Of a stretch of DNA of 56,198 bases, positions 1 to 56,198 are shown piece by piece. The notes beneath the pieces are model-generated. The model did not search any database and was not told the origin of the DNA. It was given only the letters and a program-made list of their open reading frames with translations. The DNA comes from an uncultured archaeon (GTDB taxonomy: Archaea > Iainarchaeota > Iainarchaeia > Iainarchaeales > GCA-2688035): assembly GCA_964569815.1 (NCBI GenBank), contig CAZMUN010000003.1:1-56198 (forward strand). The letters are read 5' to 3'. Numbering within the stretch: position 1 is the stretch's first letter; each line of letters begins with the position of its first letter. The position numbers and the translations under genes are program-made.

Positions 1-2
1 CA

Positions 3-704
3 GGGCCTTTTTCTTCAACCCTTACAGCCTCTTTCCAGAATGTTGCAGACGGCACAAACATTGATTTTGACTGCGGCAACGGCCAGACAGGCGTTGGCAC
101 AGTTGTAAGCAATTTGGCTTCCTTTGCCTGCAATTATGGGCCAGTTGGCTCTTTGACTACTTACACTGCCACTGCTGATGACGGCGCTTCCATTGTTTGC
201 CCCCAAGAAACCGTTGCAAACAACTCTGGCGGGCCAGGCCCTGGCCCGGGCACAGGCTTTTTGAAAATAGTTCAATTAACTGCAGAGCCAGCTTTTTTTG
301 AAAGCTCTGCCCAAAAGCAGTTTTCAAACGTGAAGGTAGCCTTGAAAAATACTGGCACTGCTGCCATCAGCCCTGCCGAGGTAAAGCTTTTTGCAAAGGT
401 TGCTGAAACAAACCAGCCAATCGGTTTAGGGCTTCTTGGAAGCAACCAGGCTCCAATTAATGCAGGCGCCGCCCGTGAGTTTACTTTTTCCAATGTTGAC
501 ATTGTTGCAGCAGGCAATGATTTGGCTTCCGGGAGCTACAAGCTTGTAGCAGAAGCCTATGATTCCGGCACAAAAACAGACTCAAAAAGCGTTTACTTCA
601 CTGTCGGCAGCCAAATCCCTGTTCCTGAAACCCCGCTTTTCCTTGCTGCCCTAATAGCGCTTTCAGTTGTTTTAATAGCCCTCTTTTCCCGCAAGAAAAG
701 CTGA
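3..704 (+). CDS. Secreted CARDB-like surface protein, 5' end cut by the window edge, with a PEF-CTERM-like C-terminal sorting signal
   Basis: The frame stays open from nt 3 to the TGA at 702-704; the track start at 114 is only a TTG. A Pro/Gly linker (GGPGPGPGTG) is followed by a CARDB-like segment (VKVALKNTGTAAISPAEVKLF). The C-terminus PVPETP + LFLAALIALSVVLIALF + SRKKS reads as motif, TM helix and basic tail. Confidence 0.6.
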   Translation, partial: GPFSSTLTASFQNVADGTNIDFDCGNGQTGVGTVVSNLASFACNYGPVGSLTTYTATADDGASIVCPQETVANNSGGPGPGPGTGFLKIVQLTAEPAFFESSAQKQFSNVKVALKNTGTAAISPAEVKLFAKVAETNQPIGLGLLGSNQAPINAGAAREFTFSNVDIVAAGNDLASGSYKLVAEAYDSGTKTDSKSVYFTVGSQIPVPETPLFLAALIALSVVLIALFSRKKS

Positions 705-746
705 AAGGCTAAACTATTTATTTAACCAAACACTATTATTTAGCGA

Positions 747-1271
747 ATGGACTCAACAGAATTCCTGGCATTTCTTGCCATTTTCCTGGTTCTTGCCTCT
801 TTAGGGCTTTGGATACTGTTCTTTCCACCTGAACCTGTTCAAGAGCCCCCTTTACAACCTGAGCCCCCGGAACAGCCTCCGCAGCAGCCCCCTGCCCAGA
901 CCCGGAAACCAATTGATACGCCTTACCAGCCGGAACCAGAGCCTGTTCAAACATGCCCTTCCACTGCCCAGGAAATAGAGGAATGCGAAGCACTGTTTGA
1001 AGAAAGAATGGATAACATTGAATACCTTTTTGAGCTGAACAACCCAATAAGGCCTTTTTCATCTCCCGAATACCAGAAATCCTTATCTGCAGGCAATGCA
1101 AGGCAGGCATACTCTTCATTCATTAAAGAATACAAGTCCTGCAGCCAGAGTGTTTCTTCATCCTATGCAGCCCTTATTCAGGAGCTGAGGGCCATTGACT
1201 CGGAACTGGGCTTCGTGAACTGGAACAACACTGACTTGGAAAAAATCGTCTGCGTTGAGGTGAATGCATGA
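747..1271 (+). CDS. Membrane-anchored proline-rich protein (hypothetical)
   Basis: ATG at 747 lies 23 nt after the TATA-like TATTTATTTA (715-724). N-terminal TM helix (FLAFLAIFLVLASLGLWILFF), then a PPEPVQEPPLQPEPPEQPPQQPP linker and a Cys-containing C-terminal domain. The stop overlaps the next start (ATGA at 1268-1271). Confidence 0.55.
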   Translation: MDSTEFLAFLAIFLVLASLGLWILFFPPEPVQEPPLQPEPPEQPPQQPPAQTRKPIDTPYQPEPEPVQTCPSTAQEIEECEALFEERMDNIEYLFELNNPIRPFSSPEYQKSLSAGNARQAYSSFIKEYKSCSQSVSSSYAALIQELRAIDSELGFVNWNNTDLEKIVCVEVNA

Positions 1272-3463
1272 AAAGCCCCCTTGTTTTGCTTCTGCTAATG
1301 GCTTTTTTGGTTTCGGCAAGCGCTGGCCCAACAGGTGCCGGAAACGAAACATGTGAAGACGGGGAAATAGCCTGGATAAAGGTTGGCCCTGTGACAGACT
1401 CTGACAGCGATGGCGTGCCAGACTGGGCTGAACAGCCAAACGGCAGCACATACAACGATTCTGCTTTTGTGGCAGAAACAGGCCAGCAGTTCGCAATTGT
1501 TACAAAGGTTTCAAACAACGGCTGCCACAATCCAGGAGACTGCCCTGCTGGCTGCCCGCAAGACGTTCCAATAATAGGCTTTGTTTGGCGCCATGGCCTT
1601 GGCTCGCACTGCAATACCTTGCCCTGCCTTTACAAGTGGATTGGAATAGAAGACCATTCAGCAGACCAAGTAAAAGTTTTTTGGGAAAACCCAACAGAAT
1701 ACACTGACACAGGCCTTACAAGCCTTGAAGCCGACATGTTCCAGCCATTCGACCTTAGCTCTGGAGACAGCGCTTTAATGGTTGAATACTGGACAATGCC
1801 TGAAAGGGCCTGTGGCGCCATTGCTCTTCCAACAAACAACCTAGGCTGTGTTGACGACTTTGGATGGTCCGCTGACCGCGATTACGTGAACTGGGCTAGT
1901 GGAGGCAACCAAAAGATTGCATTGGATTACCCAACAAACTGGTTTTCTGTCAACAATACAACAGGACAGCATGTTTTTTATACCACTAACTTTGTGGTGG
2001 AAGACGAGATTGGCAATGAACTGCCTACAGGCGGAGACGGAGAATACGATTTGGTTAACAGCAAAACCTATACCCTTAACTATGAAATCACCAACAACGG
2101 GACGGCAAACCAGGAAACAGACTTCGTTGAAAACATTTACATCGATGTTGCTCCCGGCTTGTGTGAATCGCTTTGGAATAGAATAAGCCAGACTGAAACC
2201 CTGAACCAGGGCCAAACTAGGGCATTTGTGGATAGCTACAACCCGAATGCAGATGACCCTGGGAACGACTGCACTGCTTCAAGCAACGGAGTTTTTTCGT
2301 TTACCTCAACGGCTTCTGGACAAGGCCTTGTTTCTTCCCACTACATGCACTTTGACATACTTGGGCCCTCAATTGACATACAGAGCGTGACCCCGACAGG
2401 CTTTTACTATGAGGCAGCAACCGCCGAAGTCGATGTCCTGGTGCAGGTTGAAAACACTGGCTCTGACGAGTTTCCTGCAGGTTCAGTGCTTGAACTGGTC
2501 TTCACCTCCTTTGATCCAAGTTTTGCCCAAGAATACACCGAGACAAGGGTCTTGGCAACGCCTCTTGCTTCAGGCGAAACCCGTTCAGAAACATTCTCTT
2601 TTGCAATGTCCGAAAACTCTTTTGGGATACACAACGTGGCTTTGGAGATATACGACGGCGGCACCTTGATTGAAAACGGGCCCTCCTTTTTTATCCATCC
2701 TCACATTCTTACCCTTTCGCCTGACGAGGTCACAACAGACATTGGCACAACGGTTACAGCTTCTCTTAACATAAAAAACGACTACTCTGCGCCAAAGCAC
2801 GTTGACATAAGCTCTTCAAGGCCTGGCTGGATTTCATTCGACCGCATTGAAGAGACAATTCCTGCAAGAAGCAATACTTCCACCATGCCTGCCGGCGACC
2901 TAACAGTTTCCGTAACACCGCAATGCCCTGCTTCTGCCACGCAGCCCATTGACATAATTGCATCAGATGAGCTTGAAGACTCTGTCCAGCTGCGTGTAAA
3001 CGTGAACAATCCTGAGGCCTGCAACACCGGCTCTTTGAAAATCTCTTCCTTTGAGTTTCAGCCAAACCCTGTTTCAGGGCCAAGCGTTGTAAGCGCTGTT
3101 GTTGCAGTGGAAAACCAAAGTTCGGGTGGTTTGTTGAGCCATGTTGACTTGTCCCTAAAGGATTTGGTTGGCCAAAACATGTTTTCTGGAAGCTCTGGAG
3201 CAGACGTTTTGATTGCTGCAGGGGCAACCATGGTTTTTTCAATCCCTTTTTCGGTTGACTCTTCCTGGGAAGAGGGAAACTATGAGGGAAAGGCTTCAGC
3301 CCTGCGCCAGGGTGAAACAACCCCTGATTCAGAGGCCATAGAATACCTTTCTGTTGGAAGCCCTTCAAGGCAGCCTGTTCCGGAAATGCCTTTCTTGCTT
3401 GTTTTTGCGGTTGCCTTTGCCGTGCTTGCAGTTGCACTGGCTTCGGGAAAAAAGCTTGCGTAA
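1268..3463 (+). CDS. Large secreted surface protein (731 aa) with Sec signal peptide, CARDB-like beta-sandwich repeats and a PEF-CTERM-like tail
   Basis: Signal peptide MKSPLVLLLLMAFLVSASA. Repeated segments of the type VDVLVQVENTGSDEF and VSAVVAVENQSSGG. The C-terminus PVPEMP + FLLVFAVAFAVLAVALA + SGKKLA mirrors the tail of the first ORF. Confidence 0.7.
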   Translation: MKSPLVLLLLMAFLVSASAGPTGAGNETCEDGEIAWIKVGPVTDSDSDGVPDWAEQPNGSTYNDSAFVAETGQQFAIVTKVSNNGCHNPGDCPAGCPQDVPIIGFVWRHGLGSHCNTLPCLYKWIGIEDHSADQVKVFWENPTEYTDTGLTSLEADMFQPFDLSSGDSALMVEYWTMPERACGAIALPTNNLGCVDDFGWSADRDYVNWASGGNQKIALDYPTNWFSVNNTTGQHVFYTTNFVVEDEIGNELPTGGDGEYDLVNSKTYTLNYEITNNGTANQETDFVENIYIDVAPGLCESLWNRISQTETLNQGQTRAFVDSYNPNADDPGNDCTASSNGVFSFTSTASGQGLVSSHYMHFDILGPSIDIQSVTPTGFYYEAATAEVDVLVQVENTGSDEFPAGSVLELVFTSFDPSFAQEYTETRVLATPLASGETRSETFSFAMSENSFGIHNVALEIYDGGTLIENGPSFFIHPHILTLSPDEVTTDIGTTVTASLNIKNDYSAPKHVDISSSRPGWISFDRIEETIPARSNTSTMPAGDLTVSVTPQCPASATQPIDIIASDELEDSVQLRVNVNNPEACNTGSLKISSFEFQPNPVSGPSVVSAVVAVENQSSGGLLSHVDLSLKDLVGQNMFSGSSGADVLIAAGATMVFSIPFSVDSSWEEGNYEGKASALRQGETTPDSEAIEYLSVGSPSRQPVPEMPFLLVFAVAFAVLAVALASGKKLA

Positions 3464-3550
3464 TAGGCTTTTCCCTAAGCAATGGATTAACTTCTTATTC
3501 TTTTGCCTGCTAAACTTTTTCCTAAAAGGAGGTCTTGTTTTTTGGAGGGA

Positions 3551-4867
3551 ATGCAGTGGTTTTCTTTGGTTATTGCCGTTCTAATGGTTGGCTCAATAGT
3601 TGGCTTCACAGCCTTTTACAATTTTCCTGACCAAGACCAAAACAATGACCCTGGCCCAGGCCCTGAAAAAACTGCTACAGCAATTGATTACACTGCTGAA
3701 AGCGTTGAAGCAAGAGTTGCAGGCATGCTTCCCACCCTAACGATTTGGGGCGAAACAACCGGAACAGATGTCGTGGCAATTGATGGCAGCATCCTTGAGC
3801 TTGAAGACATTACCCGTGTTAGGGGCAAATTCGTTGAAGCCCAGTCTTCGCTTGGAACAGGCTACCTTTATTCAGCTGAAATAGGCTTTTCTTCAGGCTT
3901 GGAAGCGGAAGCTGTTGCAGAAATGGTTGAAGAGCAAACCGTGCTTGAAAACGTTTTGGGTGCAGCCTATGCCTTGGTTGAACTGCCTGAAACCATCAAG
4001 CTCAAAACAGCTGATGAAAGCCTAGGCCTTACTAGGGACTACAACTTTTCTGAGGGCATAACTGAAGCAATTGTAGAGCTTTGGACAAGGGAAGGCGACG
4101 AACTCAAAGTAAGCGTTGATGTTACAATCGTTGGAAACCAGGCTTCAAATATTATGGTTGTGGAAGAGGAAAACCTTTCCGCAAAACCTGTTTACAAAAC
4201 AACTGCATTAGAGGCCCCGATAGAATCCCTTGAACCAGAGCTTCTTTTTTCCGCTTACTTTTCTTACAGCTTGCTTGATTCACTGCAGGGGCTTGAAGCA
4301 GACATTAATGCCCTTGAAGGTTTTTTCGGTTCCGAGGTTTCAATTCCTGGCGTGCTGCCAAAGGTTTCTTTCAGCGGGGACAGCGTTCAAAAACCAGCCT
4401 TTGCAGAACTAGAGTCTTTTTTGAAGGACCTGAATGCCGCGGTTTCCCTGGAAAACGACCCTTTGGGTGGGTACGCTGCCTTTCAGTCAAAAACAAACAG
4501 CTCCAAATTTGACGAATTCGTTTCATTGATTGAATCAAAGTTGTCTGACCTTAACATTGAGGCAGAAGTTTTCAAGGAGTCAGGGCAGCTTTCCGGAACA
4601 GCAGGCCTTGCTTCTGCTGATTCAACCCAGGCAGGCACTGCCTTGAACCAGCTTTTAGGGAAAAAAGGCCTTGAATTTGAGGTCTGGCAGCCTGGCCTTG
4701 TTTCTTTAACCGAAATATCTGACCAGAACACTGTTTACAATGTGGAAGTGCCTGTTTCAGGTTTTTTCAAAACCGGCCACTTTCCCGGAGAACAGGTTTC
4801 TTTGGAAGTCGAATATTCTTTGGTTAGGGGCGGGGTTTCTTCAATTCAGGCCACTGAACAAAACTAG
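3551..4867 (+). CDS. N-terminally anchored extracellular protein (hypothetical)
   Basis: Long ORF. First ATG is at 3551 (MQWFSLVIAVLMVGSIVGFTAF = TM helix). An in-frame TTG at 3542 lies 10 nt after AAGGAGG and is an alternative start; the track start is 3503. The NDPGPGPEK linker resembles those of neighbouring surface proteins. No family recognised. Confidence 0.55.
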   Translation: MQWFSLVIAVLMVGSIVGFTAFYNFPDQDQNNDPGPGPEKTATAIDYTAESVEARVAGMLPTLTIWGETTGTDVVAIDGSILELEDITRVRGKFVEAQSSLGTGYLYSAEIGFSSGLEAEAVAEMVEEQTVLENVLGAAYALVELPETIKLKTADESLGLTRDYNFSEGITEAIVELWTREGDELKVSVDVTIVGNQASNIMVVEEENLSAKPVYKTTALEAPIESLEPELLFSAYFSYSLLDSLQGLEADINALEGFFGSEVSIPGVLPKVSFSGDSVQKPAFAELESFLKDLNAAVSLENDPLGGYAAFQSKTNSSKFDEFVSLIESKLSDLNIEAEVFKESGQLSGTAGLASADSTQAGTALNQLLGKKGLEFEVWQPGLVSLTEISDQNTVYNVEVPVSGFFKTGHFPGEQVSLEVEYSLVRGGVSSIQATEQN

Positions 4868-5205
4868 TTTTCGCCTTTGAGTTCCAAAATCGCGGCAGCT
4901 ATGTCGCCCTCGTTTTTCTTCAAAGCCGCTTCGGCCTTTTTTTCGCCAACGTTTGCCTGCTTCATGACCATTTCAATATCTTCCTTGCTTATTCCTTTTT
5001 CTTCCTCTTTTTCTTCACCCATCACTGTGTAGGTTTTTTTCCCCTGCATTTCTATTACGCTTACGCTTGGCTCTTCTATTACAATCTTTTTGGTTTTTCC
5101 CTCTATTATGACGCGTTCTGCGTCAATTTCCTCGTTTTTTATTCCCATCTGGCGCATCATTCTCTGCATGGCTTTTGGGTCAAGGCCCTTGAGTCCTGGC
5201 ATCAT
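4864..5205 (-). CDS. nac: Nascent polypeptide-associated complex protein (archaeal NAC)
   Basis: 113 aa. NAC barrel segment (VIIEGKTKKIVIEEPSVSVIEMQGKKTYTVMGE) plus a C-terminal UBA-like segment (EDIEMVMKQANVGEKKAEAALKKNEGDIAAAILEL). Confidence 0.9.
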   Translation of the reverse strand: MMPGLKGLDPKAMQRMMRQMGIKNEEIDAERVIIEGKTKKIVIEEPSVSVIEMQGKKTYTVMGEEKEEEKGISKEDIEMVMKQANVGEKKAEAALKKNEGDIAAAILELKGEN

Positions 5206-5282
5206 TTTTCAAAAAACAACTCCTTTTTTCAAGATTTTCTGCTGGAAAAAGCTTTTTAAGCTTGCATTGGATTAATTCTTTT

Positions 5283-5936
5283 ATGAGAAAGGACATAATA
5301 AGCAATTTTGTCCAAATCAAAAAAATGCTTCCGGAAAACTTCAACGTGGAAAAAGAGGGGGCAAGAGTAGCTGCCTTAAAGCACTACTTGTCAAAGGGCG
5401 GCGTTCTTCATGTTTCTCCAAGCGAAAGCGACTGGCCAAAGCTTTTGTATCCTACAAAAAGCCATTTGCGAAAAAAAATAGAGGAACTTCGAGAAATAAA
5501 AGAGCAATACGACCAGAGGCTTGGAAGCTGGAAAAAAAAGTTCAAGGATGCTGAATCATACCATTCTGTCCACAACCTGAAAAAGCTAAAGGAACCGTTG
5601 TTTTGGAAACATGTTGCCAAATGCGCTGTTGACTCGGACTACAGGGCTGACTCCGAAAAAGTAAAGCTTCCAGTGCATCTTGTCGGAGACAGGCGATGGA
5701 AGCCAATGGTAAAAACCTTTTTTACCGACATCGAGTACAGGAAACAGCTTGTTCAAACCATTGGCGAAAGCATTGTTTACAGGAACGACAAGCGTGTCGC
5801 CCAGTATGCTGACTTGCTGCAGGAATTCAGGATGGAGCAAAGCAACCGCAAAATAGATGAATTGAAGCAAAAGGTTGCTGCCCTGGAAGCAGACATAAAC
5901 GCAATGCAAGAGCTTGCCAAATGGACCAGCTTTTAA
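5283..5936 (+). CDS. Hypothetical Lys/Glu-rich protein with C-terminal coiled coil
   Basis: The track ORF begins at TTG 5262. ATG 5283 lies 22 nt after the TATA-like TTTTTAAG (5253-5260), so a leaderless start is preferred. Coiled-coil-like IDELKQKVAALEADINAMQEL. No family recognised. Confidence 0.5.
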   Translation: MRKDIISNFVQIKKMLPENFNVEKEGARVAALKHYLSKGGVLHVSPSESDWPKLLYPTKSHLRKKIEELREIKEQYDQRLGSWKKKFKDAESYHSVHNLKKLKEPLFWKHVAKCAVDSDYRADSEKVKLPVHLVGDRRWKPMVKTFFTDIEYRKQLVQTIGESIVYRNDKRVAQYADLLQEFRMEQSNRKIDELKQKVAALEADINAMQELAKWTSF

Positions 5937-5962
5937 TCACCGGCAACCCGGCTTGCAAGCTC

Positions 5963-5970
5963 TTTTTATA
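5963..5970 (+). promoter_or_regulatory. TATA-box-like element of hel308
   Basis: TTTTTATA ends 22 nt before ATG 5993. The same 22-26 nt TATA-to-ATG spacing recurs at several first genes in the window. Confidence 0.45.
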
Positions 5971-5992
5971 CTTTCTTTAAACAATTGTTTTC

Positions 5993-8095
5993 ATGGATGC
6001 CCAAAAACAGGTCTTGAGGCTTTCAGGCCTTGAAGCCTTTAACCCAATGCAGGCCAAGGCCCTGAAAAAGGGCTTTTTGGAAAAAAGCGCGGTTGTTTCC
6101 TCGCCAACCGCTTCCGGAAAAACCCTTTTGGCTGAAATGGCTTCTTTGGAGTCGGTGGCAAACAGGAAGCAGAAAGTCATTTACACCTGCCCTCTAAGGG
6201 CCTTGGCGGCAGAGCATTTCTCTGAATTCAGGAAAAGGTATTCCAAAAGCCTTAACATTCGCGCTGCCTTAAGCACTGGAGACCTTGACAGCACCAGCAA
6301 GTACCTGCAAAACTATGACGTAATTTTCACGACCTATGAAAAGCTTGACTCCCTTTTAAGGCACAGGGCAGACTGGCTTGCCTCTGTAGGCTTGCTTGTA
6401 ATAGATGAAGTGCACATGCTTTCATCAGACCGGGGGCCAACCATAGAAATGGCTGTAACCAAGCTAAGGAGCCTAAACCAGTCCCTGAAAATTCTTGCCT
6501 TGAGTGCAACAATTCCAAACGCTTCCGAGTTGTCGGAATGGCTGGAAGCAGAGCTGGTTGAAAGCGACTACAGGCCGATTCCGTTAAGAGAGGGAATTTT
6601 TTTCAACGGCGAAGTGGAATATGAAGGCGGAACCCAGGAGAAGCTTGAGTTAAAGGAGCCAATAAAGTCTTTGGCTAAGGACACGCTTTTCAAAAAGGGA
6701 AAGCAGGTCCTTGTTTTTGCCAACACAAGGCGCAGGGCTGCCTCGATTGCTTCAACGCTTTCGGATTTCGTAAGCCAGGGCCTTTCAGAAAAAGAAAAAA
6801 GCCGGCTAAATAAGGCTTCACAACTTGTTTTGAATGCCTTGGAGCAGCCCACTGAACAATGCCGTTCTCTTTCAAACCTTGTTTCAAAGGGCGTTGCCTT
6901 TCACCATGCCGGCCTGCTTTCAAAACAGCGCACAGTTATAGAGGACTTGTTTCGCGACAACAAAATAAAGCTCATTTCTGCAACGCCGACATTGGCTGCA
7001 GGCGTGAATTTGCCAAGCCACACTGTCATAATCCCTTCCCTTTACAGGTACACTTCTGCTGGAATGGCCCGCATTCCTGTTTCCGAATACAAGCAGCAGG
7101 TTGGCCGTGCCGGCCGCCCAAAGTATGACAAAGAGGGCCGCGGCATAGTTGTCGCAAGGTCTGAATCCGAAAGAGAGGAATTAATGGACTTATACCTTAA
7201 AGGCTCTTTGGAGGCAGTTGAATCAAAGCTTGGCTTTGAGCCTGTATTAAGAATGCATATTCTTGCATTGGTTTCATCAGGCTTTGTTTTTGATTTGGAA
7301 AGCCTTGAGCAATTCTTCCAAAAAACCTTTTATGCAAAACAGTTCGGCAACCTGCAAGAGCTTTTTGAAAAGCTTCAGTCCGTGCTTGAACAGCTTGAGG
7401 AAATGGGTTTTTTGGAGGCTGATTCCGAAAAGATTGCCGCCACGCCTTTGGGAAAGCGTGTCTCAGAGCTTTACCTTGACCCGCAGAGCGCTTTTGAAAT
7501 GGTTTCAAGCCTTAAAAAGGCTTCAAAATTCACGCCCTTCTCATACTTTTTCATTTTGTCCAACTGTTCGGAAATGATGCCCTGGCTTTCTGTTTCCAAA
7601 AAAAGGGAGCCTGGATTATGGGAACAGTTGCAGATGAGAAAGCTGGAGATGCCAATCGACCTTGAAAGGGAAATGTTTTTTGACCTGAACCTTTTGAAAA
7701 AATTCAATACGTCCCTAATGTTCGAGCAATGGGTTCGGGAATCCAGGGAGCAGATTTTGATGGACGAATTCAGGACCCAGCCGGGCATTTTGCACGCAAA
7801 GCTAAACATTTGCGACTGGCTGTGCTATTCTTGCCTTGAAATTGCAAAGCTTCTTGGAATGCAAAACCATTTCATGCCCTTGTCAAAGCTCAGGAAAAGA
7901 TTGAAGCACGGGGTCAAAGAAGAGCTCCTGATGCTTACAGAGGTAAGGCATATTGGCAGGGTGAGGGCAAGGCGCTTGTGGAGAAGCAATATAAGGTCAA
8001 TCGCTGAGCTGAAAAAGGCCGATGAAAAGGATCTTGCCAAAATATTGGGCCAGGGGAATGCAAAGCAGGTCAAGTCAGCGCTTGGCCAGGGCTAG
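5993..8095 (+). CDS. hel308: Hel308 / Ski2-like SF2 DNA helicase
   Basis: 700 aa. Helicase motifs SPTASGKT, DEVH, SAT and QQVGRAGR. C-terminal helix-hairpin-helix-like region (IGRVRARRLWRSNIRSIAEL). TATA-like TTTTTATA (5963-5970) lies 22 nt before the ATG. Confidence 0.9.
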   Translation: MDAQKQVLRLSGLEAFNPMQAKALKKGFLEKSAVVSSPTASGKTLLAEMASLESVANRKQKVIYTCPLRALAAEHFSEFRKRYSKSLNIRAALSTGDLDSTSKYLQNYDVIFTTYEKLDSLLRHRADWLASVGLLVIDEVHMLSSDRGPTIEMAVTKLRSLNQSLKILALSATIPNASELSEWLEAELVESDYRPIPLREGIFFNGEVEYEGGTQEKLELKEPIKSLAKDTLFKKGKQVLVFANTRRRAASIASTLSDFVSQGLSEKEKSRLNKASQLVLNALEQPTEQCRSLSNLVSKGVAFHHAGLLSKQRTVIEDLFRDNKIKLISATPTLAAGVNLPSHTVIIPSLYRYTSAGMARIPVSEYKQQVGRAGRPKYDKEGRGIVVARSESEREELMDLYLKGSLEAVESKLGFEPVLRMHILALVSSGFVFDLESLEQFFQKTFYAKQFGNLQELFEKLQSVLEQLEEMGFLEADSEKIAATPLGKRVSELYLDPQSAFEMVSSLKKASKFTPFSYFFILSNCSEMMPWLSVSKKREPGLWEQLQMRKLEMPIDLEREMFFDLNLLKKFNTSLMFEQWVRESREQILMDEFRTQPGILHAKLNICDWLCYSCLEIAKLLGMQNHFMPLSKLRKRLKHGVKEELLMLTEVRHIGRVRARRLWRSNIRSIAELKKADEKDLAKILGQGNAKQVKSALGQG

Positions 8096-9021
8096 CATTG
8101 CATCTCTTTTAAGCTTTTGATTTTTTTTCCCGGCACTGGCTCGAATCCTGAAAAGCCTTTTTTTGCAGGGTATTCTTTCCAGGGGCCTTCGCAGACCAAG
8201 TTATACCTGCACGCAGAACACTTTTTTGATTTTGCTTTGGCTTCCTCTTTTCTAACCCTAGAAAAGTTATGTATAACATTTGCCGGCTCTCTGATTTCTG
8301 TTTCTGGAATAAATGTTTCGCTTACAAACCTTTCATAGCCCTGCATAACGCAGTACGGTGCTGCCTCTATCATAAAAGGCAGCCTGGCCTGCTTTGCAAT
8401 CTCAATCGACTTGTAAACAAAGGGCATGGCCTCTTCATAGCTTGGCACAACTTTTTCAAAATTTTTCCACGCGTTTCCCATGGGGTGCACAAAAGCCAGC
8501 TGGGAATAGTTGACTTTCAACGAAACAAGCAGTCCGGTAAGCTCTGGAAGAAGCCTAAAATTCTGCTTTGTTATAACGCTGTTTGTAACAACGTGTTGTT
8601 CCAATAAAACAAGGTTTTTTATTCCCTGCAGGGTTTGCCCAAAGCTTCCCTGTTTTGTTGTCAAAAAGTCATGTATTCCTGCAGTTGGACCGTGCAGGGA
8701 GGGGCAGAACTCTGTAACGCCTGCCTTCACAAGCCTTTTGCAAACCCCTTTGTCAGAAAATCGCCTTCCGTTTGACTGAACCAAAATTGCCTTGTAGCCA
8801 AGGTCTTTTGCATGCTTTACCAAACCAACAAGCTCTTTTCTAAGCGTGGGCTCTCCGCCTGTGAAAACCACTTCATCGGCCTTGTTTTTTCTTCCTGCTT
8901 CAAGGTCGCGCCTAAGCTCTTTTTCAGACTTGTCTGGAAGAAGCTTCCTTTTCTCGCCAACCGCGCAAAAAAGGCAGCTGTTGTTGCAGCTGTAGCCAAG
9001 TTTCAAATCAAGCCTTTTCAC
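8092..9021 (-). CDS. Radical SAM protein with C-terminal SPASM/twitch-like Cys cluster
   Basis: CNNSCLFC (CxxxCxxC), the GGEPTL motif, and a C-terminal CSACRYNLVCEG. A start at GTG 9021 gives the typical N-terminus (M)KRLDLKLGYSCNNSC. GTG 9051 and the track start 9114 are alternatives, but they run into the promoter of the divergent giant gene. Confidence 0.8.
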   Translation of the reverse strand: MKRLDLKLGYSCNNSCLFCAVGEKRKLLPDKSEKELRRDLEAGRKNKADEVVFTGGEPTLRKELVGLVKHAKDLGYKAILVQSNGRRFSDKGVCKRLVKAGVTEFCPSLHGPTAGIHDFLTTKQGSFGQTLQGIKNLVLLEQHVVTNSVITKQNFRLLPELTGLLVSLKVNYSQLAFVHPMGNAWKNFEKVVPSYEEAMPFVYKSIEIAKQARLPFMIEAAPYCVMQGYERFVSETFIPETEIREPANVIHNFSRVRKEEAKAKSKKCSACRYNLVCEGPWKEYPAKKGFSGFEPVPGKKIKSLKEMQC

Positions 9022-9055
9022 AAAAAATGCGCCCCAAAATGTTTCTTGCACAAAA

Positions 9056-9090
9056 TTTATTAAATAGGAAACTATTCTATTAATCAAAAA
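9056..9090 (+). promoter_or_regulatory. Promoter block of giant gene 1 (copy 1 of a duplicated upstream element)
   Basis: TTTATTAAATAGGAAACTATTCTATTAATCAAAAA. It shares TTTATTAA and an identical 16-mer, GAAACTATTCTATTAA (9068-9083), with the region upstream of giant gene 2. The 16-mer ends 32 nt before ATG 9116. Confidence 0.5.
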
Positions 9091-9115
9091 TAACCTTAAT
9101 ACAGGATTGAACAAA

Positions 9116-12100
9116 ATGGACCTTGGTCTTGGCAGAAGCCTTTTTGAAAACCTTGTTGAAAAAGCAAAACAAGGCTATTTTTTCTTTGAGGACCGCTACT
9201 ATGGCATCCTTGACAAGATAAACGAGCATGTTCCTGTATACAAAGCAGTTGACCCAATTGACCGCGTTGTTCCCTCTTTTATAGTCTTTATTGCACTCCT
9301 TCTCACAGTTTTCGTTTTTTTTCTTTTACTGGCAATGCCTCAGGCAGCCCTTCTTTCCACGATTCGTGCGGTAAACGAAAGAGGCAACCCTTTGGAAAGC
9401 GTAAAAGTATCTGTCCTTTTGGAAGGCCAAAAGCTTGAACTTGAAACAGATGCCTTTGGCGAAACAGCGCTAAGCCTTCCGACAAGCGAGGTTTCTGCAG
9501 ACGTTGTTCTCTCCAAAGAAGATTTTCTGGAATTGTCAAAAACAGTTACCCTTAAGGCAAACGAGGTAACCGAATTCGTGCTTTCAAAAAGGGCCCTTTC
9601 CCTTCAGCCGAAAACATACTCCATTTACTTGGTTGACAGCGTTTCACAGCAGCTGGTAAAAAGGCCAGCTGAAATAAGGTTTTCCTGCTCAACAGGGGCA
9701 ACCCCCCCTTCAAAGGTTGCAGGCTCAAGCGGCGAATTCAAAAACATTGGGATATCAAGCGTTTGCGGAACCCTGGTTGCAAACATTTCAGCCGAAGGCT
9801 ACGAACCAGTGTCAAGCCATCCAATCAAAAAAGACCCCACCTACGTAAAGCTTGACCCCCTTAACAAAACCACGGAAATAAATGTTTTGGTAAAAGACCA
9901 TCTTGGCTTAGGGGTTGCAGGTTCAAGCGTAAAGCTCTTTGAAGATGACCTGCTGTCGGACCAGCTTGTTACAGACGGAAGCGGTACAGGCCTTTTTGAA
10001 AACGTCGGTCCTGGAACCTATTCCATTACTGCGTCACACTCAGACGGCAGGTATGCAGAAAGAACAGGCATTGTTGTAAGGCCTGGAATGCCACAGTCAA
10101 TCATCCTTAGTTTTGAAGAACTGGTTGAAGGAAGCAAAATATTCATGCATTTGCTTGATGTCTCAACCAAAGGAAATGTTTCAGATGCATCCATTTTCAT
10201 TTATTCAAACGACAAGCTTCTTTATTCAACTTCCAGCGATTTTTACGGCAAGGCTGAGCAGCCAGTAGACGGAAACCTTTCATTCATGGCAGTCATAAGG
10301 CACCCTGATTATTTGACGAAAATAGTTCCAGAGGTATGGGTCTTGGACGCATCCCAGGAAACACCGCAGAGCATTAACATGGCCCGTTCCACTGCAAGCA
10401 ACAACGGAAAGGCTTACGTTAGCGTAACAGACTTTGAGGCCCAGGAGCCGGTGGAAGATGCAACAGTTTTCCTTTTCGATTCCGAATTCCCAAAACTAGT
10501 CTTGAATTACCCTTCCGGCAGCACAAACGCAGACGGAAACCTTTTCATTGAAAACCTTCCGGCCTCAACCTATTTTGCAAAAGCAAAGAAAGGCGACACC
10601 GAAGGGCAAAGCGATGAAAAACAGCTGAGTGAAGGCGGCCTGATTTCCCTGCCTGTTGTGTTGGTTTTATCTGAAGGGGGCGTTGAAGTCACGGTTTTGG
10701 AAAAAAGCACAGGCCTTCCCATAGCTGGCGCAGAAGCAAAAATATTTGACTTTTCAAATGACGAATTGCTTGAATCGGGCCAAACGGATATGGATGGTGT
10801 TTTTGTTTCAAGAAAATTCAAGTCAAACAAAACCGTTTACGTAAAGGCTTCCAAGGAAAGCTACCTGAGTGAAGTAAGCGTGCCTGTCCCAATAATTGGC
10901 AAGGCGACGCAGGAAATCTCAATGCATTTAGCCAGCAAAAGCGACATAGACCCTGAAAAAAATATTGCCCTTTCCCTTGAAGGGGTTTATGAAGACCTTG
11001 AAACAGAAAGGCCTGCCTCAACAATTGAATCAGGGCAGCGCTACTACCTGAAATTTGGAATCGCGCTTCCAAAAGACGCAAACTACTCAAATTTAGGCCA
11101 TCATTTGCGCGTAGGCCCGGAAAGCCAGGCCCAATACCCTGAAACTTTGGGGCACGAGCTTTTCCTTGCAAGGCTTTTGGCAGACCAAAGCAGGGCCTCG
11201 CCCCAAGCCTCAACCATCTTCAGCGCCTGCTACGGCCCCCTGGACCTTTTCTCAAATCCATGTGTTTCAGATTCAGCTTCAAAGCAGGCCAACACACTCT
11301 GGCAGTTCCCTGACCCAGAGTCAAGCTACACCCTGGTCTTAAAGCTTGAAACCGAGCAATTCCTTGACGACGGAACAGAAATAGAGCTTAGATACAAAGG
11401 CAAGGCCGTTGTAGACGGACAGGCCTTTGAAACAGAAGAATTCCTGAAGAAATTCAAAATAGGGGAAACCATCTGCACGCCAAAGGTAGACTGCCCGCCA
11501 ATCGTTTGGCGGTTCTGGCTTCAAGGCCTGGAAGAAGAAAAGCAGCCGATTACAAACTTTGCTGAAGACGAAAAAATAGCCCTTCTTGAAAACACCACTT
11601 ACACGCTTTTCTATGAAGCCAGAAACACAAGCGGCTTTGACCTGACAGCAACTCTCGGCATCTCAAACAAAGGCCCTGAAGGCCCTGTTGAAATAAGCCC
11701 TGGCACAGGCTTTTCAGAAAAGAGCTTTTCAGCAGACACCGTTACAGAAACAGGTTCACCCGCAGCCCTGAAAGCAGTCAAAGAAGCAACCCTTACAAAA
11801 ATAGTTTTCCTGCTTAGCTCAACAAGAGGCATTTCGTCCGAGAAAGAGCTTTTCTTTGCAGTTGAGCCAGCCCAAGAGCTCATACTGGAAGTGGTTCCAA
11901 GCCGGCTCAACCCAGGGGACGCCACACAGGTAATAACCGGAACCGTTAAGGCTCCGGACGGAACCCCTTTGCAGGGAGCAAACGTCAACATTTACCTGCC
12001 TACTTCAGACCCGGGCCAGCCCAGGAGGCTTTTCCAAAGCATTGCCACGGATGAAGAAGGGTTTTTCAAAACCGCTGAAAACTTCAACCTTCGCGCCGGG

Positions 12101-13582
12101 CTTCGCGTCAAAGTCGAAGCAACAGCGCCAAGCTTCAAAAAGAAAACTGTTTCGATTCCGGTAAAAGCAGGAAGCTTCTTTGACCCAAGGTATGAATGCA
12201 TTGAAGTTCCATCCGAAGACGGCGGCATTCCCATATTTGAAGACGTAAGGCCGAATGAAACAAGGGCGTTCGTGGTTGAAAACAACTGTGATTTGGATGC
12301 TGAAATCAGGTTCAACACAAAGCTCAAAACCGAGCCCTCTTCCCTAACCATTGCTGCAGGAGGCAAAGCAAATGTTACGGTTACAGCCCAAGAGCCAGAA
12401 GGCGGAGAAAAGGTTTACCTGGGGCAGTACCCTGTTTTCCTAAAAGCAAAGCTTGCAGGCGATGTCAGATTCGTAAGCGCCTTAAAGGCTATGATGATTA
12501 TCACAGACCCTGACGGAAGCTGCTTCAGCATAAACAAAACCAGCTTCAACCTTGCAGACAGCCCTGAAGACTCCGGCATTATAACAAATTCGTGCGCTGT
12601 AGAATTCAATGACGCCTGGTCTCCAGAGCTAGCCCTGGATTCTTTCAAGGCAATAATTGAAAGAAACGACATTGAAATTCCAGACCTTGTTTATTTCCCC
12701 TGGGGGGTAAAAGCCGACATTGAATCAGGAACGCCTGTAGCTGCTTCCGGCCAGCAGCCAACAAGCGAAGGATGGCTTGAACTCAACATTCCAACAGGCA
12801 CCCAAACCGGGACCACAATAGATGAATACATAACCCTTGACTTCGGCTTCGAAGACCTGAAAAACGCGGATTCACTGCAATTCGAGGCCATAATCCATGA
12901 CCGCAACTGCCTTCCCTCAGAACACTTTAGGGACTCTTACGTTAATTCAAACTCGATAACCATTGCCTCAGGCGGTTCAAAGCAACAGGTAAGCATACCC
13001 TGTTCAGAGCAAAGGTGCACTTGGGAGGAAAGCGGCTGCACTTATAGCGTTGAGCGATGCAAAAGCCTCCACCCCTGCTGGCGGGGAACCTTTGAGGCAA
13101 GCATAAGCCCGGCTGCAGAATCCATAGAAAGCATAACCATTCCTGTTTACAACAAAGACAATGAAGGATTCCTTTTCCTCAACCTTCACGGCGAAATCAT
13201 TAACCAGAACATGCAGTTTGACATAGGCTACGAGCACACACAATTAGAGCTTGGGCCCCAGCCGAATGGAAGATTCAATTCCGCCATTTTTCCGGTAAGA
13301 AACTTTGGCTTTGTTTTAGGGGAAATAAACAAGTCGCTCACAGAAAAGCTTGGAGAAAGCGTCCGCGGAATAATAGATGTCAATTACACGGTCTACAGCG
13401 ACAACCCGGACGTGGAAGTATGGCTGGTTGATGACACAGTGTATGGAAAATATGTAGGCATTGACACAGACGAAAATCCAAGTGAAACGCCTTTCACGAT
13501 AAGAAACCTTTTCCTAAACACAACAGAATACAACTTAATCCTTGTCGACGATTACGTAAACCATTTGAAAGGAGGCTCTTGA
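9116..13582 (+). CDS. Giant membrane-anchored surface protein 1 (1488 aa from ATG 9116): N-terminal cytoplasmic module, one TM helix, CarboxypepD_reg/Ig-like repeats
   Basis: ATG 9116 aligns with the start of the paralogue at 17790. Conserved GYFFFEDRYYGILDKINEHVPVYKAVDPIDRVVPSF is followed by the TM helix FIVFIALLLTVFVFFLLLA. Repeats of the type GSSVKLFEDDLLSDQLVTDGSGTGLFENVGPGTYSITASHSDGRY match the carboxypeptidase-regulatory-like fold pattern. Confidence 0.8.
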   Translation: MDLGLGRSLFENLVEKAKQGYFFFEDRYYGILDKINEHVPVYKAVDPIDRVVPSFIVFIALLLTVFVFFLLLAMPQAALLSTIRAVNERGNPLESVKVSVLLEGQKLELETDAFGETALSLPTSEVSADVVLSKEDFLELSKTVTLKANEVTEFVLSKRALSLQPKTYSIYLVDSVSQQLVKRPAEIRFSCSTGATPPSKVAGSSGEFKNIGISSVCGTLVANISAEGYEPVSSHPIKKDPTYVKLDPLNKTTEINVLVKDHLGLGVAGSSVKLFEDDLLSDQLVTDGSGTGLFENVGPGTYSITASHSDGRYAERTGIVVRPGMPQSIILSFEELVEGSKIFMHLLDVSTKGNVSDASIFIYSNDKLLYSTSSDFYGKAEQPVDGNLSFMAVIRHPDYLTKIVPEVWVLDASQETPQSINMARSTASNNGKAYVSVTDFEAQEPVEDATVFLFDSEFPKLVLNYPSGSTNADGNLFIENLPASTYFAKAKKGDTEGQSDEKQLSEGGLISLPVVLVLSEGGVEVTVLEKSTGLPIAGAEAKIFDFSNDELLESGQTDMDGVFVSRKFKSNKTVYVKASKESYLSEVSVPVPIIGKATQEISMHLASKSDIDPEKNIALSLEGVYEDLETERPASTIESGQRYYLKFGIALPKDANYSNLGHHLRVGPESQAQYPETLGHELFLARLLADQSRASPQASTIFSACYGPLDLFSNPCVSDSASKQANTLWQFPDPESSYTLVLKLETEQFLDDGTEIELRYKGKAVVDGQAFETEEFLKKFKIGETICTPKVDCPPIVWRFWLQGLEEEKQPITNFAEDEKIALLENTTYTLFYEARNTSGFDLTATLGISNKGPEGPVEISPGTGFSEKSFSADTVTETGSPAALKAVKEATLTKIVFLLSSTRGISSEKELFFAVEPAQELILEVVPSRLNPGDATQVITGTVKAPDGTPLQGANVNIYLPTSDPGQPRRLFQSIATDEEGFFKTAENFNLRAGLRVKVEATAPSFKKKTVSIPVKAGSFFDPRYECIEVPSEDGGIPIFEDVRPNETRAFVVENNCDLDAEIRFNTKLKTEPSSLTIAAGGKANVTVTAQEPEGGEKVYLGQYPVFLKAKLAGDVRFVSALKAMMIITDPDGSCFSINKTSFNLADSPEDSGIITNSCAVEFNDAWSPELALDSFKAIIERNDIEIPDLVYFPWGVKADIESGTPVAASGQQPTSEGWLELNIPTGTQTGTTIDEYITLDFGFEDLKNADSLQFEAIIHDRNCLPSEHFRDSYVNSNSITIASGGSKQQVSIPCSEQRCTWEESGCTYSVERCKSLHPCWRGTFEASISPAAESIESITIPVYNKDNEGFLFLNLHGEIINQNMQFDIGYEHTQLELGPQPNGRFNSAIFPVRNFGFVLGEINKSLTEKLGESVRGIIDVNYTVYSDNPDVEVWLVDDTVYGKYVGIDTDENPSETPFTIRNLFLNTTEYNLILVDDYVNHLKGGS

Positions 13583-15334
13583 ATGAAAAAAGTCAACGCA
13601 TTTTTGGTGTTTTTCACACTGGCAATGCTTCCTTTTGCAGCTGCGGAAAGCAACCTTTTCTACAAAGGCAGCCTCTACCTCGGCCTTGAAGACGAAAGCC
13701 TTTCCCAGGGCGAGACCCTGAAAGCAAACGTAACACTGGTAAGCCTGGAAGAATTCCCGATAGCGGAAGCATACCTTGTCTTTGAAGTGGTACAAGGAAA
13801 AGACTATTACTACCCGACACAGCATTCTGATTCAGACAACATTATTTGGGAAGAAAAAGTTTCAGGGCTAAACCTGGCCCCCAACGGAAAAACATCAAGA
13901 GAGTTTTCATTCAATCTGCCAGAAAACCTTAAGCCAGGGGACTACAGGCTTGACGTTTACGCAAAAACAAAAAAGACCCAGATTGTGGGTGCACCACACA
14001 TATTTGCTTCGCCTACATCTGCAAACTTCACTGTAACAGGAAGCCAGGGAAGCTTTCCTGAAGCCAAAATATTGAGGACAAAAACAATGTTCCACCAATT
14101 CTTGGGGCCTGTTGGGCCAGGCATAGGGCCTGGCGAGGAAATTGAAAACGAGGTCTTCCTGCTCAACGAGTCGGGAAAAAGCCTTTCAAATGCGGAACTT
14201 TTTGTAGGCTTGTGCGAATGGGATGACACCGCTTGTGGCAAATGGCTTTCAACAGCCGCCGAAAAACTTTCTCTTAAGGCAGGTGAAGAAAAAAGCCTTA
14301 ACGTAAAACTTGTTGCGCCTGAAATGCCTGACGCATACGCAATAAGAATAGAACTAAGAAACAGCTCTGGAGAGCTTTTATCGCTTTACAGGAACAGAAG
14401 CATAGTCTATGGGCCCACTGCCAAAATACACCAGCTCAACGTCAACGACTACAAGTTTGAAGAAGCCGACGAAATAGAGCTTTCCATGCTTTTGGGGCCA
14501 AGCCCTGACCACTACAAATGGCCTGTCTTTGAAGCCTTTAAAATAAAAGCATGGGTTGAAGACATGACAGACAAAAACAAAGTGCTTGTTTCGGAAGAAA
14601 AAACCATTGAATCAATTTCAGCCCCAGAATTCCCAATGCATTCCTTCAGCTTCCAGGCCCCAAAAGAGCTCACCCTGTTCAAAGTCTGCGGCCTTGTTGA
14701 AAAGCAAAACCAAGAGCACGAAAAATACTGCTATGTGGTTGACGCAAGCAAGTTCCCTGAAAAGGAAGCCGGTGAAGAAATTGAAGTCAAATGGGATTAC
14801 GATTCCGAGGAAAAAGCCCTTAACCTGGCTTTCTCAACACAGCCTCAAGGCTTGGAAATAGATGCCGCTTTCCTCTTAATGGACTTCTCAGCAGGCGTTC
14901 TTGTAGAACACCAGAACCTTAAAGGCAAAAGCCCGCAAAACGCTGTTTTAAGGGTGCCGGCAAAAAACTATTTGCTGCTTTTAAACAACTTTTCCACAGG
15001 CAGGCAAACAAAAATAAGCATTTCCCTTGACTCGGCAGGCCTTGCCCCAACCCTAAGGCCCTGTTCCAAGATGTCAGGCCAAAAATGCACAGAAGAACAG
15101 GTCTGCGACAACCCAGTGCCAAGCTCCGATTCCCCACTATGCTGCCTGACAAAATGCCGCGACCGCATTTCAAACCAGCCAAAACCAAATCCAATGGCTT
15201 TCCTTTACCATTACCTTATTCCTGCAATAGCCGCAATTCTCATTATCGTACTTGTTGCAGCCCTTTTAAACGCAAGGCCCAGAAGAAGAGAAAAAAAAGT
15301 GGTAGGTGAAATAGTTGACAAATACTTCAAGTAA
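13583..15334 (+). CDS. Secreted, C-terminally anchored protein (583 aa) with CARDB-like repeats and a Cys-rich stalk
   Basis: ATG immediately follows the upstream TGA (13580-13582), with GGAGG 7 nt upstream. Signal peptide MKKVNAFLVFFTLAMLPFAAA. Cys-rich stretch CSKMSGQKCTEEQVCDNPVPSSDSPLCCLTKC, then the TM helix LIPAIAAILIIVLVAALL and a basic tail. Confidence 0.7.
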   Translation: MKKVNAFLVFFTLAMLPFAAAESNLFYKGSLYLGLEDESLSQGETLKANVTLVSLEEFPIAEAYLVFEVVQGKDYYYPTQHSDSDNIIWEEKVSGLNLAPNGKTSREFSFNLPENLKPGDYRLDVYAKTKKTQIVGAPHIFASPTSANFTVTGSQGSFPEAKILRTKTMFHQFLGPVGPGIGPGEEIENEVFLLNESGKSLSNAELFVGLCEWDDTACGKWLSTAAEKLSLKAGEEKSLNVKLVAPEMPDAYAIRIELRNSSGELLSLYRNRSIVYGPTAKIHQLNVNDYKFEEADEIELSMLLGPSPDHYKWPVFEAFKIKAWVEDMTDKNKVLVSEEKTIESISAPEFPMHSFSFQAPKELTLFKVCGLVEKQNQEHEKYCYVVDASKFPEKEAGEEIEVKWDYDSEEKALNLAFSTQPQGLEIDAAFLLMDFSAGVLVEHQNLKGKSPQNAVLRVPAKNYLLLLNNFSTGRQTKISISLDSAGLAPTLRPCSKMSGQKCTEEQVCDNPVPSSDSPLCCLTKCRDRISNQPKPNPMAFLYHYLIPAIAAILIIVLVAALLNARPRRREKKVVGEIVDKYFK

Positions 15335-17678
15335 AATCCCTGTTGCGGCAATTACAGCGCTTGCGCTTGTTTTCCTAATCCAAAGCTGCCTTGCACAACA
15401 AATCAACACAGACCCTGGTTCATGCGGCGGATTTGGCGGAGGAGACCACTGCTTTTACAACGCTGACTACGAAACCCTAAGGCAGGACCCAACATCCTTT
15501 ACCTACAGCCTAAGCTTTGACAATCCATTTGCTTCAACCCAAGGAGAAGACGGGAAAACAACTTACATCGTCCCCTTGATGACCACGCTTTCGCTAAGCA
15601 ATTTTTCGACCTATGTAAATGTCTGCATTGACGGCGAGCATTCGACAGGAGTGCATGCAATAGACCTGTTTGTAGACGATGAAAAAGTCGGAGACAACTA
15701 CCGCATTGTCCCAGGCGACAGCTGTTTTGGCGGAGGAAGGTTTTATTCAGGAAACCAAAATCCGGTAGAGTACCTCTTCCAAATTCCAGGCATACACCAT
15801 GTGAAAATTGTTCTTGCAACCAGGAACAACGGAACCTGCGGCGTAATAAGGGAAGAATTCGACGTCATAGTTGTCCAGCCATTGCTTTCAATAAACGGCT
15901 CCTCTTCCCAGCTTGTTTCCTTTGACAAAACCGAAGCCGAAAAAAAGTTTTACATTACGTGGACGGTTTCAAACGTAGGCGGCGTTAGGGCAATAGTTAC
16001 AGGCGCACAAACAACAGGCTGTGAGGCAGCAGGCCTTGAATGCAGCCTGCCGGGCTTTGGCAGAATGGTTGTGGATCCAGGCGAAACACTGCTGATAGTG
16101 GAGGAAGTGAAAGCAACAAGGCCCCCCTCAATGCCTGCTTCAATTCCCCTAAACAAGCTCGGCCTCAAACTGACTTACACAGACGAGTTTGAAGCAAACA
16201 CCCTGCATAAACATTCCCACATTCCTGTTGAAAACGCGCTGCTTTGGAACGAAGAGCAGCGCTTCCACGCGGAGCTCTTCGGCGGCACGCAAAACCATTG
16301 CATTGGCAAAGACGGCCGAATGGGCGGAACAGGCCCTGGCCAAAAGCCCAAAGTCCTGCTCAACTGGGACTGGGACAGAATAGGCTTTGACACCTGCAGC
16401 AAAAAGCAGGAGCAGGGCCTTGATTTCGTGTACTGCGACCCAACACAGTTCAGCATAGCGCTTTTGGAAAGGCTTAATGAAATAAGGGAATACGGAAGCC
16501 AGGGAAAGGTTTCTGACGCAAAAGCCCTTGAAAGCTTCCAGGCCTACCTGATTGGAGACACAATAAACCAGGACTTCAGAAACGACTTCGATTACTATTA
16601 CAGAAACGTTTCGTTCCTAACCCCAACATGGTACTCAAGCCAGGAAAGCCCGTGGTACCTTTACTTCACAGACCCAAACAGGCTTTCATTCCCAAAAGAG
16701 GAAATAACAACAGGGCTTTACGACGTGAAACTGGAATTCGATTTCGAGCAAGACCAGTACGAGTTCTTTTACTCGGAAACAGAGCCAACCGCAACCATAA
16801 AAGTAAGGCTCGCAAAAATCAGGGACCCGCTTACTCCAAACCCTTTCTACTACCTGCCTTTTAACGGCGAAGTTGGCCTAAATGAAGCAAGGGAAATCGA
16901 CAGGCAGGGCTACGGCCTTGGTTTTTCAGGGCCAGAGCTTGCATTAACCTCTTCCGGCGAGGCAATTTCGGCAAAAGGCTCCGGCAAAAAAACCGTTTCC
17001 ACTTCAATTGAAGAGTCTTTTGAAGAAGTAAACATGCTCAACAGGGGCATCGTTCTTTCAGTTTCAAAAGAAGCCGATTCCATAACAATGTCGCCCTCCT
17101 ATGCCACGCCAATAATACTGAAAGCCAATGCTTCAGGCCAGACGGCAGACGCATACTACTCTGTAAGTGACGGGCAAAACATTATTGGTTCGCCTGTCGG
17201 CTATATGGGTCTCTGGACAGGCTTTGCATCCCAGCCAATGGCCTGCGCCAACTTTGACGACACCCCGCTCTATTACAGGATGAATGACAGCAAGGCCTCG
17301 GCAATGCCTGGCATGAGCGAAAACTCTTACGGCTTTAGCTGGGAAGACATTCCTGAGGAAAACCAGGAAGGCGAGGTTTTCATGCAATCCGTGTTTTACG
17401 CGCCATTGCAAAAGGACATGGCTTTAAGAAAGGAAACAGGAATTGACTTGCTTGACCCAAACGGCGGCTCTGACAGCATTTCATTGAATTATTCTTCCAT
17501 GAGCCCGGCCATAGACGCGGTATTCGGCTTGGTTTCTGAGGAAAGGCTCTGCGTGAACTTTGAAGAGAACTCTTTGGACTTCTGGTGGAACGAGCAAAAG
17601 CTTATCGAAGAGCTTGAAACAGTAAAAGAAGCAAACGTTCCAGGGCAAGCAACCTGTTCTGTTGAAGGGCGAACCTAA
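15315..17678 (+). CDS. Secreted protein (787 aa) homologous to the C-terminal module of giant protein 2
   Basis: TTG start 5 nt after AGGTGA, overlapping the upstream gene by 20 nt. Signal peptide IPVAAITALALVFLIQSCLA. Residues from about 320 onward align with the giant-2 C-terminus (KVLLNWDWDRIGFDTC / RVLLDWDWGAITTETC; NPFYYLPFNGEVG / NPFYYLPFNGDVG). Confidence 0.7.
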   Translation: MTNTSSKIPVAAITALALVFLIQSCLAQQINTDPGSCGGFGGGDHCFYNADYETLRQDPTSFTYSLSFDNPFASTQGEDGKTTYIVPLMTTLSLSNFSTYVNVCIDGEHSTGVHAIDLFVDDEKVGDNYRIVPGDSCFGGGRFYSGNQNPVEYLFQIPGIHHVKIVLATRNNGTCGVIREEFDVIVVQPLLSINGSSSQLVSFDKTEAEKKFYITWTVSNVGGVRAIVTGAQTTGCEAAGLECSLPGFGRMVVDPGETLLIVEEVKATRPPSMPASIPLNKLGLKLTYTDEFEANTLHKHSHIPVENALLWNEEQRFHAELFGGTQNHCIGKDGRMGGTGPGQKPKVLLNWDWDRIGFDTCSKKQEQGLDFVYCDPTQFSIALLERLNEIREYGSQGKVSDAKALESFQAYLIGDTINQDFRNDFDYYYRNVSFLTPTWYSSQESPWYLYFTDPNRLSFPKEEITTGLYDVKLEFDFEQDQYEFFYSETEPTATIKVRLAKIRDPLTPNPFYYLPFNGEVGLNEAREIDRQGYGLGFSGPELALTSSGEAISAKGSGKKTVSTSIEESFEEVNMLNRGIVLSVSKEADSITMSPSYATPIILKANASGQTADAYYSVSDGQNIIGSPVGYMGLWTGFASQPMACANFDDTPLYYRMNDSKASAMPGMSENSYGFSWEDIPEENQEGEVFMQSVFYAPLQKDMALRKETGIDLLDPNGGSDSISLNYSSMSPAIDAVFGLVSEERLCVNFEENSLDFWWNEQKLIEELETVKEANVPGQATCSVEGRT

Positions 17679-17723
17679 CCAAAAAGAAGCCTTTTCAAGC
17701 ATCCAAGAAACACCTGCGCAAGC

Positions 17724-17760
17724 TTTATTAATAAAGAAACTATTCTATTAAATGAAAAAA
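17724..17760 (+). promoter_or_regulatory. Promoter block of giant gene 2 (copy 2)
   Basis: TTTATTAATAAAGAAACTATTCTATTAAATGAAAAAA. The identical 16-mer lies at 17736-17751 and ends 38 nt before ATG 17790. Confidence 0.5.
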
Positions 17761-17789
17761 AAACACTTAGTCTAAAAAAGGGTATTTGC

Positions 17790-20700
17790 ATGGAATCGCC
17801 TTTGATAGAGAAGGTCGTGGAAAAAATAAAATCAGGCTACTTTTTCCTAGAAGACCGCTACTACGCAGTTTTAGACAAAATAAACAAGCAGGTTCCAATC
17901 TACAAAGTTGTGGACCCCGTTGACAAGGTTGTTCCGTCTTTTTTGGTCCTGGCTGCAATAATCCTGCTTCTTGCACTATTTTTCGTTTTTATTGCCCAAG
18001 CCGCTGTTCCAATGTCTGCCACTTTAAGAGTTGTTGACAGCAAAGGCGAGTATGTTCCAGGCGTATCAATAGAGCTTTCATCAGAAAGCTTTGATTTTGA
18101 CAGCTTTGAAACAGACGAATTCGGCGAAACAATTGTAAGCCTGCCTAGCCCTAAAATAGATGCTGAAGGCACGTTTACCAAAGAAGGATACCTTGACCTC
18201 AAGAGAACGGTTACCTTAAAAGCCAACAAGTCATCTGAGGTAACGCTGCAGCTAAAGCCATCAGATATAGACCTGCAGCCCAAAGACCTCACCATACGCG
18301 TTTACGACAGCAGAACAAACCAGCCAATAACAAAAAAAGTTATTCTGACATTTGAGTGCAGCAGCGGCGCATTCCCACCGGAAAAACAGGAGGGCACAAC
18401 TGGCCAGTTTGAAGTTGTGAAGCCTGCAAACTGCTCTTCCCTTAGCGCGACAGCGGAAGCAGAAGGCTATGCGAAAAGAAGCAAAACCCTTTCATCTACG
18501 ATAAACACCCTTTACCTTTCCTCTGATTCGGCTCCAACTGAAACAACTGGCAGACTAAATGTTCTTGTAAAAGATTCAGGAAACAACCCCGAGCCAGATG
18601 CAACTGTGCGCGTGATAGACGAAACCACGGACTTGGAAACAGACAGCTCAAGCACCGGCGCCAGCGGAAACGCGCTTATATCAAGCCTTCAACCAGGGCT
18701 TTACACCGTTTCAGTGATAACGCCTGACGGCAGAACAGGCCGCGAAACAGGCATTTATGTGAGAGCAGGCCAAACAGAAACCGTTACCATAACGCTGATA
18801 AGCGCTGCCGATGCACTAAGCAAAAAAATATTTCTGGAAGTAAAGGAAGAAGGGCCTCTGGCTGTGATTTCTGAAGTGCAGGTTTTCATTTACGAAAACG
18901 GTGTGATGCTTGACAGCACTTCCTCTGACAGCTCTGGCATAATAAACAAGAGGATAGTTGAACCAGCTGATGGAGCCACTTACCTAGTGGTTTTGGCACA
19001 TCCTGAGTTCATAACAAAAATCGTTGACGACGTTCCATTAAAAGAGCTCTCAGATGACATCCCAATAGCCATTACCATGACCCGCGCCTCGATGGAGGAC
19101 CCGGCAACGAGCAGCGAAATACTCATAACAGTTGTAGATGAAGAAAGGCTGCCTGTTGAAGACGCCCTTGTAACAGTATATGACTCGGAATACCCTGAAA
19201 TTCCCCTCAAAACGCCTCCTGGCAGAACACTGGAAGACGGAACCTATCTTTTAACAAACCTTGCCCCCGACCGCGAGTATTTTGCAAAAGCAAAGGACCA
19301 GGACGGAACATCAGAAGGGCAGTCAGATACAGGCACGACAACAGCAGGCGAAACCCTAAACCTTGAAGTAATGGTAGTATTGGGACAGGGGGACATAGAA
19401 GTGCTTGTCTTTGACGCGGAAACCGAAAACAAGGCGCCAATACCAAATGCCGAAGTGGAGTTCATTGACGCATACGACTTTCCAACCGTTGTAGCAACCT
19501 GCACAACAGGTCCGGAAGGGTCATGCACTTCAGAGCCGATTCCTGCAGACAAATACGTTGTGGTAAAAGCAAAAGCAACAGGCTTTATGCCCGCTTACTC
19601 GGTTTCAAGGGTTGACATAATAAACCGCAACACGGCAGATGTTGAAATAGGCTTGGAGCACGAGTCAAGCATTCCGCCAGGCATAGGCAAAATGGATATA
19701 AGGTTCAGAAGCTTTTGCCAGGACAGGAAATGTGAAAATTCAGCAGACAAAATCGAATCAGACGAAGCAGGAACCTTAACCTATTATGCTAAATTCGAAC
19801 TCATCTTTGCAGAAGATGCATCATATGAAAACACGGTCCAGCACATAAGAGCAGGCCCTGATTCGGAAATAAGCCTGCCTGCGCCAACAGGCTACAAAAT
19901 CAAGCTAATGAACGCCCACGGCCCTCTCTTTACCTCTGCACCCTTATCAAGCTGCTGGAACAACGATCCAGTGGACCCTTTCACGGACCCGGAGGAATGC
20001 GCAACCCAGCTTGACGCAAAGCAGGTAAACATCTACTACCCTGACCTTGAAGGAAAGCAAATCATTCCAGTTGTAGTGGAATTCTCTGTTGAAGCAGGCT
20101 TGGAAGACGGTGAAGAGCTGGAAATGCACTACAAGGCAAAAACAAGCGTTTCGCAAGAAGACTTCTTCACAGAAAACAAGGTCAAATACTTTTTAATTGA
20201 CGAATTCCTTTGCGAGGGCCAAGACATTGCCTGGAGCTTTTCTTTGATAAACCCGGACGAAAGCGAAGCAGTGCTTGAAACAGGGGAAGATGCCGCCAAT
20301 GAATTGGAGGTGAACCAGGGCCACGCCCTTGCATTTGAACTCTACAACTGCAGCAACCAGGACTTTTCATCAGCTGCCTTAAAAGCAGAGGTCCCTGGAA
20401 CAGACCCTGAAGCCATTTCATTCACTGCAGCAGAGCCATACAGCAAGGGGCCAGTAAACGCTTCAGGAGAAGAAACCTTTTCATTTGCAGCAGACACAAT
20501 ACTGGCAGGCCAGCTCCCGTTTTACACAGTGGCCGAAGCCGACTTAACAAACATAGTTTTCAACTTTTCTGGTGCGGGCCGCGCCTCAACCAAAACAATT
20601 CCATTCAGCATAGAAAGCAACCTAAGGCTACGCGTGCCATTTGTTCCAAGCAAGCTTGCCCCCTACAGGCCGGAAAACCTTTGGGGCGAAGTGCAAGATG

Positions 20701-23700
20701 CTTCCCTGAGGACACCTATAGAAAACGCCCACGTCAAATTGGAAATAGACGGCCAGGACCCACGCGATTTCACAACAGGGGCAGACGGCCAGTTTTCGTT
20801 TGAAAGCATCACAGGCCTTGAAGGCCTAAGCGAAGTAACTCTTACGGTAAGAAAAGCAGGCTACAAGACCTTTGAAGAGACAATTCCGATTGGAACAGAT
20901 TCCGGTGCATTCAACCCGGATTTGGAATGCGTTGGCATAGAAAAAAACACGCAACAGGAGTTTTCACTGCACTTTGTAAGAAACAGTACAGTCCAGTCCC
21001 AAATTAAAGACACTTTTGAAGTAGTAAACGGCTGCGATTCCCCGGTCTTAATACGCATAAACTCCGAGCTCAAAACAGACAAGGCAAACGATTTCGCCTT
21101 GGACCCTGACGAAAAAGAAACAGTAACTGTTTATGCAGAAGCCTGGGAAAACCATCCTGACATGACAATAGGGGAATACGGCGTAATGGTGACAGCCAAG
21201 TACACTGCAGACCCTCCTGCAGCGCCATTCTTTGGGCCTCTGGCAACAGCCACGGTTTATGTAACAGACCCGACAAGCTGCTTCAGGCTAGCAGACCCTG
21301 CAAGCCCAGACAACCCTGATTTGATGAAATCAACCTTCAACATCGTTGAGGGGTCAGATGAAGGGCTGATAGTAAACGAATGCTTTGCCTACTTTGAAGA
21401 CCTGAAAATGCCCCGCCTTGACACAGTCCGCGGATATCTTGCAGTGGAAGACATATTCAAGCTAATATTCAACCCGCCGACCAAGCCAGCCGAAACCATC
21501 GGCAAGCAAAAGATTTTTGACCCAAGCAACCCAGGCTTTGGCGGCTCAGGAATGCTTTCATTCAATGCCATTGACAGCGGAGGCTATGTTTTCGTTGAAT
21601 GGGTTGACTTCCTTATGACAGACGGCGCCCACGATTCCGGCGCCAAACACAGGGTTTGGGCACAAACAAACAGGAGCGTTTGGTCAAATGTAACGTCACA
21701 GCTTCCATTCACAGACGCTCACCGCGGTCCAGCTGCGCCATCAAGCCTGCCTCATCCTGTAATAGACAACGAGGGCTGGGTTGACGTTGACACCTACTAC
21801 AAGTACACGCCAGGAGAGCACCCTTATTCTGATTTGCTTACAAACAACCCAATGTGGCAGGGCCAGCACAATGTATGCAACATAAACCTTACAGGCTTTG
21901 AACCAGGGCTCTCAGAATGCTCTGTGCCAAGCTACTTCCAGGGAAATCCAACCGTGCCATACAAAGTTGGTATGAATGCAAGCAAAATAAGGCTTGAGTC
22001 AAGCCAGCCTGCCACAACCAATGTTTCTGCCGCAAGATGGCAGTATATAAGTACCGATGCAGACCACGATGGCATAATAGACTTCACAATGCAGAACCGC
22101 GGCCTGATGGGCGAAACCTACGCGCTTATCGAAGTTGAGGACACCACCGATGTTCAATTTGTGGTTTCAGGCGAGGAACCCTCAAGCGGCATAACCGTCG
22201 CTTGGGCCTTGAGCAAAAGCTGTAACGTTAAGGGCGAAGGGACGGTAAGCCCTATGCCAGGCCCGCTTGTCGCAACACCGGGCCAGGTAATAGCAATGTC
22301 TGTTGATGAAGCCGTTGGCATTGGGTCGCCAGCAGGCGTATTTGATTCTTTGGAAGCAGTGCCTGTAAATGACTTGCTTCCCGAAAATCCAAAAAACATC
22401 TCTGAGGTTACCCTTGTTCTTAACGAAAACCAGGAGCAATTTAAAATAGAGGACCTTTCGCCAGATTCTACAGAAGAAATGGTTTTAATGGTCTACAGCG
22501 GCGGCGCCTGGGAAAGGGTAGGCCGCTTTGATGCTGAAAATACAGGTGCCAAAACCCTGCAATACACAGACATCCTTTCAGCAGAGCTCATCGCACTCGT
22601 AAACAGCACTAATGCCACCGATATGATGGTCGATGACATATTCATGAACTATTTTATAATAAACACTGAAGAAGCGCAGGTAGGTCAAGGCTCGCTTGCC
22701 ATACCCATAGGCGAAATTTCTGCAGAATCCGACATGCCTCCAGACAACACCGGCCTTGAATGCATTCCAGGCACTTCCCTTTACACTTTGTCCACCGACT
22801 CAACAGAAGCAGTGGTTTACTTCAGCGAAAGCAAGAGCCCGACACATTCAGACCCTTACGGCATTTCAGGAGAACAGCAAAGGATTGTCGCAGCAACCTC
22901 TTCACCTGAACAGGCAGGAAACACCCAAACAGAGCGCTTCCATGTAAGGGTTGTGGGGGAAGCGGCAACCCAGTGCATTTCAGAAAGCGGCATGGTTGGA
23001 AGCACGGGCATTGGCTCAAAGCCCCGCGTTCTCTTAGACTGGGACTGGGGTGCAATAACGACAGAAACCTGCAACGAAGCCAATGAAAGCTTTGTTTACT
23101 GTGACCCTGCGCAATTCACTGCCTCTTTAATAAAAAGGCTTGAAGAAATAAGAACGCTTGCAGCGGATGACATTACAGGCAACCTCATGGAAATCAGGCA
23201 AAAACAGCTCTTCAAAGCCTACCTTATAGAAGATGCTTACACCCCTGACTTCAGGAACGACTTTGTTGAGTTCTATGCAAACCAGTTCCTTGTGGATGAA
23301 ATGGCCAACGAAAAGCATCCTTGGGGCAACTACCTTTTAGACCAGGAAAAGCTTGTCTTAAACACCGAGGCAGCCCGCTCTGAGTCAGACCCGCAAGAGC
23401 CTGACATGGTTGGCGCAGGCCTGCATGAAATATACATAGACTTTGACTTTTCAGGCGACCAGTTTGACTTTTTCTACGTAGAGCCCCAGCCAGACGGCTC
23501 AAACCAAGTTGACTTGCTTGCAAACATCACCGTATACATCACCAAGTTTTCCGATCCAGTAATACAAAACCCATTTTACTACCTGCCCTTCAACGGCGAT
23601 GTAGGCAGGGAAGATGGCGTTCTCCAAAGGGAGGGCTATGGCCTTTCATTTGAAAACGATTCCCAGCCATTGATGGTTGTAGGCGACTTAGCCCAAGGGT

Positions 23701-24473
23701 ATACAACTGTTTCGCCAGAGGGAAGCACTGCAAGGAAAACAGTCCTTACTGAAAACATTTCCGACTTCCTTTTCACCAACCTAGAGGAAAAGGGAATGCT
23801 GTTAAAGGTCGAAAACAACCAGAACGAAATAAAGTTCTCGCCTTCGATTGCAACGCCTGTCTTGGCTGAAACCGTTTCCTCTGAAAACAAGGCAGAGGCA
23901 TTCTACAATTTAAGGGACGGCTCAACAGTTGTTTCAGGGCCTGGCACGCTTGCATCCTGGAGCGGTTCCGGCTCTTCAATGAGAATGGACGGCATCTGCA
24001 CCGACTTCCACGACAACAAGCTCAGGAAAAGCATTGCAGACATGCCTGGAAGCGGCTGTGCCTCAAGCGTTGAAGGCTCTTATGGCTTTTCATATGAGCC
24101 AGCACCAAACGACGAAAAGCTTTACCTTGAAACAGTGTTCTATACGCCGGCATCAAGCGCAGTTCACTTGCGAAAATCCTGTGAAAACGAAAGCAACTTT
24201 TATGCGCCTGACGTTGACGGCATACAAAAAACAACCCAGTTGAGCACGCCTATTTCATTAAGCCTTGAAAACTTTGAAACAAGGGTTGTTTCCTTGGATG
24301 ACCTTGTAAGGCTTGTTGGAGACAGCTATATCTGTGTTTCACAGTCCGAAGACAGCCAATACTTTACCTTCTGGTGGAACCCGCAAAGGGTTCAGGAAAA
24401 TCTTGGCCAGGTAAAAGCAGCAATTTCGAACTGGCCTGAACTCGACTGTTCGGGTGCGCTTTCAAGCGAATAG
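17790..24473 (+). CDS. Giant membrane-anchored surface protein 2 (2227 aa), a fused paralogue of the 9116 and 15315 gene products
   Basis: Uninterrupted 6.7-kb ORF. N-terminus MESPLIEKVVEKIKSGYFFLEDRYYAVLDKINKQVPIYKVVDPVDKVVPSF plus the TM helix LVLAAIILLLALFFVFIA. CarboxypepD_reg-like repeats (ATVRVIDETTDLETDSSSTGASGNALISSLQPGLYTVSVITPDGR). C-terminal module shared with the 787-aa protein. Confidence 0.85.
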   Translation: MESPLIEKVVEKIKSGYFFLEDRYYAVLDKINKQVPIYKVVDPVDKVVPSFLVLAAIILLLALFFVFIAQAAVPMSATLRVVDSKGEYVPGVSIELSSESFDFDSFETDEFGETIVSLPSPKIDAEGTFTKEGYLDLKRTVTLKANKSSEVTLQLKPSDIDLQPKDLTIRVYDSRTNQPITKKVILTFECSSGAFPPEKQEGTTGQFEVVKPANCSSLSATAEAEGYAKRSKTLSSTINTLYLSSDSAPTETTGRLNVLVKDSGNNPEPDATVRVIDETTDLETDSSSTGASGNALISSLQPGLYTVSVITPDGRTGRETGIYVRAGQTETVTITLISAADALSKKIFLEVKEEGPLAVISEVQVFIYENGVMLDSTSSDSSGIINKRIVEPADGATYLVVLAHPEFITKIVDDVPLKELSDDIPIAITMTRASMEDPATSSEILITVVDEERLPVEDALVTVYDSEYPEIPLKTPPGRTLEDGTYLLTNLAPDREYFAKAKDQDGTSEGQSDTGTTTAGETLNLEVMVVLGQGDIEVLVFDAETENKAPIPNAEVEFIDAYDFPTVVATCTTGPEGSCTSEPIPADKYVVVKAKATGFMPAYSVSRVDIINRNTADVEIGLEHESSIPPGIGKMDIRFRSFCQDRKCENSADKIESDEAGTLTYYAKFELIFAEDASYENTVQHIRAGPDSEISLPAPTGYKIKLMNAHGPLFTSAPLSSCWNNDPVDPFTDPEECATQLDAKQVNIYYPDLEGKQIIPVVVEFSVEAGLEDGEELEMHYKAKTSVSQEDFFTENKVKYFLIDEFLCEGQDIAWSFSLINPDESEAVLETGEDAANELEVNQGHALAFELYNCSNQDFSSAALKAEVPGTDPEAISFTAAEPYSKGPVNASGEETFSFAADTILAGQLPFYTVAEADLTNIVFNFSGAGRASTKTIPFSIESNLRLRVPFVPSKLAPYRPENLWGEVQDASLRTPIENAHVKLEIDGQDPRDFTTGADGQFSFESITGLEGLSEVTLTVRKAGYKTFEETIPIGTDSGAFNPDLECVGIEKNTQQEFSLHFVRNSTVQSQIKDTFEVVNGCDSPVLIRINSELKTDKANDFALDPDEKETVTVYAEAWENHPDMTIGEYGVMVTAKYTADPPAAPFFGPLATATVYVTDPTSCFRLADPASPDNPDLMKSTFNIVEGSDEGLIVNECFAYFEDLKMPRLDTVRGYLAVEDIFKLIFNPPTKPAETIGKQKIFDPSNPGFGGSGMLSFNAIDSGGYVFVEWVDFLMTDGAHDSGAKHRVWAQTNRSVWSNVTSQLPFTDAHRGPAAPSSLPHPVIDNEGWVDVDTYYKYTPGEHPYSDLLTNNPMWQGQHNVCNINLTGFEPGLSECSVPSYFQGNPTVPYKVGMNASKIRLESSQPATTNVSAARWQYISTDADHDGIIDFTMQNRGLMGETYALIEVEDTTDVQFVVSGEEPSSGITVAWALSKSCNVKGEGTVSPMPGPLVATPGQVIAMSVDEAVGIGSPAGVFDSLEAVPVNDLLPENPKNISEVTLVLNENQEQFKIEDLSPDSTEEMVLMVYSGGAWERVGRFDAENTGAKTLQYTDILSAELIALVNSTNATDMMVDDIFMNYFIINTEEAQVGQGSLAIPIGEISAESDMPPDNTGLECIPGTSLYTLSTDSTEAVVYFSESKSPTHSDPYGISGEQQRIVAATSSPEQAGNTQTERFHVRVVGEAATQCISESGMVGSTGIGSKPRVLLDWDWGAITTETCNEANESFVYCDPAQFTASLIKRLEEIRTLAADDITGNLMEIRQKQLFKAYLIEDAYTPDFRNDFVEFYANQFLVDEMANEKHPWGNYLLDQEKLVLNTEAARSESDPQEPDMVGAGLHEIYIDFDFSGDQFDFFYVEPQPDGSNQVDLLANITVYITKFSDPVIQNPFYYLPFNGDVGREDGVLQREGYGLSFENDSQPLMVVGDLAQGYTTVSPEGSTARKTVLTENISDFLFTNLEEKGMLLKVENNQNEIKFSPSIATPVLAETVSSENKAEAFYNLRDGSTVVSGPGTLASWSGSGSSMRMDGICTDFHDNKLRKSIADMPGSGCASSVEGSYGFSYEPAPNDEKLYLETVFYTPASSAVHLRKSCENESNFYAPDVDGIQKTTQLSTPISLSLENFETRVVSLDDLVRLVGDSYICVSQSEDSQYFTFWWNPQRVQENLGQVKAAISNWPELDCSGALSSE

Positions 24474-24496
24474 TTTCATTTAAGCAGAGGCTTTCC

Positions 24497-25549
24497 ATGT
24501 TTCCCTTTTTTTATCTAAACATTCTGGCAGTATGCCTTCTTGGATTTTTCACATCCTACACAGACCTCAAAAAAGGCATTATAAAAAACAAGGCCGTTTT
24601 TCCTGCAATCGCGTTTGCTTTTCTGCTCACTATCCTAAACGGCTTCAGCTTTTACGCCTTTCTATTAAACGGATTGCTTGCATTTGCTTTGGGTTTGGTT
24701 CTGTGGCTTGCTGGCCTTTGGAGTGCCGGAGACGCAAAGCTTTTCCTTGCCTTTGCCCTGCTTTTTCCCTTGAACATGAATCTTTCTTCCCTTTTTCCAT
24801 CTTTTGGAATATTCATTTATTCCTTTGTCCCAGCCTTTGCCCTGCTTTTAGTGCTTGTTCTCCTCAAAACAAGCTCGAAACAAAAGCTTGATGCCTTGAA
24901 AGAGGCCTTTAAGCCAGGCCTTGTGCTGTCAGTGGCAGTTTTTCTTTTCGCTTTCTACTGGATTCTGGAAAATATGCTGGTCTTTTTTGCAATTCAACTG
25001 GATTTTCTATCCCTTTCATTGCTTTTGTTCCTAATTGTGTCGTTTGTTGAATTCATTCTTCCCAAAAAGTCTGTTTACTTCTTTGCCCTAGTTTCAGCGG
25101 CCTTTGCCTTCATAGAATTTGAGGAAATCCTGACGCCTTTCTTCATTGGCTTTTTTCTCTCATTCCTGCTCATAGTTCTGGTCGTGCTTTTTTTTGTCCT
25201 AAGGCTTGGCTTTGCCTGCTTTGGAAAAGAAAAAAGGCTTTCAGATTTAAGGCCTGGAATGGTTTTGCTTGATTCCATTGTTTTCCGGGGAAAAAGGCTT
25301 GAAAAAAAAGAAGTTCTTCTTCCGTCCTTTGTAAACATTTTTTCGAAAATAAGGGAAAAAAAGGCAGTGGAAACAGGCCCAAAAGGCCTAAGCCAAAAAG
25401 ACATCTCTTTCCTAAAAAAACAGCAAAAGAAAGGCCTTCTTGCATTTGAAACAGTTTCAGTGCAGGAAACACTGCCCTTTGCCCCCATAATTTTTATTGG
25501 AACCCTTCTTTTACTTCTCTCCTACCTGCTTCCATTCTCTCTGTTTTAA
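24497..25549 (+). CDS. A24-family aspartyl peptidase (prepilin/preflagellin peptidase-like) with a C-terminal extension
   Basis: Polytopic membrane protein. First catalytic Asp lies in SYTDLKKGIIKN (D23, codon 24563-24565). Second lies in the GxGD-type motif WSAGDAKLF (D79, codon 24731-24733). An extra Lys-rich soluble segment and a terminal TM helix follow from about residue 240. GAGG lies 6 nt upstream of the ATG, and the gene starts 23 nt after the giant gene stop. Confidence 0.8.
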   Translation: MFPFFYLNILAVCLLGFFTSYTDLKKGIIKNKAVFPAIAFAFLLTILNGFSFYAFLLNGLLAFALGLVLWLAGLWSAGDAKLFLAFALLFPLNMNLSSLFPSFGIFIYSFVPAFALLLVLVLLKTSSKQKLDALKEAFKPGLVLSVAVFLFAFYWILENMLVFFAIQLDFLSLSLLLFLIVSFVEFILPKKSVYFFALVSAAFAFIEFEEILTPFFIGFFLSFLLIVLVVLFFVLRLGFACFGKEKRLSDLRPGMVLLDSIVFRGKRLEKKEVLLPSFVNIFSKIREKKAVETGPKGLSQKDISFLKKQQKKGLLAFETVSVQETLPFAPIIFIGTLLLLLSYLLPFSLF

Positions 25550-25583
25550 AAAATCTTCCCCCCTTGCTTTTTTTGAGCCTATC

Positions 25584-25907
25584 ATGGGAGAAAAAGACAA
25601 CTTTGAAACAGATGAAAAGCAAAGCCTTGTGCTTGTTTCAGTCAACCCCAAAATATTCTCCCTGCCAGTCATTTTTTCGGCAGCCTACTGGATGATGGAC
25701 AAGGCGTTTGTAGTAATAGACGGCAGCCCGGAAACACAAGTTGTGGTTTCATTAAGGCCGAGAAAAAACCAAAAGCTTGAAGAGCTTGCAAGGCTTTTCA
25801 ACGACGAACTCTTAAACTATGCTGTCAACGCAGAAGAAACCAAAAAAACGGAATCCCTGAGAAACGAGCTCATAAAACAGGCCTTTGCAGGCCACTCAGG
25901 CAAATGA
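25584..25907 (+). CDS. HxsD-like small protein (His-Xaa-Ser system accessory protein family)
   Basis: 107 aa from ATG 25584. Pattern VLVSVNPKIFSLPVIFSAAYWMMDKAFVVID ... LFNDELLNYAVNAEE resembles the HxsD family, whose model name I recall as chp_LLNDYxLRE. Located next to the radical SAM pair and the HxS-repeat peptide. Confidence 0.6.
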   Translation: MGEKDNFETDEKQSLVLVSVNPKIFSLPVIFSAAYWMMDKAFVVIDGSPETQVVVSLRPRKNQKLEELARLFNDELLNYAVNAEETKKTESLRNELIKQAFAGHSGK

Positions 25908-26164
25908 TTAAAATGAGGCAAATAACCCTTGACAAAAAGAAAAACACCGCATTCCTAGACCTCAACAGCTTTTTCTACCCCAGGCATCTTCTTCAGTTTG
26001 CCAAAGCCGAGTTTTCAAAAAACGCGCAAATATCCTTTTCACAGGAAAACGGCCGCACAAAAGTTGAAATCAAACCCAAAGGGAAAGCCAGCGCAGAGGA
26101 AACAGCACTGTACTTCTGCAACTATGCTCTGGGCTTGAAGCAGGAGTTTGGAGACCATGCCTGA
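25904..26164 (+). CDS. Second, shorter HxsD-like small protein (tandem paralogue)
   Basis: 86 aa, with an ATGA overlap on the upstream gene. Same layout as the previous protein (FLDLNSFFYPRHLLQFAKAEF ... VEIKPK ... ALYFCNYALGLKQE). Confidence 0.5.
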   Translation: MIKMRQITLDKKKNTAFLDLNSFFYPRHLLQFAKAEFSKNAQISFSQENGRTKVEIKPKGKASAEETALYFCNYALGLKQEFGDHA

Positions 26165-27551
26165 AACCAAAGCCAAACAAATGCCAAAATTCCAAAAAAA
26201 CAAGTTTTTTTTGCACAAGCTGGCAAACGGAAAAAATCTGCTTATAACAGAACTCGGCAGGTTCACAGCCCTGACAGGCCAGGAATTCCAGCAATTCCAA
26301 AAAGGAAGCCTTTCCAAAGAGCTGTTCAAAAAACTTGAGGAAAGCCACCTCATTGCAACAGAAAAGAACAAGCCAAAAATGGTTTCAGATTATAGGACAA
26401 GGTATGGCCATGCAGGGGAAGGAATTTCCCTTCATATAGTTAACCCGAGCATGAAATGCAACCAAAACTGCCTTTACTGCTATGCAAACGCACAACCTTT
26501 GGAAAGAAAAGGCTTTGACCTAGACCAAAAGACTGCAAAAAAAATAGTTGACTTCATATGGCAGACCCCCAGAAAAAACCTTGTAATAGAATTCCAGGGA
26601 GGCGAGCCCCTGGCAAACTTTCCTGCAATAGAATACATCGTAAACTATGCAAAAACAAAGAAGGGAAAAAAAGTGCACTGGCGCATTGTCTCCAATCTTT
26701 CCCTAATGGACGACACAATTGCATCCTTCTTCAAAAAAAACAAGGTCCTTGACATCTGCACCTCCCTAGACGGCCCAAAAAACGTCCATGACAAAAACCG
26801 GCTCCTAAAAGGGGGCAGTAGCTTTGACAAAACAGTTGAATGGATTAAAAGGCTAAAACAGGACCACGACTTTGAATACGTTGGAGCGCTTTGCACCGTA
26901 ACCAAACACAGCCTCCCCTATGCAAAAGAAATCGTTGACCAATACCTTGAATTGGGGCTGCCTGACATAACGCCTGTTCCACTGAGAAAAATAGGCCGTG
27001 CCGCCAAAAACTGGGAAAAAATCGGCTACCAAGGCCATGAATACCTTAGCTTTTGGAAACAAGCATTGGAATACTGCCTTCAAAAAACCAGGGAAGGCAA
27101 AAAAATAAGCGAGCAGTTTTCAGTCATGATGCTGGACAAAATGAACAAAGTGAGGCCAAGCTACCACACCTGCTTTTCAAAGCCATGTGGAGCAGCATTA
27201 ATGCAGTGCAGCTATCAGCCCAACGGCGACATATACACATGTGATGAAGCAAAAGCAGAGCCAATCTTCAAAATCGGGGACATTGAGCAGAGCTATGAAC
27301 AGGTGTTCACCTCGCCAGAAGCCCTGAACATGGTTTCCATTTCCTCCTCTTTGGGCTTTGCATGCAACGAATGCCCCTTCACAGGCTTTTGCAGGATATG
27401 CCCTGTAATGCTTTACTGCACTCAAGGAAACCTTGTTCCAAAGCTTTCATTTGATGAAGACTGTAAAACCAAAAAAGCCCAGTTTTCTTACCTGCTTGAA
27501 AAGCTTTTCGGGCCAGACAAAGACATTTTAAGGGAATGGCAAGGCAAATAA
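26157..27551 (+). CDS. Radical SAM / SPASM-domain peptide maturase, HxsB-like
   Basis: ATG 26157, with GGAG 10 nt upstream and an 8-nt overlap on the upstream gene. CNQNCLYC cluster, GGEPL, and a SPASM-like CSYQPNGDIYTC ... CNECPFTGFCRIC. An N-terminal extension of about 90 aa (FFLHKLANGKNLLITELGRFTALTGQEFQQF) is the kind of element seen in peptide-binding maturases. Confidence 0.8.
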   Translation: MPETKAKQMPKFQKNKFFLHKLANGKNLLITELGRFTALTGQEFQQFQKGSLSKELFKKLEESHLIATEKNKPKMVSDYRTRYGHAGEGISLHIVNPSMKCNQNCLYCYANAQPLERKGFDLDQKTAKKIVDFIWQTPRKNLVIEFQGGEPLANFPAIEYIVNYAKTKKGKKVHWRIVSNLSLMDDTIASFFKKNKVLDICTSLDGPKNVHDKNRLLKGGSSFDKTVEWIKRLKQDHDFEYVGALCTVTKHSLPYAKEIVDQYLELGLPDITPVPLRKIGRAAKNWEKIGYQGHEYLSFWKQALEYCLQKTREGKKISEQFSVMMLDKMNKVRPSYHTCFSKPCGAALMQCSYQPNGDIYTCDEAKAEPIFKIGDIEQSYEQVFTSPEALNMVSISSSLGFACNECPFTGFCRICPVMLYCTQGNLVPKLSFDEDCKTKKAQFSYLLEKLFGPDKDILREWQGK

Positions 27552-27586
27552 TTAAAAACAAGAAAAAGCTATTATATGCTGTTATT

Positions 27587-27814
27587 ATGCCAAAAATGCC
27601 TGAAGTAAAAAAAACCATTTCTTCCTACCTCTCGGAGGAAAACGGCCGAATCACAAAACACACTGTTTTAACACTTGGCGCGATAATGGCCGCATCGGCC
27701 CTGGCCTCAATACACTTCAGGAACGCGGCAGCTCAAACCAAGCACAAGCACACCCACATGTCTACCAGGCCGCCTCCGCCCCATGCCTCACACGGCTCAC
27801 ACGGCTCATACTAA
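27587..27814 (+). CDS. His-Xaa-Ser repeat precursor-like peptide (HxsA-like), 75 aa
   Basis: MPKMPEVKKTISSYLSEENGRITKH, then the hydrophobic helix TVLTLGAIMAASALASI, then a His-rich tail KHKHTHMSTRPPPPHASHGSHGSY containing HMS, HAS, HGS and HGS. The 9-nt unit cacggctca occurs twice in tandem (27791-27808). ATG 27596 and the track start 27536 are alternative starts. Confidence 0.6.
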   Translation: MPKMPEVKKTISSYLSEENGRITKHTVLTLGAIMAASALASIHFRNAAAQTKHKHTHMSTRPPPPHASHGSHGSY

Positions 27815-27865
27815 TTTGTGGCAATCCCTATTCATTTTTATTGACTTCAACCAACTATCCTAGTT

Positions 27866-28846
27866 ATGGCCCTCAAAAAGCCGCTTGAAATAAAAATACA
27901 GTTAACGGAAAAATGCAACTTTGACTGCGGCTTCTGCTTCAACAAGCAAGGCTATCAAAAAGCAGGCGAAATGGCTTCAAGCACGGCCAAAAAGGCAATA
28001 GAGAAAACAGCTGAAGAGGGAATTGAAGCAATCCGCTTAACAGGCGGTGAGCCATTGCTCCACCCAAATTTAGTCAAGCTTTTGGCCCTTGCAAGAAGAA
28101 AAGGCCTCTACACCATGCTAAACACAAACGCCTCAATGGTGAATGAAAAGAATGCCAAAGAGATAGCTGAAAACAGCGACAACATCCTTATCTCAATGCA
28201 TTCCCTGGAGCCAAACAAAAGCACCCTTAAAGCCATAAAACTTTTCTCAAAGCACGGAAGCTTTCTTAGGGCAGCCACAATTCTCACAAAAGAAAACATT
28301 GAAAACCTGGAAAAATTCCATTCAGCTGTTTCCAAAACGCCTTTCAGCCAATGGGTTTTGCTAAGGCAAATACCCAATGCCCTCAACAAAAAACCCGTAA
28401 CAGCAGAAGAAATGGCCAAAGCTGTTGAAAAAATAAATTCATTCAACAAAGGCAGGGCAAAAAAAGACCGCTTTCTTATTGAAAACGCTTTGCCCTTCTG
28501 CTGCCACAAGCCAAAGCTTGTGGAAAAAGCCTGTTTGGGGGGAATGCATGAAGACGGCCACAGCAGCCTTTTTGCAAGCCCAAGCGGGAAAATAAAGCCA
28601 AGCTATTTTTTTGATATTCCGCTTGGCACGGTTGAAAAAAGCGCCTTTTTGGAAGCCTGGGAATCCGATTTTATGAAAAGGATGAACAGCCTTGAATTCA
28701 TTCCTGAAACCTGCCACGAATGCAAACATGTCCTGAAATGCATGGCAGGAAGCCGTTTCTCTGCCTTTTTTTCAAAAAACACTCTCTATGCCTTGGACCC
28801 TCTGGCCAAACCCCTTGAATTTGAAAAAGAGCTTGGCCTCGCATAA
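27866..28846 (+). CDS. Radical SAM protein with C-terminal Cys-rich (SPASM/twitch-like) region; second maturase of the cassette (HxsC-like role proposed)
   Basis: CNFDCGFC cluster, TGGEPLL, and C-terminal CCHKPKLVEKAC ... CHECKHVLKC. TATA-like TTTTTATT (27835-27842) lies 23 nt before the ATG. Confidence 0.8.
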   Translation: MALKKPLEIKIQLTEKCNFDCGFCFNKQGYQKAGEMASSTAKKAIEKTAEEGIEAIRLTGGEPLLHPNLVKLLALARRKGLYTMLNTNASMVNEKNAKEIAENSDNILISMHSLEPNKSTLKAIKLFSKHGSFLRAATILTKENIENLEKFHSAVSKTPFSQWVLLRQIPNALNKKPVTAEEMAKAVEKINSFNKGRAKKDRFLIENALPFCCHKPKLVEKACLGGMHEDGHSSLFASPSGKIKPSYFFDIPLGTVEKSAFLEAWESDFMKRMNSLEFIPETCHECKHVLKCMAGSRFSAFFSKNTLYALDPLAKPLEFEKELGLA

Positions 28847-28854
28847 TAAAGAAC

Positions 28855-29550
28855 TCATTCAAAAAAGAAAAGGCAGTGGTATTCCTCGTTTTCATTTTTT
28901 GCAATGCAGCCGTTCACATAAACAGGCACTGCAGCAAAACAGTGCTCTGAGCAGTGCTCAACGCATGCCCCCAAATTCTGGGAAACGGCCCTTTTCGCTG
29001 CCTCCAAATCTGTCTCTGCGGGCTCCATTCCGCAGAACTGCTTTGCCTCAGTAAAATGCCCTATGTCGCAGCTGTCATTCCAGTTAACTTCCGCTTCCAA
29101 GGCACCAAGGCTCTGGCAAATGTTCGCGTTAACATTTTCAGCACCGGCTTCGCAAACCGAGCCAAGCTCATCCAAACCATTTATGCCAAGCTTGTATTTC
29201 AAAACATTGAGCTGGGTGTCGGCTTCCTCTAGGGAAGCTGTCTGAAAAATGCTTGCCTTTTCCACAAACCCTTGCCTTTGCCCAAAACTCATGTAGCTCT
29301 CCCTGAAAAAATCCTTCTTTATCCACAAAAGCTTTTGGAGCCTTTCAAGGCCAGCCATATCCAAATCCTGGCCCTGAAGCTTTTCTATTTCCGCGTCAAG
29401 AATTGCCTGGTTTGCAGGCTGCAAAAAGCCAGGGTAAGGCCTTGAAAGCCGCTCTTCCAGAAAAACCCTCTCCAGGTTAACTGAAAGCCAGACAAGGCCG
29501 GCAATAAACACGATCAAGGCCGCTGAAACCATTGCATTCTTTGCCTTCAT
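28855..29550 (-). CDS. N-terminally anchored Cys/His-rich protein (hypothetical)
   Basis: TM helix MVSAALIVFIAGLVWLSV. Nine Cys in the last ~100 residues, including CVEHCSEHC. No family recognised. Confidence 0.55.
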   Translation of the reverse strand: MKAKNAMVSAALIVFIAGLVWLSVNLERVFLEERLSRPYPGFLQPANQAILDAEIEKLQGQDLDMAGLERLQKLLWIKKDFFRESYMSFGQRQGFVEKASIFQTASLEEADTQLNVLKYKLGINGLDELGSVCEAGAENVNANICQSLGALEAEVNWNDSCDIGHFTEAKQFCGMEPAETDLEAAKRAVSQNLGACVEHCSEHCFAAVPVYVNGCIAKNENEEYHCLFFFE

Positions 29551-29745
29551 ATCAAGCTAAAATAAGGCTTAAACCACTTTATTACTTTTTGCCAAAAATG
29601 CAAGCGAAATAAATGGCTAGTGAGATTCCCTTGCTATACTGAATTTATTGGAGTGTTCCTTGCCCTGAACCGGAACCAAAATTGGAAAACCGCGCAGTCA
29701 GGGTGCTGGACTTGGAGGGCAACCTGGTAAAAACAGTCAACGAAT

Positions 29746-31035
29746 TCAACCTTGGCTAAAAAATTTTCTTGCAACCGCGTCGTAGAACAAAATCCCTTTG
29801 CTGCCAAGCTTGACCTGCCTTGAATTTACTTCAATAAGGCCAAGCCTTTCAAGCAAAGCCATTTTTTCGCCAAAGGCTTCCTCAAGCCCCAAGCCAAACT
29901 CTTTCCTGAACCAGGCCTTTTCAACACCGGAAGCGTTCTTAAGGCCCAAAGCCATTGCTCTTTTCATCCTCTCCCTCAAAGAAAGTTTTTTTCCGTTTAC
30001 CACTGCAAAGCCTTTTTCTTCAAGCTGCCTGAAGTAATCGCTTGTTGGAAAATCGTTGTTGTAGTCCCATTCCAAAAAATAGGAGCAGCTGCTTGCTCCA
30101 AAGCCAAGAATTTCTCCGTTGTGCCACTGGTTTTCCAAAAAAGCCATCCTAAAACCGGGCTTGACAAACTGGTAGGGAAAGGACATCTCATAGCCCAAAG
30201 AAAGCATTTTTTCAACGAACATTGAATGCATTTCAACCAATTCAGATTCAGAGGCAAAGCTTTCCCTCGGCATTGAAAAAAACCCAGTGCCCTTCTGTAC
30301 CCGCAAATCCGAAGCGGTAACAGATTCAGGCTGCAGCTCTTCAACAGCATCCAAAGTTTTATTCCAGCCGCCAAGGCCCTGCTTTGGCAGGCCGTAAATC
30401 AAATCTATGTTGACATTGTCAAAGCCGGCATTCCCTGCATCTTCTACAGCCTGAAAAGCCTGCTTCCTGCTGTGGTTCCTGTTGCACGCCTTCAAAACAA
30501 TGTCGTTAAAATCCTGTATGCCAATGCTGAGCCTGTTGAACTCCTGCCTCAGCATGCTCATCTTTTTCACATTCAGTGTTTCAGGGCTTGACTCAATTGT
30601 GGCCTCACACTTTCCCAAAGAAAAAACCTGCTTCAAAAAGCCCATAAGGCCATTCAGCTGCCCTGCTTCCAAAAAGGTAGGCGTGCCGCCTCCAAAAAGC
30701 ACGCTGCCAGCAGCAAGCTTTGGCTTCAAAACCTGGCTGTATGAAACCATTTCCTTCTGCAAGGCCCTAAGGTAAGCCTCGGTTTCCTTTTCTGATGCAG
30801 GAAGCTGCTTGAAGTAATGGCAATAGCTGCAGATGCTTGTGCAGTAAGGCAAGTGCAGGTAAAAAGCGGTTTTTGCCTCTTTTCTTGAATCCTTTTTCAG
30901 GTCGGCCAAAAAGGAATCAAAGTCAAGTGAAGGCATGCTGTCAGATTCAGGGAACCGGTAAACAAACCTGTGGTCAACGCTTTTCTCAATGCCTGCCTTG
31001 TGAAGCCTTTTCATCCCCTTTTCATCTAAACCCAT
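29746..31035 (-). CDS. HemN/HemW-like radical SAM protein (oxygen-independent coproporphyrinogen oxidase family)
   Basis: 429 aa. HLPYCTSICSYCHYF cluster, the family-typical GGGTPTFL, and a C-terminal HemN_C-like region. Confidence 0.85.
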   Translation of the reverse strand: MGLDEKGMKRLHKAGIEKSVDHRFVYRFPESDSMPSLDFDSFLADLKKDSRKEAKTAFYLHLPYCTSICSYCHYFKQLPASEKETEAYLRALQKEMVSYSQVLKPKLAAGSVLFGGGTPTFLEAGQLNGLMGFLKQVFSLGKCEATIESSPETLNVKKMSMLRQEFNRLSIGIQDFNDIVLKACNRNHSRKQAFQAVEDAGNAGFDNVNIDLIYGLPKQGLGGWNKTLDAVEELQPESVTASDLRVQKGTGFFSMPRESFASESELVEMHSMFVEKMLSLGYEMSFPYQFVKPGFRMAFLENQWHNGEILGFGASSCSYFLEWDYNNDFPTSDYFRQLEEKGFAVVNGKKLSLRERMKRAMALGLKNASGVEKAWFRKEFGLGLEEAFGEKMALLERLGLIEVNSRQVKLGSKGILFYDAVARKFFSQG

Positions 31036-31095
31036 TTACAGATTTTTCTGCAAAAAACATTATAAGAACTTCCAGGGAAAGCTTTTACTGGTTCC

Positions 31096-32058
31096 ATGAA
31101 GATTCTTTCGCCTCTCTGCAAAACAGAAGAAGTGAAGCCTTTGGCAGAGGCAGGGGCAGACGAATTCTACTGTGGCATTGTGGCAAAAGAATGGGAGAAG
31201 CGCTTTTCCTACATTGCCTCAATAAACCTAAGGCATGACAGGGTTGCAAACTTTCAAAGCCATGAAGAGCTCTCCAAAGCAGTTCAGACAGCCTCTGACT
31301 TGAAAAAGCCAGTTTTCTGCGTATTCAATGCGCCCTTCTATTCTGAGAAACAGCTGCCGCTGGCCCAAAAAGAGGTTTCCAAGGCAGTGGAAGCAGGCGT
31401 TTCCAAAATCATTGTTTCAGACATTGGCCTGATTTCAATGCTGAAAGAACAGGGCTTTGAAAAAGAAATCGCTTTGAGCACGGCTTTTCCTGCCTTCAAT
31501 TCGGCTGCCTTCCCTTTCTTCAAAAGCCTTGGAGTAAAAAGAATCGTGCTTCCAAGGCACCTTTCAGTGCAAGAAATTGTGGGCCTTGCCTCAAAAGCAA
31601 AAGAGCAAGGCCTTGAGCTTGAGGCCTTTGCACTTAACGCCTTGTGCCCTTACATTGACGGCCTTTGCACACTGCAGCACGTTGGAAAAAGCCAGCAAAG
31701 CCTTTCAACAAAAGAGCTTGCATGCAGGATGCCCTTTGAAACAAAAACATTCCCAAAAAACCAAGTGGCTTCTGCCCTAAGGGCCAAAATATGGCAAGAA
31801 ACTTTGACCACAAGCTGTGGCCTTTGCGCACTGCCCTTTTTTGAAAAAGCCGGCATACATTCTCTCAAAATTGCTGGACGTGCAAACCATTTGGAAAAAA
31901 AGCTCTCAGACGTTAAGGCAGTAAAAAAAGCCCTTGCGCTGATACCAAAGCTTTCAGAGCAAGATTTCAAGGAAGAAATGAAGAGGCTTTTCTTCAAAGA
32001 AAACCACCAAAGGTGCGATTTCAAAAGCTGCTACTACCCTGAGGAGGGCATGCAATGA
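31096..32058 (+). CDS. U32-family protein (peptidase U32 / UbiU-RlhA-TrhP-type Fe-S hydroxylase family)
   Basis: N-terminus MKILSPLCKTEEVKPLAEAGADEFYCG is typical of U32. LEAFALNALCPYIDGLCTLQ is close to the U32 signature ExFxxG[SA][LIVM]CxxxxGxCx[LIVM]S as I recall it. Confidence 0.8.
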   Translation: MKILSPLCKTEEVKPLAEAGADEFYCGIVAKEWEKRFSYIASINLRHDRVANFQSHEELSKAVQTASDLKKPVFCVFNAPFYSEKQLPLAQKEVSKAVEAGVSKIIVSDIGLISMLKEQGFEKEIALSTAFPAFNSAAFPFFKSLGVKRIVLPRHLSVQEIVGLASKAKEQGLELEAFALNALCPYIDGLCTLQHVGKSQQSLSTKELACRMPFETKTFPKNQVASALRAKIWQETLTTSCGLCALPFFEKAGIHSLKIAGRANHLEKKLSDVKAVKKALALIPKLSEQDFKEEMKRLFFKENHQRCDFKSCYYPEEGMQ

Positions 32059-32843
32059 CCAAAAAGGCAGTAGCGGTTGAAACACTTTCAGGCCTTGAAA
32101 AAATTTCCCAAAAAGGGCTTTCAAGGCTCTACTTTGGGCCTGAAACCTGTGAAAGAAAGCTTCCCTCTCTCCAAGAATTGGAAAAGGCAAAGGCCGCCTG
32201 CAAAAAAAACGACCTGGCTTTTTCTTTGATGACGCCTTTTGCAACAGACGCAGGCATAGAAAGAATAAAGCCCCTGCTAAAAGCCCTTTCCCCGGAAGAC
32301 GAACTAATTGTAAACGACTTCGGGGTCTTGCAGCTTGCTTCCCAAACAAAGGCAGAGCCTGTCTGCGGCCGGCTTTTGAACAAGCAGTTCCGCGACCCAA
32401 GAATTGCTTCCTTTCAAGCTTCCAATGAAATGCTTGAACACCTTTCACTCAGCCAGGCTTCAACCAAAGGGTTTAGGAAAACCCTTTCAGAATTTGGGGT
32501 CAAAAGAGTTGAGCTTGACAACCTGCTTCAAGGCATTGCCACAAGCCTTTCCCAAACAGGGTTTTCTGCTTCGCTTTATACGCCTTTTGTGTTTATTTCC
32601 GCTACCAGAATGTGCCTTGCATGCAATTCAAAAAAGCTTTCAGACTACAAGAAGATAGGGGTATTGAATTGCGGCAAAGAATGCCTTTCAACACATTTTG
32701 AGCAGACCAACAAGGCCTTTCCAAGGCCATTGCTTGTCTTTGGAAACGCGCTCTTTTTCGAAAACCCTTCCTTGCCAAACCAGGAAAGCCTCGAAGAAAA
32801 GGGAATAAACAGGCTTGTCTGCAACAATTCGCTAAAGCTTTAA
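32055..32843 (+). CDS. Second U32-like subunit (UbiV-like partner), translationally coupled
   Basis: ATGA overlap with the upstream gene, and GAGGAGGG 6 nt upstream. An N-proximal Cys (PETCERK) plus a C-proximal cluster CLAC-x15-CGKEC. TIM-barrel-like U32 N-terminal pattern (LYFGPETCE). Confidence 0.6.
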   Translation: MTKKAVAVETLSGLEKISQKGLSRLYFGPETCERKLPSLQELEKAKAACKKNDLAFSLMTPFATDAGIERIKPLLKALSPEDELIVNDFGVLQLASQTKAEPVCGRLLNKQFRDPRIASFQASNEMLEHLSLSQASTKGFRKTLSEFGVKRVELDNLLQGIATSLSQTGFSASLYTPFVFISATRMCLACNSKKLSDYKKIGVLNCGKECLSTHFEQTNKAFPRPLLVFGNALFFENPSLPNQESLEEKGINRLVCNNSLKL

Positions 32844-32870
32844 ATTTGCCTGATAAAAGCCCAGGCCCTG

Positions 32871-33614
32871 CTACAAAAAAAGTATTAATGCAATCAGTAC
32901 TGCAAGCAGAACCAGGCTTAGCCAAAAGCCAGGCCTTCTCATGATCTCGGGAAGCCGGCTTTTGCTTTCCTTGTGTGTTGAAAGCTTTTCCCCTGCAATT
33001 GCAGCAATCTCCTTGCTGTACTTCAGCCAAGCCCCAGGCTGCTTCAGTTCCTCCAACGTTTCCCTAGTTATTTCAACAAAGCCTTTCTCTCTTTCAGGAA
33101 CCTTTTCCTCGCCAAACACATCCCCGGAAACAGCGCTTATTTGCAACTGGTAGGTCTGCTTTGCAACGGTTACAAAAGCAATCCACATAGGGTAATAAAT
33201 CATTTCGAAGCCGGTTAAAACAATGTCTTCCCTGCCAACGGAAAGCATTGAAGCTGCCTTAAGCAAGGCAATCTTTTTTGCTTCCGGTTCCGAAAAAAGC
33301 GGTTTTCTCGCAATCAAGGGGTATTTGTCCGGAAGCTCTCTTACAAGCTTTGCATCGTCAGGAATCGAGTCAGCAAGCTCTTTGCCCAATTCAGCGGTTT
33401 CCCCGTTCAGGGCCAGCCTTCCCCTCTCGGTTTTCCCCTTTTCTTTGCCCTGCAATGCTGCGTCATAGTAAAAGAGGTAAAATGGCGTAAGAACAAGCTT
33501 TATTTCCCCTTTTTCAAACTTGCTCCATTTCCTTTCCCTGAGAGCCTTTTCAATTATTTCAGCCGCCTTTTCAAGCTGGACAGAAATCGGGAAAACAGGC
33601 TTGGCTACAAACAT
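32871..33614 (-). CDS. Tail-anchored hypothetical protein with two internal beta-rich repeats
   Basis: Repeat 1 is IKLVLTPFYLFYYDAAL...RGRLALNGETAEL. Repeat 2 is FEMIYYPMWIAFVTVAKQTYQLQISAVSGDVFGE. C-terminal TM helix FWLSLVLLAVLIALILFL. Confidence 0.5.
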   Translation of the reverse strand: MFVAKPVFPISVQLEKAAEIIEKALRERKWSKFEKGEIKLVLTPFYLFYYDAALQGKEKGKTERGRLALNGETAELGKELADSIPDDAKLVRELPDKYPLIARKPLFSEPEAKKIALLKAASMLSVGREDIVLTGFEMIYYPMWIAFVTVAKQTYQLQISAVSGDVFGEEKVPEREKGFVEITRETLEELKQPGAWLKYSKEIAAIAGEKLSTHKESKSRLPEIMRRPGFWLSLVLLAVLIALILFL

Positions 33615-33695
33615 GGTATAATTATAAGATGCAAGCCAAAATAAATAACTTTCCTCGAATGAAAGGCAAAAAAGAGCCCCTTTGGCTTAAAGAAT

Positions 33696-34055
33696 TCAGT
33701 GGGCCTCTTTCTTTTTGATGATTTTGACCTTGCTGGGCGTCACCAAGACATGGTCCTGGCTTATTCTTGCAATATCGCCGTCAATGCCGTCAATATTTGC
33801 CTTGATTTTTGTGACAAGCTCTTTCAGCTTTATTGCGTTTCTCCTGCTTAAGTCGCCAATGTTAAGCAAAACAATGTTGCCTGCCTTTGCTTCCTGCACC
33901 ACGACCTGGGTATCGGCTTCTGTTGCAAGCGTAACAGGCTTTACAAAGGCATCTGCTTCCTCGTAAACTGTTTCGTCTTCGGCGTCAAGGTTGTTCAAAA
34001 AGTCCTCTATATCAATTCCTTCCTCTTTCTTAAGCACTTTTTCCAAAAAAGCCAT
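33696..34055 (-). CDS. sepF: Cell division protein SepF (archaeal type)
   Basis: 119 aa. Short N-terminal amphipathic segment MAFLEKVLKK. Core VKPVTLATEADTQVVVQEAKAGNIVLLNIGDLSRRNAIKLKELV...GDIARISQDHVLVTP fits the SepF/DUF552 pattern. Confidence 0.75.
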   Translation of the reverse strand: MAFLEKVLKKEEGIDIEDFLNNLDAEDETVYEEADAFVKPVTLATEADTQVVVQEAKAGNIVLLNIGDLSRRNAIKLKELVTKIKANIDGIDGDIARISQDHVLVTPSKVKIIKKKEAH

Positions 34056-34310
34056 TTGTTCTGCACCCCCAAATTCGGATTATAACTAAATTTCCTACAA
34101 ATGTTCTTTAAAAGACTTCGCCCAAGTTAGAATACATAACATTCTTAGCCAAGGCGTTTGCAAAAAAGTAAGAAAACACTTGGCCCCCTGTCCAGGATGG
34201 TTTGCTTTTCAAATAAAGAATCTATTTTAATTTTCAGGACGTAATAGTTACACTCCCAATTTTTTTTAAAAATCTGATCAAATCGCAAGGCAAAGGAAGG
34301 TGGGTTTTTT
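34056..34310. other. Candidate replication origin (oriC) in the AT-rich spacer between sepF and orc1/cdc6
   Basis: The 255-bp non-coding spacer is long for this window and lies directly upstream of orc1. It holds a twice-repeated CCCCC-N6-GGAT element (34066-34080 and 34184-34198). The second copy contains the dyad CCAGGATGG, reminiscent of the ORB C-string plus dyad. T8 runs occur at 34260-34267 and 34305-34312. Confidence 0.35.
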
Positions 34311-35534
34311 TTGGCAGAGCAAAGCTTTCAGCAGAACATTTTTCAAAGGCAGCTTGAAAAAAGCACTGTTTTTCGCGACAGGAGCGCGATAACACCGCAT
34401 TACACTCCGGAAAAGCTGCCCTTCAGGGAAAAACAAATAGAGGAAATAACGCAGGTTCTTTCCTCGGCTTTGCAGGCCGCAAAGCCGGACAACTTGTTTA
34501 TTTACGGCAAGGTCGGCACAGGAAAAACGGTTACAGTAAACCATGTCTTGGGCCAGCTCAAGGAATTCATTTCCCAGAACAACAGCAAAACAGTGGACTT
34601 TGCTTACGTGAACTGCCGAAATCATAACACGAAATACAAGTCCATTATCAAGTCCTTGGCGAAATTTTTTCCAAAAGAGGACTTCATTGGCTACAGCTCT
34701 GCTTTTGTCTACGAAAAGCTTTTGTCTCATGCAGAGAAAGGAAAGCAGGTTTTGCTTGTATTGGATGAAATAGACAAGGTCAAGGATTTGGATGAGCTAA
34801 TATATGCTTTGACTAGGGCAAACGACGAGCTGCAGCATGGCGGCATCTCAATAATCGGCATAAGCAACAACCTTTTCTTCAAGGACAAGCTGGATGCAAG
34901 AACAAAAAGCGCTTTGCTTCAGCGGGAAATGGTTTTTCCGCCGTACAATGCCTCTGAATTGAAAGAGATTTTGAAAGGCCGTGTTGAGATGGCTTTCAAG
35001 CCCCATGTTGTGGAGGAGTCTGCAATAAGCCTTGCTTCTGCTGTTGCAGCCCAGGAGTCAGGGGACGCAAGGGCTGCAGTAATGCTTCTTTTAAGGGCTG
35101 GTGAGGAAGCCGACAAAAAGTCTTTGGAAAAGGTTTCAGATGTTCTGGTTAGGGTTGCCAAAACCCGCGTTGAGGAAGAGGTAACCTTGAGCATGGTTGA
35201 AACCCTGCCCAAACAGCAGCAGCTCGTGCTTTACAGCATTTCTTTGATGACATTGCAGGGCCATGGATATGGAAGATTAAACGGCCAAAAGGAAAAAGGA
35301 GTCTTTTTCTCAGGGGACGCCTACCGCGAATACGAGCGCGTTGCTTTAGGCATCGGCGAGCAGGCTGTTTCAAGCAGATGGTTTAGGGAATATGTGAATG
35401 AACTGGAAACATATGGCCTGCTTTTGACAACTGCCTCTGGAAAAGGAGTCCGCGGCACCACGACTCTGATAAGATTGGGCTTTGATGCCAAAAAGCTTTT
35501 GCAGGCCCTTGAAAAAGAGCTAATGGTTGGCTAA
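34311..35534 (+). CDS. orc1: Orc1/Cdc6 replication initiator
   Basis: AAA+ Walker A (IYGKVGTGKT) and Walker B (LVLDEID), with a C-terminal winged-helix region. TTG start 7 nt after AGGTGG; there is no nearby in-frame ATG. Confidence 0.92.
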   Translation: MAEQSFQQNIFQRQLEKSTVFRDRSAITPHYTPEKLPFREKQIEEITQVLSSALQAAKPDNLFIYGKVGTGKTVTVNHVLGQLKEFISQNNSKTVDFAYVNCRNHNTKYKSIIKSLAKFFPKEDFIGYSSAFVYEKLLSHAEKGKQVLLVLDEIDKVKDLDELIYALTRANDELQHGGISIIGISNNLFFKDKLDARTKSALLQREMVFPPYNASELKEILKGRVEMAFKPHVVEESAISLASAVAAQESGDARAAVMLLLRAGEEADKKSLEKVSDVLVRVAKTRVEEEVTLSMVETLPKQQQLVLYSISLMTLQGHGYGRLNGQKEKGVFFSGDAYREYERVALGIGEQAVSSRWFREYVNELETYGLLLTTASGKGVRGTTTLIRLGFDAKKLLQALEKELMVG

Positions 35535-35536
35535 GC

Positions 35537-38500
35537 TTACACAAACTCTGCGAGCTTTTTTTGTTCCGGCTTTTCGTTGTGGAACACGCTGTCAATTTCC
35601 TGGCTTATTAGCTCTAACCTTTGCCTCAGGTAAGGGCTTAATTCGAATTCGGCTGCAAGCGTCTTTGCGATATCCAAGTACTTGCGCACGCCGCCCTCGT
35701 TTACTGTAAGAATGATTTTGCTTTTTTTGCATTTTGGACAGCGCCCGTCCAAAGGAGGCCTCCTGATTCTGGCATTGCAGTTTGTGCAGCGAAAGCTTTG
35801 CCTGCTGAAGGCCCGCGTGTTTCCAATGATGTCCGGCATTAAATGTGTTAGCATGACGCGTTCCAATGCGTCTTTTTCGTCGACTGCTACAATTTTTCCC
35901 TGGATTTTGGCTTGCGCTCTTAGCTTTTCCTCCATGGTTTTCAACTGCACGTATTTTGAAAAAGTTGGCCCTTCGTCAAACTGCCTTGTGTCATGTGTAA
36001 AGCCAAAGCCTGAGTACTGGCCTTCTTTTCCCAAAATGTTTTTCACTAGAGTCAGGCCCTCTACTTCTGGCTGTGTTACTTTTGAAGCATTTGCATAGAG
36101 CTGCAAAGGGTATTCCCAAACAGTTTCCATTTCATAGCATTCATCATCTATTTCTGTGGGCCTTAATGCAACCGTGAAAACAAGGGGCGCATCCATTCTT
36201 CCGCCGCGGGAAGCCGGCAGGTAACTGTGTGAAAAGTTCAAGAGGTTGTCCATTAAGAGCATGAGGCTGTCTTGGTCGCCGTCAATGTTTCTTCTTTTTG
36301 TCTGGTGAAAGTAGGGGTGTCCAAAGCAAGCGCGGGCCTTGGTATAGCCTATTATGCGGCCTACGACTGCTGCTGATGTGTGCGGCGCCAAACCCAAAAC
36401 AAGCTGTCCAATCAAGTCTTCTTTTTTCTTTGCATTGAAGTAGGGCCTTGTTTTGTAGAATCTTTCAAGAAGCTCGTCCAAAAACTGGGAAACCTTTACA
36501 AAAAAGTCGCCGGCCTTTTCGTCCACTACAATGTCTTGAACCATGATTTCAATCATTTGGCCAGGGTTTTCAATCGGCTTCCCTTTTACGTCCTTTTCAT
36601 ATCCAAGCTTTTTCACTTGGTCCACTGTCAAGCCTATTTCTTCCGGCCTGAAATGGCTTAATGGCGCGTTTATGGCCTCATACCTTATGGTTCCGTCCCT
36701 GAAAATATGCAGGTCGTATTTTGCCCTAAGCAGGCCTTTTTCCAGCGGCTCTGCAACCTTTCCTGCGTTTATCATTCCCTTTACGCCTTTCACAATTGTT
36801 GGAATCTTCATGCCCAGGTTTTGGGATGCGTCATGCATTAGTTCTCCCAGGTCCACGCTTCTTTTGCTGAATGTTTCTGTTTCTGTGCCGCATTTCTGGC
36901 AGTTTTTTTCCTTTCCCAAGGTTCCGCAGTTTGGGCAAATGTTCATCTTTTCGGTTCTCAGGTCGCACTTTTCGCAGAATGGCTGCTCTTTTATGGAATC
37001 GCATTTTTGGCATTTGTACAAGGCAATCTCAACTAGAACAGAGCCCTCTTTTCCCTGCTTGTTTGAAACCATTGCCTTGTTGATTGACCTTGTGGCTCCG
37101 CCTGCTTGTGCTATTGGGAAGAGCACGTGTGGGTTGCCTGCCATCTTCCTTGGCTTGCTTGCCTCCGGCCTGCCCATTCTTGCCCCAATCCAGGTTCCTG
37201 CAAGGTCTTTTACAGGGAAGCCTGCAACCATGCTTAATGCTGAAACAATGTCAACAGATTTTTCAAGCGCGGTTTCAAGCCTTTTGCTTCCTAGTGCAAG
37301 AACTTTTTCCAGCGCAAGGAATTCTTCTTCTTTTACGAGAATTTTTCCTTCCTTTACCTCGTGGCATAGCCCAATGCGTTCAATCAATTCCTTTTCAGGG
37401 CCTTTTTCAAGCTCTCTCTGTTGGGAAACTTTTTTCCCCTTTTCCAGAAAGGCTTTGAGTTCCAAAAGCTTTTTCTTGTCAAGGCCTTTGTAGTAAAACA
37501 AGGCATTTGGATGCAATGGCAGATGGTATTTGGAGCTAAGCTCCAAAGCCCTTTCTATGCCTACGCCTGCGTGGTTTTTCAAGTCCTGTGAGATTTCCTT
37601 TGCTTTTTCGCCAAGCTGGCTTTTTGCTTCCAGTGCCCACCATTCAGAGCAATAGCCTACTGGCACCAGCGGGTGAGCAGAATGCCTGAAGTCGCCAATG
37701 CTTACAAGCAGGTCTCCCAAAAAAAGTATTTTGTCAAGGCGGTTCTTTACCTTTACTGCTTCCCCAAGGCTTTTCACTTTCACAACCGAGCCATTGAGAA
37801 GCCTTACAATCGGCCCCTCAATGGAATCCACTGGAGCCATTCCCGCTGCCTTTCCCGGCCTTTCAACCTTCATTTGTGTGGCGTTTGCGATGAACCCGTT
37901 CAAGAGGTGCATTGTTGCGGGGTGAATCCCTTTTCCCATTATGCCCGTGTTTCTTGAACGCCCGTACCTTAGCCTGAAGCCGCCAAACCTTGAGGGGTAG
38001 GCAATGATTGGCCTGCCTGCTGCCGCACCCTTGAGGTATTTTTCGCTTGGCTTGATTTTTATTTCCCCTGAGTCGGCCTTGTCAACCTTTATTATGTCTT
38101 CAAGCCAGATCCAGTCCAGGTTTAATTTTTTTGCAAATTTGAGAATTTTTGCTGCTTTCAATGCAACGCCTTCGCTTAAAACAAGGCACATTCCTCCTCT
38201 GACACGGTTGCTTTTTATTCTGGGAAGGTTTCTGTTCAATGAGACTTCGCGTTCTTCTGTTGGCTCGCCGTTTATGCATACAGTGCAGCCTCTTACAATC
38301 TTTCTGACTTCATCATCGCTTGGCTTGTACTGCCTTGTCACAATCTCATCGTATATCTGGCATTCTTCAACATATCTTTCCACTTCATCGTCAGTCGGCT
38401 TGTACTTGTCCAATCCAAGGATTTTTCTCCCATAGTCGCCTAAAATTAGGGGCAGAACCTGGCTTGTTCCTCCTGCTGCACGAATTGGCCCTGCGTAGTA

Positions 38501-38941
38501 TATATCAATGTATTCTGTGCCATCCGGGTTTTTGCTTATTTTTATCTCGGGAACGCCGTCCAAGGGTGCAACAACAACCCCCTCGGTGTTCAAAACAAGC
38601 GATGTTTTTATGGCTTGTTCGACCCTTTTCCCAGGGTCCCCTATTTTGCACCATTTTTGTTCAATTATTTCCCTGAAAATTTGGAATATGGCTTCAAGCC
38701 TGTCGCCTTTTTTTTCTTCAAAGACCTGCCGGTATCTTGCCGCTATACCCACAGGCCCTATAATTGTTTCGGTTCTGTCTGCAAGGTCTGCCACTGGCTT
38801 TGACTCTATTTTTGGGCTTACGTCAAACCCTTTTGCTTTGGCTTTTTCTGCCAAATCAAGCTGTTTTTCGGTTTCTTCAACAAGCTTTTGGTAGTATGCT
38901 TTTACATGCGGCTTTGCGTCAACATGTATTTTGACCTTCAT
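35537..38941 (-). CDS. polC: DNA polymerase D (Pol II) large subunit DP2
   Basis: 1134 aa. Cys4 zinc modules CQKCDSIKEQPFCEKC, CPNCGTLGKEKNCQKCG and CTNCNARIRRPPLDGRCPKCK. Overlaps the DP1 gene by 4 nt. The length leaves no room for an intein. Confidence 0.95.
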   Translation of the reverse strand: MKVKIHVDAKPHVKAYYQKLVEETEKQLDLAEKAKAKGFDVSPKIESKPVADLADRTETIIGPVGIAARYRQVFEEKKGDRLEAIFQIFREIIEQKWCKIGDPGKRVEQAIKTSLVLNTEGVVVAPLDGVPEIKISKNPDGTEYIDIYYAGPIRAAGGTSQVLPLILGDYGRKILGLDKYKPTDDEVERYVEECQIYDEIVTRQYKPSDDEVRKIVRGCTVCINGEPTEEREVSLNRNLPRIKSNRVRGGMCLVLSEGVALKAAKILKFAKKLNLDWIWLEDIIKVDKADSGEIKIKPSEKYLKGAAAGRPIIAYPSRFGGFRLRYGRSRNTGIMGKGIHPATMHLLNGFIANATQMKVERPGKAAGMAPVDSIEGPIVRLLNGSVVKVKSLGEAVKVKNRLDKILFLGDLLVSIGDFRHSAHPLVPVGYCSEWWALEAKSQLGEKAKEISQDLKNHAGVGIERALELSSKYHLPLHPNALFYYKGLDKKKLLELKAFLEKGKKVSQQRELEKGPEKELIERIGLCHEVKEGKILVKEEEFLALEKVLALGSKRLETALEKSVDIVSALSMVAGFPVKDLAGTWIGARMGRPEASKPRKMAGNPHVLFPIAQAGGATRSINKAMVSNKQGKEGSVLVEIALYKCQKCDSIKEQPFCEKCDLRTEKMNICPNCGTLGKEKNCQKCGTETETFSKRSVDLGELMHDASQNLGMKIPTIVKGVKGMINAGKVAEPLEKGLLRAKYDLHIFRDGTIRYEAINAPLSHFRPEEIGLTVDQVKKLGYEKDVKGKPIENPGQMIEIMVQDIVVDEKAGDFFVKVSQFLDELLERFYKTRPYFNAKKKEDLIGQLVLGLAPHTSAAVVGRIIGYTKARACFGHPYFHQTKRRNIDGDQDSLMLLMDNLLNFSHSYLPASRGGRMDAPLVFTVALRPTEIDDECYEMETVWEYPLQLYANASKVTQPEVEGLTLVKNILGKEGQYSGFGFTHDTRQFDEGPTFSKYVQLKTMEEKLRAQAKIQGKIVAVDEKDALERVMLTHLMPDIIGNTRAFSRQSFRCTNCNARIRRPPLDGRCPKCKKSKIILTVNEGGVRKYLDIAKTLAAEFELSPYLRQRLELISQEIDSVFHNEKPEQKKLAEFV

Positions 38942-40455
38942 TTAAAGGCCTCCTGCTGCATGAACCTTTTTTCGCCTATTTTTCCTGTTGCTATTTCAAA
39001 GACCGGCACTATTCCTGGCGTTGGAACATGCCCTAGCCTAACTTGGTAGTCTGTTCTGCTTTGCCATGTTCCGGAATTTATTACTGTTGTCCCGCGGTAG
39101 TTTCCGTAAGCGTTGTGGTGCATGTCTCCAATGTAGACAATGTCTGGCTGGTCCTGTATAACCAAGTAGTCCTCTTTTTCCGGCACATAAGGCTGTTTCA
39201 GGCCATAGGTTGACATTATGTCTCTTTTTTTCAAAGCCTCTATCATGGCCTGTTCAGGGTGCCCTGAGTTGAGAAAGCTTACGCTTCCAATAAGGTCGTG
39301 CAATGCAGCGCCATGGTAAACCATTGTTTTCAGGCCTTCTATTTCAAACCAGCTTGGGCTTCCAACAAGGTGAACGTTTTTCATTTTGGAGAGCTCTGGC
39401 AAAAACTCTTTTGGGACCGCGGGCTGTGGGTCTGCCCAGCGGACTGCGTCGTGCTGGCCAGGGCATATGATTACTTCAACATATTCTGGGACCTGCATAA
39501 TCAAGTCAGAGAAGTGCTCGTACTGCTTGTAGATATCTTTTATTGCCAGTTCCTCGAACTGGTTTGGGTAAATGCCTACGCCGTCTACGTTGTCCCCGCT
39601 CATAACAAGGTATTTGACACAGCCTGCTTGTTCGCGTTCTTTTTCCGAGCCCGTTCGCCCGTTGAGCCAGCTCAGGAAGGAATGGCATTCTTTTTCAAGG
39701 AAGAGCTTGCTTCCAATATGGAAATCGCTTGTTGAAGCAATGAAGAACTCGGATTCAACAAGCGTTTTCTGCCTTATGGGCATGTCTGGCCAAAAAACCT
39801 CTTTTACTATGAGTAGGTCTTCGTTCCATTTGACCGCCTTTATTCCTATTACGCCGTCGACAAGAATTCTTTCAGAAACATTTACCAGGTTGATGTCGTC
39901 TTTCAAAATCAGTGCAATGCATTGCCCGTTCAAGTCTTCGAACTGCAGCCCAACATGGCCTTTTTTTGTAATCCATTTCCTGAAAACCATGCCTATTGCG
40001 TCAACAGGCCTGCCTTTTGGCAAGTCCTTTAAGCTGCTTATCGGCCTTGGGGAGAACCCCTGCCTCTGCCTCAGAATCTTTGAAAGCAGCTCGAACTTTC
40101 TTCGAAAGTAAGCCAAAAAGTTTTCGGATTTGCCTTCGCTTTTGCTTTGCCCTGTAACGTCCCGGTCTCTAAGAAAATTTATTTTTGGGTCCAATTCTTT
40201 TGCCAAGGGCCTGAAGCCCTTGTTTTGCACAATGCATGTTTTTTTGTTAGCGTCTGGCATTTGCCCTGCTAAAAGCTTTTTTTCAACATTTTCCTTGTTT
40301 ATGAAAAAGACGCCGTCTTCAAGAATGCTGTCAATCAGTTCGGAAAAGTCTTCCTGCTTTATCAACAGCTCAAGCGCGGTTTCGTCAACGAACGCGTTTT
40401 TTTTGCTTGCATACTCAACGATTTCTTTTTCCTTTTCTTCAACCTGCATCTGCAC
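38938..40455 (-). CDS. polB: DNA polymerase D small subunit DP1 (3'-5' exonuclease)
   Basis: 505 aa. Mre11/calcineurin-like phosphoesterase motifs SGDNVDGVGIYP, CPGQHD and GDMHHN. Directly upstream of DP2. Confidence 0.93.
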   Translation of the reverse strand: MQMQVEEKEKEIVEYASKKNAFVDETALELLIKQEDFSELIDSILEDGVFFINKENVEKKLLAGQMPDANKKTCIVQNKGFRPLAKELDPKINFLRDRDVTGQSKSEGKSENFLAYFRRKFELLSKILRQRQGFSPRPISSLKDLPKGRPVDAIGMVFRKWITKKGHVGLQFEDLNGQCIALILKDDINLVNVSERILVDGVIGIKAVKWNEDLLIVKEVFWPDMPIRQKTLVESEFFIASTSDFHIGSKLFLEKECHSFLSWLNGRTGSEKEREQAGCVKYLVMSGDNVDGVGIYPNQFEELAIKDIYKQYEHFSDLIMQVPEYVEVIICPGQHDAVRWADPQPAVPKEFLPELSKMKNVHLVGSPSWFEIEGLKTMVYHGAALHDLIGSVSFLNSGHPEQAMIEALKKRDIMSTYGLKQPYVPEKEDYLVIQDQPDIVYIGDMHHNAYGNYRGTTVINSGTWQSRTDYQVRLGHVPTPGIVPVFEIATGKIGEKRFMQQEAFK

Positions 40456-40460
40456 TGGGA

Positions 40461-40736
40461 TTACTCCTTCATCTTCTCCTTAATTGCTTCCATTCTGCTG
40501 ATCATTTCCCAGATGTCAGTTCTTGTATGCGAAGGAATGTTGAGGTCCTTGCTTATGTCGTCCATCATATACACTGCAGTGCTGATTTCCTCGACTTTTG
40601 CGTTTTTTGCAGAAACCTTCTGCATTGCTTCCTCTATTTTCGTTCGAATATTTCTTGGAACCGAGTGGTCTTCCAAAACATCTTCCATTAGTTCAAGAAG
40701 CTCCTGCAACTCTTTTTTCAATCCTGCGTCCGCCAT
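40461..40736 (-). CDS. UPF0147-family small archaeal protein
   Basis: ATG 40736 lies 5 nt after GGAGGTG. HSVPRNIRTKIEE and DDISKDLNIPSHTRTDIW match the conserved UPF0147 (COG1698-type) motifs. A 5-nt gap separates it from DP1. Confidence 0.7.
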   Translation of the reverse strand: MADAGLKKELQELLELMEDVLEDHSVPRNIRTKIEEAMQKVSAKNAKVEEISTAVYMMDDISKDLNIPSHTRTDIWEMISRMEAIKEKMKE

Positions 40737-40836
40737 TTCAGCACCTCCACAATCAGCGCCCAATGGAAAGCTAAATTAAGATCCACGTGGCTTTAAAACC
40801 AAAAATATTATTGAAAGAAAAGCCTTTAAATAGAGT

Positions 40837-41811
40837 CTAAAGCCTTTCCAGAACAGCTTCTCTAAGGCCTGTTGCAAGGCCTTTTCCGTCCAAGATTGCG
40901 CTCCCGAAAAGCTTTCTTGCTTCCATGGTTTGCTTTTCTTTGGCAACATCTGCCTTGTTCACAACTAAAAGAAACTCTGCTTTTTTGAACCGGTGCTTCA
41001 TTTCATTAAGCAGGGCTGCTTGCTTTTCCAAAGAAAACCCGCATTCCTCTGTCGGGTCAACAACAAAAACAATTACCTTTGCAAGGTGCCTTAATGCTGC
41101 AATGGCTTTTTTTTCAATCTTGTTCCTTTTCTCCAAAGGCCGGTCAAGCAACCCAGGGGTGTCAATAAGCTGAACCTTGTCATAATTATGCATAATATAC
41201 CCTATTTGTAGCTTCTGTGTTGTAAAAGGGTATGGCGCAACCTTTGGAGTGCTTTTGGTCAGCCTGTGCAGAATCGTGGACTTTCCTGTGTTTGGATAGC
41301 CTGCCAAAATAACTGTATCAAGATCCGGGCTTACGGCAGGCAGCTCCTTTAGCTTCCGTGCAGCTTCGTTGTAAACCTTTATGCTTTTATCAAGCTTTTT
41401 CACTAACCCGGACATTCGGCCATAAAACTCTTTCACTATAACGCTTGCCTCTTTCCAGTTTTCCTTTTCAAGCCCCTTTATCCTGCCAATATGCTGACCG
41501 CGAAGCCTTTCAATTATTCTTCTTTCAGCAGACATATGGCCCAAGGCCTTAAGCGTATTCTCGACATCTATCGTGCATTCAATGAGTTCCCTGTAAAAGG
41601 GCTTCAAAGAGGAAAAGGTTGGAAAGTTTTCAGCAGTCTGGTAAAGCAATTCCACGACATAGCCAGAAGCAACCTCTATCTGCCTGACAGCCCTTGACTT
41701 GGCATCCTTTATCCTTGCATTCTGCCTCTTCATGGCCTTGGCTTCCTTTCTGGCCCGCCTGAAAGCAATGTCAAGCATTTCCTTGGAACCAGGCAAAATT
41801 CTGAAACTCAT
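40837..41811 (-). CDS. NOG1-type GTP-binding protein
   Basis: G1 GYPNTGKST, G3 DTPGLLDRP and G4 NKAD, preceded by a helical N-terminal domain as in archaeal NOG1-family GTPases. Confidence 0.8.
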   Translation of the reverse strand: MSFRILPGSKEMLDIAFRRARKEAKAMKRQNARIKDAKSRAVRQIEVASGYVVELLYQTAENFPTFSSLKPFYRELIECTIDVENTLKALGHMSAERRIIERLRGQHIGRIKGLEKENWKEASVIVKEFYGRMSGLVKKLDKSIKVYNEAARKLKELPAVSPDLDTVILAGYPNTGKSTILHRLTKSTPKVAPYPFTTQKLQIGYIMHNYDKVQLIDTPGLLDRPLEKRNKIEKKAIAALRHLAKVIVFVVDPTEECGFSLEKQAALLNEMKHRFKKAEFLLVVNKADVAKEKQTMEARKLFGSAILDGKGLATGLREAVLERL

Positions 41812-41937
41812 ATCACACCACTGTTACCAAAATCACAGGCCTTTTACCAATATTTTTAATCATTTGGTTAGCCTATTGATATAGCTGTTTTTAAGCTTTT
41901 AAATAGTTATTTGGTTGGGAAAAAAGGGGTTTTTGAG

Positions 41938-43011
41938 TTGGATTTTACCGGATTTTATTCCAAAAAAAGCTACAAGCTCTACATGCTTGTTCCCGCACTG
42001 CTTTTCATAGCCTTCCTTTTCCTGATAACAATATGGCCAGGCATTCCGCGCGGCATCGACCTGCAAGGCGGAACACTGCTTGTTGCAAGGAGCGAAAAGC
42101 CAATTGATGCACTTGAACTGAAAAAACTCCTTAACCAGAACTTTGACCTTCTCGACCTAAAAGTAAACAGCATTTCTGGGCCAGCCGGAAACGGGGTAAA
42201 CATACAGTTTGCCGGAAACAATACACTGCTTGCAGCAGAAGCACAGCTTGCCCTTGCAAAACAAGCCCTTGAAACAAACCCTCAAGCAGCCAGGCAAAAC
42301 ATCGAGGAAGCAGTAAGCATTCTTGAGCCATTCCTTGAGTCCACCGCCCTTTCGCCAGACACAGAAGCCGCCTTAAACCAGGCCGAGCAACACTTCATTG
42401 AAGCAAACCAAGCCATCAACCAGGAAATGCAAAGCCTGATAACAAAGGAATTCAGCTTGGGGGAAAACGTTGCCTTCCAGAAAAAGGAAGTAAGCCCTAC
42501 CTTGGGAAGAAGCTTCTGGCAAACAGCGTTCAACGTTGCAATAATGGCTGGAATACTCATAATTGCGGTAATTTTCCTCTTCTTCCGAAAAATAATTCCA
42601 AGCCTTGCAGTGATTGCAGCAGCAGTCTTTGACGTTTCAGGCGCATTGGCCCTTATGACTGTTTTCGGAATACCTCTTTCTTTAAGTAGTATCCCTGCCT
42701 TGCTTATGCTTGTCGGATACAGTGTTGACACAGACATAATGCTTACTACCAGGATTTTGCACCGGAAAGAAAAAACGCCTGCCTCAAGGGCAGCAGATGC
42801 AATGGCAACAGGCCTCACGATGACCGGAACCACTATTGCAGCCCTTCTCTCAATGCTTGTAATAGCCTACCTTACCCAAATATTCGTGATATTTGAGATA
42901 GCGGCAGTAATTCTTTTTGGATTGCTTGCAGACATCGTTTCAACCTGGCTTATGAACGCAGAAATCCTGCTTTGGTACGCGCAAAGAAAAGAGCAAAAAG
43001 GTGTTTTGTGA
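41938..43011 (+). CDS. secF: Protein-export membrane protein SecF
   Basis: GIDLQGGT motif and a 6-TM core with the SecF-type LVGYSVDTDIMLTTRIL. The start is uncertain: the track TTG 41911 lies only 4 nt after the TATA-like TTTTAAATAG (41897-41906), so I prefer TTG 41938. ATG 41983 is also possible. Confidence 0.75.
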   Translation: MDFTGFYSKKSYKLYMLVPALLFIAFLFLITIWPGIPRGIDLQGGTLLVARSEKPIDALELKKLLNQNFDLLDLKVNSISGPAGNGVNIQFAGNNTLLAAEAQLALAKQALETNPQAARQNIEEAVSILEPFLESTALSPDTEAALNQAEQHFIEANQAINQEMQSLITKEFSLGENVAFQKKEVSPTLGRSFWQTAFNVAIMAGILIIAVIFLFFRKIIPSLAVIAAAVFDVSGALALMTVFGIPLSLSSIPALLMLVGYSVDTDIMLTTRILHRKEKTPASRAADAMATGLTMTGTTIAALLSMLVIAYLTQIFVIFEIAAVILFGLLADIVSTWLMNAEILLWYAQRKEQKGVL

Positions 43012-44616
43012 ATGGACTTGTACAAGAACTGGAAAATCCAGCTCTGGGTTGCGTTTCTCCTGCTTTCAATACTGATACTCGGCTTCAGGGGAATGCAGCT
43101 TGGAATAGACTTCAAAGGAGGAACCCTTTTCCAAATAGAGCTTGACGAGCCAATACAAAGCACGGATGAAAGGTCCCGCATTGTACAAACAATCCAGCAA
43201 AGGCTTGACTGGACCGGCCTAAGAGACATCAGCGTAAACTTCTTCGGAGAAGACTTTGTAATCGCACAAGTAGCAGAATCAGATCCCGATACAATTGAAA
43301 GAATAGAATCCCTGCTAAAAAAACAGGGTGTCTTCGAAGCCACGATAGACGGCAACGTAATCTTTTCAGGGGAAGACATTATCGAGATGCCAAAAGACCC
43401 AGCCCGCGGCTATTCCCTTTACCAGGAAAGCGGAGGCATTAGGTGGGTGCTGCCCTTTGTTCTAAAAAGCAAGGCCGCCCAGCGCTTCACAGAAATGACC
43501 TTCCACAAATGCGAACTCATATCCTACAGCCCGGAAACAGGCCGTGAATACGAGTGCCAGCAGACATACTTTTTCATAGACAGGCCAAAAGACGCCGTGC
43601 TTGTAATGCCAAAAGACCTATACTTTTCAGACGAACAAATCCTTCTTGAAGGGGTCTTTGGGCAGGGAATTCCGCAAGGAACCAAAATAGATGAAACCAT
43701 TCTCAATTCCCAAATGCCCTACATGCTTACAGAGGAAAGCTTTTCCCCTGAACAGGAATCACTCTTAAACCAGCTGGCTTCAGAGAAAAAAACAGCAGTA
43801 ATACCTGAAACCATGAACCAAAGCCTTAAAGGCCATCTTGTAGAAAAAGGCTTCGAATTGAGAGAGGTTCCTGTGAAAGAGGGAATGCCCTTTGTTTTTG
43901 ATGCCGTAGGCATGAGAAGCATTATTGGCCTAAGTGAAGGCGTGGCCCAAATGGATGTAGCAAGGCTTGAAGACGCAAAAACAATGGACAAGCTCCAGAT
44001 TTTTGGCTTTGCCCAGACAAGGGACGCAGCAATACAAAGGCGGGCGGATTTGGAAATTTTGCTTCAAAGCGGAAGCCTCAGCGTTTCAGTGAAAAGCATC
44101 AGCAAGGAAACAATCTCCCCCCTGTTGGGGAAAAACTTCCTTCAAAACGTGGCCTTCATTGGGCTGATAGCACTGCTCGTGGTCGCATTGGTCGTATTCC
44201 TAAGATACCGCATGCTAAGGCTAACAATTCCAATAGTCTGCATTGGAGTAAGTGAAGTCCTTATAACAACAGCCATTGCTTCTTTGATAAGCAAGTTTGA
44301 TTTGGGTGCGGTGGCAGGAATACTTGCAGCAGTGGGAACAGGTGTAGACCACCAGATAATAATAACAGACGAGTTAAGGCGCGGCATAAAAGACCAGGCC
44401 GGAAGCCTTGTGTCAAGGGCAAAAAGGGCCTTTTTCATAATAATGGCAGCAGCCTCAACAACCATTGCAGCAATGCTGCCAATAATAATCATAGGGTTTG
44501 GCTTGGGCCGCCTTGTAGGCTTTGCCATTACAACAACAATCGGTGTCCTCGTAGGCGTTCTAATAACAAGGCCTGCTTTTGGCGAAGTAGCCAAAAAAAT
44601 AATTGAAAAAAAATAG
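43012..44616 (+). CDS. secD: Protein-export membrane protein SecD
   Basis: ATG abuts the secF stop. GIDFKGGT motif, a large extracytoplasmic domain, and a 6-TM core with AVGTGVDHQIIITDE. Confidence 0.8.
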   Translation: MDLYKNWKIQLWVAFLLLSILILGFRGMQLGIDFKGGTLFQIELDEPIQSTDERSRIVQTIQQRLDWTGLRDISVNFFGEDFVIAQVAESDPDTIERIESLLKKQGVFEATIDGNVIFSGEDIIEMPKDPARGYSLYQESGGIRWVLPFVLKSKAAQRFTEMTFHKCELISYSPETGREYECQQTYFFIDRPKDAVLVMPKDLYFSDEQILLEGVFGQGIPQGTKIDETILNSQMPYMLTEESFSPEQESLLNQLASEKKTAVIPETMNQSLKGHLVEKGFELREVPVKEGMPFVFDAVGMRSIIGLSEGVAQMDVARLEDAKTMDKLQIFGFAQTRDAAIQRRADLEILLQSGSLSVSVKSISKETISPLLGKNFLQNVAFIGLIALLVVALVVFLRYRMLRLTIPIVCIGVSEVLITTAIASLISKFDLGAVAGILAAVGTGVDHQIIITDELRRGIKDQAGSLVSRAKRAFFIIMAAASTTIAAMLPIIIIGFGLGRLVGFAITTTIGVLVGVLITRPAFGEVAKKIIEKK

Positions 44617-45114
44617 CTACAAAAGGCTGCTGAAATCCTTTACAGAAGCAACCTTTTTGGTCAAATAATACCACAAGCCCAAAATCAAGCCAGCTGACAA
44701 AAACCATGTTAAGACATGGATTGCTTCACTAAATTGAATGCCAAAAGACAAGGCAGCCCAGATGACAAAATAAACCCGAACCAAGTTAAGTGGAAACAAA
44801 ACCATTGCCCCAAAAGCAAAAAGAACCGCCTTTCTCTTTAAATCAGGCTTTCGCAAAGCAAAAACTATTGCAGCCAAAACGCTTATTCCCATAAGGCCTG
44901 TGCAGTTTGCCACTATCTCAAAGCCATGGCCCTGAAACAACACCCTGTTTCCAACACTTTCCAATCCAAGGCCCTGCGCTTCAATAAAAGCAATCCATTC
45001 CTTTAGGCTCTCAATCGGCGCATTAAGAATAAGCAACTGCAAAACTGCGTAAATGGCAAAAAACTTGAGGAGAAAAAAAAGCGCTTTTCTTGAAAACTCG
45101 TTTTTCTCTTCCAT
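44617..45114 (-). CDS. Archaeosortase/exosortase-family transpeptidase, minimal 165-aa form
   Basis: Polytopic membrane protein with the family's ordered Cys-Arg-His residues: EIVANCTGLMG (C71), PLNLVRVYF (R113) and EAIHVLTW. The size resembles the small ArtE-type members. Confidence 0.7.
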   Translation of the reverse strand: MEEKNEFSRKALFFLLKFFAIYAVLQLLILNAPIESLKEWIAFIEAQGLGLESVGNRVLFQGHGFEIVANCTGLMGISVLAAIVFALRKPDLKRKAVLFAFGAMVLFPLNLVRVYFVIWAALSFGIQFSEAIHVLTWFLSAGLILGLWYYLTKKVASVKDFSSLL

Positions 45115-45115
45115 C

Positions 45116-45637
45116 TCACCACGGGTCTTTCTTCATTTTAACAAAAAAGGCAATCCAGTTCCCCAAAACATGGGCCAGCATAGTGAAAGCAAAAAGAAAA
45201 AGCATTTCCAAGGTTGAAGGGAACATCAAAAGACCCCCCAAAACAAAGCCGCCTAAAACAAAGTCAAGCTGGTCAAGCAAAAAAACGCTTTTCCCCCTCT
45301 CAATAGAAAGCCGCCTCTTAAGAAAGCTTCCTGCAAAATCTCCTAAAACCGCTCCAACGGCCAGCAAGGCGCCATAAGCCAAGTAACCTACAGACATTAT
45401 TGCATTAACCTGCGGAAAAACCAGCTGCAGAAGAAAAGCCCCCAAGACCGCGAAAAAAACCCCTGAAAAGGTTCCCCTAAAAGTTTTTCCCCGCCCCAAA
45501 ACAGGCTTTTCGTCAAAAAAATTTTTTCCAAAATCAATCGGGTGAATTCCGCCAAAAACAAGGGCAAGGCTATTGCACAAATAAAGCGGAATTGCTATCA
45601 GGCTCACTCTTATTACAAAAAAGACAAGTCCGGTCAT
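45116..45637 (-). CDS. carS: CDP-archaeol synthase
   Basis: 173 aa membrane protein. GRGKTFRGTFSG and GDFAGSFLKRRLSIERGKSVFLLDQLDFVLGG match the conserved CarS (DUF46) regions. TATA-like TTTAAATT lies about 30 nt upstream. Confidence 0.8.
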   Translation of the reverse strand: MTGLVFFVIRVSLIAIPLYLCNSLALVFGGIHPIDFGKNFFDEKPVLGRGKTFRGTFSGVFFAVLGAFLLQLVFPQVNAIMSVGYLAYGALLAVGAVLGDFAGSFLKRRLSIERGKSVFLLDQLDFVLGGFVLGGLLMFPSTLEMLFLFAFTMLAHVLGNWIAFFVKMKKDPW

Positions 45638-45696
45638 GAAACCACGATTTTTCTAATGATTTTTGCTTTAACCTAATTTAAATCTTTTCCTTTGCC

Positions 45697-46371
45697 TTAA
45701 AGAACAAAAAGCGCCCATGCCAAAACCGTTCCGCCAAAGCTTCCCAAAAAATTCACTTCGGTGTTGTTTAACATGCCCTGCCTTTCAAACAATGCTCCAA
45801 AAAAGCTGTCAACCACGGACCCAAAAAAACCGCTCAAAACCAAGACAAGGGCAAGAAAAAGGTTTCCAAAAAACGCGAAATGCAGTATGGCAATCAAGCC
45901 AGCTCCCAAAACAGATGCCGCCAAACCCAAAGCGGTTACCCCGCCGTCTGTTCCAGGCTCAACTGTTTTCAGGCTTGTTACAAGAACAGGCTTTTTTTTG
46001 GAAAGCAGTCCTATTTCGCTACTCAGCGTATCAGCCAAAGCGCTTGCAAATGCCGCAAAAAACCCTAAAGGAAAGCCGACTGCAAGGGCAAGTATCGCAG
46101 TGCCGCTGTTTCCCAAAATGTTTCCAGCAGTTCTTACCTCATGCTTTATTTTTCTCTTCCCTGAATAAATCGTTGCAATTTCTGCAGCTACAAAAAACAG
46201 GACAGTTACAAAAAAATAAACAAGATTCCATTCAGAAAAAAGAAAAATGGCTATTCCAACAATGTTTGCAATAAGAACGCCTTCAAAGTTTAGCATTTTC
46301 TTTCTGTAAGAAACCAGGCTGAAAGCAGCTAAAGTTAAAAGCAGAACTGCAACTTCAACCGGAAACGGCAT
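45697..46371 (-). CDS. DUF92/TMEM19-family integral membrane protein (VTE6 phytyl-phosphate-kinase-like)
   Basis: 224 aa polytopic protein. RTAGNILGNSGTA, ADTLSSEIG and EPGTDGGVTALG fit the DUF92 pattern. Confidence 0.7.
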   Translation of the reverse strand: MPFPVEVAVLLLTLAAFSLVSYRKKMLNFEGVLIANIVGIAIFLFSEWNLVYFFVTVLFFVAAEIATIYSGKRKIKHEVRTAGNILGNSGTAILALAVGFPLGFFAAFASALADTLSSEIGLLSKKKPVLVTSLKTVEPGTDGGVTALGLAASVLGAGLIAILHFAFFGNLFLALVLVLSGFFGSVVDSFFGALFERQGMLNNTEVNFLGSFGGTVLAWALFVL

Positions 46372-46372
46372 C

Positions 46373-46990
46373 TCAGTTACCTTCCATCAGCCTGCTTTTT
46401 ATCACTTCAACCCTTTTCAGTGGAGCGATTTTTGAGACCTGCTTGAAAAGCTTTGATGCAAGTGCCCCAAAAATAAGCTCTTGGGAGAACTGCTGAAAGC
46501 CTTTCTTTCCTGCGGCTCTTTCAATAAATTCGGACACGAATTTTCTTATGCTGCGTTCCTGCTTCCTGGTAAGCTTTCTTACTGAAAGAGCAACGGTCTT
46601 TACCCTCATTCTGGCTTTGTCCTCGGTTTCCACTGTCTGGACAACCTCAACCTTGCTTGTTCTTCTCCTCAAAAGCCTGTTCAAAAAAGAAAAGCTGACT
46701 TCATGCCCCGCGGTTTTGCAGTTTGCGTTGTTTCCTTCAACTTTTTCCACCTGGAAAACGACCTTTACGTAACGTTTTTGCCTTTGGCCTGTAAGCTGGC
46801 CCAAATCAGAAACAATTGTCCTCGACATCAGGTTCTTGGGTTTTTCTGCAACGGTTTCACCTAAAACCTTTCTGTCAAATTCAGCCGGAGCAACAAGAGT
46901 ATACCACTGTTTTCTCTTCCACTTGTCAATTGCCTTGCCTTTTTTGACAACCTTTTTTCCCGGCTTTGCAGCCTGTTTTTTTTCAGCCAT
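46373..46990 (-). CDS. rps3ae: 30S ribosomal protein eS1 (S3Ae)
   Basis: KWKRKQWYTLVAPAEFDRKVLGETVA is a typical eS1 N-terminus. ATG 46990 (MAEKKQ) is preferred over the track start 46999. Confidence 0.9.
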   Translation of the reverse strand: MAEKKQAAKPGKKVVKKGKAIDKWKRKQWYTLVAPAEFDRKVLGETVAEKPKNLMSRTIVSDLGQLTGQRQKRYVKVVFQVEKVEGNNANCKTAGHEVSFSFLNRLLRRRTSKVEVVQTVETEDKARMRVKTVALSVRKLTRKQERSIRKFVSEFIERAAGKKGFQQFSQELIFGALASKLFKQVSKIAPLKRVEVIKSRLMEGN

Positions 46991-46995
46991 AAAAA

Positions 46996-47112
46996 TCACT
47001 TCAACTTAACAACGATTGAATCAACCTTTTCAAGCAATTCCCCCAAAGCCAAATCGCCTTTCTCTTCTTCGATTCTTTCTCCGTTCCTCTCCAAAAAAAA
47101 CTCATATTTCAT
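46996..47112 (-). CDS. Possible unannotated 38-codon ORF between uS15 and eS1
   Basis: An ATG (47112) to TGA (46996-46998) frame encodes MKYEFFLERNGERIEEEKGDLALGELLEKVDSIVVKLK. It fills the gap almost exactly: 6 nt after the uS15 stop and 5 nt before the eS1 start. It is below the ORF-track cutoff and matches no family I recognise. Confidence 0.3.
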   Translation of the reverse strand: MKYEFFLERNGERIEEEKGDLALGELLEKVDSIVVKLK

Positions 47113-47118
47113 AAAAAA

Positions 47119-47757
47119 TCACTTTGCAAGCAAGGCAGCGGTCTCAGGGCTGTATCTCCAGGTCAAAGGAAGCTTTCCCTGCCTTTTGTAGTATTTCTCC
47201 AGGGCCCGAATTTTTGAAACCGTGAGCATCAAACCGCGCTTTGCACTCATATCCTTCTTGTTTTTTTCCAAGTGCTCCCGCAAGGCAACGCTTTTTCTAA
47301 TAAGGTTCATCAAGTCCTCTGGAACCTGGCCAACAAGCTTGTTTTCAGCTAAAATCCGGCCAACCTTTTTTCCAATCACCTTTGCGGTTTTTGGAATGCC
47401 GTACTGGTCGCGCAAAATCATTCCTATTTCAGAAGCAGTATGGCCCTCGTTTGCCAAATGAACTATTGCCTCTTCGACCTCTTTTGGCTTAAGCTCAACA
47501 AAATCCTTTACCGAAGCCTTTCCCCTCTTTGGCTTCTGCTTCCCTTTCTTGGCAGGCCTTTTTTCCTCTTTGGCCTGTTTCTTTTCCCTGTTTTTTTGGC
47601 TTTCCTCGGCTTCCAGGGCCTCTTTTTTGGCTTTTGGCTTTTCCTCTTTGGCCTGTTTTTCTTCAGCTTTTTCTTTTTCCTCTTTTTTGGCCTTAGGGCT
47701 AGCCTTTTCTTCTTTCTTTTCAGCCTTTTCTTCTTTCTTTTCAGCCTTTTTTGCCAT
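47119..47757 (-). CDS. rps15: 30S ribosomal protein uS15 (S15P/S13e) with a Lys/Glu-rich N-terminal extension
   Basis: The C-terminal ~146 aa are typical (HLANEGHTASEIGMILRDQYGIPK, PEDLMNLIRKSVALREHLEKNKKDMSAKRGL, LPLTWRY). The first ~66 aa are a KE-rich low-complexity stretch. GGTGA lies 7 nt upstream of the ATG. Confidence 0.9.
   Translation of the reverse strand: MAKKAEKKEEKAEKKEEKASPKAKKEEKEKAEEKQAKEEKPKAKKEALEAEESQKNREKKQAKEEKRPAKKGKQKPKRGKASVKDFVELKPKEVEEAIVHLANEGHTASEIGMILRDQYGIPKTAKVIGKKVGRILAENKLVGQVPEDLMNLIRKSVALREHLEKNKKDMSAKRGLMLTVSKIRALEKYYKRQGKLPLTWRYSPETAALLAK
47701..47742. repeat. Perfect 21-nt tandem repeat (2 copies plus a partial third) inside the uS15 5' extension
   Basis: agccttttcttctttcttttc occurs at 47701-47721 and again at 47722-47742. 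It encodes AEKKEEK twice on the minus strand. Confidence 0.9.
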
Positions 47758-47880
47758 AAAAAATCACCGCAAAAGCAATGCGGCTACCTTCCAGCCCTTT
47801 CCGGCACTGGAAAGACAAATCAAAAAATTTGTAAATAAATTCGCCATCAAAACCTTTAAAAAGCCTTCACGCAGCCCAAG

Positions 47881-48483
47881 CTAGTGGTACCTGGCCCTTT
47901 CCCTAACCTTTTCCATATGCCTTACAACTGTTTTGGAGCCGCCTTTTTCCAAATAGCCTTCCAAAACCAAGTTCCAGCCCTTTGGCATCAGCTCTACATG
48001 CGTGGCCTCAAAAGTCTTTTGGAAAACAAGCAGGTCAACGGCCTTGTCTTCCAGCCTTGCGGAACCGTAACCCAAGCCAAAGTCAATAAAATAAAGCTCT
48101 TTGCCTTTCACCAGAATGTTGCTTGTAGTAAGGTCGCCGTGAATCAGGTTAGAGGCATGCATTGCTGCAATTGCTTCTCCAACAGGCCTGCATAAGCCCA
48201 AATTCTTCTTGCTTAAAACATCCTTCAAGCGAGGGCCTTCCACAAACTCCATCAATATCTCCTTCTTTCCCCTGTCAACAGAGTAAACCGCAGGAGTCCT
48301 TACGCCCAAACCCCTTGCTTTCCTAAGCAAGCTTGCTTCACGGCTTGTCCTCGTTGCACGAAGCAAGTCGTCAAGCTGCCTGCACCTGTACTCCTTTGGA
48401 ATCCTTGCCTTAAGCAAAGCAGGCTTTCCCCCAAAAACAGTTTTGAAAAGCTTTGCTTCCGCACCCTGCCTAACCATTTCCAT
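47881..48483 (-). CDS. bud32: KEOPS-complex kinase Bud32 (Kae1-associated kinase)
   Basis: 200 aa atypical small kinase. GAEAKLF, REASLLRKARGLGVRTP, HGDLTTSNILV, FIDFGLG and EDKAVDL are all typical of Bud32. Confidence 0.85.
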   Translation of the reverse strand: MEMVRQGAEAKLFKTVFGGKPALLKARIPKEYRCRQLDDLLRATRTSREASLLRKARGLGVRTPAVYSVDRGKKEILMEFVEGPRLKDVLSKKNLGLCRPVGEAIAAMHASNLIHGDLTTSNILVKGKELYFIDFGLGYGSARLEDKAVDLLVFQKTFEATHVELMPKGWNLVLEGYLEKGGSKTVVRHMEKVRERARYH

Positions 48484-48494
48484 AAAAAACAGAC

Positions 48495-50876
48495 CTAAAA
48501 TTCCAGCTTTACTGACAGTTCTTTTCCTTTCTTAAGTTCAAGGCTTGCAATAGACATTGTCCTTTTTATCAAGCCCTCAAATCCCTTTAAATCCGCATTC
48601 AATTCAACAACGGCTTTTTTTACCGGCGTGTTCAATGGCTTTTTCTGCTGGCTTTTCTGCTTGCGCATTTCCGCTATCATCCTATTTGCATGCTCCCACC
48701 CTTTTTCAGCCTCTTCGTCAAAAAAGCTTTCGTCTGCTTCAGGCCATGACTCCAAATGAATGCTTTTCTCTTTGAGGAACTTCTTGAAGCTTGTCTGCGC
48801 TATTTCTTCTGTGGTGTGGGGAATAAATGGGGAAAGCATTAAAACCGTTTTCCAAACGGCTTCCTGCAAAACAGCTGCTGCAATTGGCCCTGTTTTGTCC
48901 TTTTCATTGTATACGCGTGTTTTAACTTCCTCTATGTAATAGTCTGCAAACTCCTGCCAGAAAAAGTTTCTCACCGGGTTCAAAACCTTGCTGAACTCGA
49001 ATTTGTCAAATGCCTCTGTTGACTCTTTTATCAAACGGTTAAGCTTGCTTAACACTGCTTTGTCCTCTGGCTGCAAGGCCTTTTTGTCAATCTTTGCAGG
49101 CTTGCTTTTTTTCAAAACCATTTCAACAAACCTTGAGGCATTGTGAAGCTTTGTAATGAATTTTTTTCCTGCAACCATTTCCTTTTCCATGAACGGCACA
49201 TCTTCTCCCAGAACAGGCAGCCCGGCCCAATACCTCAAGGCGTCAGCGCAGTACTTTTGAATCATTTCCTCCGGCCTTATCACATTCCCCAAGCTCTTTG
49301 ACATCTTTTTGCCCTTTGGGTCCAAAGCCCAGCCGTTTATCGTAATGGTTTTCCACGGCAGCTGCTTTTGGTGGAACAGGGCCTTTACAATCGTGTTGAA
49401 TGCCCACAAAGCGATTATGTCATGGCCCTGTGGCCTCAAATCCATGGGAAACATTTTCTCAAAAAACTCCCTGTCCAAAACCCATTTGCAGTTTATTTGC
49501 GGGGTCAAAGAGGAGGTAAACCAGGTATCCAACACATCCTCTTCTGGCCCAAATTCTGTGGAGCCGCACTTGCACTTGCCCTTTGGCTTGTCTTTCAAGG
49601 GGTCCACTGGCAACTCTTTTTCAGAAGCCAATTTTACTTCTCCGCATTTTTTGCAGTGCCATACAGGGAACGGAATCCCGTAATAGCGTTGCCTTGAAAT
49701 GCACCAGTCCCATTGCAGGCCTCGAATCCAGTTGTCATACCTTGCTTTCATGAAAGCCGGAACCCATTCAAGGGCCTCTGCTTTCACAATGTACTCTTCT
49801 TTCAAATCCAGGTATTTCACAAACCATTGCTTGCTTGGCAAAATCTCCATTTCGGTTTTGCAGCGCTCGTGCACATTCACGGCATGCCTTATCGGCTTCT
49901 GGCCCTTCAAAAGCCTTTCTTTCTTCAAATCCTCGATTATTGCCTTCCTTGCCTCAACCAATCCAAGGTCTTTATAGTTTCCGGCCAATTCATTCATTTT
50001 TCCGCCCCCTGTTATGGCAACCCTCAAAGGCAGGTTGTGGGCAAAGTACCATTCCATGTCTGTCTGGTCGCCGAAAGTGCAGCACATTACAATGCCTGTT
50101 CCTTTTTCAGGGTCTGCCCGCAAATCTTCTTTTACCGGAACCTCCAAATCGAACAACGGCACCTTTAGATTTTTTCCAACAAGTTGTTTGTAACGCTTGT
50201 CAGTTGGATGGACAAAAACTGCAACACATGCAGGCAAAAGCTCTGGCCTGGTTGTGGCAACGATTACCTCTTTTCCTTCCCTTGTTTTGAAAACAATGTC
50301 GTTGAAAGTGCTTTCAATCTCCCTATCCTCCAACTCGGCCTGTGCAACCGCGGTTTCGCAGCTAGGGCACCACATTGTCGGGGCCTCCTTTTGGTAAAGC
50401 CTTCCCTGCTTATGCAAGTCCAAAAAACTGTGCTGGGCGGTTTTTCTTGCCAAATCGTCAATTGTCCTGTAAAGCAAAGACCAGTCAAAGCTTATTCCAA
50501 TGCCTTCAAAGGCTGCTTTCATCTTTTTCTCTTCTTCTGCAGTTTCCTTAAGAACGAGTTCCGTAAATTCGTCCCTTGAAAAATGCTTCTGCTTTATTCC
50601 TTTCTTTTTTTCAACCATAAGGGCTGTTGCTAGTCCGTTGTTGTCAAAGCCTATTGGGTGAAAAACGTTGAAACCCCTCATTTTCTTGTATCTTGCAATA
50701 AAGTCCTGCTGGGAAAAGGCAAAGGCATGGCCCATGTGCATTGTCCCGGAAACAGTTGGCGGCGGGGTATCAATGCTGTAAACAGGTGCTTTGCTCTTTT
50801 CATCAAATTGGTATATGCCATTTTTTTGCCAGCATTTCTGCCATTTTTCCTCTTTTTTATGCAAATCCAAAGCCAT
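48495..50876 (-). CDS. valS: Valine--tRNA ligase
   Basis: Class I HIGH-type HMGHAF and KMSKS motifs. PPPTVSGTMHMGHA, TTRPELLPACVAVFVHPTDKRY and WCISRQRYYGIPFPVW are ValRS-type. 793 aa. Confidence 0.85.
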   Translation of the reverse strand: MALDLHKKEEKWQKCWQKNGIYQFDEKSKAPVYSIDTPPPTVSGTMHMGHAFAFSQQDFIARYKKMRGFNVFHPIGFDNNGLATALMVEKKKGIKQKHFSRDEFTELVLKETAEEEKKMKAAFEGIGISFDWSLLYRTIDDLARKTAQHSFLDLHKQGRLYQKEAPTMWCPSCETAVAQAELEDREIESTFNDIVFKTREGKEVIVATTRPELLPACVAVFVHPTDKRYKQLVGKNLKVPLFDLEVPVKEDLRADPEKGTGIVMCCTFGDQTDMEWYFAHNLPLRVAITGGGKMNELAGNYKDLGLVEARKAIIEDLKKERLLKGQKPIRHAVNVHERCKTEMEILPSKQWFVKYLDLKEEYIVKAEALEWVPAFMKARYDNWIRGLQWDWCISRQRYYGIPFPVWHCKKCGEVKLASEKELPVDPLKDKPKGKCKCGSTEFGPEEDVLDTWFTSSLTPQINCKWVLDREFFEKMFPMDLRPQGHDIIALWAFNTIVKALFHQKQLPWKTITINGWALDPKGKKMSKSLGNVIRPEEMIQKYCADALRYWAGLPVLGEDVPFMEKEMVAGKKFITKLHNASRFVEMVLKKSKPAKIDKKALQPEDKAVLSKLNRLIKESTEAFDKFEFSKVLNPVRNFFWQEFADYYIEEVKTRVYNEKDKTGPIAAAVLQEAVWKTVLMLSPFIPHTTEEIAQTSFKKFLKEKSIHLESWPEADESFFDEEAEKGWEHANRMIAEMRKQKSQQKKPLNTPVKKAVVELNADLKGFEGLIKRTMSIASLELKKGKELSVKLEF

Positions 50877-51254
50877 ATCTATGCACCAAACTTGTTTCCT
50901 TTAACTAAAAAAATCGAAGAAAAAGAATAAAACTCATTGCTTTTCCTTGAGAACGATAAAAGACACCTTACAAACCCATTTATGAAACTTTTTTTAAAGG
51001 CCAGCCTTTTATTCAAAGAAACCTATTTTTTGGTTGCGTAAAAAAAAAAGCTTTTTTTTCTGACCCCCGTAAAAACAGGTGGTTTTGAGAAGCTTTTTTC
51101 CTTCAAGGCCTCACATCCCTTCTAGGTTTTGCCAGACATTTCCAAACCTGCGGAACCCGCAATAAAAGCGGTTTTTGGCGAAGAAACTTTGCAGAAAAAA
51201 GGTTTCTTTGCCTTGAGCAAAGAAATAAAAGCAAGCAATGCTTACTATATTTTA

Positions 51255-51935
51255 ATGAAGAGGAAGCTTTTCAAGGCAGGCTGCCATGCGCTTGCAATCC
51301 TTGCAGTTTTGACTGCATTCCTTGCATACCCTGTTCTTCCATCCTCTGTTCCAATTCATTGGAATGCCCAAGGAATGGTTGACGGCTGCGGGCCAAAATG
51401 GGTTGGGGCCTTCCTGTTTCCAATTGTAATGGTTCTCTTCCTGTTTTTTCTTTTTCTTATTCCAAAAATAGCGGTCTTCAAAAAAAACCTGAAAGACTTT
51501 GAGGAAAGCTATTGGGCCTTGGGCTATGTGCTAGAGCTTTTCTTCCTTATCTTCTATGCCTTGACGCTTTTGCCCAACTTTGGCTATTCGTTCAACATGT
51601 CCCAGCTTTTGATGCTGCCTTTGGGAATGCTTTTCATTTCTTTGGGTATTCTAATGCCTTCCTTTAAGAGAAACTTTTTTGTTGGCATTAGAACGCCTTG
51701 GACTCTTGCAAACGACAGGGTTTGGGAGAAAACTCATCGTTTGGGCGGAAAGCTTTTTGTTTTGGCAGGCCTTGCCTCTCTGGTAAGCGTTCCTTTTTCT
51801 TCTGTTGCCATTTTCATATCCGTTTTTTCGGTTCTAGTTGCGGTTGCCATCACAATAGTTTACTCTTTTTTTGAGTTCAGGGCACAGAAAAAAGACGGCC
51901 TAAAGCCAAAAGGAAAGCGGAAAAAGAAGCGCTAG
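51255..51935 (+). CDS. DUF1648 + SdpI-family membrane protein
   Basis: ATG 51255 (MKRKLFKAG...). [18 protein letters not shown] (DUF1648-type) and [25 protein letters not shown] (SdpI/YhfL-type). The track TTG 51129 would add an unsupported soluble leader. Confidence 0.7.
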
Positions 51936-53074
51936 CTGAACTTTTTTTTGACGCTTTCAAAAAAGCTTTTTCTTTTCTTTTTGAGCTTTTCCTCTTTTGC
52001 AAGCTCTTCAAAAACCTGCTTCTGCTTTTTGCCAAGCTTTTCAGGGGTTTGCACAATGACTTTTACATACTGGTCGCCAAAGCTTTCTTCCCTTAAATCC
52101 TTTATGCCTTTTCCCTTTAGCCTGAACAGGGTTCCTGTCTGGGTTCCTGGAGGGACCTTTAACGAGGCTTTGCCCTTCAAAGTCGGGACATCTATTTTGG
52201 TTCCAAGGGCTGCCTCTGCAAAGCTTATTGGGACCTCGCAAAAAATGTCTGAGCCGTCCCTTTTGAAGACCTCGTGAGGCTCAACAAACACGATAACCAC
52301 AAAAAGGTCGCCTGCTGAACCGCCGTTTATTCCTGCATTTCCCTGGCCTTCCAGCCTTAAGTGGTCTCCGGCATCTATTCCGGCGGGAATCTTTACCTTT
52401 ACCTTTCTTACTGCCCTTACCCTGCCCTTTCCATTGCATTCATTGCAGGCTTTTTTCCATGTTTTTCCCAAACCAGCGCATTTTGGGCAGGGCCTTTGCG
52501 TTGAAAACATTCCAAAAGGGGTTTTCTTTGTTTGCCTTAAAACTCCTGAGCCATGGCACTGGCTGCATGTCTCCTCTTCAAAGCCGCCTTTTCCTCTGCA
52601 TTTTTTGCATGCTTCCACCCGAGAAATGGAAATGCTTTTTTCTGTTCCAAAAGCGGTTTCTTCAAAGCTGAGGCTTATGTCTGCACGCAGGTTAGCGCCT
52701 TTTGCAGGCCCTGATGTTGAGCGGCCTCCAAAGGCTTCCCTGAAAATGTCGTTTATTCCGGAGCCAAATCCAAAGCCCCCGAAAATGTCCCCAAAATCGA
52801 AGTCGAAATCGCGGGCATTGAAGCCGCGGAATCCTTGAAAGCCCTGAAAGCCTTGGGCTGCATGCCCAAACTGGTCATAGTTCTGCTTTTTCTGCGGGTC
52901 TGACAAAACCTGGTAGGCTTCAAGTATTTCCTTAAACCGGTCTTCTGCGCCTTCTTCTTTGTTCAGGTCAGGGTGGTATTTTTTGGCAAGGCTTTTGTAG
53001 GCCTTTTTTGCCTCTTCAATGGAAGCGCCTTTCTTTAGGCCCAAAATTTCATAGTAATCGCGCTTCTCTGCCAT
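51932..53074 (-). CDS. dnaJ: Chaperone DnaJ
   Basis: J domain (DYYEILG ... KYHPDLN), a Gly/Phe-rich linker, and four CxxCxGxG motifs ([32 protein letters not shown]). Confidence 0.95.
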
Positions 53075-53147
53075 GGCAACCAGTTAAATAATTTGAAAAA
53101 AGAAATTAAAAATGCAGGCTTTTTTTTTGGCCTGCTTTTTATGCAGC

Positions 53148-55049
53148 TTATTTCTTTTCTTCCTTGTCGTCTTTCACTTCATAGTCTGCATCCACTACAT
53201 TGTCTTCAGGGCCTTTTTTTCCGGCTTTCTGTTGGCTTTGGCCCTGCGGCTGCCCTTGACCCTGCTGGCCCTGCTGTTTTTTGGCCTGCTCTTCAGCAGC
53301 CTTCTTGTATATTTCTGAGCCAATTTGCTGCATTTCCTTGTTCAGGGCATCCATTTTGGACTTTATTGCCCCTGTATCTTTTGGCTCTTTTCCCAAAAGC
53401 TCTTTCAGTCCATCGTTGAGCTTTTTCACTGAGTCAAGCTTTTCTTTAGAAACCTTGTCCTTTGACTCTTCCACTACTTTATCGGTTGAATAAGTCAAAG
53501 CATCTGCTTGGTTGACTGTTTCAATTTCCTCTTTTCTTTTCTTGTCTTCTTCGGCAAACTTTTCGGCTTCCTTTTTCATTTTCTCGATTTCCTCGTCCTT
53601 GAGCTTCTGCGAGGCCACTATTTTGATGCTTTGCTCTTTTCCTGTTCCCAGGTCCTTTGCTTTCACATGCACTATTCCGTTTGCGTCTATGTCGAAAGTT
53701 ACCTCTATTTGGGGAACGCCTCTTGGCGCAGGCGGTATTCCCACCAACTGGAACCGGCCCAAGGTCTTGTTGTCTTTGGCCATTTCTCTTTCACCTTGCA
53801 GCACATGTATGTCTACTGCAGGCTGGTTGTCTGCTGCCGTGGAAAAAATCTGGCTTTTTTTGGTCGGAATGGTTGTATTGCGGGAAATTAGCGGCGTTCT
53901 TATTCCACCCAGGGTTTCAATGCCCAAAGTCAAGGGCGTGACATCAAGCAGCAGAACGTCCTTGACTTCTCCGGACAAGACGCCGCCTTGGATTGCTGCT
54001 CCCATTGCCACGCATTCCATTGGGTCTACGCCTCTTTCAACTTTTGTTCCAACGACCTTTTCCACAAATTTTTGCACAGAAGGCATTCTTGTCGGCCCGC
54101 CGACAAGAATTATCCTGTTTATGTCGGCCGGCTGAAGGTTTGCGTCTGCAAGCGCTTGCTGGATTGGCTTTTCGCATTTCTTGATTATTGGGTCAACCAA
54201 TTGCTCGAGCTTGCTTCTGCTGAGCTTCGTTGTGAGGTGTTTTGGGCCGGCCTTGTCGGCGCTAATGTAAGGCAGGTTTATTTCTGTCTCAAAGACAGTG
54301 CTAAGCTCTATTTTGGCTTTTTCTGCTGCTTCACGGAGCCTTTGCATTGCCATGTTGTCTTTGTTCAAATCAACGCCTTGCTCTTTTTTGAATTCGGAAA
54401 CAATGTGGCCTACCAATACCTGGTCCATGTCTGTTCCGCCTAGTTCTGTGTCTCCCGAGGTTGATTTGACTTCAAAGACACCGTCTCCGAATTCCATTAT
54501 GGTAACGTCAAGTGTTCCGCCGCCGAAGTCAAAAACAAGTATTCTCTGGTCTTTTTCCTTTTTGTCCAAGCCGTATGCAAGCGATGCAGCTGTGGGCTCG
54601 TTTACTATTCTTACCACTTCAAGCCCTGCAATCTGGCCTGCGTCCTTGGTGGCTTGCCTTTGGTTGTCGTCAAAGTATGCCGGCACTGTAATGACTGCTT
54701 TTTCGACCTTCTCTCCCAAAAACTCTTCTGCGTCCTTTTTTATTTTCTGCAAGACAAATGCGGAAAGCTGCTGTGGCGTGTATTCCTTTTCGGCTGCCTT
54801 GTATTTAAACCCAGAGCCCATTTTTCTTTTAAATGCCGTAAAGGTGTTTTCTGAGTTGCTTACAGCCTGCCTTTTGGCTGGCTCGCCGACAAGAACCTGG
54901 CCGTCTTTGGTAAATGCAACATAGCTTGGGAACGCCTTTCCGTAAAGGCTTGCTCCCTCAGCGCTTGGAACTATTCTTGGCTTTCCTGCTTCCAAAAAAG
55001 CCGCTGCACTGTTTGATGTCCCTAAATCGATTCCGATTATTTTTGCCAT
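53148..55049 (-). CDS. dnaK: Chaperone DnaK (Hsp70)
   Basis: [22 protein letters not shown] and [13 protein letters not shown] 55049 is preceded by GGAGTGAT. Confidence 0.97.
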
Positions 55050-55131
55050 TAAAATCACTCCTTTTTTTTGTTTCCTGTGTAAGGCTGTTCCGGTGCCAGG
55101 TCTTCCGGCAATTCCAAGGGGGTTGGGCTTC

Positions 55132-55620
55132 TCATAACTTGTTCACCTTGACTTTTGCATGCCTTAAAACCATGCCGTTAAACAAATACCCTTTTTGAAA
55201 TTCCTCCAAAACGATTTCGTCCTCTTTTTCTGGTTCCTTGCCCTGCATAACGCATTCATGCAGCATTGGGTCAAACTTTTGCCCAAAGCTTTTTATTTCG
55301 CCCAGGCCGTGCTTTTCAAGCACTGCCAAAAGCTGCTTTTTGATCATTGGAATCCCTTCGTCGTCTTTTGCAGAACCAATGCTGTCCAGTACAGGCAAAA
55401 GCTCTTTTACAAGGCCTGCTTCTGCCACCTTTACAAAATCCTGCTTTTCCTTTTCAAGCCTTTTCCTGCTATTTTCAAATTCAGCCTGTGTCCTCTGCAG
55501 GGTTTCCTTGAGTTCAGCCATTTCCTTTTTCAGGCCTTCTTTTTCAAGGCCCTCTTTCTCCAGTTTCTGGCCTTTTTCAGGCCTTGGTTCCTGGTTTCCG
55601 TCTTTTTTGGCTTCCTTCAA
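55132..55620 (-). CDS. grpE: Nucleotide exchange factor GrpE
   Basis: [18 protein letters not shown] coiled coil and a C-terminal beta domain ([18 protein letters not shown] ... VLEEFQKGY). I prefer TTG 55620, which lies 5 nt after AGGTG. The track start 55671 would make the AT-rich promoter coding. ATG 55521 is an alternative. Confidence 0.85.
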
Positions 55621-55706
55621 AAAAACACCTTTGATTAAAACGTTTAAACTTTTAAATAAATCTTTAAACAAAACCTTTATATTCTTTTCCCAATCTTTTT
55701 CTTTTT
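55621..55706. promoter_or_regulatory. Bidirectional promoter region between grpE and the wHTH regulator gene
   Basis: 86-bp AT-rich spacer containing the palindrome GTTTAAAC (55642-55649), a second TTTAAAC (55663-55669), TTTAAATAAA (55651-55660) and TTTATATT (55676-55683). Confidence 0.4.
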
Positions 55707-56141
55707 ATGCGGGACAAACAAGGCAGGCGCGCCTCTTTTCAGATTGTCATAAGGCGTGTTGAAAGGCCTTTTTCAGATTCCTTGGAAAAGGAATTTGAAT
55801 GGCTTTGCCGTTCCCTGGGCTTTTTGGAACCGATTGACCGCGGCAAGACGGCCTCAAGCATTTTTCGCGAGATAGTGAAGGCAACTGAAAAAGGAATGCC
55901 TTTGACAAGCAGCCAAATTGCCGACAGAGTCAAAATGTCCCGCGGTTCTGTTGTAAACCATTTGAACAATTTGCAAAGGTCTGGCTTGGTTGTAAGGCAG
56001 GGCAGGCACTATTTTGCAAGAAGCCGTTCAATGTTTCGCACCATTGAAGAAATTGAGGAGGACATTGACCGAATATTTGCAAGAATGAAGAGAACTGCCC
56101 GTGAAATAGACCAGGACCTTGGAATAGCCTTGGAAGAGTAA
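55707..56141 (+). CDS. Winged helix-turn-helix transcription regulator, divergent from grpE-dnaK-dnaJ
   Basis: 144 aa. HTH-like LTSSQIADRVKMSRGSVVNHLNNLQRSGLVV. TATA-like TTTATATT (55676-55683) lies 24 nt before the ATG. Confidence 0.6.
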   Translation: MRDKQGRRASFQIVIRRVERPFSDSLEKEFEWLCRSLGFLEPIDRGKTASSIFREIVKATEKGMPLTSSQIADRVKMSRGSVVNHLNNLQRSGLVVRQGRHYFARSRSMFRTIEEIEEDIDRIFARMKRTAREIDQDLGIALEE

Positions 56142-56198
56142 AACTTGTGAGGCTCAAATTTTTATACCTGAAAGCTCTTCTTATTTGCTGAATGGCTC

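Follow-up and report, generated by a model that had tools for sequence, protein, structure and literature searches.

A short archaeosortase-family gene paired with carS in Iainarchaeota and other DPANN archaea, with a candidate role in lipid anchoring of surface proteins

The 56,198-nucleotide stretch of Iainarchaeota (DPANN) DNA analyzed here (the 56-kb window) raises the question of why a small archaeosortase-family gene directly follows the gene for CDP-archaeol synthase, and whether the two products act together in anchoring surface proteins to lipid. The genetic evidence on lipid attachment by archaeosortases has so far come from Haloferax only, with the genes concerned scattered around the genome. 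In the window the minus-strand order is DUF92, a 59-nt spacer, carS, a single nucleotide and the sortase gene. DUF92 (PF01940; 45697-46371, minus strand, 224 aa) encodes an integral membrane protein and starts 1 nt past the S3Ae stop, carS (45116-45637, minus strand, 173 aa) encodes CDP-archaeol (CDP-2,3-bis-O-geranylgeranyl-sn-glycerol) synthase, and the sortase gene (44617-45114, minus strand) encodes 165 aa with four predicted TM helices. The latter is convergent with secF-secD (41911-44616, plus strand), and the secD stop (TAG, 44614-44616) directly abuts the sortase stop (CTA as the reverse complement, 44617-44619) with a spacer of zero. The gene order, the coordinates, the spacer with its TATA-like element, the 1-nt gap and the abutting stops are exactly as the initial annotation described them. 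The secD abutment was considered as a functional feature and rejected, since it is not kept outside close relatives and several relatives carry insertions at this point. Scans of the window for tRNAs and Rfam families found no RNA features, and a search for replication-origin repeats near cdc6 and polD gave nothing convincing.

Judged from its sequence, the 165-aa protein is a real member of the exosortase/archaeosortase family, short, four-helix and of a subfamily so far unnamed. It scores 45.8 bits against the family signature model TIGR04178 (cut-off 23) over residues 65-151 and 28 bits against PF09721 (cut-off 25.7), aligning only to positions 106-248 of that 254-position model. The family assignment made at the outset is borne out by these two matches, and the further subfamily classification proposed at that stage returned the family signature and none of the named subfamilies, ArtA-ArtF included. 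The best full-length subfamily alignment is with ArtD (TIGR04175; 41 bits, cut-off 125), and the scores are likewise below the cut-off for ArtA (TIGR04125; 40 bits, cut-off 75), ArtC (33.8, cut-off 100), ArtE (21, cut-off 95), ArtF (21.2, cut-off 150), ArtB (20.9, cut-off 150), pacearchaeosortase (NF033505; 26.7, cut-off 80) and heimdallarchaeosortase (22.2, cut-off 130). Ten sampled relatives also fall below the subfamily cut-offs, and the unnamed clade of short archaeosortases comprises 564 clusters at 50% identity (E <= 0.001). The proposed catalytic residues Cys71, Arg113 and His133 are present, and none of them is replaced in 33 members of the family or in any full-length protein among the best 150 representatives. 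Asn110 is invariant as well, Trp137 is conserved, and the clade carries a family-specific C-terminal motif, W-Y-Y-L-T-K-[KR]. The AF2 model (pLDDT 91) consists of four long helices, and the charges of the connecting loops place Cys71, Arg113 and His133 at the predicted extracytoplasmic face. Neither a PDB sequence search nor a fold search with the AF2 model found a solved relative.

The assignment of CarS is straightforward, with matches to PF01864 (132 bits) and NF003114 (156.7 bits, cut-off 148) and a full-length match to the solved CarS structure 5GUF (E = 4e-23, residues 9-173). The DUF92 protein scores 159.8 bits against PF01940 (cut-off 27.5) and 139.3 bits against TIGR00297, under the 205.85 cut-off of that model, and no solved homolog was found for it. 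DUF92/TIGR00297 is the family of the plant phytyl-phosphate kinase VTE6, and the protein is possibly a prenyl-phosphate kinase-like enzyme. VTE6 has been tied to COG1836 (PMC9782597). DUF92 is the looser partner of the carS-sortase pair because an opposite-strand Peptidase_S49/NfeD gene intervenes between DUF92 and carS in 10 relatives, and because DUF92 lies elsewhere, not beside the pair, in Micrarchaeota-like loci.

The DUF92-carS spacer (45638-45696, minus strand) contains a BRE/TATA-like element, GGAAAAGA-TTTAAAT (45676-45690), ~40 nt upstream of the carS ATG. The form AAAGG-TTTAAAT is kept 40-50 nt upstream of carS in the close relatives L001, L002, L004, L006, L008, L010 and L027-L031, and the element is probably the promoter of a carS-sortase bicistron. 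The junction of the two genes (45112-45118, minus strand) consists of the carS TGA, one nucleotide (45115) and the sortase ATG, with GGTGA directly 5' of the sortase start, and leaves no space for a separate promoter ahead of the sortase. Co-transcription of the two genes from the promoter-like element in the spacer, which the initial annotation had put forward, is almost certain, and the stop-start arrangement makes translational coupling probable. The 1-nt gap taken alone was rejected as evidence of a functional link, since spacings this tight (<=1 nt) occur at 8 of the window's 25 junctions between same-strand genes, among them that of the unrelated pair S3Ae-DUF92.

The adjacency extends beyond this contig, and neither of the refuting outcomes named in the initial annotation was observed. 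In a survey of neighborhoods, the gene immediately preceding the sortase and sharing its strand is carS in 20/20 distinct Iainarchaeota loci and in 6/7 distant relatives (20-30% identity, two of them Micrarchaeota), where the flanks are unrelated, giving 26/27 sortase-centered loci from other genomes overall. The pair recurs in at least two archaeal (DPANN) phyla. Much of the Iainarchaeota count is not independent because the whole RIO-S15-S3Ae-DUF92-carS-sortase-secDF-NOG1 block is syntenic there, and the secDF context of the pair is kept within Iainarchaeota only, being absent at L023-L026, L108 and L110. The synteny of these nine genes would fit the reading in which the protein is a true archaeosortase acting independently of CarS and the adjacency is neutral, a gene order inherited in very compact genomes. 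Tight junctions are indeed the norm in the window, most carS loci lack a sortase (~58 informative loci), the adjacency is lost at four loci within the Micrarchaeota-like CarS clade, and one sortase homolog (L109) has no carS beside it. The pair nevertheless persists in distant lineages, including Micrarchaeota, in which everything around it differs, and the carS-sortase spacing is an overlap (-1, -4 and -7 occur) or a gap of <=10 nt in 31/38 related loci. Insertions of ~1 kb have entered both neighboring junctions, DUF92/carS and sortase/secD, and never carS/sortase. Independent precedent also ties archaeosortase genes to enzymes that consume CDP-archaeol (PMC7157517), and neutral adjacency is considered unlikely. 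In a carS-centered metagenome scan a sortase adjoins carS in only 11/80 loci, which argues against the adjacency being an artefact of carS context generally and marks it as clade-specific.

Two candidate substrates noted in the initial annotation are present at the start of the window. The first (3-704, plus strand) is the C-terminal part of a secreted protein whose 5' end lies off the window, with a candidate signal at nt 618-701 composed of PVPETP, a TM helix and RKKS. The second (1268-3463, plus strand) is a secreted CARDB-domain protein of 731 aa that begins with a signal peptide and carries a candidate signal at nt 3374-3460 composed of PVPEMP, a TM helix and GKKLA. The pattern P.PE.P occurs in only 2 of the window's 37 proteins, in each case in a secreted protein and directly before the C-terminal TM helix and basic tail, and the two are probable substrates of the sortase. 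A homolog search with the CARDB protein returned a single ortholog, P0210, which keeps the tail QPVPEMPFLLAFAVAFAVLAIALYQHKKPGQ. Applied to the window tails, the NCBIfam CTERM models recognized none, the sole match being a sub-threshold one of the first protein to PEF-CTERM (12.1 bits, cut-off 23), and no PGF-type tail was found among the window proteins. Similar tails occur in relatives, with IPDTN, a TM helix and RKKRE at L019 and VPDSN, a TM helix and RARGPQRKRG at L109, the latter in a protein encoded divergently beside the carS-less sortase homolog. From these tails, the proposed cognate sorting signal of the clade is [VI]-P-[DE]-x-[PN] followed by a TM helix and a basic tail.

The scarcity of such tails, only four candidate substrates in ~430 kb of sortase-bearing sequence, counts against the lipid-anchoring reading set out below and bears on the possibility that the protein has no sorting role and is instead an accessory subunit of CarS or a lipid-directed enzyme using the Cys/Arg/His site, for example in remodelling host-scavenged lipids in DPANN archaea whose own lipid synthesis is incomplete. 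The near-obligate pairing with carS in sortase-centered loci would suit such a role, as would the cultivated Micrarchaeon that has incomplete lipid pathways and lipids identical to those of its host (PMC8975820). The protein has however kept the full exosortase/archaeosortase signature region, and tripartite VP(D/E) C-terminal signals exist in these lineages, including the one encoded beside the L109 sortase. No CarS-sortase fusion is seen among the best 150 relatives, all of which are <=237 aa, or in the Pfam annotation of the matches. A non-sorting role is regarded as very unlikely.

The reading we favor, with somewhat better than even confidence, is that the carS-sortase operon enables a short archaeosortase to lipid-anchor Sec-exported surface proteins by means of a CDP-archaeol-derived lipid made through CarS. 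Proteins with an N-terminal signal peptide and the C-terminal signal proposed above would be exported by Sec and held in the membrane at first by the C-terminal TM helix. The sortase, with Cys71, Arg113 and His133 lying where TM2, TM3 and TM4 are predicted to reach the extracytoplasmic side, would cleave at the VP(D/E)xx motif to give a thioacyl intermediate. A lipid derived from CDP-archaeol (archaetidylserine or archaetidylethanolamine, for example) would then resolve this intermediate through its amine and leave the protein with a covalent lipid anchor. CarS would supply the CDP-archaeol from which the acceptor lipid is built, while co-transcription and stop-start coupling would keep CarS and the sortase co-expressed and probably co-located, and the two may interact physically or functionally. 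The initial annotation had cast CDP-archaeol itself as the activated lipid donor, a role that is unlikely because the molecule has no obvious nucleophile to resolve the thioacyl-enzyme. CDP-archaeol is more likely a precursor of the acceptor lipid, and it has this position in the published ArtA model, in which archaetidylserine and archaetidylethanolamine are built from it and the ethanolamine amine attacks the ArtA thioester (PMC7157517).

The lipid step is the point at which a cleavage-only sortase would depart from this scheme, releasing or maturing surface proteins or handing them over to an acceptor other than a lipid, for instance a glycan or the S-layer, with co-expression of carS reflecting shared regulation of envelope biogenesis. 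Haloferax ArtA is the sole enzyme for which lipid attachment has been demonstrated, the acceptors of exosortases and other archaeosortases being not known (PMC6098224), and the 56-kb window contains no pssA, pssD, CDP-alcohol phosphatidyltransferase or other head-group genes. It is nevertheless a lipid-activation enzyme, and not glycosylation or S-layer genes, with which the sortase clusters recurrently across phyla, and in Haloferax cleavage itself needs the lipid pathway (PMC7157517). A sortase confined to cleavage appears quite unlikely, and lipid anchoring through CarS is the preferred account. A tentative extension of this account, possible but improbable as it stands, is that carS-sortase constitutes a dedicated ancient DPANN protein-lipidation module, in which CarS would be retained in lipid-auxotrophic lineages largely to re-activate scavenged archaetidic acid and the sortase would covalently anchor adhesins and other surface proteins, perhaps in a physical complex with CarS.

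If this extension were true, surface display would be tied directly to the scavenging of host lipid and the pair would be a minimal system in which to identify the archaeosortase lipid acceptor. In any case, the occurrence of the pair in at least two DPANN phyla points to the CDP-archaeol branch on independent genomic grounds and may explain the retention of carS in lipid-auxotrophic DPANN archaea. With just two genes and a short VP(D/E)xx tail, the pair also lends itself to reconstitution as a minimal system. The short archaeosortases to which the window sortase belongs are delimited as a large clade, so far without a name, and a sorting signal is proposed for it. A literature search (with Haft et al. 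2012 outside its scope) found no paper linking archaeosortases to carS, Iainarchaeota or Micrarchaeota.

Several known sorting systems can be compared with the arrangement in the window. The PEP-CTERM consensus is VPEP, and the candidate VPE(T/M)P with its hydrophobic helix and basic tail resembles both PEP-CTERM and PEF-CTERM, differing in one extra residue between E and P. The window sortase is half the length of XrtA and ArtC and, unlike the PEP-CTERM/exosortase systems, is not linked to exopolysaccharide genes. The description of the protein as half the usual size holds against ArtA, ArtC and XrtA only, whereas the models of ArtB, ArtD, ArtE, ArtF, pacearchaeosortase and XrtX span 150-168 positions, a size class in which 165 aa is ordinary. 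These short archaeosortases/exosortases share with the window sortase the four-helix core and the C-x-G ... N-x-x-R ... H motifs, whereas its W-Y-Y-L-T-K-[KR] motif and linkage to carS are not part of the short-subfamily definitions. Mechanistic support for resolution by an amine lipid has been drawn from the rhombosortase/GlyGly-CTERM system of Vibrio, in which the newly formed C-terminus receives a moiety containing glycerophosphoethanolamine (PMC7157517); rhombosortase is non-homologous, with a rhomboid serine protease fold, and uses bacterial lipids.

The closest functional comparison is with ArtA, for which the lipid-pathway precedent invoked in the initial annotation is real. In Haloferax, HvPssA and HvPssD are needed for both cleavage and lipidation by ArtA, and in Methanosarcina artA adjoins pssA and pssD (PMC7157517). 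ArtA and the window sortase have in common the superfamily signature with Cys and Arg, a substrate signal composed of a motif, a TM helix and a basic C terminus (candidate in the window), and a genomic tie to the part of polar-lipid synthesis that runs through CDP-archaeol. ArtA is ~270-300 aa with extra N-terminal helices compared with 165 aa for the window sortase, and its signal is PGF compared with the candidate VP(D/E)xx. The linkage of artA is to pssA/pssD and that of the window sortase is to carS, which acts one step before pssA, and in a further difference the carS-sortase pair is probably translationally coupled and is conserved across phyla.

The genes encoding S3Ae (46373-46999), DUF92 (45697-46371, 224 amino acids), CDP-archaeol synthase (carS, 45116-45637, 173 amino acids) and the exosortase/archaeosortase-family protein, here termed the sortase (44617-45114, 165 amino acids), follow one another on the minus strand, with a 1-nt gap between S3Ae and DUF92, a 59-nt spacer between DUF92 and carS, and a single nucleotide (45115) between carS and the sortase. 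The convergent secD ends with its TAG at 44614-44616, and in the raw sequence the sortase stop (44617-44619, reading CTA on the plus strand) follows with no base between them. About 40 nt 5' of the carS ATG, the spacer (GGCAAAGGAAAAGATTTAAATTAGG...) carries a TATA-like TTTAAAT, preceded by a purine-rich BRE-like stretch, and AAAGG-TTTAAAT is kept 40-50 nt upstream of carS among closer relatives of the window, which supports a promoter serving carS and the sortase. The gene order, coordinates, spacer element and secD abutment described in the initial annotation all match the ORF list and raw sequence, so that its observation is confirmed; its interpretation is partly supported.

The sortase scores above the cut-offs of Pfam Exosortase_EpsH (28 bits, cut-off 25.7) and of TIGR04178, the exosortase/archaeosortase signature in NCBIfam (45.8 bits, cut-off 23), establishing family membership. 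Classification stops at that level, as the protein falls below the cut-off of every named NCBIfam subfamily HMM tested: ArtD (41 bits, cut-off 125), ArtA (40, 75), ArtC (33.8, 100), pacearchaeosortase (26.7, 80), heimdallarchaeosortase (22.2, 130), ArtF (21.2, 150), ArtE (21, 95) and ArtB (20.9, 150). Of the 254 positions in the Pfam model, only the C-terminal 60% are covered by the alignment. The ArtB, ArtD, ArtE, ArtF, pacearchaeosortase and XrtX models have 150-168 positions each, placing the 165-residue protein within a known short class, and the earlier description of it as half the usual size holds only against ArtA, ArtC and XrtA. A word-indexed search gave 39 clusters of 164-165-amino acid homologs (38-69% identity), and Cys-71, Gly-73, Asn-110, Arg-113, His-133, Trp-137 and a C-terminal W-x-x-x-T-K are invariant in the homolog alignment, including the Cys/Arg/His residues first proposed. 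When 1.84 billion representative proteins were searched in full with an HMM, 564 clusters matched at E<=0.001, 146 at E<=1e-10 and 51 at E<=1e-30, with lengths of 150-210 amino acids almost throughout. The best 150 are all <=237 amino acids, so CarS fusions are absent among them, and the Cys, N-x-x-R and H-x-x-x-W are kept in all their full-length members. None of 10 relatives sampled across this range passes a named subfamily model. By these profile comparisons the family is a large clade of short archaeosortases outside the named subfamilies.

The AlphaFold2 model of the sortase (33-sequence alignment, pLDDT 91, pTM 0.81) shows four long helices together with a small β-hairpin (residues 52-66); neither sequence nor fold searches found a similar solved structure. 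Loops 87-96 (5 basic, 1 acidic) and 152-165 (3 basic, 1 acidic) are basic, and loops 32-70 (2 basic, 5 acidic) and 123-131 are acidic, which by the positive-inside rule puts Cys-71, Arg-113 and His-133 at the extracytoplasmic ends of TM2, TM3 and TM4. The three residues are thus predicted to lie where a motif just before a substrate C-terminal TM helix would sit. P.PE.P occurs in only two of the 37 window proteins, each time just before a C-terminal hydrophobic helix and basic tail. One candidate substrate (3-704, 5' end off the window) ends in ...SQIPVPETPLFLAALIALSVVLIALFSRKKS and the other (1268-3463, 731 amino acids, with a signal peptide and CARDB domain) in ...RQPVPEMPFLLVFAVAFAVLAVALASGKKLA, a tail kept in the sole database ortholog found. 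A similar tail, NIPDTN-TM-RKKRE, is present at the related locus L019. At L109, a distant relative, the divergent pair of genes at 3-548 (minus strand) and 594-1139 (plus strand) comprises the sortase homolog and a gene for a secreted protein with ...SQVPDSN-LFVTALIALAAFLLLA-RARGPQRKRG; this signal may be internal because more sequence follows before the contig end. The window, L019 and L109 suggest as a working consensus [VI]-P-[DE]-x-[PN] followed by a TM helix and basic tail. The NCBIfam CTERM models miss these tails (PEF-CTERM 12.1 bits, cut-off 23).

At 9107-25549 (plus strand) the window also holds a cluster of giant surface proteins (1491, 583, 787 and 2227 amino acids) with CarboxypepD_reg, Big_1 and SpaA-like domains, two members sharing the N terminus GYFF[FL]EDRYY and none having a PVPExP tail; the cluster ends with a Peptidase_A24/Arc_PepC prepilin-peptidase-like gene (24497-25549) after the surface-protein genes. 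The regions 8092-9114 (minus strand), 26148-31035 and 31096-32843 hold four radical SAM genes, one of them HemN-like and another with a SPASM domain, together with a Peptidase_U32 gene overlapped by the 262-amino acid ORF that follows it, an ORF lacking a family match. SepF, Cdc6/Orc1 and both DNA polymerase D subunits cluster at 33696-40455, and a quick repeat search of the intergenic regions flanking the Cdc6/Orc1-polD cluster found no convincing origin-type repeats. A DnaJ-DnaK-GrpE set (51932-55671, minus strand), here on a DPANN contig, adjoins an SdpI/DUF1648 membrane protein gene (51129-51935).

The carS-sortase adjacency extends well beyond this contig. At species-representative level the related loci are mostly labelled Candidatus Iainarchaeum (including Ca. 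Iainarchaeum andersonii) or Candidatus Forterrea, of the DPANN phylum Iainarchaeota (kingdom Nanobdellati), and the sortase-centred survey finds the sortase preceded directly by a same-strand carS in 20/20 distinct Iainarchaeota loci (L001-L021, L001 and L005 being one contig), still kept where sortase identity is as low as 38-40%. Three of these (L004, L006, L021) come from bins labelled Thaumarchaeota, Chloroflexi and Falkowbacteria, yet share Iainarchaeota synteny and are therefore probably mis-binned. The 20 loci are not independent observations, since the whole RIO-S15-S3Ae-DUF92-carS-sortase/secD-secF/NOG1 block is syntenic across them. Within this block, S15 (47119-47757, minus strand) is 212 amino acids long (226-245 in relatives, just 150 in L003), about 65 of which form a Lys/Glu-rich N-terminal extension, and a 38-amino acid ORF (MKYEFFLERNGERIEEEKGDLALGELLEKVDSIVVKLK; 46996-47112, minus strand) lies between S15 and S3Ae, matched in position by genes of 38-56 amino acids in L001, L002 and L003.

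Neutral synteny in compact genomes could explain the pair, as gaps of <=1 nt occur at 8/25 same-strand junctions in the window, S3Ae-DUF92 among them, but it is an unlikely explanation given the insertion pattern and the persistence of the pair across phyla despite changed flanks. An opposite-strand gene of about 1 kb (NfeD1b/Peptidase_S49) interrupts DUF92|carS in 10 loci and inserts of <=2.3 kb, such as HicA or a 156-amino acid ORF, interrupt sortase|secD in several, whereas no surveyed sortase-centred Iainarchaeota locus has an insertion at carS|sortase. Among seven of the matches to a distant-relative profile (members 17-38% identical to one another; matches 21-31% identical to its reference sequence), two are Candidatus Micrarchaeota archaeon in NCBI naming, and six (L023-L026, L108, L110) have carS directly upstream of the sortase in entirely different flanks (HisRS, DNA ligase, VapBC, helicase), with DUF92 elsewhere or absent and no secDF; the seventh, L109, has no carS near its sortase homolog. 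With start codons assigned heuristically, the carS-sortase gap is <=10 nt in 31/38 loci, overlaps of -1, -4 and -7 nt being frequent. In the carS-centred survey of 80 metagenome loci, 11 have the sortase immediately downstream, and in about 58 informative loci no sortase lies within 3 kb. A CarS neighbour-joining tree places sortase-linked carS in two clades, one Iainarchaeota and entirely linked, the other Micrarchaeota-like with four loci lacking the sortase mixed in. L034 retains S15-S3Ae-DUF92-carS and lacks the sortase.

In each of the two sortase-linked clades the NfeD1b/Peptidase_S49 gene, for an SppA/ClpP-class membrane protease, is divergent from carS and lies a short way upstream of it, on the minus strand at L003 (4534-5430), L024 (2158-3090), L025 (3290-4177), L026 (2889-3797), L108 (2148-3113) and L110 (2051-3007), with the same divergent position at L007, L009, L010, L011, L017, L018 and L031-L033. 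It is upstream of carS even in sortase-less L036, L053 and L084, and is absent from that position in the window. As speculation, it might clear cleaved TM peptides.

CarS passes the equivalog NF003114 (156.7 bits, cut-off 148) and aligns over its full length with the solved Aeropyrum pernix CarS (5GUF, E = 4e-23). The DUF92 protein passes PF01940 and misses the TIGR00297 cut-off; we take DUF92 to be the family of the plant VTE6 phytyl-phosphate kinase, and prenyl-phosphate-kinase-like is a reasonable term for the putative enzyme. VTE6 has been tied to COG1836 (PMC9782597). The best-supported reading, modelled on the published ArtA scheme (PMC7157517, PMC9385802), is that a sortase-type reaction would occur at the outer membrane face, with co-expressed CarS feeding the pool of CDP-archaeol-derived lipid that would act as acceptor. 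The initial annotation cast CDP-archaeol as the activated donor; in the ArtA model it is instead the precursor of the acceptor (PMC7157517). A sortase that only cleaves is quite improbable, and a lipid-directed enzyme or accessory subunit of CarS more improbable again. In Methanosarcina artA adjoins pssA and pssD, in Haloferax cleavage and lipidation both need HvPssA and HvPssD, and the ArtA thioester is proposed to be attacked by the ethanolamine amine (PMC7157517); the window has no pssA or pssD. Lipid pathways are incomplete in a cultivated Micrarchaeon, whose lipids are identical to those of its host (PMC8975820), making carS kept beside a sortase notable.

The enzyme family, catalytic residues, short size class and general archaeosortase-lipid link are already known. 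CarS was still an uncharacterised family at the time of Haft et al. 2012. New in the literature searched, Haft et al. 2012 aside, are the large DPANN subfamily of short archaeosortases outside the named models, its near-obligate and probably translationally coupled pairing with carS in at least two phyla, and a candidate VP(D/E)xx-CTERM signal that resembles PEP-CTERM and PEF-CTERM.
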